Of a stretch of 64,000 nt of DNA, positions 1-64,000 are shown in pieces. The stretch is taken from positions 124,001-188,000 of IMG/VR virus record IMGVR_UViG_3300032288_004964. One strand, written 5' to 3'. A program made the translations under genes and the position numbers. A model generated the notes under the pieces. It was not told where the DNA came from, searched no databases, and was given only the letters and a program-made list of their open reading frames with translations. How positions within the stretch are numbered: the stretch's first letter is position 1; every line of letters begins with the position of its first letter.

Positions 1-1608
1 GGAGGTACTAGTCTAACAGAAGATCCATATTGGTATTCTGGTCAATCTTTACCTTTAATAATTCATAAAGGTGGTGTTGCTGTAATTGGATATAATTGGT
101 ATTGGTCAGGTGTTGCTGATGCTTATTTTGATAGTGCTGTTGGATCATCAACAATATCATTTTTTGATAGTGCTATTGGATTTAGAACAAGACCTGGATC
201 AGGATCTTTTGTTTATAGTATGTTTGTTTATCCAGGATATGTTGTCTTTTCAGATGCTCTAACTAGTGGTTCAACTAAATCTCCTATGATTAGATCTCAA
301 GGATCTACTTCACATTCTACACAAACAACACCAGATTTTACTTGGTACAACAATGATCAAACTGGTATTTTTAGACCATCAGCTAATGTTATAGCTTTTA
401 CTAATGATGGTTCTGAGTCGGCTAGAATTACAGCAGATGGATCTGTTATTATTGGAACATCTACTGTTACTCCTACTCCTATTCATACACTTACTCTTTC
501 TGAATTACTACTTGGTTATTCTAGTATGTTTCCATCTGTTACTCCAAAATTAAATATTCTTGTTGGTAATTCAATCTCAAATTATGAAGAGCTTATGGTT
601 TTAAGAGGACTTAAAGGTTCTGTTAGTAATACATTAACAAGATTAGGTATTATTATGAAACTTTCTGATGAGTATGATGCTAATGAGTCTAGTAAAATGG
701 GTGGTATGATTTTAGAATCAACACAAGGATACTCTAATTCACCATCATTGTATTTGACTACTGCTAATTCAAAAAGATTGGGTATAGATTATTATGGTAA
801 TGTCCTTATTGGAACAACAACTCCATTTTCATTAGGTACTGGTCAGGATTCTTTATTTACTCTTAATGGTACAGCCAGTGTTACTGCTGTATATCATGGC
901 ACTGGAACTAATAATTGGCCATCTATATCTTTTAAAAATGACCAAAGCACTGGTATTTATTGGGCATCTCCTTATACAATTGGTTTCTCTACTGCTGGCT
1001 CTCAAAGAATGACAATCAGTAATAATGTTGGTATTGGTTTATCAAGTCCTACTTATAAACTTACCGTAAATGGTGTAATACAAGGCAAATCTATTACTTC
1101 AAAAGTAGTTAGTGGGACTACATTAAATGTAGGTGGTAGTTTTTATAATGGTGATGTGCATTTATTATTTGGTCAAGTAAATGGGTCTAATAATTCATTT
1201 ATACAATCTACTTCAGGTGATGTGACTTATAGTGGATCTAATATTGGTACAGCTTCTTACACATTGATGTTAAATCCAGGTGGTGGTGTAGTTCAATACT
1301 TGACTGGTAATCTTGTAGCTATATCAGATTCTCGTGAAAAGAGAGATATAAATTATACATTTAATTATGGCTTAGATGAAGTTAATTTATTAAAACCAGC
1401 CACATTCAAATATCTTAACTCTGATGAATCAGTTATGGGATTTGTTGCTCAAGATATTATGGATATAATTCCTGATTTAATTTCTAAATATAAGATATCA
1501 GAAGATGAGGATAGATTATCATTAAAGGAAACTTCAATTATGCCAATTTTAGTAAAGGCTATACAAGAGTTATCAGATAGAGTTAAATACTTAGAATCTA
1601 ATAATTAA
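1..1608 (+). CDS. Tail fibre/spike protein with C-terminal intramolecular chaperone (peptidase S74); 5' partial
   Basis: Frame 1 is open from base 1. Repeated NVGIG/NVLIGTTTP fibre motifs. C-terminal SDSREKRDI...GFVAQD...LVKAIQEL is typical of the S74 autocleavage chaperone. Confidence 0.85.
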   Translation, partial: GGTSLTEDPYWYSGQSLPLIIHKGGVAVIGYNWYWSGVADAYFDSAVGSSTISFFDSAIGFRTRPGSGSFVYSMFVYPGYVVFSDALTSGSTKSPMIRSQGSTSHSTQTTPDFTWYNNDQTGIFRPSANVIAFTNDGSESARITADGSVIIGTSTVTPTPIHTLTLSELLLGYSSMFPSVTPKLNILVGNSISNYEELMVLRGLKGSVSNTLTRLGIIMKLSDEYDANESSKMGGMILESTQGYSNSPSLYLTTANSKRLGIDYYGNVLIGTTTPFSLGTGQDSLFTLNGTASVTAVYHGTGTNNWPSISFKNDQSTGIYWASPYTIGFSTAGSQRMTISNNVGIGLSSPTYKLTVNGVIQGKSITSKVVSGTTLNVGGSFYNGDVHLLFGQVNGSNNSFIQSTSGDVTYSGSNIGTASYTLMLNPGGGVVQYLTGNLVAISDSREKRDINYTFNYGLDEVNLLKPATFKYLNSDESVMGFVAQDIMDIIPDLISKYKISEDEDRLSLKETSIMPILVKAIQELSDRVKYLESNN

Positions 1609-2283
1609 TTATATCTTCTCAAACCACCAATTAAAGTAGATATAATTATCTCCAACTAAGTTGTAATAGTCAGGTCCATATTTTACTATGATTTTATCAT
1701 TATGAGATCTGATTAACTCAATCTCAATTCCTTTTTCCATTTTTAGTTGTTTACCAGTTTCTGTTGAATAACAAACTACTTCATCATTTAAAAGTTTATA
1801 CATTCCTGGCTCGGGTTTTAACCAAGCTTTAATAGTTTTAATTATTAAGCCTTTTGTTTTAATAATCCATTCTTTAGATTGATATAAGTCAAAATCTTTG
1901 AAAACTTCAGATTTGAACTCTGGATTATTCATAATATTTTTAATAACTCCCCAGTATTCTTCTTCTCCTATTATAAAACTAACATAAACATCATAATTAA
2001 TATTATTAGATTTAGAAATTCTAATAACTTTCATGCTTTTTATATCTTGATCCTCAAGAGCTAATTTACTTCTTAGATTTCTATAAACATTTGTACCAGC
2101 AAGTTGATGTAAAATGTCATTAACTCTAGACATCGCTGCTCTAATACCATCTTGAAACTTGTCAAAGGCATTAAGTGATGACTTTGGATCATCAACATGT
2201 GTAGAAGCTTGAGCAGAATCTGGATTCATTCTTTGAAGGTTAAATTCCGTAAATTCTAAAATTAATTTATTCTTGCGTTTCAT
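1609..2283 (-). CDS. Hypothetical protein
   Basis: 224-aa ORF preceded by an AATATATA box. Confidence 0.7.
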   Translation of the reverse strand: MKRKNKLILEFTEFNLQRMNPDSAQASTHVDDPKSSLNAFDKFQDGIRAAMSRVNDILHQLAGTNVYRNLRSKLALEDQDIKSMKVIRISKSNNINYDVYVSFIIGEEEYWGVIKNIMNNPEFKSEVFKDFDLYQSKEWIIKTKGLIIKTIKAWLKPEPGMYKLLNDEVVCYSTETGKQLKMEKGIEIELIRSHNDKIIVKYGPDYYNLVGDNYIYFNWWFEKI

Positions 2284-2318
2284 AATTAAATATATATATT
2301 AAAATCTATAACTATAAA

Positions 2319-2636
2319 ATGAAAATTAGAAAATTTAATGAAGATGAAGAAGTAAATATTTCATCTGAAAGAGTTGATGAAATACTAAAAGAATTAAAAC
2401 AATTCTCATCACAATTAGGTGAAAATTCAAAAATGATGGAATCTCTTATTAATGAGCTTTCTAATTATAAATCAGATACTACTAAAGGTAATGATCAAAT
2501 AGATGATTCTATTGCATCATCACAATTTGTTAAATCAAATATTGATGATGCTATTGATAAAGTAGATAATGTGATAAATAACCTTATGGATTATAATGAT
2601 AAAGGTAGAAAATATTTATACACAGAAAATAAGTAA
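2319..2636 (+). CDS. Coiled-coil hypothetical protein with CTS-like N-terminus
   Basis: Starts MKIRKFNE; heptad pattern. Confidence 0.7.
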   Translation: MKIRKFNEDEEVNISSERVDEILKELKQFSSQLGENSKMMESLINELSNYKSDTTKGNDQIDDSIASSQFVKSNIDDAIDKVDNVINNLMDYNDKGRKYLYTENK

Positions 2637-2641
2637 TTAAT

Positions 2642-3451
2642 ATGAGATTAAAAGAATCATTAAAAGATTTAATAGTAAATTCCGTTTTATATACAATTAC
2701 TTTAATTAGAAGCCTTTTTGGTAAAATGGAAAAGAGTAACTCTAATATTACTTCTAAAATGGAGTTAATATTTGAGGATAATTTTCAATCATTTAATAAA
2801 GATGTTTGGAGAATTGGTCAACCTTGGGGTAAATTTCATCCAGGTTCTCCTTATCAATATTATGGAGATGAATCTGTTTTTATACAAAATGACTGTTTGG
2901 TATTAAATCAGATATATTCACCTAAACAATTAACTACTTGGGAAGATCCTAAAGTATATGATATACCTTACTCTGTTGGATTGATAACATCATATGAAAG
3001 TTATGGATATGGATTTTATGAATTTGAAGTAGAACTACCTTATGGTTCTGGATTATGGCCAGCAGTTTGGTTAAGTTGTGTTGATTCATGGCCTCCTGAA
3101 ATAGATATTATAGAAGCTTACTCTGATAATAAAGCTAATTATAAGAATAACTTACAATCAAATTTTCATTTCAATATGGAAGACAAAAAGGAGTCTTCTG
3201 GTGCTAGAAATCATCCAGTTAATGTTCCATATGATAAATTGAAATTGGGTTGCTGGTGGACTAAGGATTTCATTAAAATCTACTATAATGGACATCTAGT
3301 TAGACAAATTACATCTGATTATATTTTAAAATGGTTTAGAGATAAGAAAATGTTAATTATATTAAACAATGCTATTAGACCAGAATATACTAAGGATATA
3401 GAATCTCAAATTTCAGAATTTAGGATTTATAGTGTAAAAGTATGGAAGTAA
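2642..3451 (+). CDS. Glycoside hydrolase family 16 (laminarinase/beta-glucanase-like)
   Basis: GLWPAVW and WPPEIDIIE (ExDxxE catalytic motif); FEDNF and YGFYE segments. Confidence 0.85.
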   Translation: MRLKESLKDLIVNSVLYTITLIRSLFGKMEKSNSNITSKMELIFEDNFQSFNKDVWRIGQPWGKFHPGSPYQYYGDESVFIQNDCLVLNQIYSPKQLTTWEDPKVYDIPYSVGLITSYESYGYGFYEFEVELPYGSGLWPAVWLSCVDSWPPEIDIIEAYSDNKANYKNNLQSNFHFNMEDKKESSGARNHPVNVPYDKLKLGCWWTKDFIKIYYNGHLVRQITSDYILKWFRDKKMLIILNNAIRPEYTKDIESQISEFRIYSVKVWK

Positions 3452-3714
3452 TCATTGGAAGAAAATCAGATAGTTTGATTGAACAAGGTTATGTTTATGC
3501 TCCTTATATTCCAATTCAAACATCATCTGTTGTAAATGGATATGATTCTAAAAATACAAATAGAAAAAGAAAGATTAATAAGATATTTGGCTTAGGTTTA
3601 AATATTAAAGATGAATTCTTACCAAGTAAATCAATTACAAGTAGATACTCAACAAAGAATATAAATAGTAAATATTACGGAACTATAGAAATTAAAAACA
3701 CCACTCAAATTTGA
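3442..3714 (+). CDS. Small protein resembling the C-terminal segment of T4-like major capsid protein gp23, with an insertion
   Basis: GRK...EQGYVYAPYIP...F.P...ITSRY...YYG matches the gp23 C-terminal pattern GYKG..E.DAG.YYAPY...F.P....TRY (recalled from memory). Confidence 0.65.
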   Translation: MEVIIGRKSDSLIEQGYVYAPYIPIQTSSVVNGYDSKNTNRKRKINKIFGLGLNIKDEFLPSKSITSRYSTKNINSKYYGTIEIKNTTQI

Positions 3715-3725
3715 ATGGTGTTTTT
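3694..3725. terminator. Bidirectional intrinsic terminator
   Basis: AAAAACACCA-CTCAAATTTGAA-TGGTGTTTTT between convergent genes. Confidence 0.75.
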
Positions 3726-3744
3726 AATTTATTTCATATTTTAA

Positions 3745-4083
3745 TTATCTAATATATCCTGTTTTTTCTTCACCAGTTTTAAAGTTATAACAAGTTATTG
3801 AATCATGACCTGGTACAACAATAACATCACCAAATACAAATGGATTCATTATATCATATTCAAAAATAGCAACTTCAATTTTACCGTCTTTTACAATAAG
3901 TACAAACTCTCTACCTTCTTCATCAAATCCTTCTTTTAATTCAGAACCATCTGGTAATTTACTCAAATTTCTTCCAATTTCTATTTCACCTTCTATTTCA
4001 TCTGCTGTTAATGATCCTACTAATTTGAATCCTAAATCATCACCAGATTCCATGTCTTCGTTAAATTTTCTTAAGTGTTTCAT
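3745..4083 (-). CDS. Hypothetical protein with CTS-like N-terminus
   Basis: Starts MKHLRKFNED. Confidence 0.7.
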   Translation of the reverse strand: MKHLRKFNEDMESGDDLGFKLVGSLTADEIEGEIEIGRNLSKLPDGSELKEGFDEEGREFVLIVKDGKIEVAIFEYDIMNPFVFGDVIVVPGHDSITCYNFKTGEEKTGYIR

Positions 4084-4113
4084 ATTATTTTATTTTTTTT
4101 AAGTATTGAATCT

Positions 4114-4392
4114 TTATTTCAAATCACTAAGACTCATAATCATTTTTTTAGCTTTTTCGGAAAGACCATTTAAATATTGGTCAACATCTTGAATACTATT
4201 CACATCAGGATATCCATTTAAATCCATTTGCAAATTATCAAATGTAAACTCACCACTTAAACCTCCTTTTTTTAATCCATGTGCAAGTCCTCTATAATAA
4301 GCTTGTTCTATTAAATCGGAAATGTTTTTAATAGTTCTTTCTTCAGCTCTTACGAAGTTAATATCTTCATTGAATTTCTTTAAGTGTTTCAT
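4114..4392 (-). CDS. Hypothetical protein with CTS-like N-terminus
   Basis: Starts MKHLKKFNED. Confidence 0.7.
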   Translation of the reverse strand: MKHLKKFNEDINFVRAEERTIKNISDLIEQAYYRGLAHGLKKGGLSGEFTFDNLQMDLNGYPDVNSIQDVDQYLNGLSEKAKKMIMSLSDLK

Positions 4393-4409
4393 AATTTATA
4401 TTTTTTTTA

Positions 4410-4976
4410 CTAGAAATAAGTTTGTTCAAAGTAAAGAACTTCAAATTTATTCTCATGATTTACTAACATTATCGCATTTAATAAGTCAGAATATTCAGCA
4501 ACTGCATCATTTTGAATATTAACATATCCTTGAATAAAATTAAATGTAGCTGGATGAACATTAAGCGATGATTTTTGACCTTCTGAATATTTTCCAAAAA
4601 GACCATATTCCATTTCATAAGCTAAACCAACAATCTCAACTAAATTATTAAATGTTTTTGTAGTTGGAGCTTGTGGTATAACTGGAAGTAAGTTCCATTG
4701 TGTTAAATAATCTTGAAGACCTTTAGCATGTTCTAATTCTGAACTAGCTTCGGCTTCAAAGAAAGAAGCAGCTTTTTTATAGTTCATATTTTTACACCAG
4801 TTAGCAGCGTTTCTATAGAAATAGTGAGCAGTATATTCATCTCCAATTCTATCATTTAGCATTTTTTCAATTGCCTCTGGAAGTACATTAGGTTTAACTA
4901 CACCACCTTCCATTTTTGTTTCTTCTTCTTGTTGAACTTGTGCCTGAGCTTGTGTTCCGAATTTTTTAATTTCCAT
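4410..4976 (-). CDS. Ferritin (non-haem, FtnA-like)
   Basis: LNDRIGDEYTAHYFY...A.FF...ASSELEHA four-helix ferroxidase pattern; Q..AVAE helix. Confidence 0.8.
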   Translation of the reverse strand: MEIKKFGTQAQAQVQQEEETKMEGGVVKPNVLPEAIEKMLNDRIGDEYTAHYFYRNAANWCKNMNYKKAASFFEAEASSELEHAKGLQDYLTQWNLLPVIPQAPTTKTFNNLVEIVGLAYEMEYGLFGKYSEGQKSSLNVHPATFNFIQGYVNIQNDAVAEYSDLLNAIMLVNHENKFEVLYFEQTYF

Positions 4977-4987
4977 GTGTTTGTATT

Positions 4988-5518
4988 TTATTTATTGTAA
5001 GTCAATTTATAAATTGTTCTATAAAGTAAAGCAACAACTTCATCAATTAAATTATGTAGATGTGTGTCTTCTTGTTTAATACAAGTTCTTTCTGTTTTAA
5101 CAAACTCAACAACTTGTTTATAATATTCTAATTTATCAGTTGATTTAGTTTCCTTAGTATCAATTACATCATATTCTTCAATAAGACCGTACTGACCTTG
5201 ATAAGTTTCAACTATTTCATCAATGTGTTCAATTACACCAGTGTAATAAGCTTCTAATGCTAAGTGAGCGGCGTGTGAACCCATATCGCCTTTAACAGTC
5301 CAGTGATAAACTTGAGCCATCTCTCTACTTTCTAATAATTTGGAGATAAACTTAGAAACTGATCCAGCTTCTTTACTTTCTTCTTTTTTATCTTCTGCTT
5401 TCTCTTCCGCTTTTTCTTCAGAACCTTCTGGTAGATTTGCTTTTGGCATACCCGCCATCATATCTTGATCCTCATTTAACTTTTTTAGTGGTGTTTTAAA
5501 ATCTGAAAACTTTTTCAT
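4988..5518 (-). CDS. Dps/ferritin-like four-helix protein (phage type) with CTS-like N-terminus
   Basis: YHWTVKG...HLALEAYY...IDEIVE, a Dps-like HW...H...D...E pattern. Confidence 0.7.
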   Translation of the reverse strand: MKKFSDFKTPLKKLNEDQDMMAGMPKANLPEGSEEKAEEKAEDKKEESKEAGSVSKFISKLLESREMAQVYHWTVKGDMGSHAAHLALEAYYTGVIEHIDEIVETYQGQYGLIEEYDVIDTKETKSTDKLEYYKQVVEFVKTERTCIKQEDTHLHNLIDEVVALLYRTIYKLTYNK

Positions 5519-5562
5519 ATTGTTTATTATTTTTAATAGAGTATATATTATTTATTTAAAAT

Positions 5563-5602
5563 AAAAAATCCTCATAAGTATATATTAAAAACTTATGAGG
5601 AT
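5563..5602 (-). terminator. Intrinsic terminator with a late-promoter-like box in its loop
   Basis: 12-bp stem ATCCTCATAAGT/ACTTATGAGGAT followed by a U-tract on the minus strand. Confidence 0.65.
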
Positions 5603-5623
5603 ATATTTAATTAATGTAAAATA

Positions 5624-6106
5624 TTACATTTTTATTCCATTTAACCACTTATTAACTTGTTTTTCCGCCATATCACATATTTGTTCTTTGGTGAATCCCA
5701 TATGAGCCATTATATCGAATATCATTATTAAACAATCTGTGGATTCTAATAGAATATTATAGTTAATTCTACCTTCATCTTCTGTTGTTCTTTTATATCC
5801 TTTTAATTTAAGAATTTCTGCTGACAGTTCGCCATATTCTTCGCCTAATTTAAGACCTCTTTCAATTAAGCCATGTTTTTCATATTTAGAAGCGTTTATA
5901 ACTAAGTCATAAACATAATCAATTAATGTTTCAGAGATTATTTCTTCTTCTACTGGTTTTGACTTTCTTTCAAACTCTTCTATTAAGATTGTTAAAATTG
6001 AAACTTTATTAGACTCTTCTTTAGATAATTCTACTCCGTGAATAGACTCTAAATACTTTTGAGCCTGTTGATAATCATACTGATTTGTTATTGGTTTTAG
6101 TTCCAT
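5624..6106 (-). CDS. HigA-like N-terminal domain fused to MazG-like NTP pyrophosphohydrolase
   Basis: LKPITNQYDYQQA...ILTILIEEFE (HigA N-domain-like); KLGEEYGEL...ESTD (MazG EExxE...ExxD). Confidence 0.7.
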   Translation of the reverse strand: MELKPITNQYDYQQAQKYLESIHGVELSKEESNKVSILTILIEEFERKSKPVEEEIISETLIDYVYDLVINASKYEKHGLIERGLKLGEEYGELSAEILKLKGYKRTTEDEGRINYNILLESTDCLIMIFDIMAHMGFTKEQICDMAEKQVNKWLNGIKM

Positions 6107-6165
6107 AATTTGAAAATGTGAAAATTAAATTTAATATATACTATGTAAAAAATATAAGATTATAT

Positions 6166-6432
6166 ATGAAATATGTAAAAAAGTTTGAGTCATTTGTTTC
6201 TGAGAAGTTAGTTGCTACTCAACCAGCTCCTTCTAAACCAGAAGTTGCTCCTGATACAATTGAGAAGCCTGCAATGCCAGCTACTCCAACACCTATTAAA
6301 AGAGATAGAACATCTCCAGTTCCTGCTCCAGCAAAAATGGTAAAAGCAACTGCAATGGATGTTGCTGAAAGATTTATAGAACTTGTTAACAAATCAGGAG
6401 ATGATATTAAAAAATATACAGAGATAAAATGA
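6166..6432 (+). CDS. Pro-rich hypothetical protein with CTS-like N-terminus
   Basis: Start moved to ATG 6166 (MKYVKKFESFVSE), downstream of AATATATA at 6133-6140. Confidence 0.7.
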   Translation: MKYVKKFESFVSEKLVATQPAPSKPEVAPDTIEKPAMPATPTPIKRDRTSPVPAPAKMVKATAMDVAERFIELVNKSGDDIKKYTEIK

Positions 6433-7946
6433 AAAGCTTTGAACAATTTTTAAAAGAGGAAATTTCTATTAAAGGAAATAAAGGTATACCTTCTGATAAA
6501 ATTTCAGATATTGAAAGACAAGGTGCTGAAAAAATCAGAGGAGTTAACCCACAACAATTAATGGGTCAGATCATGGGATTTCTTAGACAATCTCAATCAT
6601 TTACAAGAGGTAAAGAAAAAGAATTAGAAAAACTTGCAAAAGAAGTTATTGAAGATGCTTTTGGATTAGTTCTTGCTAATGTGGATTTAGACATAAATAT
6701 GTTAAAAGATGGCAACAAAATTGCTGAATTCGCTAAGAAAGAAGATGAAGAGAAAAAAGAGGAAGAAGCTCAAGAAGAAGAGGAAGAAGAGGAAGAATCT
6801 CAAGAAGAACCTGAAAATGAAATTGACTTAGAAGCTCAACCATCAAGAGAAGAAATAAAATTAGCAGTAGATAAAAGAAAGATAATGAATAACATTATCC
6901 AAGGTGAAGCTAAAAACACAAAACATATTTTACACTCTGATAAATGTAAAGAAGGATTAGAAAGAATATATGGTGCTAAATGGAGAGAAATCTTTGATAT
7001 TTGGGACAATATGTCTAAAATAGCTGATAAGTTAGATTGGATTATTCCTATTCAACATAAAGCTAATATGATGGAAAATGCTCCAGGTGGTATGGCTGGT
7101 TGTGTTAGTTGTAGATTTCCTAAAAAGAAAAAGAAAACAAAAGACGAAGAAAAAACAGCTGAAGATATTATTAAATCATTAGAAGATGGTGAAGATATGA
7201 TGGATAAGCAAGAAGATATCAAAAAACTTTTAGGAGTAACTAAACCTACAATTAAAGCTAGAGGTATTGATTTCCCTATGTTATTACATGAAACTGTTAA
7301 AGGTATATATGAAATGATTGCTGATGTTGCAATGCCTAAGGGTAAGAAATTAGCAACAGAAGTTCACAGACAAACTTCTTCATTTGCTGATGAAGCTGAG
7401 GATTTCAGATATGGTCCTTACTTAGCACAAGATTTAACAGATTTTATTGCAAAGAACTCTAAAGTAGACAAATATCCAAATATTAAAGAATATGTATTCG
7501 GTAAATTAATTGATTCTAGTAGATGGTCTGATGAAGAATGTTTATTAAATCTTAAAAATGTATTTTTAGAAAGTCCTGAGGGTAGACAACTAATTGATAG
7601 CTTAATTGATGAGACTATTGAAGAATTAGATGAGTATAATAAACAAATGGCTGAATGGGAAGCTAAAAATAAAGATTATGAAGATTCTAAAAAGAATGAG
7701 CCAAGTATTGAAGAAGTTCCAGAGTGGTGGAAAGAAGAAGGTGATAAATCTGAAGAATCTGAAGAAGTAGATTATTCTAAAATGTCTCAAAGAGAAATTC
7801 AATCAATGATTGATGATGCTTTAGATTCCGGAGATTTTGAAGTAGTTAAAAAACTAAGTCAATATCTTAAAGAAGGAAAAGAAATCTATTTGAAAGAAAT
7901 AGAAAGAATTAATGAAAGTCATAAATTTCATACAAGAATAAAATAA
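6429..7946 (+). CDS. Acidic hypothetical protein with CTS-like N-terminus (candidate internal head protein)
   Basis: Starts MKSFEQFLKEE; poly-Glu tracts; contains LLHETVKG. Confidence 0.75.
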   Translation: MKSFEQFLKEEISIKGNKGIPSDKISDIERQGAEKIRGVNPQQLMGQIMGFLRQSQSFTRGKEKELEKLAKEVIEDAFGLVLANVDLDINMLKDGNKIAEFAKKEDEEKKEEEAQEEEEEEEESQEEPENEIDLEAQPSREEIKLAVDKRKIMNNIIQGEAKNTKHILHSDKCKEGLERIYGAKWREIFDIWDNMSKIADKLDWIIPIQHKANMMENAPGGMAGCVSCRFPKKKKKTKDEEKTAEDIIKSLEDGEDMMDKQEDIKKLLGVTKPTIKARGIDFPMLLHETVKGIYEMIADVAMPKGKKLATEVHRQTSSFADEAEDFRYGPYLAQDLTDFIAKNSKVDKYPNIKEYVFGKLIDSSRWSDEECLLNLKNVFLESPEGRQLIDSLIDETIEELDEYNKQMAEWEAKNKDYEDSKKNEPSIEEVPEWWKEEGDKSEESEEVDYSKMSQREIQSMIDDALDSGDFEVVKKLSQYLKEGKEIYLKEIERINESHKFHTRIK

Positions 7947-7952
7947 AAATAT

Positions 7953-9920
7953 ATGAAACTACATAAGTATAATCAATTTTTAGGTGAAAAGCCATTAAAT
8001 GAAAATCTTGATAAGGCTAAAAAGTTCTTAAAAGATAGATTTATTATATCTACAGCTGTTAAGGATTTAGATTTATTAAAAGGTGAGCTAGCTGCTCAAA
8101 TGGAACATGGTGAAAAAAGAACTTTAAGTTTAAAAGATTTTACACCAGAACAACAAGATGAACTTAGAAAAAAAATCAGAGAGATTAAACTTACTGATGA
8201 ACAGATAAGAAATATTGAAAGAGAACCTGATTTTGTTAAATTAAGAGAATTATTAAAAGATAATTTAGGTTATTTATATAACTTCACTTATATGTATTTT
8301 GTAGAAATGGTTTCTTTTGATGAGATTAAATCTATGTATGATAGAGTTCTTAGTTATGGTCAATTACTAGACAAACTTCCTAAGAAATTTGATGCTAACT
8401 TTATTGATCCAAATGTTCCAAACAATGCTGAAAAGTTAGTTGATGGTTTAGATACATTAGAAGATTATAAAAAGATTAAAAAAGTAGTTGATAAATTAAC
8501 TCCTGAACTTAAAAGAGATTATACAGCAGCTCCTGAAATGATTAAAGATGAATTTGCTCAAGTAGCAAGAGCATTTAATGATTTAGGTAAGAAAAGTGAT
8601 GGTACTATTGATGAGGTTGAAAGAGAAAAGTTATGGAAAACTTTCTTTGGTGAAGTTAGAATTATTGATTCTGATCAAGTAATTCACGGTAAAGCTTATA
8701 AGAAAGGTGATAAAAGGTATTTTGGTCCACTTTTTAGATATAAAAATATTAGAGAGTTTATTAAAGCCGCTCAAAATCACTTAAAAGCATCTGATAATAA
8801 AGATACTATCGCTTTCTATGATAAGATTAATAAATGTAATGAAAAGTTTGGATATTTAGGCGCTGATGTTATGTTTGATGAAGAAGGTATATTAATAATT
8901 GAAGTTAAATCATTCCCAGCTAATGTATTCTTAAACGGTCACACAAGACACTGTATTAAAGATTACATGAGTCAGTGGGATAATTATGTAGGTAATCATA
9001 ATAATAAACAATATTATATTTATAACTTTAATATTCCTCAATATAATAACTTATCTGTTATTGGTGTTACAATTGAACCAGCTCAAAGAATTAGAGCGGC
9101 TCACGCTAAAGATGATAGTAATGTAGCAGGAACAATTAAAAACATTCTAAAGAATTGGGAAAGTGAGTATAAAATAGATACTGATTTATTTACTAATGCT
9201 CTTAAATCAATGACTAAAGAAGAAATTGATAGAAGAGAAAGAGCTAAAGTAGCTGAAAGAGAAATTGTTAGAAAAGGATTAACAATTGAACAAATACTTA
9301 AATATGTAAAAGAAGACGGTGCTAATATTAATAAAGATAATGCTAAGGCACTTGAAAATGCAGTAGAAGAAGGTAATATAGAAAAAGTAAAGGTTTGCTT
9401 AGAATTGGGAGCTTCTCCTAACTTAAAACCTAAAGGACCAGATGCTATTATATCAAAAGCTAAAGGATTAGATATGATTAAATTATTAGTATCTCATGGT
9501 GCTGAATTAACTGGAGATGTATTCAATCAGGTTCTTAGTGATATGGAAGCTCTTGAATATTGCCTTAAAGCTGGATTGGATCCTAACTTTAGTGCATCAC
9601 TTCCTTTTAGAAAAGTTTGTAAAGGTTCTTGGAAAAACAAAGATGAAATTGGAGAAGGTTATTTTGAACCATTTAAAATGTTACTTAAATTTGGTGCTAA
9701 ATTAACTGATGATAGAGGTAGAAATATGATTATTAAATGGGCAGCTGAATATGGTAGGATAGATTTTATTAAGTATTTAGTAGAAAATGGTTTAGATAAA
9801 TCATTTACTGACGGTGACTGGAAAGAAGCTATTACTTGGATTAATCACGCAAGAAAAATGCCAGAGGCTACTAAGAATGAGGTTGTTAAATATTTACAAT
9901 CTAATATAAAAGAAAAATAA
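7953..9920 (+). CDS. Protein with C-terminal ankyrin repeats and CTS-like N-terminus
   Basis: GANIN..ALENAVEEGNIEKVKVCLELGASPN and WAAEYGRIDFIKYLVENG are ankyrin-like. Confidence 0.75.
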   Translation: MKLHKYNQFLGEKPLNENLDKAKKFLKDRFIISTAVKDLDLLKGELAAQMEHGEKRTLSLKDFTPEQQDELRKKIREIKLTDEQIRNIEREPDFVKLRELLKDNLGYLYNFTYMYFVEMVSFDEIKSMYDRVLSYGQLLDKLPKKFDANFIDPNVPNNAEKLVDGLDTLEDYKKIKKVVDKLTPELKRDYTAAPEMIKDEFAQVARAFNDLGKKSDGTIDEVEREKLWKTFFGEVRIIDSDQVIHGKAYKKGDKRYFGPLFRYKNIREFIKAAQNHLKASDNKDTIAFYDKINKCNEKFGYLGADVMFDEEGILIIEVKSFPANVFLNGHTRHCIKDYMSQWDNYVGNHNNKQYYIYNFNIPQYNNLSVIGVTIEPAQRIRAAHAKDDSNVAGTIKNILKNWESEYKIDTDLFTNALKSMTKEEIDRRERAKVAEREIVRKGLTIEQILKYVKEDGANINKDNAKALENAVEEGNIEKVKVCLELGASPNLKPKGPDAIISKAKGLDMIKLLVSHGAELTGDVFNQVLSDMEALEYCLKAGLDPNFSASLPFRKVCKGSWKNKDEIGEGYFEPFKMLLKFGAKLTDDRGRNMIIKWAAEYGRIDFIKYLVENGLDKSFTDGDWKEAITWINHARKMPEATKNEVVKYLQSNIKEK

Positions 9921-9921
9921 T

Positions 9922-9949
9922 AAAAAACCCACTCTAAAGTGGGTTTTTT
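9922..9949 (+). terminator. Intrinsic terminator
   Basis: AAAAAACCCACT-CTAA-AGTGGGTTTTTT. Confidence 0.8.
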
Positions 9950-9966
9950 ATTTGATATATACTTCA

Positions 9967-9974
9967 TATATTTG
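9967..9974 (+). promoter_or_regulatory. Bacteroidota-type -7 box TAnnTTTG
   Basis: TATATTTG 4 nt upstream of ATG 9979; same octamer found at five other gene starts. Confidence 0.55.
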
Positions 9975-9978
9975 TTAA

Positions 9979-10206
9979 ATGAAAACAGGTTCAAGGGATA
10001 TAAATGGTAATTGGGTTGATGAAACACCACAAGCCAAATTAAGAAATATGTTAGGCTCATTTTGGACTTTATCTGAAATTATAAATGATAATCCAGAAAT
10101 TTTAACAGATAAAGAAGGGTTAGAATTGATAAAACAACTAGCTAAAACTTGTGAAGATCATAAAGATATAATTACAAATCTAATTAGCGAAACATGCAAG
10201 AAATAA
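9979..10206 (+). CDS. Hypothetical protein
   Basis: 75-aa ORF with its own promoter-like box. Confidence 0.6.
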   Translation: MKTGSRDINGNWVDETPQAKLRNMLGSFWTLSEIINDNPEILTDKEGLELIKQLAKTCEDHKDIITNLISETCKK

Positions 10207-10253
10207 CTTGGGATATATACGGTAATCCTGTTCTTCTAGATATAGAAGAATAA

Positions 10254-11264
10254 CTACTTTTTAAGTATTTGATGACTCTGAAGTAGTTTATTAAAATCAA
10301 AATAGTCCTTTTCTATTATAAATAGAAAATTATAACCATTCATCACACAATACTTTTCCTTCATTATATTTTTATCCAAATCAATATTATAAGTATAACT
10401 TGATTTTATTTCAATTATCAAATTTAGTTTTTCTATAAAAAAATCAGAATGATATGTGTGATTAGTGTTATTTGATTCTAAGATATATTCAATCGATGGT
10501 CCATTTGAAATTAAATCTATAATATTATTATTTTCACAATAATTCAAAAAATCTAACTCATATGAACCCTGTGTGAATAACTCATCATTATAGTATATTA
10601 TTTTATAAGATGATAGTAATTGTTTTTTAAAAACATTACAATCTTTCATTGGGTTTGTGACACCGTAGTTTAATAAAAAAGAGTTCTTCTTTTTATTCTT
10701 AACCTCTTCTATTTTTGAAACATTATTTACTCCGTAGTTAATTAATAATCTATCAACCATTTTATTTTTTATTTCATCTGATTGACTTGGATGTTTAACT
10801 CCATATCTTCTAATCATTCCTTCGGTCATTAGTTCTCTAATCTTGAAAGGACTATCTACTCCATAATTTAAAAGTGTAGTTTTTGATTTTTTATCTTTTA
10901 TTTCTTTAGATTTAGATGGATTATCTACTCCATAGTTCTTTAAGAAGGTCTTTATTTTTTTATCTTGAAAGTCCTTATTTAGTGATAAGTTATTATTTTT
11001 AAAATAAAATGATCTTTTTTTTAGTCCACAAGTCTTACAACTATAAATTCCATTTCTTTTTACATTTAAATTATATTTTGAATATCTAATTTCAGATTCA
11101 CTATTACATAAATCACAAATAGCAATAATTTTTACTTGAGATGACTTTTTTAAATCAATCACTTTTATTTCAATCTCATCATTTGAAAAGTCATATCCTA
11201 AATTTGAATAGTTTTGTTTTAGACCAGATGTTACTTTAAATTTTATAAATTTATCCTTTATCAT
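10254..11264 (-). CDS. Putative free-standing homing endonuclease (Zn-ribbon, YGV.NP repeats, PD-(D/E)XK-like C-terminus)
   Basis: CDLC and CKTC; five NYGVDNPS-type repeats; YHSDFFI...IIEIKS. Confidence 0.7.
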   Translation of the reverse strand: MIKDKFIKFKVTSGLKQNYSNLGYDFSNDEIEIKVIDLKKSSQVKIIAICDLCNSESEIRYSKYNLNVKRNGIYSCKTCGLKKRSFYFKNNNLSLNKDFQDKKIKTFLKNYGVDNPSKSKEIKDKKSKTTLLNYGVDSPFKIRELMTEGMIRRYGVKHPSQSDEIKNKMVDRLLINYGVNNVSKIEEVKNKKKNSFLLNYGVTNPMKDCNVFKKQLLSSYKIIYYNDELFTQGSYELDFLNYCENNNIIDLISNGPSIEYILESNNTNHTYHSDFFIEKLNLIIEIKSSYTYNIDLDKNIMKEKYCVMNGYNFLFIIEKDYFDFNKLLQSHQILKK

Positions 11265-11281
11265 AAGGTATATATTAAAAC

Positions 11282-11995
11282 CTACATATTCCTTTTGAGG
11301 ATTTGATAGATAGTAAAACTATCATTAACATCCTCATATGGTTTGGGAACTGTTGAGATGCTTAAAATATCTGATTTTACTAACTTACAGTGTTTTGTCC
11401 AATAATCATCCCAGTTTTTATTTTCCACTATGGACATAAACATTTCGGTTTTGGTGAATTTTCCGCCAGAAATTCCTATTGCATTTCTCCAAATGAATTC
11501 CTGTCTCGGTTTCTTACCACCAACCTCTTTAATAATAGGTGGATAAGTTAATTTACAAGATTCTAATTTAAGCGTTGATGGCGAAAGAACTGTGATGTCC
11601 TCAGATACTTTATCAAATAACTTTTTTCTTAAAAGAGTTGAGAATGTAACTAAATCTATAATATCACCTGCAGTTGATGAAAATGAATAACCTTCAATTC
11701 CAATCTTTGTAGGTTTAGTAGGGTCAATATTATCTAAAATGTCTTTGATAATACCATCAGTTATTCTATCATAATCTTTTAACTTTATAAGTTCTCCCTC
11801 TGAATAATCTTCAAATTCTCTATATTCAATAAATCTATAAGTTACATATTGTTCAGCCATTTTGAACCATTTTTTGATTCCGGTTTTACCAAATGCTGAT
11901 GATTCTCTACAATAGTTAAACATCTTGAAAGTATCACCAGAAGTGACAACAAGAGCGGTTGATATTAAAGATGGGTCTATAGCGACAATATTCAT
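11282..11995 (-). CDS. RuvC-like Holliday junction resolvase
   Basis: IVAIDPSL.ST, IGIEGYS and D..DS acidic RNase H-fold motifs. Confidence 0.7.
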   Translation of the reverse strand: MNIVAIDPSLISTALVVTSGDTFKMFNYCRESSAFGKTGIKKWFKMAEQYVTYRFIEYREFEDYSEGELIKLKDYDRITDGIIKDILDNIDPTKPTKIGIEGYSFSSTAGDIIDLVTFSTLLRKKLFDKVSEDITVLSPSTLKLESCKLTYPPIIKEVGGKKPRQEFIWRNAIGISGGKFTKTEMFMSIVENKNWDDYWTKHCKLVKSDILSISTVPKPYEDVNDSFTIYQILKRNM

Positions 11996-12074
11996 AGTCT
12001 ATATAGTAAGATTCTACCCTTCTATCAACAAAGCGTTATTTTTATGATATGTGATTTTTAATATATAGATTATT

Positions 12075-12809
12075 ATGAAGTATATTAAGAATTTTAATCA
12101 AATAAATGAATTAGTTAAAAATGTAACTCTTATCAATAGTTACTGTAAATCAATTTATTCAGAAATTTTGAAAATTAACAGTGATGTTAAGATGGATATA
12201 GAAGATGGTAGTATTAAGAGACGTGCGTCCTTTACCGGTCTTAAAGCTCAAGATTCTTCAAATCTTAAGAGGATTTTAAATAAATGGAAATCTTCTTTAG
12301 AAAAAGAAGATATTATTTTATCTTTTCGTGAGCCAACAGAAGAATGGATATCGGTCAACCAACTTGCCATTTACTTTAAAAATAAAATGACTATTAGAGT
12401 TCATCCAAATAGATGGATATTCCATTTTACAAAAGAATCAAAAAAGAATGATATTATAAAGAATGGATTAATACCACATGCTACTGGTGATCCTGGCTCT
12501 GCAACAAAAGGTGGAAACTGGGAGTATCCAAAATCCATATTTGCTATGAATAGTTATGGTAAATCATGGGGAGGTGGACGTGTAATATTCGCTATTAAAA
12601 CTTCTGGATTAAAAAATAAATGGTGGTATGATTTAAATCTCTACGATTCTTCCTCCGGTACAGATGCTATTATGACATTTGAACCTATATCACCAGATAA
12701 CATATATGAAATAAACCCAGAACAATACCGTAGAATTTGCTCATTACCAATGATGGGGTTCTCTGGTGAATCTCTTGATAGAAAGGTGATGGAAATTTTG
12801 GAAAAATAA
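12075..12809 (+). CDS. CTS-tagged protein with putative ADP-ribosyltransferase-fold (KptA/Tpt1-like) C-terminal domain
   Basis: IFHFT...IIKNGLIP...IFA...IFAIKT...EPISPDNI; starts MKYIKNFNQINE. Confidence 0.5.
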   Translation: MKYIKNFNQINELVKNVTLINSYCKSIYSEILKINSDVKMDIEDGSIKRRASFTGLKAQDSSNLKRILNKWKSSLEKEDIILSFREPTEEWISVNQLAIYFKNKMTIRVHPNRWIFHFTKESKKNDIIKNGLIPHATGDPGSATKGGNWEYPKSIFAMNSYGKSWGGGRVIFAIKTSGLKNKWWYDLNLYDSSSGTDAIMTFEPISPDNIYEINPEQYRRICSLPMMGFSGESLDRKVMEILEK

Positions 12810-12813
12810 ATTA

Positions 12814-13227
12814 TTAGTGTTTTTTATAATTAAATCTGTTTTGATTCTCAGGAACATGACCTATTTTGGATATTACTAATTCATAGTAAGCATCAGTTGA
12901 TCCAAAGTCTGATGTATAAACTTCTAGCCCATATTGTTTTAATTGAGAACTAACATCTGATATTAATTCAAACACTTTTGGCTCAATATAATGAAGAACA
13001 GGCATATCGGATGGAAAATTAATTGTCTTATCATACAATTCAATTACAAAACAATTATCATCTTCTTCTATTAAAGATGATTGTAATGAGCTTTCAACCG
13101 ACCAATCTAAGTTAGGAAATTCATCAGTAATATAATACATTATTTCTCCTAATTCAGCATATGTAATACCAAAGTCATTTTGAAGAGAGAATTTTTCTAC
13201 TATAAACTGGTGAAATTTCTTTATCAT
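12814..13227 (-). CDS. Hypothetical protein with CTS-like N-terminus
   Basis: Start moved to 13227 (MIKKFHQFIVE), 4 nt after AATATATA; this removes the overlap with the next gene. Confidence 0.7.
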   Translation of the reverse strand: MIKKFHQFIVEKFSLQNDFGITYAELGEIMYYITDEFPNLDWSVESSLQSSLIEEDDNCFVIELYDKTINFPSDMPVLHYIEPKVFELISDVSSQLKQYGLEVYTSDFGSTDAYYELVISKIGHVPENQNRFNYKKH

Positions 13228-13264
13228 AATGTATATATTATTTTGATATTCCATATATTTATAG

Positions 13265-13272
13265 TATATTTG
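13265..13272 (+). promoter_or_regulatory. Bacteroidota-type promoter (-7 TATATTTG; TTTG 19 nt upstream)
   Basis: TTTG at 13242-13245 plus TATATTTG at 13265-13272. Confidence 0.65.
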
Positions 13273-13288
13273 TATAAATAAAACCACT

Positions 13289-13741
13289 ATGACAGGACAT
13301 AAATTAAATAACTCAGAAGCTCTTAAATTTATCTTTGCTGGTAAATCAATTGTTACTTTACTTAATTCAAAAACTGGTAATAGATTCACTTTTAAAATAA
13401 AAGCCGCTAAAAATTCTAATCTTTATTTTGTTAGTGTTTTAACTAATCCCGAAACCTACTCCTATATTGGAACTTGCACTGAAGGATTTTTTAGACACGG
13501 TAAGAAATCAGTGATTTCTAAAGAAGCTCAGTCTGTTAAAGTATTTGAATATGTTCTTAATAAATTAAAAATAAATAACCTACCCGACTTTGTTGAGGTT
13601 TGGCATGAAGGAAAGTGTGGAAAATGTGGTAGAACACTTACTGTTCCTTCAAGTATCATCACTGGAATCGGACCAGAATGTGCTAAATCCTTGTCTAAGG
13701 CAGATAAAAGAGACAACTTCCTTAAATTAATACTTTCATGA
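13289..13741 (+). CDS. DUF6011-like Zn-finger protein
   Basis: HEGKCGKCGRTLTVPSSI..GIGPEC. Confidence 0.75.
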   Translation: MTGHKLNNSEALKFIFAGKSIVTLLNSKTGNRFTFKIKAAKNSNLYFVSVLTNPETYSYIGTCTEGFFRHGKKSVISKEAQSVKVFEYVLNKLKINNLPDFVEVWHEGKCGKCGRTLTVPSSIITGIGPECAKSLSKADKRDNFLKLILS

Positions 13742-14196
13742 TAAAATTTATATTCTTAACTATTCCTTTTATTTTTGTTATTTTTTTCTTCTTTCTTAAA
13801 AAGAGGAGAAAATCTATTTCTTTTGAGATTAGATATGGTCTTAAATGTTATTCTTGCATGGAGGATCTAACAGAAGATGGGGATTATTTTTTGGGGTCTC
13901 ATTCTAAAGAAGAGATAAAGATATGTAAAGTTTGTAATAGAGAGGAAAAATTTAATACTTTACATGATAAGTTTAATGTTAATAGAGTAAAAAGATTTCT
14001 TCTTTCTAAAAAATCTGAAAAATTTCAAAATATTATTTTGATGTTATCAATTGTATTTATAGCTATAGATGCTACTTTAATTTACAGATATAATATTAGA
14101 TGGTTTTGGATATTTAATAGTATAGCTAACCTAATATTCTGGTTAATTTTCTTTCTAAGATACTATGTTACTACAATAAAAAAACCCTCTAATTAA
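13738..14196 (+). CDS. Membrane protein with CxxC...CxxC
   Basis: N-terminal TM, CYSC/CKVC, two C-terminal TMs. Confidence 0.65.
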   Translation: MIKFIFLTIPFIFVIFFFFLKKRRKSISFEIRYGLKCYSCMEDLTEDGDYFLGSHSKEEIKICKVCNREEKFNTLHDKFNVNRVKRFLLSKKSEKFQNIILMLSIVFIAIDATLIYRYNIRWFWIFNSIANLIFWLIFFLRYYVTTIKKPSN

Positions 14197-14207
14197 AGAG
14201 GGTTTTT
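14178..14207. terminator. Bidirectional intrinsic terminator
   Basis: AAAAACCCTCT-AATTAA-AGAGGGTTTTT. Confidence 0.8.
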
Positions 14208-14240
14208 AGGGCCGACCAATTTTGCCGACGATCCACCACC

Positions 14241-14453
14241 TTATTTTTCTAAACAAGGAAACTTATTTTTATCAATATAATTGACAACTCCTCTTATGAA
14301 TAACTCTTTTATGACTGATTCACAAGTGTATGTTTTGTCATAATAAAACTCAATGTTTTGTTTGACATTCTCCATACCCACTTTATATAAATCATCGACT
14401 GAAAAGTTTTTAACATTTCTTTGTCTTAGTAGTTCTTGAATTAAATGTCTCAT
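14241..14453 (-). CDS. Hypothetical protein
   Basis: 70-aa ORF co-oriented with uvsX. Confidence 0.5.
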   Translation of the reverse strand: MRHLIQELLRQRNVKNFSVDDLYKVGMENVKQNIEFYYDKTYTCESVIKELFIRGVVNYIDKNKFPCLEK

Positions 14454-14473
14454 TGAATTTAACTTATTTTTTA

Positions 14474-14650
14474 TTATTTTGATGCTTTTCCTTCAGCTGT
14501 TGAAGCCGCTCTATATGGAGTAATTAATTTCTTAATCTCACCTAAAGCCTTACGAGCATCTGCATCAGACTTCTTAGTTGTTTTGTTATGATTAGTATCA
14601 AATGATTCCCATAACTTTTTTAATTCTACATAAAGTTCTTGTTTGTTCAT
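14474..14650 (-). CDS. Histone H1-like (Hc1-family) small basic protein
   Basis: KKSDADARKALGEIKKLITPYRAAS resembles the Bacteroidota Hc1 RARK..L.K..K.YR..S pattern; start moved to MNKQ. Confidence 0.55.
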   Translation of the reverse strand: MNKQELYVELKKLWESFDTNHNKTTKKSDADARKALGEIKKLITPYRAASTAEGKASK

Positions 14651-14694
14651 ATTATTTATTTTATTTTTGTAACCCAATTAAGGGTTTGGTTTTA

Positions 14695-15927
14695 CTAACT
14701 AAAGATATCATCCGCATCTGCTGAATCAACAAATCCATTTGAATCATCATCTTCATCATCACCCATTACTTCATTAAATTTCTTTTCAACTTCTTCAATC
14801 TCATCTAATGATTTAAATCTGAAATAATCATTTACAATTGGTGCCATTTTTTCTAAAACTGTTGGTGTAAATATCTCAGCAGAAAATAGTTGTTTAGTTG
14901 GAACTGATTTATTTAAGTGATTTACATACCATCTGTTACCACCAGGTACAAAAGTCATTTCTCCTGTTTTCTTATCAACATCCATTTTACCACAAGCAAT
15001 TCCTATTTGATCAAAATACTCTGGTCTACAGAATGCGTCTAATCCAGTATATGGATTCATACCATGTGCAAAAGAGATATCAAATCTAATTTTCTTTGGT
15101 TTAGCCATACGGTTTTTTGATGTTTTGAAAAGAACTGAAATACCTGATTGACCTAAATCCATATCATCTTCTTCTCCTGTTTTTAGTTTAGATTTGCTCA
15201 TAAATCCAATTACTGATGCTGAATACAATAAACCATTACCTCCCTTTAATTTCTCGGCTGGATAGAGATCTAAAGTTAAGTATGTATGGTTACAAACGAT
15301 CATAGGTATTTCCAAATATCCTAAATCTGTATTAATAGATCTGAACATAGATCCTAAAGCTTTTGCTTTTGTCATATCTTGTTTAATATCACCTTTTAAT
15401 AAATCTGCTTTTTCTTTATTTGATGCCATTTGACCAAGTGAGTCAAGTACAATCATTAGTTTAGGTATTTCGTATCCATCTAACTTTTGTTGTTTTAAAT
15501 CATCAACTAGTTGTGTTAATAAAATATTAACATCTTCTACTTTATTAGATCTAATTAGTCTGAATTTTTCTAAAGATGGATCAATTCCAAATTTTGGTAA
15601 ATCTTCTAAGTCAATTGCTTGTTCAGTATCAATATAAATAACTGAATATCCTGCTTTCTGTGCGTGTTTAGAAACAGAATAAGCGATAAATGATTTACCT
15701 GCTCCTGATTCTCCAGCGAATGCTGTTATTCTATTAGTAGCCACACCACCACCTAATAATTTACCAGATAAAGCAGCGTCTAATAAATAAACTCCTGTTG
15801 TGATGAATTTCTTTTCTTTAATTTCTTTTTCAATTTGAATAGGAATTGATTTTGCTATATTATCTAAAATCGAACCAATCTTACTGAATTCGAATTTTTT
15901 TACTTCTTTTGCTTCCTTTTTAGCCAT
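14695..15927 (-). CDS. uvsX: UvsX/RecA-like recombinase
   Basis: Walker A GESGAGKS; YIDTE; IVLDSLG; NHTY; GG.GL.YSAS. Confidence 0.9.
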   Translation of the reverse strand: MAKKEAKEVKKFEFSKIGSILDNIAKSIPIQIEKEIKEKKFITTGVYLLDAALSGKLLGGGVATNRITAFAGESGAGKSFIAYSVSKHAQKAGYSVIYIDTEQAIDLEDLPKFGIDPSLEKFRLIRSNKVEDVNILLTQLVDDLKQQKLDGYEIPKLMIVLDSLGQMASNKEKADLLKGDIKQDMTKAKALGSMFRSINTDLGYLEIPMIVCNHTYLTLDLYPAEKLKGGNGLLYSASVIGFMSKSKLKTGEEDDMDLGQSGISVLFKTSKNRMAKPKKIRFDISFAHGMNPYTGLDAFCRPEYFDQIGIACGKMDVDKKTGEMTFVPGGNRWYVNHLNKSVPTKQLFSAEIFTPTVLEKMAPIVNDYFRFKSLDEIEEVEKKFNEVMGDDEDDDSNGFVDSADADDIFS

Positions 15928-15967
15928 TTTTAATTAATTATTTTTATACTTTATATATAAATTTTTC

Positions 15968-16023
15968 ATTCCCCCTTTTAACATTTTTATTAAAATACCT
16001 AAATAAAAATCAAAAGGGGGAAT
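15968..16023. repeat. Perfect 12-bp inverted repeat between divergent uvsX and endonuclease genes
   Basis: ATTCCCCCTTTT (15968-15979) and AAAAGGGGGAAT (16012-16023). Confidence 0.8.
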
Positions 16024-16043
16024 ATATTTTTAATATATACTAT

Positions 16044-17108
16044 ATGACTAAGCAAGAATTTCTATATAGAGCTAGAGAAAAACACGGATATAAATATCAA
16101 TATCCCAATCTAAGTGATAAAATTTTATCAAATGATGATATAGATATAATTTATAATGATGTTTTGTATAAGCAAAAAGTAGTTAAACATATAACTTTGG
16201 GTAGATGTCCTGAAAAAAATACACCTAAAAAAACAACAGAGGATTTTATTAGAGAGGCTGAGGAAGTTTGGGGTAAAGGAAAATATGATTACTCATTAAC
16301 AGAGTACAAGGGAGCTCTTAGAAATATTAAAGTTATATATGATGGTATAGTATTTAACCAAATAGCATCTACACACTTAAGATCTGCTCCTGAATTAAAT
16401 ATGAATAGAGATTGGTTTATTAAGAGGTCTCAAGATAAATGGGGAAAAGATAAATATGATTACTCTTTAGTTGAGTATAAACATTGTAAGTCAAAAGTTA
16501 AAATAATATATAATAAGACAGGAGAGGTATTTGAACAAACTCCACACTTACACTTATATAGAGCACCTGAAAATATTAAATTAGCTGTTAGAAAAACAAC
16601 AGAACAATTTATAAAGGAATCAAATATAGTACATGATAATAAATATTTATATGATAAGACAGAGTATATTAAAAATCAAATAAAAGTTATTATAACTTGT
16701 CCTATACATGGTGACTTCTCTCAAATACCACTTTCTCATATACAAGGTAGTGGATGTCCAAATTGTAATGAATCTAAGGGTGAGAAAGAAATTGCAAAGT
16801 TTCTCAATAAGTATGATATAAATTATGATAGACAACATAAATTTTCAGATTGTAAAAATATATTTCAACTACCTTTTGACTTCTATATTCCTTCTATTCG
16901 TACTTGTATTGAGTTTGATGGTAAACAACATTATGAACCAATTGATTACTTTGGGGGAGTAAAAGCTTATGAGTCACTTAAACTAAATGATAAAATCAAA
17001 TCTGACTATTGTGAAGATAATTATATTAGTTTAATTAGGATTAGATATGATCAGATTGATGATATTTGGAGAATACTTTGGGATAATCTAAAGGAACATA
17101 TTAAATAA
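16044..17108 (+). CDS. Putative free-standing homing endonuclease (KYDYS repeats, C-terminal very-short-patch/PD-(D/E)XK-like nuclease)
   Basis: Repeated F..RA...G.KYDYS.VEY; CPIHG...GCPNC; PFDFY...IEFDGKQH...D..K...LIRI. Confidence 0.75.
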   Translation: MTKQEFLYRAREKHGYKYQYPNLSDKILSNDDIDIIYNDVLYKQKVVKHITLGRCPEKNTPKKTTEDFIREAEEVWGKGKYDYSLTEYKGALRNIKVIYDGIVFNQIASTHLRSAPELNMNRDWFIKRSQDKWGKDKYDYSLVEYKHCKSKVKIIYNKTGEVFEQTPHLHLYRAPENIKLAVRKTTEQFIKESNIVHDNKYLYDKTEYIKNQIKVIITCPIHGDFSQIPLSHIQGSGCPNCNESKGEKEIAKFLNKYDINYDRQHKFSDCKNIFQLPFDFYIPSIRTCIEFDGKQHYEPIDYFGGVKAYESLKLNDKIKSDYCEDNYISLIRIRYDQIDDIWRILWDNLKEHIK

Positions 17109-17661
17109 TTTCCATATCTTCTATATTTCTTGTTACCCACATAGGAACAACAATTCTATCACCAGATTCTATAGTATTTACCTTATGTAAACACCTTTCA
17201 TCACTTGTAAATATAACAATAGAACCTTTTTTTGGAATACTAACATAGTTATCTATAACTGTTTCACCACCTTTGTAATTATCATTTATGTATGTTACTG
17301 ATGAATAATGTCTATTATTAAATTCACTTTGTTCATACCCATTATCTTTATGTAGTTCCATTCTTTTACCACATCTCCATAAAACAATATCTGTGAGAAC
17401 TGGAAATAATACTTCATTATATAAAGATGATGATATATCAGTAACTTTTCTTCTATGGTTGTCTAGAATTTCCTTTACTACTTTATCTTCAACTTTTTTT
17501 ATTGAAATTCTATCACCATCAAACCATGGTAGAGTATCTATGTTATAAGAGTCCTTTTTGCACTTATCTATCATAAAATTTGATAATATATCACATTCTT
17601 GTTCAGTTATAAAGTTATCAAATCTGTGTATTAAAGGATTGTTTGTTTCTACTTTAAACAT
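17101..17661 (-). CDS. 2OG-Fe(II) oxygenase (prolyl-hydroxylase-like)
   Basis: LHKD...YINDNYKGGE...LHKV..I.SGDR. Confidence 0.85.
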   Translation of the reverse strand: MFKVETNNPLIHRFDNFITEQECDILSNFMIDKCKKDSYNIDTLPWFDGDRISIKKVEDKVVKEILDNHRRKVTDISSSLYNEVLFPVLTDIVLWRCGKRMELHKDNGYEQSEFNNRHYSSVTYINDNYKGGETVIDNYVSIPKKGSIVIFTSDERCLHKVNTIESGDRIVVPMWVTRNIEDMEII

Positions 17662-18095
17662 TATTTCTTTTTTTCGTGTCTTTCTTTAGCTTCTTCTACT
17701 TTTCTTTTCATCTTATCTTTATAAGATTCTTCTTTTTCAACACCAAGTTCTTTAGCCTTTTTGTCATATTCTTTTTGAAGTTCTTTGATTCTTTTAGCTA
17801 ATTCTTCAAGTTCTTTTTTACTATTAGCATCAACTGACTCATTGAATTCTTCTTCTTTAACATCTAAGTCAAAATAGTTTTTTAGAACTTTAATAGTGTC
17901 TACATCATTTGCCATATACCATAATTCTGGTGGAAGTAAAGAAACTTTTTGATCAGCTATTAACTCACCTAATTCAGCTTCATTTGAAAATAATTCAGCT
18001 TCAGTTTCATTAATATCTAATTTAGCAGATCCATTTGTTTGAGGTCCGGGAACTTGTTTATTTTCATTTACAAACTGATTGTATTTCTTTATCAT
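17661..18095 (-). CDS. Hypothetical protein with CTS-like N-terminus
   Basis: Starts MIKKYNQFVNE; internal FNE-S. Confidence 0.7.
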   Translation of the reverse strand: MIKKYNQFVNENKQVPGPQTNGSAKLDINETEAELFSNEAELGELIADQKVSLLPPELWYMANDVDTIKVLKNYFDLDVKEEEFNESVDANSKKELEELAKRIKELQKEYDKKAKELGVEKEESYKDKMKRKVEEAKERHEKKK

Positions 18096-18766
18096 AATTC
18101 TAATTTATTTTGTGGCTTTATTTTATAGTATAAAATAACAGCTAATATTAAGATGTTAGTTGCGTAATTTAGAAGTAATGGTAGGTCTAATTTATCATAA
18201 ACATAAGCTAGTGCGAATATTTCACCAAATGCCCAAAGAAGAACAAATCCCCAAGATATACCATCAGAGTGTTTATCTTTATAAGATTGCCAAGCTTGTG
18301 GAATACCACAGATTGCTAAACAGATTGATCCTAACCAACCCATTATTTCAAATATAGTCATATTTTTAGCCATACTTGCTATACCAGCTTCAGTTAGTTC
18401 ATCTTCAACTTTTTGTTCAGGAACATTATATCCATATTCTGATTCAATATGAGAAGCCAATTTACCGTATAATTCAATAAATTTAGCAGAATCTTTACTA
18501 TTAATATTAGATTTAATTTCATCTAATATTTCTGATAATTTCTCATCTTTAGATTTCTCTTTTCTAATTGTAGATATTTCTTCAATTTGATTTTTATAAA
18601 CTTCTACACCATCTTTTTCAGTTTGAACTGACATAGAGGTTGGTGTTGTAGTTTGAGACATTGCTGGTGAAGTTGCGAGAGCACCCATTAGTCCGGCTGC
18701 TGCGATTCCTCTTCTGAAATCTATTTCTTCATTAATGAAGGTTTCATATGTTTTTAATTTCTTCAT
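18092..18766 (-). CDS. CTS-tagged protein with C-terminal PQ-loop (SemiSWEET-like) membrane domain
   Basis: MKKLKTYETFINE; GIPQAWQSYKDKHSDGISWGF plus three TMs. Confidence 0.75.
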   Translation of the reverse strand: MKKLKTYETFINEEIDFRRGIAAAGLMGALATSPAMSQTTTPTSMSVQTEKDGVEVYKNQIEEISTIRKEKSKDEKLSEILDEIKSNINSKDSAKFIELYGKLASHIESEYGYNVPEQKVEDELTEAGIASMAKNMTIFEIMGWLGSICLAICGIPQAWQSYKDKHSDGISWGFVLLWAFGEIFALAYVYDKLDLPLLLNYATNILILAVILYYKIKPQNKLEL

Positions 18767-18776
18767 AGTTTATATA

Positions 18777-20063
18777 TTAAAATTTGTGTGGGAAAATATG
18801 TCTCCATTCATGTCCTTGTGGGACATCTTTAGCTTTAACGCCGAATATCTTTTTTTCTGGACAAGTGTCTTTACCATCCATTAAGAAGTTATTATTACAA
18901 GCCCAAACTTCAGCAGTTCTATTTAGAATTTGACCAACTGAGAAAGGGAATCTCATTCCTGTTTCATTTTCAATATTGGTAATTCTACCGTCAGGATTCT
19001 TTTTAACAGTAATTATTAATCTTGGATTTCTTTTATTAGTGAATACTACTTCTCTTTCATATATAGATTCTTTAATTGGTTCATCACCTATTAAATCAGC
19101 CGCTTTATTCATATTAATTTTAATATTTTCAATTCTTTTAGCTTCTTTATCATTTTCATATACTGATTTAACTAACTCAGATAATTCTTTAAGTATTTTG
19201 GCACTAGCTTTACAATTTTCAGGATCACCCTCACAAATTACTTCTAATTTATAAAACTCTCCACTGTTATACTTACATAGGTTTTTACTTAGTAAAAAAT
19301 CCTGTGATCTGGTGTCAAATCCATTTGGTTTAGTAACACACCATATTCTTATAGGAGTGTCATCAAAATCAACTTTAAATTTATCTATTTGATGACTATT
19401 ATTTCCATATATAGCATATCCGTCATCATTTCTTGTAGTAGATTTTTCTATCTTATAAGGTGAGATACCTTTTACTTTTTTTAAACGAGCTATATACTCT
19501 AAGGCAATTTTATCATCTTCAGTTAATTTCTTAGAAAGGAAGTCAAAAAGACCTTCTTCTAATAAATCAGCAGCTGGGTTTATTTCAGTTTGAATTCTTT
19601 CAATTCTTTTTCTTTCTTTATCCTCTTTATAGATTTTGTCTATTAGATGAAATAGTTTTATGCGATAAGATTCTTTAGATCTAATTCTTTCACACAAACC
19701 AGTGTCATTTCCAATAAATAATTTCCATTTATTTACACATTTTTCTTCTTTTACAAACTCGCCAGTTATGGTGTTTACTAAGTTATGTCTATCATTTGAT
19801 ATAAGCAAATCAACATCATCAAATCTAACAACATATATTACACTGTAATATTCTGATTTAACTCTATTTTCAGTAGTATCTGCGGCATTTTGCATCCAAG
19901 CAGGTAACCTCATATCTTCACTCATTATATCATGAATTTCATATGGATTTTTATCTTTAACTTTTTCAAGACGATGTGTCATATCCAATGTGATTTTATC
20001 ATCATTGGTATCTTTCTTAAAATAATCTAAGAAACCTTCATCATATCTTTTTAAGTGTTTCAT
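18777..20063 (-). CDS. CTS-tagged multidomain protein with internal tandem duplication
   Basis: Start moved to MKHLKRYDEG; EG(F/L)..(Y/F)...DDKI.L...RL.KVK...PY...AADL occurs twice. Confidence 0.7.
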   Translation of the reverse strand: MKHLKRYDEGFLDYFKKDTNDDKITLDMTHRLEKVKDKNPYEIHDIMSEDMRLPAWMQNAADTTENRVKSEYYSVIYVVRFDDVDLLISNDRHNLVNTITGEFVKEEKCVNKWKLFIGNDTGLCERIRSKESYRIKLFHLIDKIYKEDKERKRIERIQTEINPAADLLEEGLFDFLSKKLTEDDKIALEYIARLKKVKGISPYKIEKSTTRNDDGYAIYGNNSHQIDKFKVDFDDTPIRIWCVTKPNGFDTRSQDFLLSKNLCKYNSGEFYKLEVICEGDPENCKASAKILKELSELVKSVYENDKEAKRIENIKINMNKAADLIGDEPIKESIYEREVVFTNKRNPRLIITVKKNPDGRITNIENETGMRFPFSVGQILNRTAEVWACNNNFLMDGKDTCPEKKIFGVKAKDVPQGHEWRHIFPHKF

Positions 20064-20080
20064 TAAACTATATATTATTT

Positions 20081-20953
20081 TTAGAAACAAGAAAGATATC
20101 TTTCACCTCTATCACATAATATAGTTATGATATTTCCTTCCATTTCTGGATATTTTTCTAACAATCTTTCTGATGCTAAGATATTAGCACCTGAGCTAAT
20201 TCCTACAAATAAACCTTGTTCTTTAGCTAATCTTATAGCTCTTTCTTTAGCATCCTCAGTTGAGATAACCATAATATCATCAACTTCTTTTAGATCAACT
20301 AAGAATTTAGAACCATCACCAATCCCTTGAATACCATGAAGTCCTGGTTGACCACCTGACATAACTGGCGATTCCGCTGGTTCAACTGCTACAACTTTCA
20401 TTTCGTGATTATACATCTTTAAAACACGAGAAGTGCCCATAAGAGTTCCTCCAGTTCCTGTTCCATCTACAAAAGCCGCAATTCTTCCTTTACTTTGGTG
20501 TAAGATTTCAACACCTGTTCCTTTTTCATGAGCTTCTATGTTTAGTGGGTTATGAAATTGATTAGGGTTAAAGTATCCATTTTCATAAGCCATTTTATCT
20601 CTTAAAGCAATAGCATCATCAAATTTACCATCTGGTACTTCAATTAGTTCAGCACCATAAAGTCTTAACATTTGTTTTCTTTCTTCGCTCATATTAGAAG
20701 GCATAATGATTATACATTTATATCCTCTTTCAGCTGCTATGAAAGCAAATGCGATTCCAGAGTTTCCAGATGTTGCTTCAATAATTGTATCACCTTTTTT
20801 AATAAGGTTATTCTTTTCAGCGTCATTTATTATATAAGATGCCATTCTGTCCTTTATTGAACCACTTGGGTTTTGACCTTCAAACTTTGCGAATATTCTT
20901 TCAGAGATTTTTATAAGTGGTGTTTGACCAACTACAGAGGATAATTTTTCCAT
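20081..20953 (-). CDS. cysK: Cysteine synthase (O-acetylserine sulfhydrylase)
   Basis: NPSGSIKDR (PLP lysine); EATSGNSG; GTGGT; HGIQGIG; GISSGAN; DRGERYLS. Confidence 0.92.
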   Translation of the reverse strand: MEKLSSVVGQTPLIKISERIFAKFEGQNPSGSIKDRMASYIINDAEKNNLIKKGDTIIEATSGNSGIAFAFIAAERGYKCIIIMPSNMSEERKQMLRLYGAELIEVPDGKFDDAIALRDKMAYENGYFNPNQFHNPLNIEAHEKGTGVEILHQSKGRIAAFVDGTGTGGTLMGTSRVLKMYNHEMKVVAVEPAESPVMSGGQPGLHGIQGIGDGSKFLVDLKEVDDIMVISTEDAKERAIRLAKEQGLFVGISSGANILASERLLEKYPEMEGNIITILCDRGERYLSCF

Positions 20954-21061
20954 TAATATGTTTATTTTTATGTTTTATATATCTAAATTATCATAGTTTA
21001 ATCAAAAAAAATTCCATGAGTAAAAGTTAAAAGGGAAAGTCCTTTTTATAATATATAACTT

Positions 21062-21892
21062 ATGAAATGGACAGACGAAGAAATTGAAATTTTAAAAAAC
21101 AACTATGAACAAGGTGCTAATTATCTGACTTCTTTATTAGAAAGAGATAGATCTTCTATACAACATAAATTAAATAGATTGAGACTCTTTGTATCTAAAG
21201 AAACAAAGTCAAAGATATCAAAAGTGAATTCATCTAAAAGAAAATTTGATGATTCATTTTATTCAGTTTGTGATATAACAAAAAATATTAATGAATACTC
21301 AGCTTATATTTTAGGATTCCTATGGACTGATGGATTTCTTCTGAAAAATAGAAAAACTACAGGTATTACAATTATTAAAGATGATATGATTGAGATAAAT
21401 TGGATATTTAACAAGTTTGGAACTTGGTATTCTCAAGATAGAGTTAGAAAGAATAAAAGAGAGTCTAGTACCTTAACCGCATATAATCCATATCTATTAG
21501 ATAGTTTAATTTCATATGACTTTGATAAAAAATCATATATATCTCCTGAAAAGTTATTTAGTTTAATACCACAAAAGTATTTAAAATATCTAATTAGAGG
21601 TATAATAGATGGTGATGGTTGCTTCTATCTGAATACAAAGAGATATACCTATCAATTAACTATTGCTTCTACATATGAACAGGATTGGTCATTTTATATA
21701 GACTTTTTTAATAAATTAGGATTTGAATTTAAAATACAAAAGAGAATAAATAAAAAAAGTAAATCTTCTATAATAAGATTATGTCAACGCCAAAAGATAT
21801 CTGATCTTTCTAAGTGGTTATATGATGGGTATGAGTTTGATAAAATTGGACTCTCAAGAAAATACAACAAATCTATTTTATTTGATAAATAA
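21062..21892 (+). CDS. Free-standing LAGLIDADG endonuclease
   Basis: AYILGFLWTDG and YLIRGIIDGDG; N-terminal WTDEE HTH-like segment. Confidence 0.85.
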   Translation: MKWTDEEIEILKNNYEQGANYLTSLLERDRSSIQHKLNRLRLFVSKETKSKISKVNSSKRKFDDSFYSVCDITKNINEYSAYILGFLWTDGFLLKNRKTTGITIIKDDMIEINWIFNKFGTWYSQDRVRKNKRESSTLTAYNPYLLDSLISYDFDKKSYISPEKLFSLIPQKYLKYLIRGIIDGDGCFYLNTKRYTYQLTIASTYEQDWSFYIDFFNKLGFEFKIQKRINKKSKSSIIRLCQRQKISDLSKWLYDGYEFDKIGLSRKYNKSILFDK

Positions 21893-21898
21893 TATCCT

Positions 21899-21906
21899 TA
21901 TATTTG
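21899..21906 (+). promoter_or_regulatory. Bacteroidota-type -7 box
   Basis: TATATTTG 4 nt before ATG 21911. Confidence 0.6.
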
Positions 21907-21910
21907 TAAT

Positions 21911-22516
21911 ATGAATATATGGTTTACATCAGACACACATTTTGGACACACTAACATTGCTGGTCCTAAAATTTCTAATTGGTCTTCAGGATACAGAAAC
22001 TTTAACTCTGTACATGAAATGAATATGACACTTGTTGATGGTATCAACAAATATGTTAAAGAAGATGATATACTTTATCATCTTGGTGATTGGAGCTTTG
22101 GAGGATCTCAAAATATATTTCAATTCAGAAATTATCTTATATGTAAGAATATACACTTGATTTTAGGCAACCATGATCAACATATAGTTGATAAAGAGAT
22201 AAACTATCATGATACATCATTTAATCCAGTTGAACTTTTCTCATCTGTTCAAGATGTTCTAACTTTAGATATTGGTAAAACAAAACTATTTTTATCACAT
22301 TATTCACATAGAGTTTGGTTGGGTAGTCATAAGGGTGTTATACATCTTTATGGCCACTCACACGGATCTATTCCCGATTATGGAAAATCTATGGATGTTG
22401 GTGTTGATGTTGCTTTTAAGAAGTTTGGAGAATATAGACCTTTTAATATTGGCGACATCACTAATATTATGTCAAAGAGAAGTATAGAGAAAATTGATCA
22501 CCACGGAGATATGTAG
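21911..22516 (+). CDS. Calcineurin-like metallophosphoesterase
   Basis: SDTH, LGD, GNHD, SHY, GHSH. Confidence 0.9.
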   Translation: MNIWFTSDTHFGHTNIAGPKISNWSSGYRNFNSVHEMNMTLVDGINKYVKEDDILYHLGDWSFGGSQNIFQFRNYLICKNIHLILGNHDQHIVDKEINYHDTSFNPVELFSSVQDVLTLDIGKTKLFLSHYSHRVWLGSHKGVIHLYGHSHGSIPDYGKSMDVGVDVAFKKFGEYRPFNIGDITNIMSKRSIEKIDHHGDM

Positions 22517-22517
22517 T

Positions 22518-22682
22518 ATGAGAAAATTAGAATCTGAATTATCCTATTATAAAGTTTTAATTAATTCTCAGTATGGTACAAATACCAGTACAACAATGTT
22601 AGATAAAGCCTATCAACTAAGAAGAAAAATTATCACTGTAAAAAATAGAAAAAATAAAATTAAAAAGATATTTAATATATGA
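22518..22682 (+). CDS. Small protein containing family-B DNA polymerase motif B plus R-tag
   Basis: KVLINSQYG (KxxxNSxYG); C-terminal NRKNKIKKIF; start moved to ATG 22518. Confidence 0.55.
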   Translation: MRKLESELSYYKVLINSQYGTNTSTTMLDKAYQLRRKIITVKNRKNKIKKIFNI

Positions 22683-23008
22683 TAGATAGATGGGATTGTC
22701 AAAGAGTTGTTTGTATAAAAGAATATAAAACTCTTAAAATAGGTAGTCATTATGATATTAAGGGTAGAGGTAATTTAGAATTTAATGCTGATAAAGAAGT
22801 TGGTGATAAAAGAGGATATGGATATTGTGTAGAAGATGGTCTCTATGGTTCCTACTCTGGTAAAAAAGATTGGTGGAAATTACCATATGCTGAGAAAGTT
22901 AAGTGGTATTATTTTACTGAGGAAGAAATGTCTGAATATTTTATAACAGAAGAAGAAGATTATAAAGTATATTTAAGAGACGAAAAACTAAAACAATTGC
23001 TTAATTAA
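22679..23008 (+). CDS. Hypothetical protein with C-terminal R-tag
   Basis: Ends LRDEKLKQLLN. Confidence 0.7.
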   Translation: MIDRWDCQRVVCIKEYKTLKIGSHYDIKGRGNLEFNADKEVGDKRGYGYCVEDGLYGSYSGKKDWWKLPYAEKVKWYYFTEEEMSEYFITEEEDYKVYLRDEKLKQLLN

Positions 23009-23009
23009 C

Positions 23010-23882
23010 ATGAAAGATATAAAAGGATTTTGTAAATTATTTGATTTAAGTATTCCCGAACATGATGAGTTTGATTATTATATCAATCAATTTGTTCGGT
23101 TAGAAAAGTTTAAACATATTAAAGATATGATTCCTCTCTATGAGAAAGCTGAAGAGGAATTTGGTGATATTTTTGCCTTAAAAATTGAAAAGTCTAATCA
23201 GATTGTTCAATTTTTACAATCAACTCGTGCCTTAAATGAGTTAAATGATGATAATTTAATACCTGATCTTCCTACTACAAAGAGCTTTCAATATTCAGAA
23301 GATAAAAAATATATCTCTATTGATATGAGAATGGCTAATTGGCAAGTTCTTAAAAAGTATGATCCTCACTTTGAGAATGAGTTAGGAGATAGTTATATTG
23401 AACTACTTAAAAAGTTTGATGTACCTGAGGTATTTTGGAATTCTAAGCAATTTAGACAATATATCTTTGGTAATATTAATCCTAAGCGACAAGGAAAAGC
23501 TCAAAGAGTAATGATTCAAGAAATACTTGATAAGTATAGTCATTTGAATTTAGAAGTAGCTTGTATTAAGAATGATGAGGTTATTTACTCATTTGACTCA
23601 TTTGATGATATTATTCAAATTATAAATGAAATAGATAGTAAAAGGTTTAAGATTAAACTTTTCACAGTAAAAAGAGTACAAGATTTTCGAATTAATTCTT
23701 ATATGGATGAAAGTGGAAACTTTCTATATAAAGAAATGATTGGATGTAACGGAAATTCATTCTTCTTATTACTTAAACAGTATATTTTTAATGAACCTTT
23801 AGACATAAGAGACCTTTATTTTAGGATGGATGGTAATTTAGCCATTTGGAAAGTAGATGGTCTAAAATTAGAACTAAAATGA
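23010..23882 (+). CDS. Hypothetical protein, possibly polymerase-palm-like
   Basis: ISIDMRMAN and IKNDE acidic motifs; functional call weak. Confidence 0.45.
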   Translation: MKDIKGFCKLFDLSIPEHDEFDYYINQFVRLEKFKHIKDMIPLYEKAEEEFGDIFALKIEKSNQIVQFLQSTRALNELNDDNLIPDLPTTKSFQYSEDKKYISIDMRMANWQVLKKYDPHFENELGDSYIELLKKFDVPEVFWNSKQFRQYIFGNINPKRQGKAQRVMIQEILDKYSHLNLEVACIKNDEVIYSFDSFDDIIQIINEIDSKRFKIKLFTVKRVQDFRINSYMDESGNFLYKEMIGCNGNSFFLLLKQYIFNEPLDIRDLYFRMDGNLAIWKVDGLKLELK

Positions 23883-24502
23883 TAGATATTTTTGATAAGA
23901 AACCGATTGATTTGGCAAATATTATTTGTCACTCTGGTGGTGCTGAAGGCTCAGATACTGCTTGGGAGAAAATTGGTGAAAAGTTTGGTGTTAAAACAAA
24001 AGCTTACTCATATAAAACTAAGGTACATACTTCACCAAACAAAGTAGAAATATCTGATGAAGATTATAAAGAAGGTATTTCTGAAGTCAATAAGGCAAAT
24101 AAGTTTTTGAATAGATATGGAATCCATAAATATATGAATCTCTTAGCACGTAACTGGGCACAAGTTAAATATTCTAAACAAATATTTGCAATAGGAACTA
24201 TTATTAAACCAGGTGAGAAGAATTCAAAGGGTTACTACAATAAAGGTAAGTATGATATAATTGATGGTGGTACTGGATACGCTGTTCAAATGGGTATTAA
24301 TAATGAAAGAGAAGTTTTTGTTTTTGATCAAGTAAGAGATAAATGGTTTAGATGGTCTTATTCTACTCTAAAATTTGTAGAGATTAAAGATATTCCTACT
24401 ATAACTAATAATGATTTTGCCGGTATAGGAACAAGAGAATTAGAACCAAACGGGTTGAAGGCAATTCGTGATGTATATGATAAATCCATAAAAAATAAAT
24501 AA
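23879..24502 (+). CDS. SLOG-superfamily (DprA/YpsA-like Rossmannoid) protein
   Basis: HSGGAEGSD...LLARN...GGTGYAV...VFVFDQ; start moved to ATG 23879. Confidence 0.65.
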   Translation: MIDIFDKKPIDLANIICHSGGAEGSDTAWEKIGEKFGVKTKAYSYKTKVHTSPNKVEISDEDYKEGISEVNKANKFLNRYGIHKYMNLLARNWAQVKYSKQIFAIGTIIKPGEKNSKGYYNKGKYDIIDGGTGYAVQMGINNEREVFVFDQVRDKWFRWSYSTLKFVEIKDIPTITNNDFAGIGTRELEPNGLKAIRDVYDKSIKNK

Positions 24503-24506
24503 TATA

Positions 24507-24977
24507 ATGACAAAGATGATTTTAACATCAGAAGGTAAAAAGAAGCTATTAGAAGAACTACACTTTTTATCAACAACAGAAAAAACAAGAATGATAAATG
24601 AACTTGCTGATGCTAGAGATAGAGGTGGTGTTTCTGAAAACTCAGAGTATGAAATTGCTAAAGATGAATATCAAAAACTACAAGTTAAAATAGTTAATTT
24701 AGAGGAAAAAATTGCCAATTCGGTTTTGATTAGCACTGCCGGTATTGATACTGAACAAGTTTCTGTTTTATCAACTGTAAAAGTTCTTAATAAGAAAACT
24801 AATACCGAAGTTAAATTCACAATAGTTACTGAAACAGAGATTGATATTAAAGCTGGTAAAATATCCTTAAATAGTCCTATTGCGGTTGGACTGTTAGGAA
24901 AAAAAGTAGGTGAAACTGCAAAAGTTGTTATCCCTGCTGGAACACTTGAGTTTGAAATTTTAGAAATAACTGCGTAA
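24507..24977 (+). CDS. greA: Transcription elongation factor GreA-like
   Basis: LT.EG..KL.EEL; ARDRGGVSENSEY; ISL.SPIA.GLLGKKVG...P.G. Confidence 0.9.
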   Translation: MTKMILTSEGKKKLLEELHFLSTTEKTRMINELADARDRGGVSENSEYEIAKDEYQKLQVKIVNLEEKIANSVLISTAGIDTEQVSVLSTVKVLNKKTNTEVKFTIVTETEIDIKAGKISLNSPIAVGLLGKKVGETAKVVIPAGTLEFEILEITA

Positions 24978-24978
24978 T

Positions 24979-25374
24979 ATGAAGATAAGTTTTGATTTTG
25001 ACGGAACACTAGATGATGAGTTTGATGGTGGATATAACATCTCAAAGGAAGAGATTCAATCACTTGCTAAAAAATATGTTGATGAAGGAAATGATGTTTG
25101 TATCATAACTAAAAGATATGACTCTAATAATAGACATATGGGTAAAGGAAATGAACACATTATTGTTTATGACTTAGCCAAAGAATTAGGAATTACTAAA
25201 ATTTATTTCACTAACAGAGAAATGAAGTTCTCACATATTCTAAATTTAGGAATTGAAATGCACTTTGAAAACTCTGAATATGAGGTTAGTTTGATAAATC
25301 TAGCTTGTAAACAGAAGGATCATAACTGTATAGTTGTTCACGTGGAAAACCCAAATTGGAGAGAATCTTTATGA
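24979..25374 (+). CDS. HAD-superfamily protein
   Basis: ISFDFDGTL. Confidence 0.7.
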   Translation: MKISFDFDGTLDDEFDGGYNISKEEIQSLAKKYVDEGNDVCIITKRYDSNNRHMGKGNEHIIVYDLAKELGITKIYFTNREMKFSHILNLGIEMHFENSEYEVSLINLACKQKDHNCIVVHVENPNWRESL

Positions 25375-26225
25375 AGATAATTAAAGCAAAATATTCTAAG
25401 GTAGATGTTACTGATATTATAAAACAAAAAGTTGTAAATGATAGACTTGTTATTAAAGTAGATAACAACATCTGTGGTGATCCTGAAGTTGGAGTTGTTA
25501 AGTCACTAACTATTGATTATGAATTAGAAGGTAAGTTGCTAACAAAATCATGTTTGGAAAACTCTATTTTGTCAATTCCTGATTCTAAATATGACAGACT
25601 TGGTATATTTTATTCTAATAATAACAATCCTGCAACTTATAAAACAATTAATGATTCTTTAGAGTCTATTAAAATTGCTAGTGAGGGAAAAGCTGATATT
25701 TTAACCTGTGTTTGGAATTCAATTCCAACAAATCCATTTATTCAAATAATTGCACAGACTAAAACATCATCACATCTAAATCAAGTTTTACAGATACTAC
25801 AATTACTATATACCGCTAGAAATATCAATCAGTATAAATATGTTTCCTTTTTAGAACATGATTGTTTATATCCTGTTGGTGTATTTGATTACCCTGACTT
25901 TGAAGAAGGATTAATATGTAATATGAATTATATCGGAGTTTGTAAAGGTGGTTGGCAAAAAAGAAATCAAGATGATAAACCTCTATCTCAAATTACTATG
26001 AAGTTTGATGATGCTATTAAACACTTTGAATCTATTTTACCCAATGCTATTTTAACAAACTCTGGATTAGTTGAACCTCAATTAAAAATCAAAGAATGGA
26101 GAAGTGAGAATTCATCGGTTCATGTTAATCACGGTCATCATTTTACATCACATTTTAGTATTTATAGTAAGAATAATTTAATTGAAGAACACTCTTATTG
26201 GGGAAGTTGGAGAAAATATTTATAA
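25371..26225 (+). CDS. Putative glycosyltransferase (GT-A-like) with N-terminal lectin-like domain
   Basis: AKY..DVT...GDP..GVVKSL.IDY N-domain; FLEHDCLY DxD-like motif. Confidence 0.55.
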   Translation: MKIIKAKYSKVDVTDIIKQKVVNDRLVIKVDNNICGDPEVGVVKSLTIDYELEGKLLTKSCLENSILSIPDSKYDRLGIFYSNNNNPATYKTINDSLESIKIASEGKADILTCVWNSIPTNPFIQIIAQTKTSSHLNQVLQILQLLYTARNINQYKYVSFLEHDCLYPVGVFDYPDFEEGLICNMNYIGVCKGGWQKRNQDDKPLSQITMKFDDAIKHFESILPNAILTNSGLVEPQLKIKEWRSENSSVHVNHGHHFTSHFSIYSKNNLIEEHSYWGSWRKYL

Positions 26226-26255
26226 ATAGTATCTTTGAATAATAATATATAATGT

Positions 26256-26732
26256 ATGATTAAATTCAGTCATATGATAAATGAAAGTGAAAGTTATAAA
26301 TTTAAATTAGGTTTAGATTTACATGGTGTTATTGATTCAATGCCTAAAGAATTTGCATTTCTAACAAATGCTATTGTTTCTGCTGGTGGTGAAGTACACA
26401 TATTAACAGGTGGTTCTTGGACACCTGAATTGGAAAACCAAGTAAAATCATATGGTATAAAATGGACTCACAGTTTTTCAGTTTATGACCATTTGATAAA
26501 AACTGCTAAAACTGTTGGTGAAATACAATTCCCGGATGGTACTATTCAAAAGAAATTTGAGAATGGTGTTTGGGATCATGTAAAAGCTGATTATTGTAGA
26601 GAGAACGGTATATCATTGCATATAGATGATACACTAATTTACAATGATTTCTTTACTACACCATTTGCTAGATTATGGACTCATACTAATACACCAAAGG
26701 GGTCACATAAAGATGTAAGACATTTAGATTAA
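26256..26732 (+). CDS. HAD-like protein with CTS-like N-terminus
   Basis: LGLDLHGVI...ILTG...K...HIDD; starts MIKFSHMINES. Confidence 0.65.
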   Translation: MIKFSHMINESESYKFKLGLDLHGVIDSMPKEFAFLTNAIVSAGGEVHILTGGSWTPELENQVKSYGIKWTHSFSVYDHLIKTAKTVGEIQFPDGTIQKKFENGVWDHVKADYCRENGISLHIDDTLIYNDFFTTPFARLWTHTNTPKGSHKDVRHLD

Positions 26733-26733
26733 T

Positions 26734-27210
26734 ATGATTAGTAGATGGTTTGATTTTGATCCGTTTGAAAGTAAGATGAAGAAGTCTGCGGGAGTTATTA
26801 TTATATTAAATGGACAAAAGGTTCTACTTTGTCATCCAACTAACTCAAGATGGTTTGGTACTTACTCATTTCCTAAAGGTGGACTAAATAAAGGAGAAAC
26901 AGAAATAGATGCTGCTATTAGAGAATTAAGAGAAGAATCATCAATTGTTATTGATAAATCTAAAATTACAAATCCAAATAGTCCTATTATTGTTGATTAT
27001 GTCAATAAAAAAGGTGAAAAAAAGTATAAACAACTTTATTTATATACAGTTTATATAAATGATATTTCTGAAATTGGATTAGATTCTGAAATAATTCCAA
27101 AAGAAAAACTACAACTATCCGAGATTGATTGGTGTGGATTTTTACCTAAACAAGAAGCCAAACATAGAATTTTCTATAGAGTTGTTCATCTGTTAGATAT
27201 GATAAACTAA
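26734..27210 (+). CDS. Nudix hydrolase
   Basis: PKGGLNKGETEIDAAIRELREES Nudix box. Confidence 0.88.
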   Translation: MISRWFDFDPFESKMKKSAGVIIILNGQKVLLCHPTNSRWFGTYSFPKGGLNKGETEIDAAIRELREESSIVIDKSKITNPNSPIIVDYVNKKGEKKYKQLYLYTVYINDISEIGLDSEIIPKEKLQLSEIDWCGFLPKQEAKHRIFYRVVHLLDMIN

Positions 27211-27246
27211 ATACTATTTTATAGTATAATAAATAAAAATATTATT

Positions 27247-27591
27247 ATGCTTGATAAAATTGAATTAGATTTAAATAATCCTATATTTGTCGCTTATGTT
27301 GATGTTAAAAATATGAGTAGACAATCGGCAGAAGAATATCTTATCAGAACTAAAGAAAATTTTGAAATTTACAAAAATATCACCGTTTGGACAATTGCTT
27401 CTGATCAAACTAAAATTGAATGTGTTTATGATGGTAAGTCCAAAATTAGAGAAAAAGAATTAAATGACTTAATAAAAGAAATAAATACAAGAATAGATAT
27501 AATGTCTCAATCACATTCTTTTGAAGATTTTAAGATAAATATCAGAGATTGGAGAATAAATAATATTATAGATGGCGATAACCAAAAATAA
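27247..27591 (+). CDS. Small protein with T4 portal (gp20)-like segment plus R-tag
   Basis: IFVAYVDVKNMSRQSAEEYL versus gp20 (V/I)(W/F)Y(V/I)D.GN(M/L)P..KAE.(Y/H); C-terminal IRDWRINNII. Confidence 0.55.
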   Translation: MLDKIELDLNNPIFVAYVDVKNMSRQSAEEYLIRTKENFEIYKNITVWTIASDQTKIECVYDGKSKIREKELNDLIKEINTRIDIMSQSHSFEDFKINIRDWRINNIIDGDNQK

Positions 27592-27977
27592 AACCGAATT
27601 AATTGATAGAACCATATCATTAGAATCCGCTATTGAAGAATACTTTAGTGAAGGATATGATGATTACTATTATGATGATTTTTACTATGGTTGTTGTTGC
27701 TCAGCCTGTAATGGTTATTATACTGATGATTTTGAATATTTAGAAGATGAGAAGTGTAATCTAATTTATTTATTTATTTAGAAGAGGTATATTAATGTCT
27801 TTTGGCAAAAAACCTCAGATTGGTAGAATGATTGATATGAAAACGGTTTATTCAAAGGATATAATGAGACAAAAAAATATAGATATAGTATTAGGTTTGT
27901 CAAAAGAGTTTCAAAAAATAACAATAGGTGATTTATATGAAGAATATAGAAATATTCAGGGGAAGTTGGACAGTTGA
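27572..27977 (+). pseudogene. Gene split by a (TTTA)4 tract (ORFs 27572-27781 and 27795-27977)
   Basis: Removing one TTTA unit at 27765-27780 fuses the two ORFs in frame (LIYLFRRGILMSFGK). Confidence 0.55.
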
Positions 27978-29031
27978 TTATGTTAGAAACAACCCTGATA
28001 AAATATTTGTTTATAGTGATAATACATTTAAACAAGGTAAAGTAGGTCAATCTATAATCCGTGATTTACCAAATACTGTTGGTCTTAGAATCAAAAAAGG
28101 ACCAAACACTAAATCGGCCGCTTTTTATACAGACACTGAATTTATACAAAATAGAAAATATATCTTTGAGGATATATTAAAGATTAAAAATTATTTGATG
28201 TTAGGTAAAACAATAGTTTTATCAGAACAAGGGTATGGTAAATTAGATGGGTTAGAAACTAAATGTCCAATAACTTACAAATATATTTGTAGATGTTTGA
28301 AAGACCACTTTCAATATGATAATGAAACTGGTAGAACTTGGATGAGAATTCCATCACATTCTGAGATAATGAATGCAAAAGAGTTTATAATTGAAACTCT
28401 GACATATCAAAAAAACTCAAAAATATTATTAGAAATAGGAATCAATAAAATATTTGATTCTATAAAAGAAAGAAAAAAGATAGCTGTTTCACATGAAGAG
28501 ATATTTAATAATGGTGATATAGTAAAATTTATTTCTAAATGGGGAAATGAATGTATTATTTGTAAAGTAGTAACTGAGTCATATCCAGTTATCTCTATTC
28601 CAAAAGAATATTGGTCATCTTTTGAAGGAATTCCTTATAACTTTTCATATGAAGATGCTAAAACCCAATATCAATTTCAATTTCAATATATTTGCACTGT
28701 AGATATTGCTGGAACTATGACATTTAGTGAAGAATTATTCACTGATCCTGATCCATCAAAAGCTCCTAAAAGAGAAGAACCTAAGAAAGAAAAACCAAAG
28801 GAAAAAGAAAAAATTAAAAAGGAAAATAAAGAAATTGAAAACCAAGTAGCTGCTTCTGATGTTGTATTTTTATTTAATAAATTACAATCAAAAATTGATA
28901 CATTAATAGAACAAAAAAATTCTATTACAATTGATAGTGATGTTTATGATAAGTTAAAAGAACATCTAAAAGATAAGAATATCAGTATAAAAGACTACAT
29001 AGAAAATCTAATAAAAACTTCTTTAAGTTAG
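27928..29031 (+). CDS. Multidomain hypothetical protein (phage FV(F/Y)xDN domain, ASCH-like middle, RHH-like C-terminus)
   Basis: IFVYSDN...GQSIIR; SITIDSDVYDKLKEHLKDKNISIKDYIENLI. Confidence 0.55.
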   Translation: MIYMKNIEIFRGSWTVDYVRNNPDKIFVYSDNTFKQGKVGQSIIRDLPNTVGLRIKKGPNTKSAAFYTDTEFIQNRKYIFEDILKIKNYLMLGKTIVLSEQGYGKLDGLETKCPITYKYICRCLKDHFQYDNETGRTWMRIPSHSEIMNAKEFIIETLTYQKNSKILLEIGINKIFDSIKERKKIAVSHEEIFNNGDIVKFISKWGNECIICKVVTESYPVISIPKEYWSSFEGIPYNFSYEDAKTQYQFQFQYICTVDIAGTMTFSEELFTDPDPSKAPKREEPKKEKPKEKEKIKKENKEIENQVAASDVVFLFNKLQSKIDTLIEQKNSITIDSDVYDKLKEHLKDKNISIKDYIENLIKTSLS

Positions 29032-29041
29032 AAAAATTCCT

Positions 29042-29049
29042 TATATTTG
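29042..29049 (+). promoter_or_regulatory. Bacteroidota-type -7 box for the tRNA
   Basis: TATATTTG 10 nt before the tRNA 5' end. Confidence 0.6.
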
Positions 29050-29059
29050 TATAAATAAT

Positions 29060-29129
29060 GGTCCGGTGGCCGAGTGTTAGGCGGAGGCTCGCAAAGCCTC
29101 ATACGGTAGCTCACAACTATCCCGGACCT
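29060..29129 (+). tRNA. tRNA-Cys(GCA), atypical
   Basis: Acceptor GGTCCGG/CCGGACC with U73; anticodon stem GAGGC/GCCTC with loop TC-GCA-AA; T stem GGTAG/CTATC; no encoded CCA. Confidence 0.75.
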
Positions 29130-29142
29130 CTAAATAATATTT

Positions 29143-29535
29143 ATGGGTAAGAAATTTAATAAGATAGAAAATTGGGCAAAATCTCATGGTTATACTGTAA
29201 GATTTTCAATACGTGATGAAGTCAATTATACCGACAAGGAAATAACTCTCCGTAATCACAAGAATAAAGATAAAATGATGTATTCACTTTTGCATGAGTG
29301 TGGACATATAATAGTATCTGATAAAAAATCCTATAACAAAAACTATAAAATCCTTAATAAAGGATATGTAGATGGTAGACACACTAAAGGTCTTCTTTAT
29401 AAGTATAAACAATTAAGAGAGGAGATACAAGCTTGTGAAAGTGGATTTAAGCTTTCTAAGAAACTTGGAATAAAAATAAACAAAGAAGACTATGATAAAT
29501 ATGCTTCTGTTTGTTTTAATACTTACACTAAATAA
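29143..29535 (+). CDS. Zinc metallopeptidase-like (HExxH, ImmA/IrrE-like)
   Basis: LLHECGH...EEIQA. Confidence 0.65.
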   Translation: MGKKFNKIENWAKSHGYTVRFSIRDEVNYTDKEITLRNHKNKDKMMYSLLHECGHIIVSDKKSYNKNYKILNKGYVDGRHTKGLLYKYKQLREEIQACESGFKLSKKLGIKINKEDYDKYASVCFNTYTK

Positions 29536-29537
29536 AA

Positions 29538-30104
29538 ATGGATAGATGGTATAGATTAACTCCAGATGAGTTAAAAAAGGAATTTAGAGATTTCAAGCTA
29601 AAAGTTATGGATGATGTTATTGTTTTTAACATCACCAATGATGCTATTGATAATTTAAGTGAAGAATTAGACTTTGTGAAAAATACATTTAGAGAAGATG
29701 ATATTTTAACTGGGTCTATAGCTCTTAGATTATTTGGCCTTTTACATAGAAGATCTAGCGATGTTGACATTCTAATCAAAGATAAGAATAGATACTCTGG
29801 ATATATTAAAGAAAGATATGGTGATGATGAAACATCTACACCAAATAGACTAGGATATCTAAATTTTAAATATAAGCCAGGTATTTTTTATAAAACAAAA
29901 GAATATGAGGTTGATTTTTTTGAAGATTTAGGATCTAATTTTACTGAAATACCTGTTGGTGATTTTTTATATACTAGATATATTAGAATTCATAATCCTA
30001 TTGAGATTTTGGATTTTAAAATGAAAATGGCTATTGATGGTAAATCTGACAAACACAATGAGGATTTAACTAATATATTTCTTGGAACTACCAGTTTAAT
30101 TTAG
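29538..30104 (+). CDS. Nucleotidyltransferase-fold protein
   Basis: LTGSIAL...SDVDIL...EVDFF (hG[GS]...DxD...D). Confidence 0.7.
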   Translation: MDRWYRLTPDELKKEFRDFKLKVMDDVIVFNITNDAIDNLSEELDFVKNTFREDDILTGSIALRLFGLLHRRSSDVDILIKDKNRYSGYIKERYGDDETSTPNRLGYLNFKYKPGIFYKTKEYEVDFFEDLGSNFTEIPVGDFLYTRYIRIHNPIEILDFKMKMAIDGKSDKHNEDLTNIFLGTTSLI

Positions 30105-30115
30105 TATATTTGTGT

Positions 30116-30754
30116 ATGCCAAAATATACAAACTATCGATATATTTACCCACCCCGTCCTAGAAATGCAATCCCTGATACAGAGTTAGATTTCTGGGACA
30201 ATGGATCTTTAGTTGCTCAACCAAAGTTAAATGGTTCAAATACTACCATCTATACTAATGGTGTTAAGCATATTGTTATGAACCGTCATAGTCAAAGACT
30301 GACCAACTTCCAACTTACTGATAATGAGATTAAAGATATTTACCGTGGAACTGGTGAATGGATGGTTATCAATGGTGAATATATGAATAAATCAAAATCT
30401 GATGAAAATAATCAGGTATTTAATCATAAGTTTGTTATCTTTGATATTCTAACATTTGATGGTGAGTATTTAGTTGGTGATACTTTTGAACAAAGAATTC
30501 AACTATTGGATAAATTATATGGTCAAGTAGATTCTGAAAAAGACTATCTTTATAAGATATCTCAAAATGTTTATCGCGTTAAATCTTATTATAATGGATT
30601 CAAACCTTTATTTGATAAATTGACTCAAATTGATATGATTGAAGGATTAGTGATGAAAAGAAAGAATGCTAAATTAGAATTAGGTACTTCTGAAAACAAC
30701 AATACTAAAAGTCAATTGAAGTCTAGAAAGTCTACAAAAAACTATAAATACTAA
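30116..30754 (+). CDS. ATP-dependent ligase adenylation domain (no OB-fold)
   Basis: QPKLNG (I), INGE (III), FVIFDIL (IIIa), EGLVMK (IV); TATATTTG box at 30105-30112. Confidence 0.75.
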   Translation: MPKYTNYRYIYPPRPRNAIPDTELDFWDNGSLVAQPKLNGSNTTIYTNGVKHIVMNRHSQRLTNFQLTDNEIKDIYRGTGEWMVINGEYMNKSKSDENNQVFNHKFVIFDILTFDGEYLVGDTFEQRIQLLDKLYGQVDSEKDYLYKISQNVYRVKSYYNGFKPLFDKLTQIDMIEGLVMKRKNAKLELGTSENNNTKSQLKSRKSTKNYKY

Positions 30755-30778
30755 CCACCTGAAATAGGTGGTTTTTTT
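30753..30778 (+). terminator. Intrinsic terminator
   Basis: AACCACCT-GAAAT-AGGTGGTTTTTTT. Confidence 0.8.
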
Positions 30779-30809
30779 ATTTTAATATATAAGAAAAACT
30801 TATATTTTA

Positions 30810-31376
30810 ATGAAAAGGTTCAGTAGTTTAAAACCAAAGGATGAATTTAAAGAAGGGAAAGAAAAGGTTCTTTTTTCTGATAAAAATCTAAAAATTGTTC
30901 AATTTGAAGATTGGTCTGTAATAAAAGACCGTGATATTGCTGTTTGTATTCCTTACTTAATTGATACTAATCAAATAATTCTAAGATATGAGTATATTCC
31001 TACATTTAAGTATGTAGATGGTCAAGAATATCATGTTACTTTAATCGGTGGTGGTATAGAAGTTGGAGAAAGTCCAGAAAAAGCTATTGTTAGAGAGTTA
31101 GAAGAAGAAGCTGGTATTGTTTTAAGAGAAGATTTTAAATTAGAAGAAATGAAACCTCTTTTTATGACTAAGGGAACAGCTAATAAATATTATCCTTATA
31201 TTTTAACTTTAACTGAAAGAGATTATCATGAAGTTGTTGCTAAAGGCGATGGTTCTAAAGTTGAAGATATTAGTAAATCAGTAAAGGTAGATGCTAAATA
31301 TATTAAGTCACTTAATCCATCAGATTTAATAACAGATTATATGTTAATGAAAATAAAAGAATATCTTAATCAATAA
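30810..31376 (+). CDS. Nudix hydrolase (ADP-ribose pyrophosphatase-like)
   Basis: GGGIEVGESPEKAIVRELEEEAG. Confidence 0.85.
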   Translation: MKRFSSLKPKDEFKEGKEKVLFSDKNLKIVQFEDWSVIKDRDIAVCIPYLIDTNQIILRYEYIPTFKYVDGQEYHVTLIGGGIEVGESPEKAIVRELEEEAGIVLREDFKLEEMKPLFMTKGTANKYYPYILTLTERDYHEVVAKGDGSKVEDISKSVKVDAKYIKSLNPSDLITDYMLMKIKEYLNQ

Positions 31377-32729
31377 TTATTTAGATAAGTATCTCTTTAA
31401 GTCTGAATTAATATCTTTATTTAAAGCTACTGAATCCACATCTCCCCAATCCGAAAAGTGTGGTTCCATAGAATAGTTAAAACCCATTTCTCCGCAATAC
31501 TCCTTGAATAAGTCTACTAAGTCTCTACCCTTTAAATATTCAGCATCTGTATTTTCAGTCCAATCATTATTAAATTGAATTATATAGAATGTCACCATTT
31601 CTTTATACTCTTTTCTGGTTTGATTGCCTTCGGCATCTTTTGTTGTATAATATTTAGTAACTTCTTTTTCTGTTTTAGTGTATGAAAATTCTTTTTCAAC
31701 TATTTCATCAAATTCATCAAGAATTTCTTTATAGTTTGAATCAACATGAGCATTCATTTCCCAGTCTCCAATAGTTTGTCTTACTTCTTGACAGATTTCA
31801 GAATCCTTACATAATTGCTTTAATGTTGTATAAAATCTTTCCTTTAATAAAAAATCAATAACTTCATCTTCTGATTTATCTTTAACACTTTCATATGCTT
31901 CATCTGAACACTCATCACCAATATGATTAATCATACTTTCTAATCCACCAACTTCTTTAATCATAGATTTTACTAATAAAACTCCATTTTCCTTATTTAA
32001 TGTATATTCAAACATTGATAGTGTATCTGGTTGATAATCATGACCATAGTAATTATCATACATATTCTCTTCACCTTTTATTAAAATATCTTTATAATCT
32101 GATTTTCTTGATAACATAGCATCTGCCATATCTTCTATATCAACATGAATATAAACATTATCACCTTTTACTTCACAACTACTTTCCCATTCATAATAAT
32201 CAACTAAGTCAGCTTGTGTGAATTTAACTAATTCTTTTTGTTTAACAAATAGTGCTATATAACCATCAGCTTCTAACAATTCTGGTTCAGATGAATTCCA
32301 ATTATCTGTAAAGAATAAACCTCCTTTAACTTGTATGCCTTCTATATCTCCAATACCACCATCTGTATCATGTATAGATATATCAGCATTAGCTTTTTCT
32401 TTTATTATACTATAAGCAAATTTGATAGAATCACTAACATCTTCATTAGATACTCTATCACTTTCAGATATTCTAATCCAGTAAGCAGGTCTAATAGAAT
32501 CACCGGCTAAAACTTTTTCAGTAAAGACATCTTTTTCGGTTGATGGTTTATTGTAATGATGTTGAGTTACTTTTTGACAAAAGCCAAATTCAACTTCTAT
32601 AATATATCCTTCATCATCTAAATCTCTTAGATAATCTTGAATCTCATCTTCTGTTATTTTCCAGATAGATTGTTCTTCTATATCTTCTTTAATAGATTCT
32701 TTTATGAAGTCTAAATACTTTTTAATCAT
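31377..32729 (-). CDS. Acidic hypothetical protein with CTS-like N-terminus
   Basis: Starts MIKKYLDFIKESIKE. Confidence 0.75.
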   Translation of the reverse strand: MIKKYLDFIKESIKEDIEEQSIWKITEDEIQDYLRDLDDEGYIIEVEFGFCQKVTQHHYNKPSTEKDVFTEKVLAGDSIRPAYWIRISESDRVSNEDVSDSIKFAYSIIKEKANADISIHDTDGGIGDIEGIQVKGGLFFTDNWNSSEPELLEADGYIALFVKQKELVKFTQADLVDYYEWESSCEVKGDNVYIHVDIEDMADAMLSRKSDYKDILIKGEENMYDNYYGHDYQPDTLSMFEYTLNKENGVLLVKSMIKEVGGLESMINHIGDECSDEAYESVKDKSEDEVIDFLLKERFYTTLKQLCKDSEICQEVRQTIGDWEMNAHVDSNYKEILDEFDEIVEKEFSYTKTEKEVTKYYTTKDAEGNQTRKEYKEMVTFYIIQFNNDWTENTDAEYLKGRDLVDLFKEYCGEMGFNYSMEPHFSDWGDVDSVALNKDINSDLKRYLSK

Positions 32730-32740
32730 AAACTATATAT

Positions 32741-32773
32741 AAAAAAAGAGAGACTATTTTGTCTCTCTTTTTT
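32741..32773 (-). terminator. Intrinsic terminator
   Basis: AAAAAAAGAGAGAC-TATTTT-GTCTCTCTTTTTT. Confidence 0.8.
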
Positions 32774-32794
32774 AGCTGTTCACTTTATTTAATT

Positions 32795-33796
32795 TTATAT
32801 TTTAGATAATAATTCTGCTTTTTTTGTTGAGAATTCTTCATCTGTTAGGATACCTGCTGAATGTAAATCGGCTAATTTTTTGATTAGATCGATAACATCA
32901 TCAGATTCTCTTTTTAAGATATCTTTTAACTTAACTCCATTTACTTTTACCTTACCTTGTAAGTTAATTTCCTGTTCTTTAATATCCTTAGTTTCAACTG
33001 GTTTTCTACTTTCAGGTAATATCTGAATAATAGTAGAAGCGATATAATTATTTTCAAAGTCCATATCAATTTCAGTGAATTTCTGCGAAGATGATGAACC
33101 CTTTTCAACTCTACCTGTTTCCATATCTGATAACATGTGAGCTGATATAGGAATTGTATTAAGGTTTGAATTATTTAATACATTACTTAAATTTACCGTA
33201 TTTGATGTATAAGTGCAATTTATATTATCACTGCTTGAATACATAGCTGTATCAGAAGTTGTGAATGTGTTATTTGTACCATACAAATTTCCACCAGTTG
33301 TTATTGTAGTACCAATTATTGGTGATGTTGTTCCATACCAAAGTGGTCTATATGATGGATAATAGGTTGGATAATATACAGGATACCATTTTTCAACAAT
33401 GATTTTATCCATTTTAGTTTTCCAATTATCTAAAGTGATAATATCCTCTTTATAGAAGAACACTTCTAAAAGACCATTGTTTTGAGTCGCATCTAATGAC
33501 TCTTGACTTCCATCTATTTGATATGTAGAAAAGATGAATTTCTTTTTATCATCAATAAAACAATCAAGATAGAATCTTTGACCTGGTTTTAAAACTAGTC
33601 CAGTTTTTGAGATTGATTGGCCGTTTAATTTAATATCAGCGAGAACTGAAACGGTTAGTGGGTTAAACAATTCAATTTCGAATTCTTCTCCGTCATTTAA
33701 GAATGTTTTTCCGTTTTTAATTGATTTTCTGCCTCGATCCTTAGGAGAGACAATCCATGCACTTGGTTTAGTGCTACTTTGAGCAATTTTTGCCAT
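32795..33796 (-). CDS. Hypothetical protein with C-terminal SHOCT domain
   Basis: IKKLADLHSAGILTDEEFSTKKAELL; ETGRVEKG. Confidence 0.75.
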   Translation of the reverse strand: MAKIAQSSTKPSAWIVSPKDRGRKSIKNGKTFLNDGEEFEIELFNPLTVSVLADIKLNGQSISKTGLVLKPGQRFYLDCFIDDKKKFIFSTYQIDGSQESLDATQNNGLLEVFFYKEDIITLDNWKTKMDKIIVEKWYPVYYPTYYPSYRPLWYGTTSPIIGTTITTGGNLYGTNNTFTTSDTAMYSSSDNINCTYTSNTVNLSNVLNNSNLNTIPISAHMLSDMETGRVEKGSSSSQKFTEIDMDFENNYIASTIIQILPESRKPVETKDIKEQEINLQGKVKVNGVKLKDILKRESDDVIDLIKKLADLHSAGILTDEEFSTKKAELLSKI

Positions 33797-33911
33797 AGTT
33801 ATTCATTTTATTTTTGACCTATATCTTTGATTCTTTTCAAAATCTCAGCGATATCCAATTGATACCCGACATAAGTTGTAGCGAACAGCTAATATTATAT
33901 ATTGAAAAAGT

Positions 33912-34457
33912 TTATTCTTGTTGTAAACTTGTTCCACATTTTGGACAAAATTTAAAATTATTATTTTCAGTTCCACAATTATAACAGAACTTAATTTCAA
34001 CCGTTGATAATTTTGTTTCCTTAATAGGAGTAATCAAATTCTTTTTTCTTGTCATAAATATTCCATTTGTTGGAATTGTTATTCTACCATCTCTTTTACC
34101 TGGAATAAATACTTGTGGATTTGATACAACCTGATAATCCCAGTAATCCTTTATCCATCTAGTAAATATTTTTGTTTTTTGATTAATTTGTTCTCTATTT
34201 TCACCATTTATAAAAATAATAGCATTTTGGATATTATTCATTTCAGCATATCCCATACTTAACTCTATTAATGTATTCATAATAGTAAAAACTTCTCTAG
34301 CATCACCATCTTCTTTTGATAATTTTATAAAATCAATTGTCCAAAAGCCGGATCCTGGTGCAGTTTCATGTATTTTTGCCATATACGAAATACCAGAATC
34401 GGTGGTATATTTGTAAATACCATCCCATTCCATTCCTCTATCAATAACATAACTCAT
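33912..34457 (-). CDS. Hypothetical protein with C-terminal zinc ribbon
   Basis: FCYNCGTE...FCPKCGTSL. Confidence 0.7.
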   Translation of the reverse strand: MSYVIDRGMEWDGIYKYTTDSGISYMAKIHETAPGSGFWTIDFIKLSKEDGDAREVFTIMNTLIELSMGYAEMNNIQNAIIFINGENREQINQKTKIFTRWIKDYWDYQVVSNPQVFIPGKRDGRITIPTNGIFMTRKKNLITPIKETKLSTVEIKFCYNCGTENNNFKFCPKCGTSLQQE

Positions 34458-34515
34458 ATATCTATATATTATTTATTTATTGTTACTAATAATTTTGTTT
34501 TTAGTGAAAATTCCG

Positions 34516-34523
34516 TATATTTG
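34516..34523 (+). promoter_or_regulatory. Bacteroidota-type -7 box
   Basis: TATATTTG with TTTG about 18 nt upstream. Confidence 0.6.
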
Positions 34524-34543
34524 TATAATTAATCTAAATAAAA

Positions 34544-35728
34544 GTGATAAACAAAGATAACTTCATATTTGAAACATTTTTGAAACTAACATCAAATACA
34601 TATCCATATGGATATGAAGAAGTATTAGCAGAAGAAATGATTAAATCAGGTCTTTTTCCCGAACAAATTCAAAAAGACCAACACGGTAACTATTTTATAA
34701 AAATTGGTGAATCTAGAACTGTATTTACCTCTCATTTAGATACCGCTTGTAAAGACCACACTTCTGTATCTCATGTTTTAAGAGGTAACATGATTGAGAC
34801 AGATGGTAAAACTATTTTAGGTGCTGATGATAAAGCTGGTATGACTATTATGTTATGGATGATGTTACATAATATTCCAGGTCTTTATTACTTTTTTATT
34901 GGTGAAGAAGTTGGTTGTATTGGATCTGGATTAGCTTCTAAATACGGAGATTTCAAAGGTAAATATGATAGAATGATTTCATTTGACCGTAGAGGTTTAG
35001 ATTCTGTAATCACTTATCAATCTTCTTCAAGATGTTGTTCAGATGATTTTGGTAAACAATTAGCAAAACAATTAAATAAATCAGGATTAGGATTAGCTTA
35101 TAAAACAGATGATACTGGTGTTTATACAGACTCTGCTGAGTTTGTTGATATTATTCCAGAGTGTACTAATTTATCAGTTGGTTACTATAAAGAACATACT
35201 ACAGGTGAGAAACAAGATATAGAACATTTAAAGAAATTAGCAAAAGCTTGTTTATTAGTTAATTGGGAAGAATTAGTTACCAAGAGAGATATGACTAAAA
35301 CCGAGTATAAATCTCATAACTATGGATATGGTTCATATGGAAGAAAAACAACACCATCACATAGATGGTCTTATGATAATGATAATGATAATTGGAGGAG
35401 TCGTGACTTTGGGACTAAAAAATCGGCTAGAAGAGATTATGGATATCATGATGATTGGTATGACCAAAGTGAGTCTTTTAAGAAACAAGGTAAGAAATAC
35501 TATGACAATGGAAGTGGACTAATTGATATCACTGAAAATAAAAAGATTGTTAATACAAACTCTAATAAAAGAGGAGATTCTTATGAGTGGATTATGTCTA
35601 AATTTGTTGGTAAACTAACAGAAGATGATTTAGATATTATAAAAGAACAATATTTGGATTTAGATAATAACTCAGATAAATTATTTTATACTTACTTAGT
35701 TCAGTATGTTAGCGAGCAAGATCAATAA
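34544..35728 (+). CDS. M20/M28-like zinc peptidase
   Basis: SHLDT, LGADDKAG, GEEVG, SFDRRG, YYKEHT. Confidence 0.85.
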   Translation: MINKDNFIFETFLKLTSNTYPYGYEEVLAEEMIKSGLFPEQIQKDQHGNYFIKIGESRTVFTSHLDTACKDHTSVSHVLRGNMIETDGKTILGADDKAGMTIMLWMMLHNIPGLYYFFIGEEVGCIGSGLASKYGDFKGKYDRMISFDRRGLDSVITYQSSSRCCSDDFGKQLAKQLNKSGLGLAYKTDDTGVYTDSAEFVDIIPECTNLSVGYYKEHTTGEKQDIEHLKKLAKACLLVNWEELVTKRDMTKTEYKSHNYGYGSYGRKTTPSHRWSYDNDNDNWRSRDFGTKKSARRDYGYHDDWYDQSESFKKQGKKYYDNGSGLIDITENKKIVNTNSNKRGDSYEWIMSKFVGKLTEDDLDIIKEQYLDLDNNSDKLFYTYLVQYVSEQDQ

Positions 35729-35921
35729 TATCTTTTGTCTTTATTATTTCATCTGGAGCATTCTTAATTTTAGAATTAGGAATGTTGTGTGTAACTTTAT
35801 AGGATTGTTTAGATACTTTCTCAAGTATTTTAACAGGTGTAATCATATCATTATACCAATATTCTATAAGAATGATATCACCTTCATTGTAAAAAGATTT
35901 ATATTCAAGTAAAAACTTCAT
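35709..35921 (-). CDS. Small SH3-like protein with CTS-like N-terminus
   Basis: MKFLLEYKSFYNE; AATATATA-GTTT-ATG. Confidence 0.6.
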   Translation of the reverse strand: MKFLLEYKSFYNEGDIILIEYWYNDMITPVKILEKVSKQSYKVTHNIPNSKIKNAPDEIIKTKDIIDLAR

Positions 35922-35935
35922 AAACTATATATTAA

Positions 35936-36865
35936 ATGTTCAAACGGCTTATTTTTAATTCAGAAATGATTGACTTCCTATCAGTTACTTCAGATAGAAT
36001 ATCTGATATTTTATTACATGGTGGTGGTGATTTAATTTCAGAAGAAGGAAACTTTATTAAAAAAGAAGATGATGATTTTCTATCTTATTTACCAAAATCA
36101 AAGTATAGTAAGGTAGATGAATTTGACCCTTATGATAAAGGTATAGGTAGAGTTAAAATAAGAATAGGTAGATTTATTAGAAAGTTTATTTCAGAAAAGG
36201 CTTTTAGTTCCTTTGCAATCAATGACCAATTGATTGAATCTTTTGTTAATTCTTTTAAGTCATATTTCAACTCTACTACAGACTCTATTAAAATAATAGA
36301 AGGTGATGAAATATTAAAATGGTATTTAGAGGAAAATTACTATACACCAAGTGGTAATAGATTTGGATCTTTATGGAATTCCTGTATGAGATATTATGAT
36401 CGTAATAATTATATGAGAATTTATGCTAAGAATTCTAATATCAAAATGGCTGTATTTTTAGTTGATGATAAAGTAAGATGTAGAGCTTTACTTTGGGATA
36501 ATGCTTTTGATCTTGATGGTAATAAACATAAGATAATGGATAGAATTTATTCTGTTTATGACCATGATGTTATCCTATTTAAAAAATGGGCAAGTGAAAA
36601 TGGATATATTCCAAAATGGGTTCAAAGTGCCAAATCCGAAAAGATTTTTGATGTTGGTGGTGTTGCAACTACAATTGATTTAATTGTTAAGTTAGAAAAT
36701 TCTAATTTTAGATACTATCCTTATTTAGATACATTTAAGTATTATAATGAATATAAAGGAACTTTCTCTAATAGTAGAAAGTGGAGTTATGATTATACAC
36801 TAGTTCAAAGTAATGGTTCTGTTGAACCAGAGCCTGAGCCAGATACAGAGTTTGATGAAAATTAA
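35936..36865 (+). CDS. Conserved phage hypothetical protein
   Basis: SCMRY...RALLW...MDRIY...PYLDTF. Confidence 0.7.
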   Translation: MFKRLIFNSEMIDFLSVTSDRISDILLHGGGDLISEEGNFIKKEDDDFLSYLPKSKYSKVDEFDPYDKGIGRVKIRIGRFIRKFISEKAFSSFAINDQLIESFVNSFKSYFNSTTDSIKIIEGDEILKWYLEENYYTPSGNRFGSLWNSCMRYYDRNNYMRIYAKNSNIKMAVFLVDDKVRCRALLWDNAFDLDGNKHKIMDRIYSVYDHDVILFKKWASENGYIPKWVQSAKSEKIFDVGGVATTIDLIVKLENSNFRYYPYLDTFKYYNEYKGTFSNSRKWSYDYTLVQSNGSVEPEPEPDTEFDEN

Positions 36866-36867
36866 AT

Positions 36868-36894
36868 AAAAAACCCACTTTTTAAGTGGGTTTT
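36868..36894. terminator. Bidirectional intrinsic terminator
   Basis: AAAACCCACTT-TTT-AAGTGGGTTTT. Confidence 0.75.
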
Positions 36895-36897
36895 ATT

Positions 36898-37707
36898 TTA
36901 TAAATTATTTTGATATTTATATTTTTCATATCTATCTACTAGATCTATTAAGAATTTATTTCTTACAATATCTTCTACTTCAAATCTATGACTATAAACT
37001 TCCTTTAATTGTGTCTTATAGTTTTGTTGGCTTTTTGTATCATCGGCTTTATAATCATATTCACCAGTTACAATTGAAATAAAATCTAAGAATTTAGAAT
37101 CTCTTTTTTTAATATCATATTGAGAAATATCACCCATCATTATTGCTTTAGAGTTTTTACCTAAACGGGTAGACCATAACATTAATTGATGCATGGTGCA
37201 GTTTTGAGCTTCATCTAATAACATAATAGCATCATCATAAGTAGTTCCTCTCATATAAGCGATTGGTTCAACAACAATTTCACCTATTGATTTCATAAAT
37301 TCAAATGTTTGTTTTCCAATAATTTTTTGAAATGTAGAAAAGTAAGATTGCATATATGGATCAGTCTTTTCTTCAATTGTTCCTGGTAAAAATCCTAAAT
37401 TCTCACCACTTTCTTGAATCGGTTTTGTTAAGATAATTCTTTCTATTTTTTTATCTGCTAATAAACCAAGTGCTGCATAACAAGCAACAAATGTTTTTGC
37501 TGTACCTGCTGGTCCTTGACAGATTGTTAAAGTGTTATTTCTAACTCCTTTATAAAGTTCAAGTTGTTTAGGAGTTAAAGAAATAATATTTTTAACTTTT
37601 TCCCATTCGGTTTTATTAATTCCTGTTTTTCTAGGAGTTCTACTTCGGTTAAAATCATCAACCATGCTGTCTATTTCCCTTTGGTTTTTTTGTTTTTCTT
37701 TACTCAT
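36898..37707 (-). CDS. phoH: PhoH-like ATPase
   Basis: GPAGTAKT; LGFLPG; AYMRGTTY; LDEAQN; GDISQYD; DIVRN. Confidence 0.92.
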   Translation of the reverse strand: MSKEKQKNQREIDSMVDDFNRSRTPRKTGINKTEWEKVKNIISLTPKQLELYKGVRNNTLTICQGPAGTAKTFVACYAALGLLADKKIERIILTKPIQESGENLGFLPGTIEEKTDPYMQSYFSTFQKIIGKQTFEFMKSIGEIVVEPIAYMRGTTYDDAIMLLDEAQNCTMHQLMLWSTRLGKNSKAIMMGDISQYDIKKRDSKFLDFISIVTGEYDYKADDTKSQQNYKTQLKEVYSHRFEVEDIVRNKFLIDLVDRYEKYKYQNNL

Positions 37708-37813
37708 TAGAAAGATTATTTTTTATTATATATTGGTGTTAATCAATTACCTTTTATATGTTGATAAGAAGTATAAAGTTTTAATATATAAGATAAAATT
37801 TGGCTTTTTATAG

Positions 37814-38029
37814 GTGAAAAGTGAAGATGATTTAATATATGATTTGATTTTTTCAGATAAAGTTGATTATAATATAGATATATCTGATTATTCTTCAGAT
37901 ATCTATAAACATAATGAATTTGTTGATAGAATTAAATCTATTCTGAAAAAATCAAAAGTTAAAATTTTAAAAAGTGCGGTTTTATTGGATAGTAAAACTG
38001 TAGTATGGGAATTAAAAGTAAAAAAATAA
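37814..38029 (+). CDS. Hypothetical protein
   Basis: GTG start after AATATATA. Confidence 0.55.
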   Translation: MKSEDDLIYDLIFSDKVDYNIDISDYSSDIYKHNEFVDRIKSILKKSKVKILKSAVLLDSKTVVWELKVKK

Positions 38030-38032
38030 CAT

Positions 38033-41000
38033 ATGTGGAAATTAGACGAATACAATAAGTGGTATAGACAAACAGACTCACTAACTAAAGAAAATTATGA
38101 CTATCTAAAACAAACATTAGATAGTGTTAGATTTTATAGTAAATGCTTAAGCGGTGCTACCTATTATCCAGTTAATGATTTAAATAATATCTATGATATA
38201 TTAGGATATTATGTTCCTAGGAATTGGTATGTAGTTAGTCCTTATGGTACACCTACTATACCTGCTACCTATCCAAGAGCAATTTCAGCCACGACTTCAA
38301 CAGAATATTTTGACAAATACTCCGAAGAATATGGACTAACATTAAAAAATCTATTTACTCCAAAAAGATTAATTGATGATTCTCTTAATAACTTTATATA
38401 TGTTGATGTTTGTAGCACTGAGGAAATTCAAAATATAGCTGATGTAAAGATTGGATTAATTATAGATGGTGTTACTTTAAAAGAAGGTCATAGAGTCTTA
38501 GTTAAAGATCAAAGAACAAATGTTACTTTATCTAATCTTATTGACCCTGATTCTTATTTTTATCCAACTAATTATTATGGAGCTGATAATCAAGCTGTTG
38601 GTTCTGTAGATACAGATTACTATTACTATAATGAGTTTAATGGTATTTATATTTATAAAAATAGTAAGTTGGTTAAAGAAACCGACTTAGATGTTTATGC
38701 TGATTGTGTAAGATATAGTATTTGTGTTAAGTTAGGTAGCACAAATAAAGATAAACAGTTTCATTTAACTAGAATGAGAGATGGTTATTATCCCACAACT
38801 TCAGAAAATTTACCAATTGAGTTTAAGGAAAAACACAATTGGATTATAAGAAATAAAGTTGATTACAATAATGTTCTTGATTTAAATTATTATGATATAC
38901 TAAAACATTCTACACAGACATATTATGATTCTGTAACAGATTTCACATATAGTATACCTGAAAGATTAATCGCAGTTGGAGAATTTGGTGGTATTATTAA
39001 CTATCAAAATGAAATAGAACACATTATAAATAATAAGTATAAAGTTAATATAAGAAGTATTACTGAAGTTAATGGGTATTATTGGACTTGTGGTGATGAA
39101 GGAACATTGTTAAAAGTTTCTAAAATAGACTTTAGTATAGAAAAATCAAATATTAATGTTTTATCATCACTTAGATCTATTTCATTTTTTAATGATTTAA
39201 GAGGTGTTTTAGTAGGTGATTTTAATATTATCTATTATACTGATGATGGTGGTCATAATTGGAATCAGATTAATGTAGATGATTTTTCTGGATATAGTTA
39301 CAATAAAGTTATTTACTATTCAATAAATAAATTTTATGTAGGTGGTGATTCTGGAGTTTTCTTAGAATTTATATTGACTAGCGGTGAATGGACAATAAAT
39401 AAGAAAAGAGTTGCCAAGTATATAGATGATGATGATGAGTATATATTAGTTGAAGATATTAATTCAATTGTTCCTTTTACTAGTAGTAATTGGGGATTAA
39501 CTTATTCTTATGGTACATCAAGTATACCATCTTATAAAGAAGGTTTAATGTTAGTTACTAATAATAATCATTTTATTGTTTATAATCTTAATGGGTTTGT
39601 GGATTATGACTTTCTTTATTTAGATTTTGGACCAACTTATAGTTACGGTGATATTAATTCAGTTACTTGGAAATCAGATACTAATGAGTTTTATTTTGCT
39701 GGTCAAGAAATATATTCTTTTGATATTAATAACTTTCAAACTATTGGAAGTTCAATGTCTAATATAATTTATGGTGCAACCGGAGCTACATTGTCACAAA
39801 ATGTTTATGCTAATTCAATTAGAGATTATAATCAATCTGTTCTATTAGTAGCTGGTAATAATTCTTTATTTGATTATGCTACTTATAGTTATTTAATAGA
39901 TGAGGTTTTAGATTCTACTTTTGGTGTTAGATTAAAATCTAAGTTATTATTTTTAGATTATGATATTGCTTCTAAGTTAAACTTCTTTGATGATCAACAA
40001 AACTATAGACTTCCTGATTCTGTTACTTTTTCAACATATTCAACATTCTCTACATCAACTTATCTTAACCTAAAACCTCTTAGTGGTGAAACTAATTGGT
40101 TAACTTACTGGTCTGATAGATTGAAAACATTTGAATATTATAGTAATTCTCCTTTAAGTGATTCATCTAAGGTAGAAATGTCTTTTACATTTAGTCATAC
40201 AAATAAAAATACATCTGTAACATTTACATCATCTATAGTTACAATAAGTTATAATGATATTTATAATTTAGCACCTCATATTGGAGACACCTCAACTTTT
40301 GGACCTGGTGTTACGGGATCTCCACAATTAAGTAGATATAATGGATATGGACTAACTGCTGTATCCGCACCAACATCATCACATTCTTTATTTCTATATG
40401 ATTATCTAATGATAATTAAATCTAATAGTTTAAATTACGTTGGAGTTGGTGATTTGGTTAGATTTGAGTCTGATGTTGTATCTGATAACTTCATTATTAA
40501 TAAAAAAGTTATAATAGGAACTCATAGTTATTTATATTTATACACTGAATTCAATCAAAATATATTAAATGATATTAAATCAAGTACTCAGTCTATTACT
40601 ATTACAAATTTAAATAAGTATGGTAACCTAAGTGAGTTAGAAACTAGATTTAATTTACATCCAATATCAAATGCTTATGAATTTTCTTACACAACAGCAT
40701 CTGTTACAGGTACATCATCATTGTTAAATCATATACAAATTAGTCCTAAGTTTAATTACTTAACATCATATTATAACTTAGCTTCGGAAGTTAATTTTTC
40801 AGGAATAACATATAGCATGTCTTATGAGGATACTTTCTTGAAATTTGGATATAAGCCAACTTATGATATATCCTCGTATTTAGAAAATATCAATAGTTTA
40901 TTATTTAGTCCATCCAAAGAATTTTTAGCTATGCCTAATTACAACTCTATTCCAGGTGTTGACTATCAATACTATACAGGATTTTCGGGATTAACTGCTG

Positions 41001-43183
41001 GTAATATTTATATAGATACTAACTCTTCAACAAATAAATTAGTATTTGGTGAAGATTTAAAATTAGAATGGCAAAGTTTATTACAATATACATATGTTGA
41101 TGTTAGTTTATCAGCTTGGTCTAATATATTGACATCTACCGGTTCTACAACATTTAATACTGATAAATTATTAATTATTAATAAATATGAAACAGATAAT
41201 TTCTTAGGAGGTGGTCAAAAAGCTTATATTATAGAATTTCATAAGAAATTAAATTATAGTTTATACTATGATATTGAGTTTGTTTCTATTACATCTAGAA
41301 GATTTTTATCACAGATTAGTAGTGATTTACAAGATTTGTCTAATACTCAAAGATCATCTTCTACTAAACAAATAGCTACTGGATATACTTATTCTAATTA
41401 TGAATCCGATTTAAACTTTAAGTTTCCTACAGATTCATATGCTAAGATTTTATTATCTGATTCAGATGTTATTGAGAATCTAAGTGGTGTTATATACACT
41501 GACTATAAAAATGAATTAGCACTTAATATAACTAAATTAGATAAAGAAGTTGAGGTTTCTATATTATCAACTACTAATTTTGCAACAGGTTCAAATAACT
41601 ATCTTTATATCGCATGTTCTGATAAACACGGTCTGAAAGAAGGAGATGGTGTTGTTTTAGAATTTACTGGAGGAACTGGTTCTTCTCAAGATTTAAATCC
41701 TCAGTATTTTGGATTTAATACAGTTGGTACTTTTCCCGGTGATGACTATAACTTATTTGTTTATACTCAATTTGGTGTACCTTCTTTAATAGGATCTGAT
41801 CCTGGTACTATTAAATATGTTAGAAAAGATCCTTTCTTTAACTATCAACCTGTTGATTTAATTGACTTAGGTGTTGATAGAAAAACTAAAATATCTATTA
41901 ATTTACAACCAGAAAATACTGATTTGGTTGGAAGTGTACATAAATTAGTTGATGTTGATTATACTAATTATAAATTTAAATTACTTGATGGATTAACACT
42001 TGATATTATTACTACCTTATATCCTTGGTTATTAGAAGCTGAGATATCAGATGCTATTATAGGAATGGATGCTAATATGAATTTAATTTGGTATACTGGT
42101 ATATGGTATTGTGGTAGATGGTTTGGTAGTTCTAATGGTAAATTAGCTACTTGGGTATCTGGTATATGGATATCAGGTGATTGGTATGGTGGTATTTGGA
42201 AATCAAATTCAATTACTAATAAGCTTATTTCAGTGGATATTCAAAAAGTATCAAATACTACAAATTCTAAATGGTATGATGGTAGATGGTATGATGGTGT
42301 TTGGGAAAATGGTACTTGGGAAAATGGTAGATGGTATGGTGGTACTTGGAGTACAGGTAACTGGTTTAATGGTATTTGGAATGATGGTACTTGGATAGAT
42401 GGTAACTTTACCGGTGGTGTTTGGGTTTTAGGAAAATGGAAGAATGGTATATTCAACACAAATAACAAACCTGCTTATTGGTTAGATGGAACTTGGGATG
42501 GTGGTGATTTTGAAAATGGCATTTGGTATAATGGTATCTGGGACCAAAAAAATAACAAAAAATCTAGATTTGGTGTTAAATCATTTAATAGCAGAACTTC
42601 TACATGGCATGCTGGTAAATGGGTCACTGGTGAATTTCATAGTAGATTAAATTTAAATGATCAAGGGTTACCTGATGTCTCATCTGTTCATAAGTTATCT
42701 ATTTGGAGAACAGGAATATGGTCAAGTGGTGATTGGTATGGTGGGATTGCATATAATATTAATTTTAGATCTGGTACATGGCATGGTGGTATTTTAGAAG
42801 ATATACAAATATGTGGTGTAGATACAACTGATAATACATTTCAGTTAAATGGTATATTTAAATTTAATATTGGAGATACCATAAAAGTCATAGATAATCA
42901 ATATGGAGGGTCTTTTTCAGTTTATGGTAGTAATGACATACCAACTACATATACGGTTTTATATCAAACAGAAGACGCTGCTGGTAAATTCTCAACAATT
43001 TATGTTGATGAAAATTTAACAGGAACTTATTCAATAACTGAAAAAGATTTGAATTTAAGAATTGCTAGTTACTTTGAAGGTTCTAATTGGAATTCTGGTA
43101 TCTGGATGAATGGAATATTTAATAATGGATTATGGGATGGTGGTATTTGGTACAATGGTGTATTTAATGGTACTTGGGGATAA
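38033..43183 (+). CDS. Large virion structural protein (BNR/YCF48-like propeller plus GxWxx pentapeptide repeats)
   Basis: IDGVTLKEGHRVLVKDQ; YTDDGGHNW Asp-box; many G-x-W-x-x repeats near the C-terminus. Confidence 0.7.
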   Translation: MWKLDEYNKWYRQTDSLTKENYDYLKQTLDSVRFYSKCLSGATYYPVNDLNNIYDILGYYVPRNWYVVSPYGTPTIPATYPRAISATTSTEYFDKYSEEYGLTLKNLFTPKRLIDDSLNNFIYVDVCSTEEIQNIADVKIGLIIDGVTLKEGHRVLVKDQRTNVTLSNLIDPDSYFYPTNYYGADNQAVGSVDTDYYYYNEFNGIYIYKNSKLVKETDLDVYADCVRYSICVKLGSTNKDKQFHLTRMRDGYYPTTSENLPIEFKEKHNWIIRNKVDYNNVLDLNYYDILKHSTQTYYDSVTDFTYSIPERLIAVGEFGGIINYQNEIEHIINNKYKVNIRSITEVNGYYWTCGDEGTLLKVSKIDFSIEKSNINVLSSLRSISFFNDLRGVLVGDFNIIYYTDDGGHNWNQINVDDFSGYSYNKVIYYSINKFYVGGDSGVFLEFILTSGEWTINKKRVAKYIDDDDEYILVEDINSIVPFTSSNWGLTYSYGTSSIPSYKEGLMLVTNNNHFIVYNLNGFVDYDFLYLDFGPTYSYGDINSVTWKSDTNEFYFAGQEIYSFDINNFQTIGSSMSNIIYGATGATLSQNVYANSIRDYNQSVLLVAGNNSLFDYATYSYLIDEVLDSTFGVRLKSKLLFLDYDIASKLNFFDDQQNYRLPDSVTFSTYSTFSTSTYLNLKPLSGETNWLTYWSDRLKTFEYYSNSPLSDSSKVEMSFTFSHTNKNTSVTFTSSIVTISYNDIYNLAPHIGDTSTFGPGVTGSPQLSRYNGYGLTAVSAPTSSHSLFLYDYLMIIKSNSLNYVGVGDLVRFESDVVSDNFIINKKVIIGTHSYLYLYTEFNQNILNDIKSSTQSITITNLNKYGNLSELETRFNLHPISNAYEFSYTTASVTGTSSLLNHIQISPKFNYLTSYYNLASEVNFSGITYSMSYEDTFLKFGYKPTYDISSYLENINSLLFSPSKEFLAMPNYNSIPGVDYQYYTGFSGLTAGNIYIDTNSSTNKLVFGEDLKLEWQSLLQYTYVDVSLSAWSNILTSTGSTTFNTDKLLIINKYETDNFLGGGQKAYIIEFHKKLNYSLYYDIEFVSITSRRFLSQISSDLQDLSNTQRSSSTKQIATGYTYSNYESDLNFKFPTDSYAKILLSDSDVIENLSGVIYTDYKNELALNITKLDKEVEVSILSTTNFATGSNNYLYIACSDKHGLKEGDGVVLEFTGGTGSSQDLNPQYFGFNTVGTFPGDDYNLFVYTQFGVPSLIGSDPGTIKYVRKDPFFNYQPVDLIDLGVDRKTKISINLQPENTDLVGSVHKLVDVDYTNYKFKLLDGLTLDIITTLYPWLLEAEISDAIIGMDANMNLIWYTGIWYCGRWFGSSNGKLATWVSGIWISGDWYGGIWKSNSITNKLISVDIQKVSNTTNSKWYDGRWYDGVWENGTWENGRWYGGTWSTGNWFNGIWNDGTWIDGNFTGGVWVLGKWKNGIFNTNNKPAYWLDGTWDGGDFENGIWYNGIWDQKNNKKSRFGVKSFNSRTSTWHAGKWVTGEFHSRLNLNDQGLPDVSSVHKLSIWRTGIWSSGDWYGGIAYNINFRSGTWHGGILEDIQICGVDTTDNTFQLNGIFKFNIGDTIKVIDNQYGGSFSVYGSNDIPTTYTVLYQTEDAAGKFSTIYVDENLTGTYSITEKDLNLRIASYFEGSNWNSGIWMNGIFNNGLWDGGIWYNGVFNGTWG

Positions 43184-43211
43184 AATTAAATTAGAAATTA
43201 ATATATAGTTT

Positions 43212-43568
43212 ATGATTAAAAAGTATTTTGAATATATTAAGGAATCTCAAGATGACAATAAATATCAAGAATTAGAGGATAAAGTTATTTCTTTAATTCA
43301 AGATACTGTTGATACTGAAAAACAATATGATTCTGTTGATTCTTTTGTTGATGCCTTTATAAAAAAAGGTGATGTTGAGATAAGAGGTTTGATAAAACAA
43401 GATGATCTTTATCAGTTTTACTTAGATTGGAGAAATGATATAGATGAAATACTAAATAATATCAATTTCTTTGATGAGGTACCAAGTAAGATGAATTCTA
43501 TTGGACTTTATGACTATATCATAGCTGGTGTTAAAAGAGCTGTTAAAGAAGTAGTTAAAATGATTTAG
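43212..43568 (+). CDS. Hypothetical protein with CTS-like N-terminus
   Basis: MIKKYFEYIKES; AATATATA-GTTT-ATG. Confidence 0.7.
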   Translation: MIKKYFEYIKESQDDNKYQELEDKVISLIQDTVDTEKQYDSVDSFVDAFIKKGDVEIRGLIKQDDLYQFYLDWRNDIDEILNNINFFDEVPSKMNSIGLYDYIIAGVKRAVKEVVKMI

Positions 43569-44002
43569 AATATCATTTTAATATAACTCCAAGTATCAAG
43601 ATGTAAATGATAATGATTTATAACTAAATATAAATATATTAATAGTTTTGATAAGATAACTATAAATCCTAAAATTTTATCAATAAGTGTAAATTCTATC
43701 GGTCTTTTTACTAAGTTTATAATTAGAGTAATTATAAATAAAGAAAGAAATACATACCAACTATTTGTTAGTAACCCTAAAATGGACCAAGTGAATTCAA
43801 ACATCATAAGTGATGAAAATGAGTTATATAGAATAGACTCTTCTTTACTTCTAAAATCTCTTTCTTTAGGTGTTTTACCAGTTACTTTTTTGAATTTTGT
43901 ATACCACTCTTTAATATTTGTTATTTGTTTAAATTTAACTAATATGGTAAGTAATGATACTACTATGATTAGTCCAAATGTGTAATATATGTGTCCTAGC
44001 AT
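43565..44002 (-). CDS. Membrane protein
   Basis: About four hydrophobic segments. Confidence 0.7.
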   Translation of the reverse strand: MLGHIYYTFGLIIVVSLLTILVKFKQITNIKEWYTKFKKVTGKTPKERDFRSKEESILYNSFSSLMMFEFTWSILGLLTNSWYVFLSLFIITLIINLVKRPIEFTLIDKILGFIVILSKLLIYLYLVINHYHLHLDTWSYIKMIF

Positions 44003-44111
44003 CTTAAATGATTTTTTATTTTATATATAAATAAGAAGAATAGTTTGCTATTTTTAATACAAACAGAAGTGTGAAATAAATATATATAGATAATAAAATT
44101 AATTTAATTAG

Positions 44112-46871
44112 ATGGCAAGTACACCACTTTATAAGAAACTTAAAGATAATGGCACAACCTTTTATTGTTTTCCAGGTGCTGCAGAAGATATATCAGCAGC
44201 TTATCAGAATCAAAATTATAAAATGTATTTTTCTAAATATGCTTTATTGAATTTTCCAAAACAAAATTTACAAAACATAGGTGGTACACAAGCTACTCCA
44301 ATTTATTGGGATTTTGATGTATTTAAAAAATCATCAAATGCTTCAATTTCAACAGACTACTCTGAGCAATTAGTTGAGTCATTAAGAAACTATGTGGCTA
44401 ACCAAGAGGTGGTTGTAAAAGAATCTAGATTGAATAATAGTCAGTACTATTATGATAATAATGAACCATATACTACCACCGAGAAAATATTTTGGAAGTG
44501 GTGTAAGAAATTAAATGTTATTCAGTTTGAACCTGCTTCTCCAAGTGATGAATACTTTTCAAATTTAGATGAGTTTTCAAGTGCTGATCCAAATGATGAT
44601 ACTTACTTTCCAGAGTATATTTGGAAAGAAAGAGAGATTGTAGATTGGCCTGTTTATACATTTTATGAAAGTTCAAATCAACCTGGGTATTTAGAAGCCG
44701 AATTTTATGCAACAACAAATTTTAGAGTAGGTGATATTGTTAAATTTACTGGTATAAGTTCTTTAACTAATACGGAAATACCTGGTATAGAATCAGATAC
44801 TTTACAAACAACTGTTACTGAATTAATAGCTGCTGGTGCTACACAAGGTCAAAAAGTTATCTTTGATATACCAACAAATGGCTTAGTTTCTGGAACTTAT
44901 TTTGAAAATGGTGATGGCTCTATTGGCTTAGTTTATAACAGATTAGTTCAGTATATTGGTGAGGTAAATGGTATTAATAATGTTCAAGAGGCTAACAGAT
45001 CATATACAGAAGTTTATGCTTTAGTTCCAGATCATACTGGTCAAACTCCTGATATTTTATTTAGATTACATAGTGATAATAATTATAAACCCAATTTAAC
45101 GTTCCCAATTATACCTAGTCAATATCAGCCTGAGATTATAGGAGCTGAATTATTCACATCTCCGATTGTTAACACTCCTCAAAATTACCCTGGTTCATAT
45201 TTTGGTCAGTTTGATACTGAAGATTACACATATGAAGTTTCTAATGGTGACTCTATTAGAAGAAGTGGAGATTATTATGGTGTTAGTGGTGATATAAATA
45301 ATCCTGTTATTGATGGATCAACAATAGATGGTGCTATTTTAGACTTTAATACTACACATTATGTTAAAATGAATATTAATAGTGGAACTATTCAAACATT
45401 TGACCAGTTCAATGCTATGGAGGTTAATAATTTACCACCTAATGATTTTGAATTTAATGCTATTCTATGGTATTATACTATTGAAGATATTAATGGAAAT
45501 ATTTCAACCAATTTATATGGTATATCATTTTTAGATAATCCAATGAATAATCCTGTTACAGAGGAAATTGGCATAAAACTACCAATTTATAAAAAGTTAG
45601 TTTCTAATGGAGTCCATGATGGTACTTCTTATGCTTTTAGTTTAAATTTAAGTTTTAATATAATTAATGAGAATCCACAAGATTCCTATAATCCACAATC
45701 AATTAATACTTTATTTGGTATGGATTTATTTAATACAGCTATGACTAGGTTGGCTTCAATTAATGATACATTCTTAACAATGGTTGCTGAAAATATTGAT
45801 ATTAAGACAGAGATAGATAATATCAGACAATTACTTTATACACAAACTGAACTTGATACAATAAACGCCAAGATTAAAAATCTTGAAAATTTACTAATAC
45901 TTTACAAGACAAATCAATTACAAACTTCGGATACAATTAAAGTTGTTCAACAAGAAACTCCAAGTTTTACAGTTCTAACTTTAGAAAACATTGATACTGG
46001 ATATAAAACAATTACATCAGTTAAAACTACTGACTTATATACAACAACTGGAGTAATTCCTATTAATGTATCAGTTCCTGAGAATAAGGATTTTTTTGTT
46101 AAAATAATTAACAATGATGAGGTTAATTTAACTCTACCCAATGAGGATAGATTAGTTGTTGTTTTAGATAAAGATTTGTCTTATAGACAATCGTGTCAGT
46201 TTGTAATTGATTCAACATCCACATCAACACAAAATAAAAAGCTTGATATTTATATTAAATATGTCTATAATCCTAACTCCAATATTTCAGCAGGTGAAAC
46301 AATTTATATAACTAACACTAATGTATTACCGGTTGAGACACCATTGATAACAAATATTGATTTACCGGTTGCTTTTAATAGTGTTACTCAACAAGCTAAC
46401 TTCTCATATGTAAGTGATAAGTTCAACTTTAATGTTGATTTAAATAATCCTATTATATTAAATGCTGGTAGTATTCTACAAGTTCCTCTTGATACAAATT
46501 ATGTGTTATTAAATAATACATTAAAGTCTGGAGATACACTTATGATGAATGACTTCTTAGTTGGTACTACTTCCGTGTTTAATTTCTCTGGTCAGTATGA
46601 TATTTCAAGTGTTGGTACTACAAGTTCCTATATTTATTTAGATATATCTAGTAATAATGAACTGGTTGCTTATGGAGCAAGTGCTACGCCAAAATATATT
46701 CATGATCCTAACGGATTTATGACACTTGGTACTTATTCAACAGAATTGTCAAATATTCCCTACTTTAGTTTAAATAAAGGATATAGATTTACAATTACTA
46801 GAATATCAGATTCAGATATTTCTTCAATAACTGATAGATATTTAATTCAAACTGAACATCTTTTAAAATAA
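44112..46871 (+). CDS. Putative virion structural (tail/baseplate) protein
   Basis: 919 aa; N/T/S-rich; short coiled coil; in the structural cluster behind a late box. Confidence 0.55.
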   Translation: MASTPLYKKLKDNGTTFYCFPGAAEDISAAYQNQNYKMYFSKYALLNFPKQNLQNIGGTQATPIYWDFDVFKKSSNASISTDYSEQLVESLRNYVANQEVVVKESRLNNSQYYYDNNEPYTTTEKIFWKWCKKLNVIQFEPASPSDEYFSNLDEFSSADPNDDTYFPEYIWKEREIVDWPVYTFYESSNQPGYLEAEFYATTNFRVGDIVKFTGISSLTNTEIPGIESDTLQTTVTELIAAGATQGQKVIFDIPTNGLVSGTYFENGDGSIGLVYNRLVQYIGEVNGINNVQEANRSYTEVYALVPDHTGQTPDILFRLHSDNNYKPNLTFPIIPSQYQPEIIGAELFTSPIVNTPQNYPGSYFGQFDTEDYTYEVSNGDSIRRSGDYYGVSGDINNPVIDGSTIDGAILDFNTTHYVKMNINSGTIQTFDQFNAMEVNNLPPNDFEFNAILWYYTIEDINGNISTNLYGISFLDNPMNNPVTEEIGIKLPIYKKLVSNGVHDGTSYAFSLNLSFNIINENPQDSYNPQSINTLFGMDLFNTAMTRLASINDTFLTMVAENIDIKTEIDNIRQLLYTQTELDTINAKIKNLENLLILYKTNQLQTSDTIKVVQQETPSFTVLTLENIDTGYKTITSVKTTDLYTTTGVIPINVSVPENKDFFVKIINNDEVNLTLPNEDRLVVVLDKDLSYRQSCQFVIDSTSTSTQNKKLDIYIKYVYNPNSNISAGETIYITNTNVLPVETPLITNIDLPVAFNSVTQQANFSYVSDKFNFNVDLNNPIILNAGSILQVPLDTNYVLLNNTLKSGDTLMMNDFLVGTTSVFNFSGQYDISSVGTTSSYIYLDISSNNELVAYGASATPKYIHDPNGFMTLGTYSTELSNIPYFSLNKGYRFTITRISDSDISSITDRYLIQTEHLLK

Positions 46872-46914
46872 AGATTTTTAATTTTAATATATACATTAAA
46901 ATTATTAATAACTT

Positions 46915-48060
46915 ATGGCAGGATGTGGATCATCATTATTTGGAAACAGTAGTCAATTCATTAAAATAAATGGTGGTGACTTTGTAGCTATACAAGGTTC
47001 CGATACAAGAGAAAGGCTTATAACATCTGATTTAAGAATGCCTTATAAGCAAATTTTAAAAAGCAGAGTAATCTTAAAAGTAGGACAAACAAATTATTTA
47101 CTTAATCATTTAGGTCTTGGTGATAATGCTACTTTTCTTTGTCTTAGAGCTACTTATGACCCAAAATCAGTAAATGAAGAAGATAACTATATTAACTGGA
47201 GCTATTATGATGATCCAACTAGAATAAATACATTTGCTCAAATGATGGTTCTAACTGGAAATTCAACACATAGAATTCCTCAACTTTATTTAACAAATCC
47301 AAGTACTAAATATACTGTTTTTATTGATGTTATGGTTGCTGTTATTGATGAAGAATATTCATTCTTCGGTGATGTATTAAATCAATCAGGTACATCTTTC
47401 ACAGGCTTAGAATATACAGATATTAAATCACATATTATTGGAGAATCAATAGTAATTAATGATAAAAATTCACCACCTAGACCTTTAATTTATATACTAT
47501 TAAACAGTATAAATTCTATAGAGAAAAGTGGAACTATATTAATAATTGATAACACAACATATGGTACTTTATTTTTGCAGTTCCTAACTGAGAATGATGC
47601 TTTTCAAGCACATTCATTATTAAATTATATACTTGAAAATCCATCTGTTGATATTGATAGTTTAAGTCCGGTGGGTGATTTAGTTGATCCGGTTCTTCAT
47701 TTTTATAGTAATGTAGGAGCATCTGCTTCTTTAGACTATATTGCATTTAATGGTGATATATATGGTGTTCCTTATAATACTTCAGATGGTTTTACTTTTT
47801 CTACTACTATATCATTGGCACAATCTGGTGTTTCTGGTTCTATAACTAGATCTAGATTAATTGACTTATTAATTGACTACATAGAAGATAATAGAGATGG
47901 TTATATGAACATGAATACATATAATTTAATTATTACTGGAACTAGCGGTGTTGTTACTACAGTTTCAAATCCTGGTACATATTCATTAACATTTGACTTC
48001 TCTGATATAGCACAAAACTATTTAGATGGAGTTATAGTAGATTTAAATATAACAGCTTAA
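46915..48060 (+). CDS. Putative structural protein
   Basis: 381 aa; beta-rich; structural cluster. Confidence 0.5.
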   Translation: MAGCGSSLFGNSSQFIKINGGDFVAIQGSDTRERLITSDLRMPYKQILKSRVILKVGQTNYLLNHLGLGDNATFLCLRATYDPKSVNEEDNYINWSYYDDPTRINTFAQMMVLTGNSTHRIPQLYLTNPSTKYTVFIDVMVAVIDEEYSFFGDVLNQSGTSFTGLEYTDIKSHIIGESIVINDKNSPPRPLIYILLNSINSIEKSGTILIIDNTTYGTLFLQFLTENDAFQAHSLLNYILENPSVDIDSLSPVGDLVDPVLHFYSNVGASASLDYIAFNGDIYGVPYNTSDGFTFSTTISLAQSGVSGSITRSRLIDLLIDYIEDNRDGYMNMNTYNLIITGTSGVVTTVSNPGTYSLTFDFSDIAQNYLDGVIVDLNITA

Positions 48061-48076
48061 AAAATAAATAATAGAA

Positions 48077-50365
48077 ATGAGTTATAGTTACGATAGATTC
48101 TTAAGACCGATAACATCAACCGATAGAAATATACAAATCTTAGATAATACTGGTATTATTAAATATACTATTAATCCATTTTCTGTCGTTGAGTCGATGG
48201 TTTCTAATAATTTATTAAAAATTAATATAAAGGGTGCTAGAATTATAACTATAAACTTTTCTACATCCAATGAAGCTAAGTTAGCTTTACCTAGATTACA
48301 ACAGCAAATTGATACATTAACTCAGAAAGTACCACTTGTAATTGATAAAGATATAAAAAATTATATAGATAGTGTAGTTGGAAATACTGGCACAAGTGGT
48401 TCATCTGGATCATCTGGTACATCTGGTGTTGATGGTACTTTTTATGGGTCAAGTGGATCTTCTGGTGTAAATGGCACATCTGGTGTTTCTGGTGCTACTG
48501 GTGCTACTGGATCTAATGGATCATCTGGTACATCTGGTACATCTGGTATATCTGGTGGATCTTATGATTATAGTAATGGAATAACTTTAACTGGATTAAC
48601 TGTTAGTTTAGGTGGTACACTTAGTCAAACCGTGATATTAAATGGTGATCTAAATGATTTACTTTTCACAGGATTTGATAACTTGGTTTTTACTAGTTCT
48701 GTATTTGATGTTGTTTCTGATCTTATTAGTTTAGATTCAAATGATTCTACTCAAATATTATCTATTAATGATATTACAATAAATGCTGGTGGTCAAATAT
48801 CTTTAAGTGGTGATTCTGGATTGGTTTCCATTGGAAATACACAAGGTTTAGTTTATCAATCTGATTATAAATTAGGATTTGTAACACACTCATTAGTTGA
48901 TAAGGGTTATGTGGATTTCGCAATTGAAGGTGTGTCTAAATACAGAGGAACTTCTAGTACTCAAATTGTTGTACCTGAAGCTGGATATGTTGTAACATTT
49001 ACTACACAAACTAATTTAGCTTATACACCTGGTGAAACTATTGTAATGTATGATACCTATCCAAACCTATATATGATTGATGATTATGTAGAAGATGGTG
49101 TTAGTGGTAATATAATAGGTACAGTTGATTCATATAATATACTTACTGGTAGTATATCAGTTGTTGTTGATTATTCAGAATCTATTGGTAATACATATAG
49201 TTATTGGTATATAAATTTAAGTGGTAAAACTGGTGTTGGTTTAATTGGAGCTACTGGAGCTACAGGTTTCAGTGGTACTAATGGTACTTCTGGTACAAGT
49301 GGGTCATCTGGTACAAGTGGATCATCTGGTACAAGTGGATCATCTGGGACATCAGGTTCTAGTGGAACATATGGTTCTAGTGGATCATCTGGGACATCAG
49401 GTTCTTCTGGTCCTTCTGGTTTATCTGGTACTTCTGGTACATCCGGTACTTCTCAAAATGTTTCTGCTAGTTATATGAGAGGTTCTCGTTCTACTCAACA
49501 AACCACTAATTTAACTATTAATAGTTTAGTTGCCTTTACCCAAACTGATAATTCAACTGGATCTGATATATCATTGAACACATCAACTGGTCAAATTACA
49601 CTTGCTGCAAATAGAACTTATAGATTATTAGCTCAAGTACCAACTTGGGAAGGATTGAGTGGTGCTAGACCATCTTTTAGATGGTATGATGAAACGTCAG
49701 CCTCTTATATAGGTAGTTTATCAGCCGCTTATAATCCAGGTGATGCTGGTGCTTATGGTGCATTTGGTGGCACATCCGATGTTGTTATCACAACAACACA
49801 AACAACAGTTGTTTCTTTTAGAATAGTTAATGGTACTAACTTATCTGGACTAGGTGGTAACGGTGATTTTAGTACAGGTGGTTCTTATCCTTGGTTTGAT
49901 ATTGAAGTTATATCTGGATATGTACCAATAGTTAATGATACAAGTTTATCTTTATCAGAAACACTTACAGTTACTGGTACTGCTTCTTTTAATGGATTAA
50001 CTGTTTTACAAGAAGTATCTGAAGTTATAAATTCAACACCTGGGGCTACTGCATCAACTGTTATATATGACTTCTCAACAGGTTCTAATTGGTATCATTC
50101 ATCTGCTACTACTAACTATACTGCTAATTTTACAAATATTCCAACAGATAATAATAGAGCAACAACTGTTACTATAGTTATAAATCAAGGTTCAACTGCT
50201 TATATACCAACTGCTGTTCAAATAGGTGGTACTCCATCAACTGTTAAATGGGCTGGTGGTACTGCTTCTGGGAATGCTAATCAAGTCGATATAGTTGGAT
50301 TTACATTTATTAGAAGTGGTAATGCCTGGGCTCAAGTCTTAGGACAAATAAACACTTTTGATTAA
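48077..50365 (+). CDS. Collagen-like (Gly-Thr/Ser-Ser) fibre protein
   Basis: Two G-X-Y tracts (GTS/GSS/GAT); C-terminal VKWAGG..GNANQVDIVG..QVLGQ domain. Confidence 0.75.
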   Translation: MSYSYDRFLRPITSTDRNIQILDNTGIIKYTINPFSVVESMVSNNLLKINIKGARIITINFSTSNEAKLALPRLQQQIDTLTQKVPLVIDKDIKNYIDSVVGNTGTSGSSGSSGTSGVDGTFYGSSGSSGVNGTSGVSGATGATGSNGSSGTSGTSGISGGSYDYSNGITLTGLTVSLGGTLSQTVILNGDLNDLLFTGFDNLVFTSSVFDVVSDLISLDSNDSTQILSINDITINAGGQISLSGDSGLVSIGNTQGLVYQSDYKLGFVTHSLVDKGYVDFAIEGVSKYRGTSSTQIVVPEAGYVVTFTTQTNLAYTPGETIVMYDTYPNLYMIDDYVEDGVSGNIIGTVDSYNILTGSISVVVDYSESIGNTYSYWYINLSGKTGVGLIGATGATGFSGTNGTSGTSGSSGTSGSSGTSGSSGTSGSSGTYGSSGSSGTSGSSGPSGLSGTSGTSGTSQNVSASYMRGSRSTQQTTNLTINSLVAFTQTDNSTGSDISLNTSTGQITLAANRTYRLLAQVPTWEGLSGARPSFRWYDETSASYIGSLSAAYNPGDAGAYGAFGGTSDVVITTTQTTVVSFRIVNGTNLSGLGGNGDFSTGGSYPWFDIEVISGYVPIVNDTSLSLSETLTVTGTASFNGLTVLQEVSEVINSTPGATASTVIYDFSTGSNWYHSSATTNYTANFTNIPTDNNRATTVTIVINQGSTAYIPTAVQIGGTPSTVKWAGGTASGNANQVDIVGFTFIRSGNAWAQVLGQINTFD

Positions 50366-50366
50366 T

Positions 50367-52847
50367 ATGTTTAGTAGATTATCATCATTTTCAGGACCAT
50401 TATCGCCTGTTTTTAGACTACCAGGTGGATTTACACTTAATGGTTTAATTTTAAGATATGTTATAGGAGATACTAACTCTTATTCAGGAACTAGTAGTGT
50501 CATCGACTTACAAGGTAATTCTAATGGAACTTTATACAATGGACAAGATATTGTTGGTATTGGTCCAACATATTCACTTAATGGTTACTTAAATTTTGAT
50601 GGAGTCAATGATTATATTATGACAAATACATCACTTAATTCTAAATTGTCACCAGCAAATACATCAACAATAATATCACATTTTATTTGGATATATCCTC
50701 AGGATAATGGTGTTATTGTCACTGAACAAGGTGATACATCTTTAAATGGTGTTGGTTGGCATGATTCACAAATTGAAATAGTTTCAGGAACATTAAAGTT
50801 TGGTGTTTGGAATGGTATAATTATATCTTCGTCTATTTCAATATCTTTATATAATTGGTACTATGTTGGCTTAACTTATGATGGAATAACACTAAGAGGT
50901 TATGTAAATGGTCAACTTGCCGGATCTATTACTGGTAGTAGATCAACTCCTCAATCAGCTGGTAATGGACTACATTATGCTATTGGTGCTAATGATGGTA
51001 CAAGTTTAGGTGACGGTAGTTATGCTAAAATGAAACTTGGTGATTTTCATGTTTATAATACAGCTCTTAGTCAACAACAAATTCTTAATAATTACAATGC
51101 TACTAAAAATGATTATATTTATACAGGTAGTATGTCTATTTGGATTGATGCGAATGACCCAGCGAGTTTTTCAGGTGGTTCAATTAGTGATTTGAGTGGT
51201 AATGGTTATACACACTCTTTAGTTGCTACTTCATCTACAATATTTGGTTTCAAGTCTTTTAATTGCACAGCGGTGTCAAATAATTATATAAGAGTAAACG
51301 GAACAGGTCCATTATTACCTACATCAGGTTATACATATGTTGCTTGGGCAAGAATTTCAGCAGATTCTTCTACATATAGAACATTATATAGAAGTTCTCC
51401 AAATGATCATGCTCTTTTAGTTCAAATAAATACTGATAATTTAGGATTTTGGGATAATGATTCAAATTCTTTTAAAGATTCTGGTTATGATGTAAGCTCA
51501 ATTGAAGAAAAATGGGTTCAATATTCGGTAGTTGGTGATTCATCTAGTAGTATATTCTATATAAATGATGTAGAAGTTGGTGCAACCAATTCCGGTGCTA
51601 GTGGTAATAGACATGATTACTTTGGTGGTATTGATGGACAACCTTTTGGTTATGTTGGTAATATGATGTTATATAATAAAAAATTATCTCAATCTGAAAT
51701 TAAACAAAATTATGATGCTCTTAAAAATGTTTATAAGAATGGTGATTTTGTAATTAGTAATATAGGTATATCTTTACTACCGTCTAATGCTGGTAGTACT
51801 ATTTGGTCCGATTCAAAAGGCAATTTTAATGCCACAATGTCAGGATCGCCATCATATAATAATACTGGTTATACATTTAATGGAACTTCTCAGTATGGTA
51901 GAATTGTTAGTTCTACAGGTATTACCGATTTTACAAATACAAATAATTATACTATCGAGGTATGGACTAAACCATCTTCAGGACAACCAAATTCAACAAC
52001 AACCATTTTGGAAAAATGGAATTTAGGAAATTCATCAAATTATCCTTATACATTAAGATTTACTGAAGGTTCAAGTACTGCTTATTTTGCTTGTTATGAT
52101 GGAACTAATTTCCCTCAAGGTACTTTAACCGGAGTTTCAGTAGGTAACTGGTATCAATTAGTTGGTGTTTTTAATTTCACCACTGATGTTTTAACAGTTT
52201 ATAAAAATGGTATTTCTGCTGGAACTGCAAGTTTAGTTGGGGTTGGTGGTTTAAGTAATACAAGTCCTGTGGGAATTGCTCATAGAGTAAGTATTGACGG
52301 ATCATCTGCTGAGTTTATGTTTAAGGGTTCAATTGGTATTATAAGAATTTATAGTTCTGCTCTCAGCGCCTCTGATGTATCTAAAAACTTTGAGGCAAAT
52401 AGAAATATTTATGGAATTTCAGACTCGATCACTACAACTACTACGACTGTTGCTCCGACAACTACAACTACTACGACTGTTTTTCAAGGTGGTCCAATAA
52501 GTGAAATCTCCGTTAATCTTGGAATTAATGGTGTTGTTTATACACTAGCTGATGGACATGATTTTGAAAGTGGTCCTTTCGAACAAATGTTTTCAACAAC
52601 TACACTAAATATGTTTACTGCGTTAACCAATTATTTAGGTGATACACCTAATGCTGAATTTAATTTAGATATTACTCAAGTATTTGATAATCAAGGAAAT
52701 CTAGATGGTTATTCAATTAATTTATATCTAAGTACCCCAGGGAATGGATACAATGTTGGTGATATTATAACCATACCTGGAAGTGAAATTGGTGGAACCG
52801 ATAACACTGATGATGACTTAATAATAACTGTTACTTCAATATCATAG
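50367..52847 (+). CDS. Multi-LamG (concanavalin A-like) adhesin/fibre tip protein
   Basis: Three repeats of FDG..DY/FNG..Y...W..V...Y.NG...YN.ALS..I..NY; Thr-rich linker; start at MFSRLS (or 50358). Confidence 0.8.
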   Translation: MFSRLSSFSGPLSPVFRLPGGFTLNGLILRYVIGDTNSYSGTSSVIDLQGNSNGTLYNGQDIVGIGPTYSLNGYLNFDGVNDYIMTNTSLNSKLSPANTSTIISHFIWIYPQDNGVIVTEQGDTSLNGVGWHDSQIEIVSGTLKFGVWNGIIISSSISISLYNWYYVGLTYDGITLRGYVNGQLAGSITGSRSTPQSAGNGLHYAIGANDGTSLGDGSYAKMKLGDFHVYNTALSQQQILNNYNATKNDYIYTGSMSIWIDANDPASFSGGSISDLSGNGYTHSLVATSSTIFGFKSFNCTAVSNNYIRVNGTGPLLPTSGYTYVAWARISADSSTYRTLYRSSPNDHALLVQINTDNLGFWDNDSNSFKDSGYDVSSIEEKWVQYSVVGDSSSSIFYINDVEVGATNSGASGNRHDYFGGIDGQPFGYVGNMMLYNKKLSQSEIKQNYDALKNVYKNGDFVISNIGISLLPSNAGSTIWSDSKGNFNATMSGSPSYNNTGYTFNGTSQYGRIVSSTGITDFTNTNNYTIEVWTKPSSGQPNSTTTILEKWNLGNSSNYPYTLRFTEGSSTAYFACYDGTNFPQGTLTGVSVGNWYQLVGVFNFTTDVLTVYKNGISAGTASLVGVGGLSNTSPVGIAHRVSIDGSSAEFMFKGSIGIIRIYSSALSASDVSKNFEANRNIYGISDSITTTTTTVAPTTTTTTTVFQGGPISEISVNLGINGVVYTLADGHDFESGPFEQMFSTTTLNMFTALTNYLGDTPNAEFNLDITQVFDNQGNLDGYSINLYLSTPGNGYNVGDIITIPGSEIGGTDNTDDDLIITVTSIS

Positions 52848-52986
52848 GAACTGATGAATCTGTTAAATAAAAAATTTATTTTTTAATTGATACTTATAAT
52901 ATAATGATATAGCAATTGTCAAGTAGCAAAAAATAGAAAAAATTAATATTTGAAATATAATATATAATAAAAAATAACAATAAAAT

Positions 52987-53220
52987 ATGCAAATATCATT
53001 AACAAATCCGAAGAAAGTAGTTTTACAAGAAGAAAAAAGTAAAACAGTAACGACACTAACAGTATCACGAATTGTGGACTTACCGAAGAAGAAAATGGTT
53101 AGAGCTTTTGTAGAAGAATTAGACGAGCCTGTAGTATTATGGGAAGGCGCGGCTTATGATTCAATTGGTCAATGGACTGATGCAAATGTTGAAGCTAGAT
53201 TAGCTGAATTGTATTCATAA
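52987..53220 (+). CDS. Small hypothetical protein (possibly fibre-associated)
   Basis: 77 aa with a late box and its own terminator. Confidence 0.6.
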   Translation: MQISLTNPKKVVLQEEKSKTVTTLTVSRIVDLPKKKMVRAFVEELDEPVVLWEGAAYDSIGQWTDANVEARLAELYS

Positions 53221-53238
53221 TCTCTTTTGAAACTAATT

Positions 53239-53265
53239 AAAACCCTCTTAAAAAGAGGGTTTTTT
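53239..53265 (+). terminator. Intrinsic terminator
   Basis: AAAACCCTCTT-AAA-AAGAGGGTTTTTT. Confidence 0.8.
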
Positions 53266-53270
53266 ATTTT

Positions 53271-53297
53271 AAACTAAATTGTAATAAATCATATAAT
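53271..53297 (+). promoter_or_regulatory. AAACTA-N15-TATAAT putative promoter
   Basis: Same architecture at 27204-27230, 44020-44046(-), 56273-56299(-) and 20974-20999(-). Confidence 0.55.
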
Positions 53298-53313
53298 AAA
53301 TAAAACTTTTTTA

Positions 53314-54195
53314 ATGTATTCAATATTTCACATAGAAGGAGGAATTGGTAAGAATATTTTAGCAACCGCAGTTATTGATTCCCTCAAGAAAACAGACCCA
53401 GAAAGAAAAATCATTTTAGTTTCAGCTTGGCCTCAAGTTTGGTTTAACAACCCAAACATTGAACAAATATTCCCAATGGGTCAAGTCGCTAACTTTTATA
53501 AAAACTTTATCAAAGACCAAGATGTAAAAATATTCCGTGTTGATCCTTATCATACAGAAGATTATATCCTAAATAAAAAACATTTAATTGAAATTTGGTG
53601 TGATTTAGTTGGAGCTAAATATGATGGAGAACTACCTAAACTTTACTTTTCACCTTTAGAGTTGGAAGGAATTAGATCAAAAATTTTACAAGGAGTAAGT
53701 AAACCTATTTTTTTACTACACACAAATGGTGGTGGTTCTGGTCCTAAATCAAGACCTTATTCTTGGTATAGAGACATACCAATGCAAAATGCTGTAGATA
53801 TTGTTAACTACTTCAAAAATGATTATCATATCTATCAACTTGGATATCAAGGACAATCTTTAATACCAGGTTGTAATAAATTAACTTTAGAAACTAGAGA
53901 AATTTTAGCAGCTCCTCTTTTTTCTAAAAAGAGATTATTAATTGATTCTTTTTCTCAACATGCTTCAGTTGCACTTGGTATGCAATCAGTTGTTTGTTGG
54001 GTTGGAAATAAACCTGAGGTTTTAGGTTATGATAGTCATCTTAATATAAAACCTGTTGCTAAACCCGTATTTGACACTTACCACTCATCTTACTTAGATG
54101 ATTTTGATATTGGAGGTAATCCAGTTCAATTCCCTTATGATAAATTGAAAGTATTTGATTCAAACGAAATAATAAATAAATTATTAACATTATGA
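53314..54195 (+). CDS. Glycosyltransferase, GT9/heptosyltransferase-like (GT-B)
   Basis: GGIGKNILAT.VI..LK...P; F.NNPNI; LLIDSFSQHASVALG. Confidence 0.7.
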   Translation: MYSIFHIEGGIGKNILATAVIDSLKKTDPERKIILVSAWPQVWFNNPNIEQIFPMGQVANFYKNFIKDQDVKIFRVDPYHTEDYILNKKHLIEIWCDLVGAKYDGELPKLYFSPLELEGIRSKILQGVSKPIFLLHTNGGGSGPKSRPYSWYRDIPMQNAVDIVNYFKNDYHIYQLGYQGQSLIPGCNKLTLETREILAAPLFSKKRLLIDSFSQHASVALGMQSVVCWVGNKPEVLGYDSHLNIKPVAKPVFDTYHSSYLDDFDIGGNPVQFPYDKLKVFDSNEIINKLLTL

Positions 54196-54998
54196 GAAAA
54201 ATTCATTATATAGGTGGTCTACCGAGAAGTGGGTCAACTTTATTAACAAACATTCTTTTACAGAATCCAAAATTTGCTACAACAGCAACATCTTCTCTTT
54301 TAGACTTTCTCTTACAAGTAAGAGATAATTGGAATAAATTAGAAGGACATAAAGTTTATGAAGAAGGCCAGGATAAATGGGCAGTTATCAGAGCAATTAT
54401 GTATAACTATCACAAAACTGATAAAGAAGTTATCTTCGATAAAAACAGAGGTTGGTCTACACATATTGAATTTATGGAAAAAGCAACTGGTGAAGGAGTT
54501 AAAATAATTGCTTGTGTTAGAAATCTTGAAGATATCTGTTCTTCTTTTGAAAAACTATTTAGAAAGAATAGAGCTGATGGTGAAATACACGGTGAATTTT
54601 CTAATCCTAAAATGAAAAATAGAGAAGGTAGAGTTGGTGTTTGGACATCAGATGAAGGAGTTATAGGAAGACCTTATATTTCTTTATTAGATACAATCCA
54701 AAGAGGTTTAGGTGATAGAATATTATTCTTCCCATATGAAGAATGGTCATCTAATCCTGACTTCTGGTTTAAGAAATTATATGAGTTTGTAGGTGAAGAA
54801 TATTACCAACATGATTTTAATAATATCGAACAAGTTATTAGAGAAAATGATGCTGGTTATGGTTGGGGATCTGATTTGCATGAAATTAAAAATGGTAGAT
54901 TATTACCAGCTAAATCAGATGCTATTGAAATATTAGGTAGAGATTGGTTTGTTAAATTACATGACACAGAATTCTGGAAGACTAAGAAAAAGAAATAA
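54192..54998 (+). CDS. PAPS-dependent sulfotransferase
   Basis: 5'-PSB loop GLPRSGSTLL; 3'-PB IIACVRN..DI.SS; YEE...P. Confidence 0.85.
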   Translation: MRKIHYIGGLPRSGSTLLTNILLQNPKFATTATSSLLDFLLQVRDNWNKLEGHKVYEEGQDKWAVIRAIMYNYHKTDKEVIFDKNRGWSTHIEFMEKATGEGVKIIACVRNLEDICSSFEKLFRKNRADGEIHGEFSNPKMKNREGRVGVWTSDEGVIGRPYISLLDTIQRGLGDRILFFPYEEWSSNPDFWFKKLYEFVGEEYYQHDFNNIEQVIRENDAGYGWGSDLHEIKNGRLLPAKSDAIEILGRDWFVKLHDTEFWKTKKKK

Positions 54999-54999
54999 T

Positions 55000-55032
55000 A
55001 AAAAAACCTCTCAAATTTGAGAGGTTTTTTTT
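55000..55032. terminator. Bidirectional intrinsic terminator
   Basis: AAAAAACCTCTCAAATTTGAGAGGTTTTTT palindrome. Confidence 0.85.
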
Positions 55033-55237
55033 ATTCATCCATTTTAATAAATTTATACCAAAATCTTTCATGTATAAAGTAGATAATAGGTTTTAAGACT
55101 AACTCACTAACACCTAATAAAGAAGCAATTTTAAGAGGTGCCCCTAACAATGTAGCTGTTATAACTGTTGTTAAAGTTCCTAAAATTCTATATGTTATAG
55201 TTTTATAAAGGTGTCTCTTTATAGCTTTATCCTTCAT
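55031..55237 (-). CDS. DUF2061-like small membrane protein
   Basis: RHLYKTITYRILGT...K.IIYFIHER.W. Confidence 0.8.
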   Translation of the reverse strand: MKDKAIKRHLYKTITYRILGTLTTVITATLLGAPLKIASLLGVSELVLKPIIYFIHERFWYKFIKMDE

Positions 55238-55685
55238 TTACCATTAGATTTTTTATTACATCTTCTTGTATAGACTCGTGAACCATTGTTCTCCAAGAAT
55301 CATCACCATTCTTAATAGAATCTCTGATTTTTGTAGCTGAGATAAATGCGATGTCACCTGGAGGTGTAAACTCATTTATTTCATAACCAACACCTCTTCC
55401 ATAATTAACAGATTCAATATCAGGGATAATCATTACTTTAACATCATCATTTTTAGCAGCATGATACTTCTCAATCATTTCTACTGTTTGTTCAGTTGTA
55501 AAAGGATTCTTTTCATCTGGTTCGATGTCTCTAACCATAATTAAAGCTGGTATACCTGCATCTAATTTTTGTTGAATTAATTCAATATGTCCATAATGAT
55601 AAGGTTGGTATCTACCTACAAAGATAGCATACTTTTTATCTGGATTCTTAGTGGGTTCTCCACCGTGATTTACTTTTGACCACAT
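55227..55685 (-). CDS. HxGH nucleotidyltransferase (cytidylyltransferase-like)
   Basis: FVGRYQPYHYGH; NPF; YGRGVGY; ISATKIR. Confidence 0.8.
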   Translation of the reverse strand: MWSKVNHGGEPTKNPDKKYAIFVGRYQPYHYGHIELIQQKLDAGIPALIMVRDIEPDEKNPFTTEQTVEMIEKYHAAKNDDVKVMIIPDIESVNYGRGVGYEINEFTPPGDIAFISATKIRDSIKNGDDSWRTMVHESIQEDVIKNLMVNEG

Positions 55686-55686
55686 A

Positions 55687-56268
55687 TTATTTGTTATTTT
55701 TTAATATTAACTCAGTAAGAAAGTTTACATTTTTTTCTAAATCTTCTTCTGTGTTATTTTTTAGTACTGTTGCATTTTGAGGAGTTTCAAAAGGAGATGA
55801 GATTCCTGTAAATTCTTTAATTTCACCAGCTCTTGCTTTTTTGTAAAGACCTTTAGGGTCTCTAGTTTCACAAGTAGAAAGTTCAGCATCAATGAAAATT
55901 TCCATAAATCCTTCACCAATAATTTCTTTAGCTTGGTTTCTATTCTTTTCAAATGGAGAGATAAAAGAACAGATTACAATTAGACCAGCATCATTCATAA
56001 GTTTACAAACTTCTGAAACCCTTCTAATGTTTTCTACTCTTGCTTCTTCTGAGAATCCTAAATCTTTGTTAAGACCCATTCTAGTGTTATCACCATCTAA
56101 AATATAGGTGTGATATCCCAAACTGATTAGTTTTTCTTCAACTAAATTAGCAATAGTTGATTTTCCTGAACCGGATAATCCAGACATCCAAATGGTACAA
56201 GCCTTTTGATTTTTGATAGATTCACGGTTTTCTTTTGTTGTTTTAAAATTGTGCGTAGTTATATTCAT
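55687..56268 (-). CDS. cysC: Adenylyl-sulfate (APS) kinase
   Basis: GLSGSGKST; LDGD..R; R.ENIRR; FISP; RDPKGLY.KAR.GEI..FTGI. Confidence 0.95.
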   Translation of the reverse strand: MNITTHNFKTTKENRESIKNQKACTIWMSGLSGSGKSTIANLVEEKLISLGYHTYILDGDNTRMGLNKDLGFSEEARVENIRRVSEVCKLMNDAGLIVICSFISPFEKNRNQAKEIIGEGFMEIFIDAELSTCETRDPKGLYKKARAGEIKEFTGISSPFETPQNATVLKNNTEEDLEKNVNFLTELILKNNK

Positions 56269-56371
56269 ATGAATTATATTTTACAGAGTCTATTTGTTTT
56301 AAAAAATCACATAAAAGAATTTTTTTACATTATAATTTTAATATATACTCTATAAAAAATATTTTTTAACT

Positions 56372-59300
56372 ATGCCAACACAAAGTTTAGTACTTAGAGG
56401 TTTAATCGGAAGAAGACTAACCATCGAAGAAATGGATGGAAACTTCACATATTTAGAGTCATTAGCTCAAGAACAAGGAGATCAACCAAATCATCAAATT
56501 GCAATAGGAACAGGCACTGGTCTGACTTCATCTGAAAATTTTACATTTGATTATGAGTGTAATAATTTAATATCAGGTAATAATACCATTTGTTCTTGTT
56601 CATCAGAATCTAGTATCATTGGTGGTAATAACAATTGTGTTACTTGTTCTTATGAATCTAGTATCATTGGTGGTCATAACAATTGTGTTGTTTGTTCAGG
56701 TGGATCAACAATCATTGGTGGTTTTAATAACACGGTTACCTACTGTGCTGATTATTCTTCAATTGTTGGTGGTAGAAATAATACTATAAATGGTAGTTGT
56801 TATTATAATACTTATTACTCTTCTATAGTTGGTGGTGAGTATAATACTATTGGTTTAGGATCTTGTGATGCTAGTATAATAGGTGGTTCAGATAATTCTG
56901 TTGATTATTCTTGTAAAGCTGGTATCTTTTCTGGTGTTAGTAGTCATATATGTGATTATTCAGAAAGATCTACTATCTTAGGAGGTTCTCAAGATAGAAT
57001 ATCAAATGAATCTTGTAGATCTACTATTGTTGGTGGTTTTAGAAACTGTATTGTTGATGGTTCTTGTAATTCATCTGTTATGTCTGGATGTTGTAATGAT
57101 ATCTGTTATGGATCAGACAACTCTGTGATATCTGGTGGTTATTGTAATGAGATATGTTGTTACTCTTGTGAGTCTTCTATTATTGGTGGTATTCGTAATA
57201 CAATTAATTGTCAAACTTGTCAATCTACTATTGTTGGTGGGTATTGTAATAGAATTTCAAGCAATGAAGGTTCTGTGGTTTTGGGTGGTCGTTATAATGA
57301 TGTTTGTTGTAGTTCAAACTACACTGTAATATCAGGTTCTAATAATAAAATTTGTTGTGAATCTTGTAATTCATCTATTCTTGGTGGTAATTTTAATATA
57401 GTAGACGGATATTCTTGTAATTCATCTATTATCGGTGGTCAATCTAACTGCATTTGTGGTTCTAATTATGTATCTGGTCCTTATTCTTGTAAGTGTGATT
57501 ATGGTTCTTGTAATTCAGTTATTCTTGGTGGATGTTGTAATCAAATAATTTGTGATTCAGACAACACATCAATTATTGGTGGATGTTGTAATCAAGTTGT
57601 TGGTGATGGTGGTTCTGGAAGAAACTCTATTGTAGGTGGTGCTGATAACACAATTTGTTATTCAGATCACTCGGCAATTATTGGAGGTGAACAAAACAAA
57701 ATTTATGGAGAATCAGATTATTCTGTTATTATTGGTGGATGTTATGGTTTTATTTATGAAACACAATACTCTGCTATAATTGGTGGATGTTGTAATACAA
57801 TATGTATAGGTGGTAATAATGGCAATGGATATGGTGTTATTTTAGGTGGTGGTTCCAATACTTTAAATTGCTATTCTAATAATTCTGGAATTCTAGGTGG
57901 ATATTGTAATACTATAGATTGTTACTCAACTAAATCATCAATTATTGGAGGTGAATCAAATTTAATTATTACAAGTGGTCTTACTGCTAGTGATAATTAT
58001 GGTGTTTATAATGTTTGTCTTGGTGGTAACTCAATTATTGGTGGTCTTACAAATAGTATCATTGATTCTGAAAACTCAGTTATCTTAGGTGGTACTGGTT
58101 TAACATTAGCTACTCAAAGTAACACTGTTTTAGTTCCTCACTTAAAAATTAATAATTTAGATGTTTGTAACTCAGATGATAGAATATTAGTATCTGATGC
58201 TTTTGGTAATATTAATTATAGAGAAGCTTCTACATTAGGTGGAGGTGGTTCATTCTATTCTTGTTGTAATACATTGGATAATACTTCGGTTTCAAATATT
58301 ATAGGCGGTTGTTATAACACAATATGTAATTCTTTTGAGAGTACTATAATCGGTGGTGAAAATAACTATTTATGTGAAGTTGGATTAGGATCTACTATTG
58401 TAGGTGGTATTTGTAATACAATTAATAATGGCGTAGATGCTTCTGGTATTTTTGCTGGTAGATGTAATAAAATTTGTGGAAATAGTGATGGAAATTATTA
58501 TTCAGCTATTATTGGTGGTTATTGTAACTTAATATCAGATGGTAATGAAAGTTCTGTAATCTTAGGTGGTTGTCGTAACTGTATATGTGATTATTCTTAC
58601 AATTCTATGATATCATCTGGGTGTTGTAATTATATATGTGAGTCTGATAGAACATCTATTATAGCGGGGCGTTGTAATACAATTTGTTGTTCTTCAGAGG
58701 ATTCTGTAATTATGGGTGGTTGTTATAATAGAATTGATAGAAACTCTGATAGATCATCTATTGTTGGTGGTGGTTGGAACTCAATTTGTACATATTCTTC
58801 TAGATCAGGTATTCTTGCTGGTTCTGGTAATCATATTTATGATGGATCTTGTCATTCTACAATTGTAGGTGGTCATTGTAACCATATTTATAATTATTCT
58901 TGTCATTCTACAATTGTAGGTGGTGAATGTAACACATTATATAATGACGCTATTAACTCTACAATCAATGGTGGATTTAGAAACTGCTTAGATAGTGTTT
59001 ATAACTCATCAATCTTAGGTGGATATAGAAACTGTGCTCACTATACAATCAACTCAACAATTGTTGGTGGATGTAGAAATATGATATATTATGGTTCTAA
59101 TGAAGGTGCTATATTAGGTGGTGGTTGTAATTCTATTTCTGGTAGTTCTTATCAAGCATCAATTGTTGGTGGTAGATGTAATGAAATAAACAATCATTCT
59201 CATGACTCTTCAATAATTGGGGGTTATAATAACTCAATTTATAGTTGTTCGGAAAAATCTACAATTGTTGGTGGTTTTGATAACTGTATTTGTTGTTCAA

Positions 59301-61402
59301 ATAACTCTGGTATAATTGGTGGTTATAATAATGAGATTTTTGAATCAAGTAGATCTTTAATCTTAGGTGGTTCAAATATGACTCTTAATAATGAAGATGA
59401 TACAGTTTTAGTAAATCGTCTTAAAATTGATACTCTTCAAAATGAACCAGGTGATACTAGAATTGTTACTGCTGATTCTGATGGTAGAATTAGATACAGA
59501 ACAGTTTCTGGTTTAGTTCCAGAATTTGGAGGTATTGTAAATGGCGCTACTAATTCAATGACTGGATTTATGAATAGTATTTATAACTCTAATAATGGTT
59601 CAGTTGTTGGTGGTTCTTATAATGGTGTAACATCTTCAAATTCATCTTCAATAATTGGAGGTGATGCTGGTGTAATTAGTTGTTCACCTGAATCAAGTAT
59701 TATTGGAGGTCAATGTAACACTATATGTTGTTACTCTTGTGACTCATCAATTATAGGTGGTTGTAACAACCACCTAAATTGTAGTTCTAGTTTATCATCT
59801 ATAATTGGTGGTGGTTGTAACACTATAAATTGTTTTTCTATTAGCTCAGCAGTAATTGGTGGTTATCGTAACTTTACATGTAATTACGCAATTGAATCAT
59901 CTGTAATTGGTGGTAGATGTAATAGTGTTTATAACACCTCTTGTAAATCATCTGTAATTGGTGGTTACTATAACTGTATTTATAATGGATCTTGTGAATC
60001 ATCTATTATTGGAGGTCGTGATAACTGTATTTATAACGGAGCTTGTGATTCATCTATCATCGGTGGTGAATGGAACAGAGTTGCTTGGGGTACTTATAAC
60101 TCAACAGTTATTGGCGGTGATTGGAATAGAGTATTCGATTCTTGTGGGGCATCAGTAGTTGGTGGAGCTGGTAATAGAGTAAATGAAACTTATAGATCTG
60201 GTATTTTTGAAGGACATTGTAATCATATTTGTTGTTATTCTGATGATTCTACTATTGTAGGTGGTCACTATAACTGTATTGAGTATTATTCTTGCCAATC
60301 TTCTATAATTGGTGGATGTTGTAATGAAATCTGTTGTACTAATTACGCTTCTATTGTAGGTGGTGCTTGTAACCATATCTGTCAGCGTTCTTATTATTCA
60401 TCTATACTTGGTGGATGTTATAACTGCGTTGTTGATTATTCTTGTTATTCATCTATCTTAGGTGGTGGAAGAAACTGTATTTATAACTCTGATTATACAT
60501 CTATAATTGGTGGTAGATACACTTGTTTAGATAACTCTGATTACTCATCTGTAATTGGTGGATGTTGTAATGGTATGTATAATTCAAGCTACTCATCTGT
60601 AATTGGTGGATGTTGTAATAGACAAACATATTCCGATTTAGCATCTATTGTTGGTGGATATTGTAACTGTATCTGGTCAGGTGATTGCTCAAGTATCATT
60701 GGTGGTTATGGTAATCGATTATGTGGTGGTTATTACGGTGATGACTCAAGAGGATCTTCAATTTTCGGTGGTAATTATAACTGTATGTATAATGGTGTTT
60801 GTAGATCTTCAATTATTGGCGGTTATAGTAATGAAATAAAATGTTACTCTTGTGATTCATCAATAATTGGTGGTTGTAATAATGGAATTTGTTGTGCTTC
60901 TTGTCAATCTTCTATTATTGGTGGTTGTAACAATTATATGTGCTGTTCTTGTAACTCAGTTATATTAGGTGGACAAGATTTAGATGTTTGTAATATAGAC
61001 AATACAGTATTCATGAATGGTACAACTTGGTTAAAACAAACAGTTGAGACATCATTTGAAACTACTGTAAGTGCTGCCACTTTTAGTGTTAACTTTTTAG
61101 AGGGTGGTATTAAATACTTATCATCATTAAGTAATGACTTCCAAGTTGACTTTACAAACTTTCCTGATCCTACTATTGCCAACTCTGTTATAACTTATAC
61201 ATTAATCTTAAATCAAGGTGTTACTCCTTATATGATTACTGGATTAACTATAAATGGTGGTGGTACTCAAACAATTAAGTGGAATGGTGGAAATGTTCCT
61301 ACCGGTAACGCTAATCAAGTTGATACAATAGGTTTAATGTTTGTTTATAATAGTACAGGTTTATTAAGTCAAGTATTGGGTCAAGTTGGAACATTTGCAT
61401 AA
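56372..61402 (+). CDS. Giant cysteine-rich repeat fibre protein (S-x-I-x-GG-x-x-N beta-solenoid)
   Basis: Dozens of 16-17-aa repeats; N-terminal LT..EMDGNF; C-terminal IKWNGG..GNANQVD..QVLGQ domain. Confidence 0.8.
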   Translation: MPTQSLVLRGLIGRRLTIEEMDGNFTYLESLAQEQGDQPNHQIAIGTGTGLTSSENFTFDYECNNLISGNNTICSCSSESSIIGGNNNCVTCSYESSIIGGHNNCVVCSGGSTIIGGFNNTVTYCADYSSIVGGRNNTINGSCYYNTYYSSIVGGEYNTIGLGSCDASIIGGSDNSVDYSCKAGIFSGVSSHICDYSERSTILGGSQDRISNESCRSTIVGGFRNCIVDGSCNSSVMSGCCNDICYGSDNSVISGGYCNEICCYSCESSIIGGIRNTINCQTCQSTIVGGYCNRISSNEGSVVLGGRYNDVCCSSNYTVISGSNNKICCESCNSSILGGNFNIVDGYSCNSSIIGGQSNCICGSNYVSGPYSCKCDYGSCNSVILGGCCNQIICDSDNTSIIGGCCNQVVGDGGSGRNSIVGGADNTICYSDHSAIIGGEQNKIYGESDYSVIIGGCYGFIYETQYSAIIGGCCNTICIGGNNGNGYGVILGGGSNTLNCYSNNSGILGGYCNTIDCYSTKSSIIGGESNLIITSGLTASDNYGVYNVCLGGNSIIGGLTNSIIDSENSVILGGTGLTLATQSNTVLVPHLKINNLDVCNSDDRILVSDAFGNINYREASTLGGGGSFYSCCNTLDNTSVSNIIGGCYNTICNSFESTIIGGENNYLCEVGLGSTIVGGICNTINNGVDASGIFAGRCNKICGNSDGNYYSAIIGGYCNLISDGNESSVILGGCRNCICDYSYNSMISSGCCNYICESDRTSIIAGRCNTICCSSEDSVIMGGCYNRIDRNSDRSSIVGGGWNSICTYSSRSGILAGSGNHIYDGSCHSTIVGGHCNHIYNYSCHSTIVGGECNTLYNDAINSTINGGFRNCLDSVYNSSILGGYRNCAHYTINSTIVGGCRNMIYYGSNEGAILGGGCNSISGSSYQASIVGGRCNEINNHSHDSSIIGGYNNSIYSCSEKSTIVGGFDNCICCSNNSGIIGGYNNEIFESSRSLILGGSNMTLNNEDDTVLVNRLKIDTLQNEPGDTRIVTADSDGRIRYRTVSGLVPEFGGIVNGATNSMTGFMNSIYNSNNGSVVGGSYNGVTSSNSSSIIGGDAGVISCSPESSIIGGQCNTICCYSCDSSIIGGCNNHLNCSSSLSSIIGGGCNTINCFSISSAVIGGYRNFTCNYAIESSVIGGRCNSVYNTSCKSSVIGGYYNCIYNGSCESSIIGGRDNCIYNGACDSSIIGGEWNRVAWGTYNSTVIGGDWNRVFDSCGASVVGGAGNRVNETYRSGIFEGHCNHICCYSDDSTIVGGHYNCIEYYSCQSSIIGGCCNEICCTNYASIVGGACNHICQRSYYSSILGGCYNCVVDYSCYSSILGGGRNCIYNSDYTSIIGGRYTCLDNSDYSSVIGGCCNGMYNSSYSSVIGGCCNRQTYSDLASIVGGYCNCIWSGDCSSIIGGYGNRLCGGYYGDDSRGSSIFGGNYNCMYNGVCRSSIIGGYSNEIKCYSCDSSIIGGCNNGICCASCQSSIIGGCNNYMCCSCNSVILGGQDLDVCNIDNTVFMNGTTWLKQTVETSFETTVSAATFSVNFLEGGIKYLSSLSNDFQVDFTNFPDPTIANSVITYTLILNQGVTPYMITGLTINGGGTQTIKWNGGNVPTGNANQVDTIGLMFVYNSTGLLSQVLGQVGTFA

Positions 61403-61419
61403 AAAAAATTAAGAAATAG

Positions 61420-64000
61420 ATGTTAAGTAAACTATCAACGCATTTAGGACCAGGTTCTCTCTTTTCAGGAGATGAACCACTAGTATTGGAATTTAGTAAT
61501 TCAACTTGGATAAGTACAAATGTTGGTACTTATTCATTAGTTGATGCTTGGAATGAATTTTTTGTAACCATAGAAACACCATTCAAAGATGTAAGTATTG
61601 ATGGTAATAAAATTTCACTAATTGGTGGTAAAGATTTAGAATTAAAAACTAGTTGTTTTAGTAGTAGTGACTTAGTTTCAATTAAAGATAATTCTAGAAT
61701 AATTACAACATTAGGTACTTATTCATTTGATGATTGTTCATTATTAACAGATGCTACCTTAAAAGGAGTTACTTATTCGTATGGTGGATCTTTTAGAGAT
61801 AATGTGAGTTTAACAACTATAATTCTTCCTAATTTACAAGAGATTTTAGGTGATGGTTATTTCTTTTATAATTGTGGATCTGTTAGTAACTTCAATTTAC
61901 CTTTACTTAATAGTATATCAGGTGTTTCTAACTTTTATAATTGTAATAGTATGTCAACTTTAAATTTACCTGTTTGTACTACTTTAGGTGATACAGTACT
62001 TAATAATGATAACTTTGATTCTATTACTGGTAAAACAATAGATTTGACAGTAACTCCTGAATTACTTACTTGTAATGGTGGTACTCCAGATGTTGATATA
62101 CAATATCTACAATCTAATAACACAGTAACTATTCATATACCAACTTCAATTACTTCATTTACTCCAACATCAGCTACTTTCTCAGGTACAACTGTTAGTG
62201 TTGTGGGTAAAGGATTCTACGCCATTGATTCAGTAAAAATAGGTGGAGTTGAAGTTGCGACTTATTCACTTGATAGTTTTACTAATTTAAGTTTAGTTAC
62301 AGGTACTGTTTCAGATGGTTCTGTTTCAATTACTGGTACTTATGGTTCAGCTTCCAAATCTGGATTTGAATGGGATGCTACCGTTAAGTTTAGTTATATT
62401 GCCACTCCTTTAAATGTTTTACCAAATACTTGGACTGATTTATCGTCTTACTATAAAGATTTAGAAATTAAATCAGGCGTATCACTTGATACACTATATT
62501 CAGTTTTATTTGATGGTAGTAATTCAGGATATGGAACTTCAAGTCAAATGACTGTAAAATACACAAATGGATTTACAATAGAAACTTGGGTTAATTTCTC
62601 ATCATTAACATCTGCTAATTATATAATGCAGTTTGTTGATCAAGATTATACAAATACTAATCCAGATTTAACTCTACTTACTATTGATAATGATTTAAGA
62701 ATTCAATCAAGTAATTCTGTTAGTTTTTCTACTAATATAACTGCTAATAAATTCATCAAGGCTGTTGTTACATATGATTCATCAAATGGTGAAACTAAAA
62801 CATATATAAATGGTCAATTAACAAATACTAGTACACTTAATTTATCCACAAGCTATAAGAAAACAATTGGTAAACTTTTTGTTGGTAATATAGGATCTAA
62901 TCAACCTATGAGAATAGGCATGTTAAACTTTGTAAATTATATACAAGATTCAACAACTATTCTTAATAATTATAACAATGAAAGAAACACTTATGATGAA
63001 GCTAAAGGAAGTTTCTTATTTAATTCATCAAGTAGTCAATACTTATCATCTAGCTCACCTGATTATGTAATTGGTACAAATAGCTTTACTTTAGAAGCAT
63101 TTGTTAAAACAACATCTCAAAGCGGTTATGATGGTGTGATTTCAATGTTAGATAACAATGCTCCATTTAATGGTGTTTCTATTAATATTTTTGATGGTAA
63201 TTTTGACTTCTATTCTAAAGGTGGTCAATATACTTCATATACTGCTTCTAATGATACATGGTACCATGTTGCTATAGCAAGAGATAATGGAACTATAAGT
63301 TATTTTGCTAATGGTAGATTGGTAGCTCAATACTCTGATTCTTATAATTATACTCTTCAAGATTTAGTTATAGGTAGATATTATACAGATCTTAATGACC
63401 ACTATATAGATGGTGTTATTGCACAACCTAGATTAACAATAGGCACTGCATTATATAATGGTACATTTAGTGTAACTCCTCCATTAACAAGCGGTTCTAA
63501 TACTAAATTATTATTATTAGATGCTTATAATAACCAATTATTAGATTCTTCTGGACTTACACACTCTGTTATCTCTAATAATAATGTTGGTTGGACAAGT
63601 AGTTTACCTTCAACTATAGGAAGTACTTATGTACAAGATGCTCTTCAGTTTTATGTAGATGCTTCATTAAATACATCTTATCCTGGTTCAGGTACAATTT
63701 GGTATGATATATCAGGAAACTCAAGAGATCTTTCTTGGGGTTATGGATTAACTTATGATTCTGCAAATGGTGGTAATATTCATTTTGATGGTACTAATAG
63801 AGCACTAAGTGGTTCTAACTATACAATTAACTTCTCTAATGGAATTACGGTTGAGGCGGTTGCTAAATATCATTCAGGTTTTTATGGTGGTGTATTTGCA
63901 TTCAATGGTGGTGGTGACTATATTAATGTTCAATTTATGTCTTCTGGTACACAACTTAGATTTGAGCTTGATGCGGGTCAATCCTTATACACAACTGGAG
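61420..64000 (+). CDS. Adhesin/fibre tip protein: BspA-like LRR, IPT/TIG and LamG domains; 3' partial (absent from the ORF track)
   Basis: ATG 61420 (MLSKLSTHLGP), frame open to window end; F.NC..L....LP repeats; ITSFTPTS...G..VSVVGKGF; FTIETWV/FTLEAFV...WYHVA. Confidence 0.8.
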   Translation, partial: MLSKLSTHLGPGSLFSGDEPLVLEFSNSTWISTNVGTYSLVDAWNEFFVTIETPFKDVSIDGNKISLIGGKDLELKTSCFSSSDLVSIKDNSRIITTLGTYSFDDCSLLTDATLKGVTYSYGGSFRDNVSLTTIILPNLQEILGDGYFFYNCGSVSNFNLPLLNSISGVSNFYNCNSMSTLNLPVCTTLGDTVLNNDNFDSITGKTIDLTVTPELLTCNGGTPDVDIQYLQSNNTVTIHIPTSITSFTPTSATFSGTTVSVVGKGFYAIDSVKIGGVEVATYSLDSFTNLSLVTGTVSDGSVSITGTYGSASKSGFEWDATVKFSYIATPLNVLPNTWTDLSSYYKDLEIKSGVSLDTLYSVLFDGSNSGYGTSSQMTVKYTNGFTIETWVNFSSLTSANYIMQFVDQDYTNTNPDLTLLTIDNDLRIQSSNSVSFSTNITANKFIKAVVTYDSSNGETKTYINGQLTNTSTLNLSTSYKKTIGKLFVGNIGSNQPMRIGMLNFVNYIQDSTTILNNYNNERNTYDEAKGSFLFNSSSSQYLSSSSPDYVIGTNSFTLEAFVKTTSQSGYDGVISMLDNNAPFNGVSINIFDGNFDFYSKGGQYTSYTASNDTWYHVAIARDNGTISYFANGRLVAQYSDSYNYTLQDLVIGRYYTDLNDHYIDGVIAQPRLTIGTALYNGTFSVTPPLTSGSNTKLLLLDAYNNQLLDSSGLTHSVISNNNVGWTSSLPSTIGSTYVQDALQFYVDASLNTSYPGSGTIWYDISGNSRDLSWGYGLTYDSANGGNIHFDGTNRALSGSNYTINFSNGITVEAVAKYHSGFYGGVFAFNGGGDYINVQFMSSGTQLRFELDAGQSLYTTG

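What the first reader, a model, noticed from the sequence alone, without database searches (positions are those of the whole stretch)
56372..61402. 1676-aa fibre with roughly 10% cysteine, in a genome segment carrying cysK and tRNA-Cys
16-17-aa S-x-I-x-GG-x-(C)-N-x-I-C repeats, many with CC pairs, give well over 100 Cys by eye. Three repeat blocks are separated by similar neck motifs (NTVLVPHLKI..DDRILVSD..G.I.YR / DTVLVNRLKI..DTRIVTAD..G.I.YR). A near-exact 51-bp duplication at about 58849-58925 shows ongoing expansion. Stacked Cys ladders in a cytoplasmically assembled protein suggest disulfide locking after lysis or metal binding. CysK might supply the cysteine demand (inference).
Basis: partly seen in the sequence, partly recalled or inferred. 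Interest (0 to 1): 0.6.

Follow-up and report, generated by a model that had tools for sequence, protein, structure and literature searches.

The report
Cysteine-studded trimeric fibre of huge phage
A freshwater giant phage encodes a long three-stranded surface fibre, built like the sticky head of bacterial adhesins, whose outer face carries about 140 cysteines per chain; the link to cysK and tRNA-Cys does not hold, but a link to a phage sulfation gene pair turned up.

Summary
The ORF is real: window 56372-61402 (+), 1676 aa, 138 Cys (8.2%; 8.4-11.5% in the repeat blocks) against 1.2% for the phage's other long ORFs. It has about 77 repeats of 16-17 aa, three blocks, two neck motifs and Cys-free ends.

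The repeats are a UspA1/YadA-head-like beta-roll: profile against PDB sequences E 6e-21, structural Z 17.4. A homotrimer is predicted (0.92 against 0.00 for controls). Cys never sits in the core columns. It fills six variable columns at 18-44% occupancy each, and 20 of 24 tested lie outside the trimer interface.

Orthologues in two other huge phages keep the density (7.8% and 9.4%). Single sites turn over like other surface residues (56% kept at 67% identity), there is no pair covariation, and at most half could pair rung to rung. So selection acts on the density of exposed thiols, not on a fixed disulfide ladder.

No tRNA-Cys exists in the window or the genome. A cysK-like gene lies 35 kb upstream, but the most Cys-rich orthologue sits in a 98%-complete genome without cysK (0 of 48 related records have it).

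An APS kinase plus sulfotransferase cassette flanks the fibre gene in all five related loci, and its presence tracks fibre Cys content across IMG/VR records.

Verdict: a new variant of a known kind of fibre. The role of the Cys is unresolved.

The parts
56372..61402 (+). Fibre gene, 1676 aa, 138 Cys
   Evidence: ORF and translation; composition; orthologues in G001 and G028
56372..56557 (+). Cys-free N-terminal domain (aa 1-62), presumed virion attachment end
   Evidence: 0 Cys; conserved with G001 and 52% identical to the G028 orthologue; no Pfam or PHROG match
56558..58126 (+). Repeat block 1 (aa 63-585), 16/17-aa beta-roll rungs, 9.6% Cys
   Evidence: weak LbR_Ice_bind match, E 2.6e-4, below cut-off
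58121..58219 (+). Neck 1 (aa 584-616)
   Evidence: motif found by pattern search here and in homologues
58289..59401 (+). Repeat block 2 (aa 640-1010), 8.4% Cys; modelled as a single-chain beta-roll and as a homotrimer
   Evidence: AF2 pLDDT above 90 over about 300 residues; UspA1 and BpaC heads are the top structural matches; trimer score 0.92 against 0.00 for controls
59399..59497 (+). Neck 2 (aa 1010-1042), predicted to be intertwined among the three chains
   Evidence: nearly every residue of 1010-1049 is in inter-chain contact in the trimer model
59594..61006 (+). Repeat block 3 (aa 1075-1545), 11.5% Cys
61007..61399 (+). Cys-free C-terminal domain (aa 1546-1676), the best-conserved part
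   Evidence: 65-75% identical in nine orthologues while the shaft is 42-46% identical; tblastn matches at the C-termini of cyanophage and actinophage fibre-region proteins; fold not obtained
58827..58947 (+). 51-nt period tandem array, 2.4 copies, 84% matches, with a 27-nt exact repeat
59743..59818 (+). Site of one-rung (51-nt) copy-number variants in natural populations
   Evidence: contigs of runs X2 and X4
55687..56268 (-). APS kinase (cysC), divergent neighbour of the fibre gene
   Evidence: PF01583 219.8 bits, NF003013 248 bits, both above cut-off; same position in G001, G028 and the P0008 and P0003 contigs
55227..55685 (-). Small nucleotidyltransferase-like gene (CTP_transf_like / NMN adenylyltransferase-like)
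54192..54998 (+). PAPS-type sulfotransferase (Sulfotransfer_3 / Sulfotransfer_1)
   Evidence: phrog_27463, E 1.8e-41; conserved in all five related loci
53314..54195 (+). 293-aa protein of unknown function; its end overlaps the sulfotransferase start
   Evidence: a gene of 291-293 aa holds the same place in the relatives
20081..20953 (-). cysK-like cysteine synthase, 35 kb upstream; not linked to the fibre
   Evidence: absent from G028 and from 48 other records
48077..52847 (+). Upstream fibre-module genes: collagen-repeat tail-fibre-like protein and Laminin_G_3 protein
61420..63999 (+). Downstream LRR_5 + Laminin_G_3 protein; runs off the window end

Best explanation
What it is (confidence about 0.85):
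- A virion fibre of a 385-kb, 28.7% GC freshwater phage.
- Three chains each fold into a beta-roll of 16-17-residue rungs of the kind seen in the heads of trimeric autotransporter adhesins (UspA1/YadA type).
- The shaft has three such segments joined by two intertwined necks. A Cys-free N-terminal end presumably docks on the particle. A conserved Cys-free C-terminal domain forms the far end.

Where the Cys are (model-based):
- Only at the variable, outward-pointing rung positions.
- About five in six lie on the solvent-exposed face of the trimer; the rest (column 8) lie in the groove between chains.
- That gives roughly 400 thiols per fibre.

How it most likely works (inferred, confidence about 0.35-0.4):
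- The protein folds and trimerises in the reducing cytoplasm with free thiols.
- After lysis into oxygenated water, neighbouring exposed thiols oxidise into a redundant, non-stereotyped set of disulfides. These would form between stacked rungs, at column 8/17 between chains, and possibly between fibres.
- This would stiffen and protect a long thin adhesin.
- What selection keeps is thiol density, not particular pairs.

cysK is not part of this. The conserved neighbours are an APS kinase and a sulfotransferase.
For: Identity:
- Family profile against PDB sequences hits the UspA1 head at E 6.4e-21.
- AF2 model has pLDDT above 90 over about 300 residues.
- The best structural matches are the UspA1 head (Z 17.4, 27% identity) and the BpaC head (Z 16.9).
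- Homotrimer score is 0.92 against a best control of 0.00. That mark was reached by 21 of 30 proteins solved as pairs of one chain and 0 of 23 solved as single chains. Partner pLDDT is 89-90 and the runs agree in 96% of contacts.
- Homologues are named tail fiber domain-containing protein, and several carry Peptidase_S74.
- The neighbours are collagen-like tail-fibre and LamG genes.

Cys placement:
- Column profile; strand map; 20 of 24 Cys outside the interface.

Selection on density:
- 138, 126 and 171 Cys in three orthologues at 50-67% identity.
- 4.2-5.6% Cys in eight more distant orthologues, against a family median of about 1%.
- The same columns are used in fibres with at least five different C-termini.

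Other:
- Local stacking: 36 same-column neighbour pairs against 22.3 expected.
- Habitat is freshwater, groundwater and plankton metagenomes from 10 studies.
- Precedent: reactive cysteines and transient disulfides in the assembly of the P22 tailspike, a cytoplasmically made trimeric beta-helix adhesin (PMC3357383).
Against: - No experiment and no coordinates. The positions rest on models.
- Cys is conserved no better than other surface residues (56%).
- Stacked Cys are not better conserved, and pairs are not co-retained.
- Within-rung co-occurrence of Cys is at chance.
- 43-58% of Cys in regular rungs have no same-column neighbour.
- Stacking enrichment is not significant in the two orthologues, and in this gene it may come from recent duplication of rungs.
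- Related shafts fold with about 0-1% Cys, so Cys is not needed for the fold.
- No DsbA, glutaredoxin or Erv1-like oxidase is found in the three genomes, only a thioredoxin. The Erv1 search had no positive control.
Confidence: 0.4

Rival explanations
1. Metal or mineral binding. The exposed lattice of thiolates, spaced about 4.8 A between rungs and about 6.8 A along a strand, with CC, CxC and CxxC motifs, chelates soft metal ions or adheres to metal-bearing surfaces. This would either stabilise the fibre or serve attachment.
For: - Conservation of density rather than of positions fits a multivalent binding surface.
- Most Cys are solvent exposed.
- Motif counts: 19 CC, 7 CxC, 12 CxxC.
- The flat outer sheet resembles ice-binding beta-rolls, which use ordered surface arrays: 3ult Z 10.6, and PF21300 at E 2.6e-4, below cut-off.
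Against: - His is scarce (1.1%).
- Cys motifs within a rung co-occur only at chance.
- No metal-handling genes were seen beside the gene.
- I found no precedent in phage fibres.
Confidence: 0.2
2. The fibre is a substrate of the neighbouring phage sulfation system. APS kinase makes PAPS, and the sulfotransferase, perhaps with the 293-aa partner, sulfates residues or attached glycans on the fibre. Cys richness is tied to that chemistry.
For: - The cassette (293-aa unknown, sulfotransferase, APS kinase) flanks the fibre gene in G000, G001, G028 and the P0008 and P0003 contigs, where fibre identity falls to about 42%.
- Among 50 IMG/VR records with this fibre family, 12 carry Sulfotransfer_3 and 10 an APS-kinase-like gene. 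These usually lie next to each other and within about 10 kb of the fibre.
- Fibre Cys is 2.9% with the sulfotransferase and 0.54% without it, p 6e-4. Both genes are present in 7 of 15 records with fibre Cys of 2% or more, against 1 of 35 below 2%.
- The direction is the same in a second set of 48 records: 2.5% against 0.88%, p 0.053.
- No PAPS reductase or cysE is present in the three genomes, so PAPS is not being fed into a phage-encoded cysteine pathway.
- The weak nearest solved sequences are all protein-tyrosine sulfotransferases (E 0.05-0.1).
Against: - The records are not phylogenetically independent, and conserved synteny alone could give the association.
- Known PAPS sulfotransferases act on O or N acceptors, not thiols (my own knowledge).
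- Tyr content shows no association (p 0.36).
- One complete genome has two sulfotransferases and, at the sampled locus, a Cys-poor fibre.
- The PDB hits are not significant.
Confidence: 0.15
3. Cysteine supply. The phage carries cysK (and cysC) to meet the cysteine demand of making this fibre.
For: - The gene holds 11% of the Cys codons of the genome's long ORFs.
- A cysK-like gene is present in G000 and in its close relative G001.
- APS kinase lies on the sulfate assimilation route.
Against: - G028 has a fibre with 171 Cys (9.4%) in a 98%-complete genome with no PALP gene; 0 of 48 other records with the fibre family have one.
- No cysE, cysH or cysD is present in the three genomes.
- cysK is a common phage auxiliary gene in phages of many habitats, and has been proposed to yield sulfide from cysteine (10.1101/2021.01.05.425418).
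- No tRNA-Cys.
Confidence: 0.05
4. No specific role. Cys richness is a tolerated compositional quirk of fast-evolving surface positions: TGT is one step from TAT, TCT, AGT and GGT in an AT-rich genome.
For: - Cys sites turn over as fast as other surface residues, and C/Y exchanges are the commonest.
- 131 of the 138 Cys codons are TGT.
Against: - A seven-fold excess over the proteome is kept in three orthologues at 50-67% identity, and 4-6% in eight more.
- The two paralogous fibres in the same genome have only 2.0-2.3% Cys under the same mutational regime.
Confidence: 0.1

Closest known systems
Head domains of trimeric autotransporter adhesins (UspA1 of Moraxella, PDB 3pr7/3ntn; BpaC 7o23; YadA-like heads)
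   Same: - Rung motif (S-T-I-G-G-x-x-N-x-A type), rung length, beta-roll fold, predicted homotrimer, and a neck after each head segment.
- Evidence: profile E 6.4e-21 and Z 17.4 at 27% identity; trimer model.
   Different: - No signal peptide region or C-terminal membrane-anchor barrel was detected.
- No coiled-coil stalk.
- 8% Cys on the exposed face.
- From my own knowledge: autotransporter passengers are notably poor in Cys because folded disulfide loops block secretion. A Cys-rich version is feasible only for a protein assembled in the cytoplasm, as a phage fibre is.
YadA-domain structural proteins and tail fibres of phages (cyanophages, phiEco32, My1 and others)
   Same: A virion protein with adhesin-head repeats. 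The presence of such proteins in phage particles has been shown by proteomics in cyanophage S-SZBM1 (PMC9146016).
   Different: - Far longer (1676 aa, three heads, two necks) and Cys-rich.
- The Pfam YadA_head model itself does not match.
Disulfide-braced beta-solenoid antifreeze proteins (Tenebrio and spruce budworm types; named from my own knowledge) and the Lolium ice-binding beta-roll (3ult)
   Same: A narrow solenoid with a flat outer sheet and, in the insect proteins, a high Cys fraction. 3ult aligns at Z 10.6 and 20% identity.
   Different: In the insect proteins, Cys occupies fixed positions in every coil and forms defined disulfides. Here no column exceeds 44% Cys and the pairs do not covary.
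P22 tailspike cysteine annulus
   Same: A cytoplasmically assembled trimeric beta-helix adhesin in which reactive thiols take part in assembly (PMC3357383).
   Different: P22 has a few specific C-terminal Cys that are reduced in the native state. Here there are hundreds of exposed shaft Cys, and none in the terminal domains.

Membership tests
Trimeric autotransporter adhesin (TAA) | YadA-like / UspA1-like head repeats forming a beta-roll | tested here: met
   A1 profile against the UspA1 head, E 6.4e-21. AF2 model with the top structural hits UspA1 (Z 17.4) and BpaC (Z 16.9). The Pfam YadA_head model itself gave no hit. Handedness was not checked.
Trimeric autotransporter adhesin (TAA) | Obligate homotrimer with neck connectors | tested here: met
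   In silico only. The score is 0.92 against a best control of 0.00, a mark reached by 21 of 30 proteins solved as pairs of one chain and 0 of 23 solved as single chains. Partner pLDDT is 89-90 and contact agreement 96%. The neck at 1010-1049 is in contact throughout.
Trimeric autotransporter adhesin (TAA) | C-terminal 12-stranded membrane-anchor barrel and export signal | tested here: not met
   No anchor family in Pfam scans of the whole protein or of the C-terminal piece. The C-terminus is instead a domain shared with phage fibre-region proteins. It is therefore not a TAA, only TAA-head-like.
Phage tail or virion fibre | Encoded in a structural (fibre) module | tested here: met
   It is flanked by a collagen-repeat protein that matches many tail-fibre PHROGs and by LamG proteins that match virion structural and baseplate PHROGs. 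Gene order is the same in five related loci.
Phage tail or virion fibre | Physically present in the virion and mediating adsorption | not testable with these tools
   The phage is uncultured, and no RNA or proteome data were found.
Disulfide-ladder beta-solenoids (insect antifreeze type) | Cys at fixed positions in every coil, paired and co-conserved | tested here: not met
   Occupancy is 18-44% per column. There is no within-rung co-occurrence. At most 38-51% could pair. There is no co-retention in the orthologue.
Cysteine synthase CysK/CysM (the upstream gene) | Full-length match to the family model above the curated cut-off | tested here: inconclusive
   TIGR01136 scores 328 bits against a cut-off of 344. 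PF00291 scores 233 bits against a cut-off of 35. Active-site residues were not examined.

The most novel reading that the evidence does not exclude
Phages of this group chemically modify their own Cys-rich fibre with a virus-encoded PAPS system (APS kinase plus a TPST-like sulfotransferase and a conserved 293-aa partner). That would be enzymatic sulfation of a virion protein in a bacteriophage, possibly capping or charging the thiol- and hydroxyl-rich surface. It would explain why fibre Cys content tracks the presence of the cassette.
Probability: 0.12. Interest if true: 0.85.

Novelty: new variant of a known kind. Interest (0 to 1): 0.58.

Why it matters
Adhesin-head repeats in phage fibres are known. 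A version carrying roughly 400 solvent-exposed thiols per trimer, kept at 8-9% Cys across diverged huge phages, has not been described in the papers I could search.

It poses a clear chemical question: how does a particle released into oxygenated water handle that many surface thiols? It also offers a natural scaffold with a regular thiol lattice.

The recurrent pairing of this fibre family with a phage APS kinase and sulfotransferase cassette suggests these 'sulfur metabolism' auxiliary genes may serve virion modification rather than host metabolism. That would change how cysC-type genes in viromes are read.

Tried and rejected
- **Family scans of the whole protein.** Pfam and NCBIfam gave no hits; PHROGs gave one weak unnamed family. 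Scans of the pieces gave only sub-threshold LbR_Ice_bind and UspA1_rep and no PHROG.
- **Single sequence against PDB.** No match. Only the family profile worked.
- **Foldseek against PDB.** Nothing at E below 1e-3, only generic beta-helices.
- **C-terminal domain fold.** pLDDT 48.8, unusable, so no fold search was made. The Atlas feature search gave only leads: YadA_head and Phage_phiTE_241_C.
- **The search for related loci.** The broad alignment had no conserved stretch. Block 3 alone found no relatives.
- **tblastn of the repeat block against GenBank phages.** No match, probably because of the low-complexity filter. The whole protein matched only through its C-terminal domain.
- **Paired Cys motifs within a rung.** None above chance.
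- **Disulfide enzymes.** No DsbA, glutaredoxin or Erv1-like gene. The Erv1 search had no positive control, so it is uninformative. A thioredoxin is present in all three genomes but is common in phages.
- **PHROG annotation of the large upstream ORFs.** Nothing useful.
- **Ruled out:** tRNA-Cys and cysK as supplier.
- **Limits and rules.** The big representative protein search was not used; it was not needed. No other genetic code was used. Read laying was given 5,501 letters.
Full report
**1. The observation**

The ORF at window 56372-61402 (+) is open for 1676 codons. It has 138 Cys (8.23%), 19 CC pairs, and is rich in Gly, Ser, Ile and Asn.

The window is part of a 385,333-bp virus record with 28.7% GC, estimated 95% complete. 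Its nearest GenBank relatives by DNA are uncultured phages of 634-642 kb. Among ORFs of 150 aa or more in that genome, mean Cys is 1.2%. This gene is the richest and holds 11% of all their Cys codons.

Anchoring on the hydrophobic-hydrophobic-G-G motif gives 77 rungs, 39 of 17 aa and 25 of 16 aa. They fall into three blocks:
- aa 63-585;
- aa 640-1010;
- aa 1075-1545.

The blocks are separated by two similar neck motifs at aa 584-616 and 1010-1042. The N-terminal 62 aa and the C-terminal 131 aa have no Cys.

The '51-bp duplication' is a 2.4-copy array with 84% matches, containing a 27-nt exact repeat.

Contigs from independent freshwater metagenomes show alleles that differ by exactly one 51-nt rung at 59743-59818.

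No tRNA gene is in the window. None of the genome's 37 tRNAs reads Cys. A cysK-like gene is at 20081-20953 (-).

**2. What it is**

Single-sequence family searches were blank. The word-based protein search found 536 relatives. Some are named tail fiber domain-containing protein, beta strand repeat-containing protein or trimeric autotransporter adhesin, and several carry the Peptidase_S74 chaperone domain.

The evidence for the fold is as follows.
- A profile of 58 aligned shaft segments matches the UspA1 head at E 6.4e-21. The match includes the onset of the neck.
- An AlphaFold2 model of aa 640-1140 is a confident single-chain solenoid, with pLDDT above 90 over about 300 residues.
- Foldseek found nothing specific.
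- The exhaustive structural search ranks the UspA1 head first (Z 17.4, rmsd 8.8, 238 aligned, 27% identity) and the BpaC head second (Z 16.9). CbpF, UspA1 head-plus-neck and the Lolium ice-binding beta-roll rank lower.

A three-copy prediction of aa 720-1050 scored 0.92 against a best control of 0.00. That mark was reached by 21 of 30 proteins solved as pairs of one chain and 0 of 23 solved as single chains. Partner pLDDT was 89-90 and the runs agreed in 96% of contacts. The calibration used two copies, not three, and the resemblance to solved adhesin heads may help the score.

In that model the neck residues 1010-1049 are in inter-chain contact almost throughout.

The genes around the ORF are fibre-module genes:
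- a collagen-repeat protein that matches many tail-fibre PHROGs;
- Laminin_G_3 proteins that match virion and baseplate PHROGs;
- an LRR plus LamG protein downstream.

The C-terminal domain is the best-conserved part, 65-75% identical among orthologues whose shafts are 42-46% identical. It recurs at the C-termini of proteins in the fibre regions of a T4-like cyanophage and an actinophage. Its fold could not be predicted.

I conclude that this is a homotrimeric virion fibre with a shaft like an adhesin head. It is not a trimeric autotransporter: no membrane anchor was found.

**3. Where the cysteines are and how they evolve**

In the 17-residue rung, Cys never occupies columns 2-7, 10, 12 or 16 (the S-S-I-I-G-G, N, I and S core). 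It occupies columns 8, 9, 11, 13, 14 and 17 at 18-44% each.

Mapping the model's strands and the trimer interface gives this picture:
- columns 1-3 and 5-8 face the neighbouring chains;
- column 4 is not in inter-chain contact and was taken, with columns 10, 12 and 16, as part of each roll's core;
- columns 9-15 and mostly 17 face solvent.

Of the 24 Cys in aa 727-1009, 20 are outside the interface and 4 (column 8) are inside it.

Orthologues keep the trait:
- G001: 1608 aa, 126 Cys, 7.8%, 67% identical;
- G028: 1818 aa, 171 Cys, 9.4%, same three blocks and two necks, different C-terminus;
- eight more distant orthologues: 4.2-5.6% Cys.

Fibres of the same repeat family with other C-termini use the same columns. 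The family median is about 1%. The two paralogous fibres in this genome have 2.0-2.3%.

Individual sites are not held. Only 56% of aligned Cys are Cys in G001, which is like Asp, Val or Gln and below the 67% average. C/Y is the commonest exchange.

Tests for pairing gave little:
- No pair of columns within a rung co-occurs above chance.
- Same-column neighbours on adjacent rungs are enriched here (36 against 22.3 expected, p below 0.001), but not in G001 (24 against 21) or G028 (45 against 38.5, p 0.09).
- At most 38-51% of the Cys in regular rungs could pair vertically.
- Stacked Cys are not better conserved (51% against 60%), and the two members of a pair are retained independently.

Selection thus appears to maintain the density of exposed thiols rather than a defined disulfide ladder.

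**4. The cysK idea and what replaced it**

cysK and cysC are common phage auxiliary genes (10.1101/2021.01.05.425418). A degenerate DNA pattern for two consecutive rungs retrieved IMG/VR loci with this fibre family.

None of 48 such records has a PALP/cysK gene. That set includes G028, a 464,605-bp record estimated 98% complete, which carries the most Cys-rich fibre. Only G000 and its syntenic relative G001 have cysK. The three genomes lack cysE and the PAPS reductase/CysD family.

By contrast, an APS kinase lies divergently next to the fibre gene in G000, G001 and G028. In those three, and in the contigs encoding the more distant P0008 and P0003, the local order is conserved:

LamG gene(s); 291-293-aa unknown; sulfotransferase; small minus-strand gene(s); APS kinase; fibre; LamG gene.

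In G001 the 293-aa gene and the sulfotransferase lie on the opposite strand.

Across 50 records with the fibre family:
- 12 carry Sulfotransfer_3 and 10 carry an APS-kinase-like gene;
- the two usually lie next to each other and within about 10 kb of the fibre locus;
- fibre Cys content is 2.9% with the sulfotransferase and 0.54% without it (p 6e-4);
- both genes occur in 7 of 15 records with fibre Cys of 2% or more, against 1 of 35 below 2%;
- Tyr shows no such link.

A second set of 48 records gave the same direction: 2.5% against 0.88%, p 0.053.

The sulfotransferase-positive loci span 29-43% GC, but shared ancestry was not corrected for. This is an association, not a demonstration.

**5. 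Mechanism**

*Shown:*
- the composition;
- the register of the Cys in the repeats;
- conservation of Cys density together with turnover of sites;
- the link to the sulfation cassette;
- the lack of a link to cysK.

*Model-based:*
- the beta-roll fold;
- the homotrimer;
- the exposure of the Cys.

*Inferred:*
- what the thiols do.

My ranking of the possible roles is:
- redundant oxidative cross-linking after release into oxygenated freshwater (habitat), about 0.35-0.4;
- metal or mineral binding, about 0.2;
- a tie to enzymatic sulfation, about 0.15;
- no specific role, about 0.1;
- cysteine supply by cysK, about 0.05.

**6. Novelty**

Adhesin-head repeats in phage structural proteins are known (PMC9146016). 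Reactive cysteines in the assembly of a phage adhesin are also known (PMC3357383). Literature searches found no description of Cys-rich fibres in jumbo or huge phages, nor of a fibre-linked phage sulfation cassette.

I file the finding as a new variant of a known kind. The sulfation link is the more novel lead.

Noticed in passing
window 53314-56268; also L010:2442-5604, L138:6783-10828, L139:7186-9906, L141:1347-4063: A conserved cassette sits inside the fibre module of five related huge-phage loci: a 293-aa unknown, a Sulfotransfer_3 enzyme, small minus-strand gene(s), and APS kinase. The same two enzymes recur near fibres of this family in about a fifth of 98 IMG/VR records, and their presence tracks fibre Cys content.
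   Followed up: partly
genome G000:C1:370132-370204 (outside the window): ARAGORN calls a tRNA with anticodon CTA, which would read the amber stop. It also calls three tRNAs with odd four-base anticodon readings (at 263450, 281611 and 282845) among 37 tRNAs. The window's long ORFs are open under table 11, so no recoding was assumed.
   Followed up: no
window 55227-55685 (-): A small nucleotidyltransferase (NMN adenylyltransferase-like / cytidylyltransferase-like N-terminal half) lies between the APS kinase and the sulfotransferase. In relatives that slot holds a DUF2061 membrane protein instead. Whether it could supply APS is unknown.
   Followed up: no
genome G000:C1:6184-10938 (+) and 246959-251848 (-): Two further fibres of about 1600 aa share related beta-roll repeats, mostly with an 18-aa period, and have different termini. 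They have only 2.0-2.3% Cys, so the phage carries at least three long fibres of this kind.
   Followed up: partly
L138:8944-9828 (G028): A GIY-YIG / NUMOD3 homing endonuclease gene is inserted in the sulfation cassette of the 465-kb relative. It is absent at that place in the window.
   Followed up: no
window 18092-18766 (-), 36898-37707 (-), 14695-15927 (-), 34544-35728 (+): Other genes seen while annotating: a protein with a SemiSWEET-like C-terminal half just downstream of cysK on the same strand (one ORF between them), PhoH, a RecA/Rad51-like ATPase, and a peptidase (phrog_4191).
   Followed up: no
L139:21815-22003 and L141:16199-16387: Relatives encode a ribosomal protein S21 homologue and a DnaJ protein a few kb downstream of the fibre module.
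   Followed up: no
window 56000-61500 in public runs: Near-identical copies of the gene occur in freshwater, groundwater, aquatic and plankton metagenomes from about 10 studies. They carry many single-base variants besides the one-rung indels. No RNA run holding it was found.
   Followed up: partly
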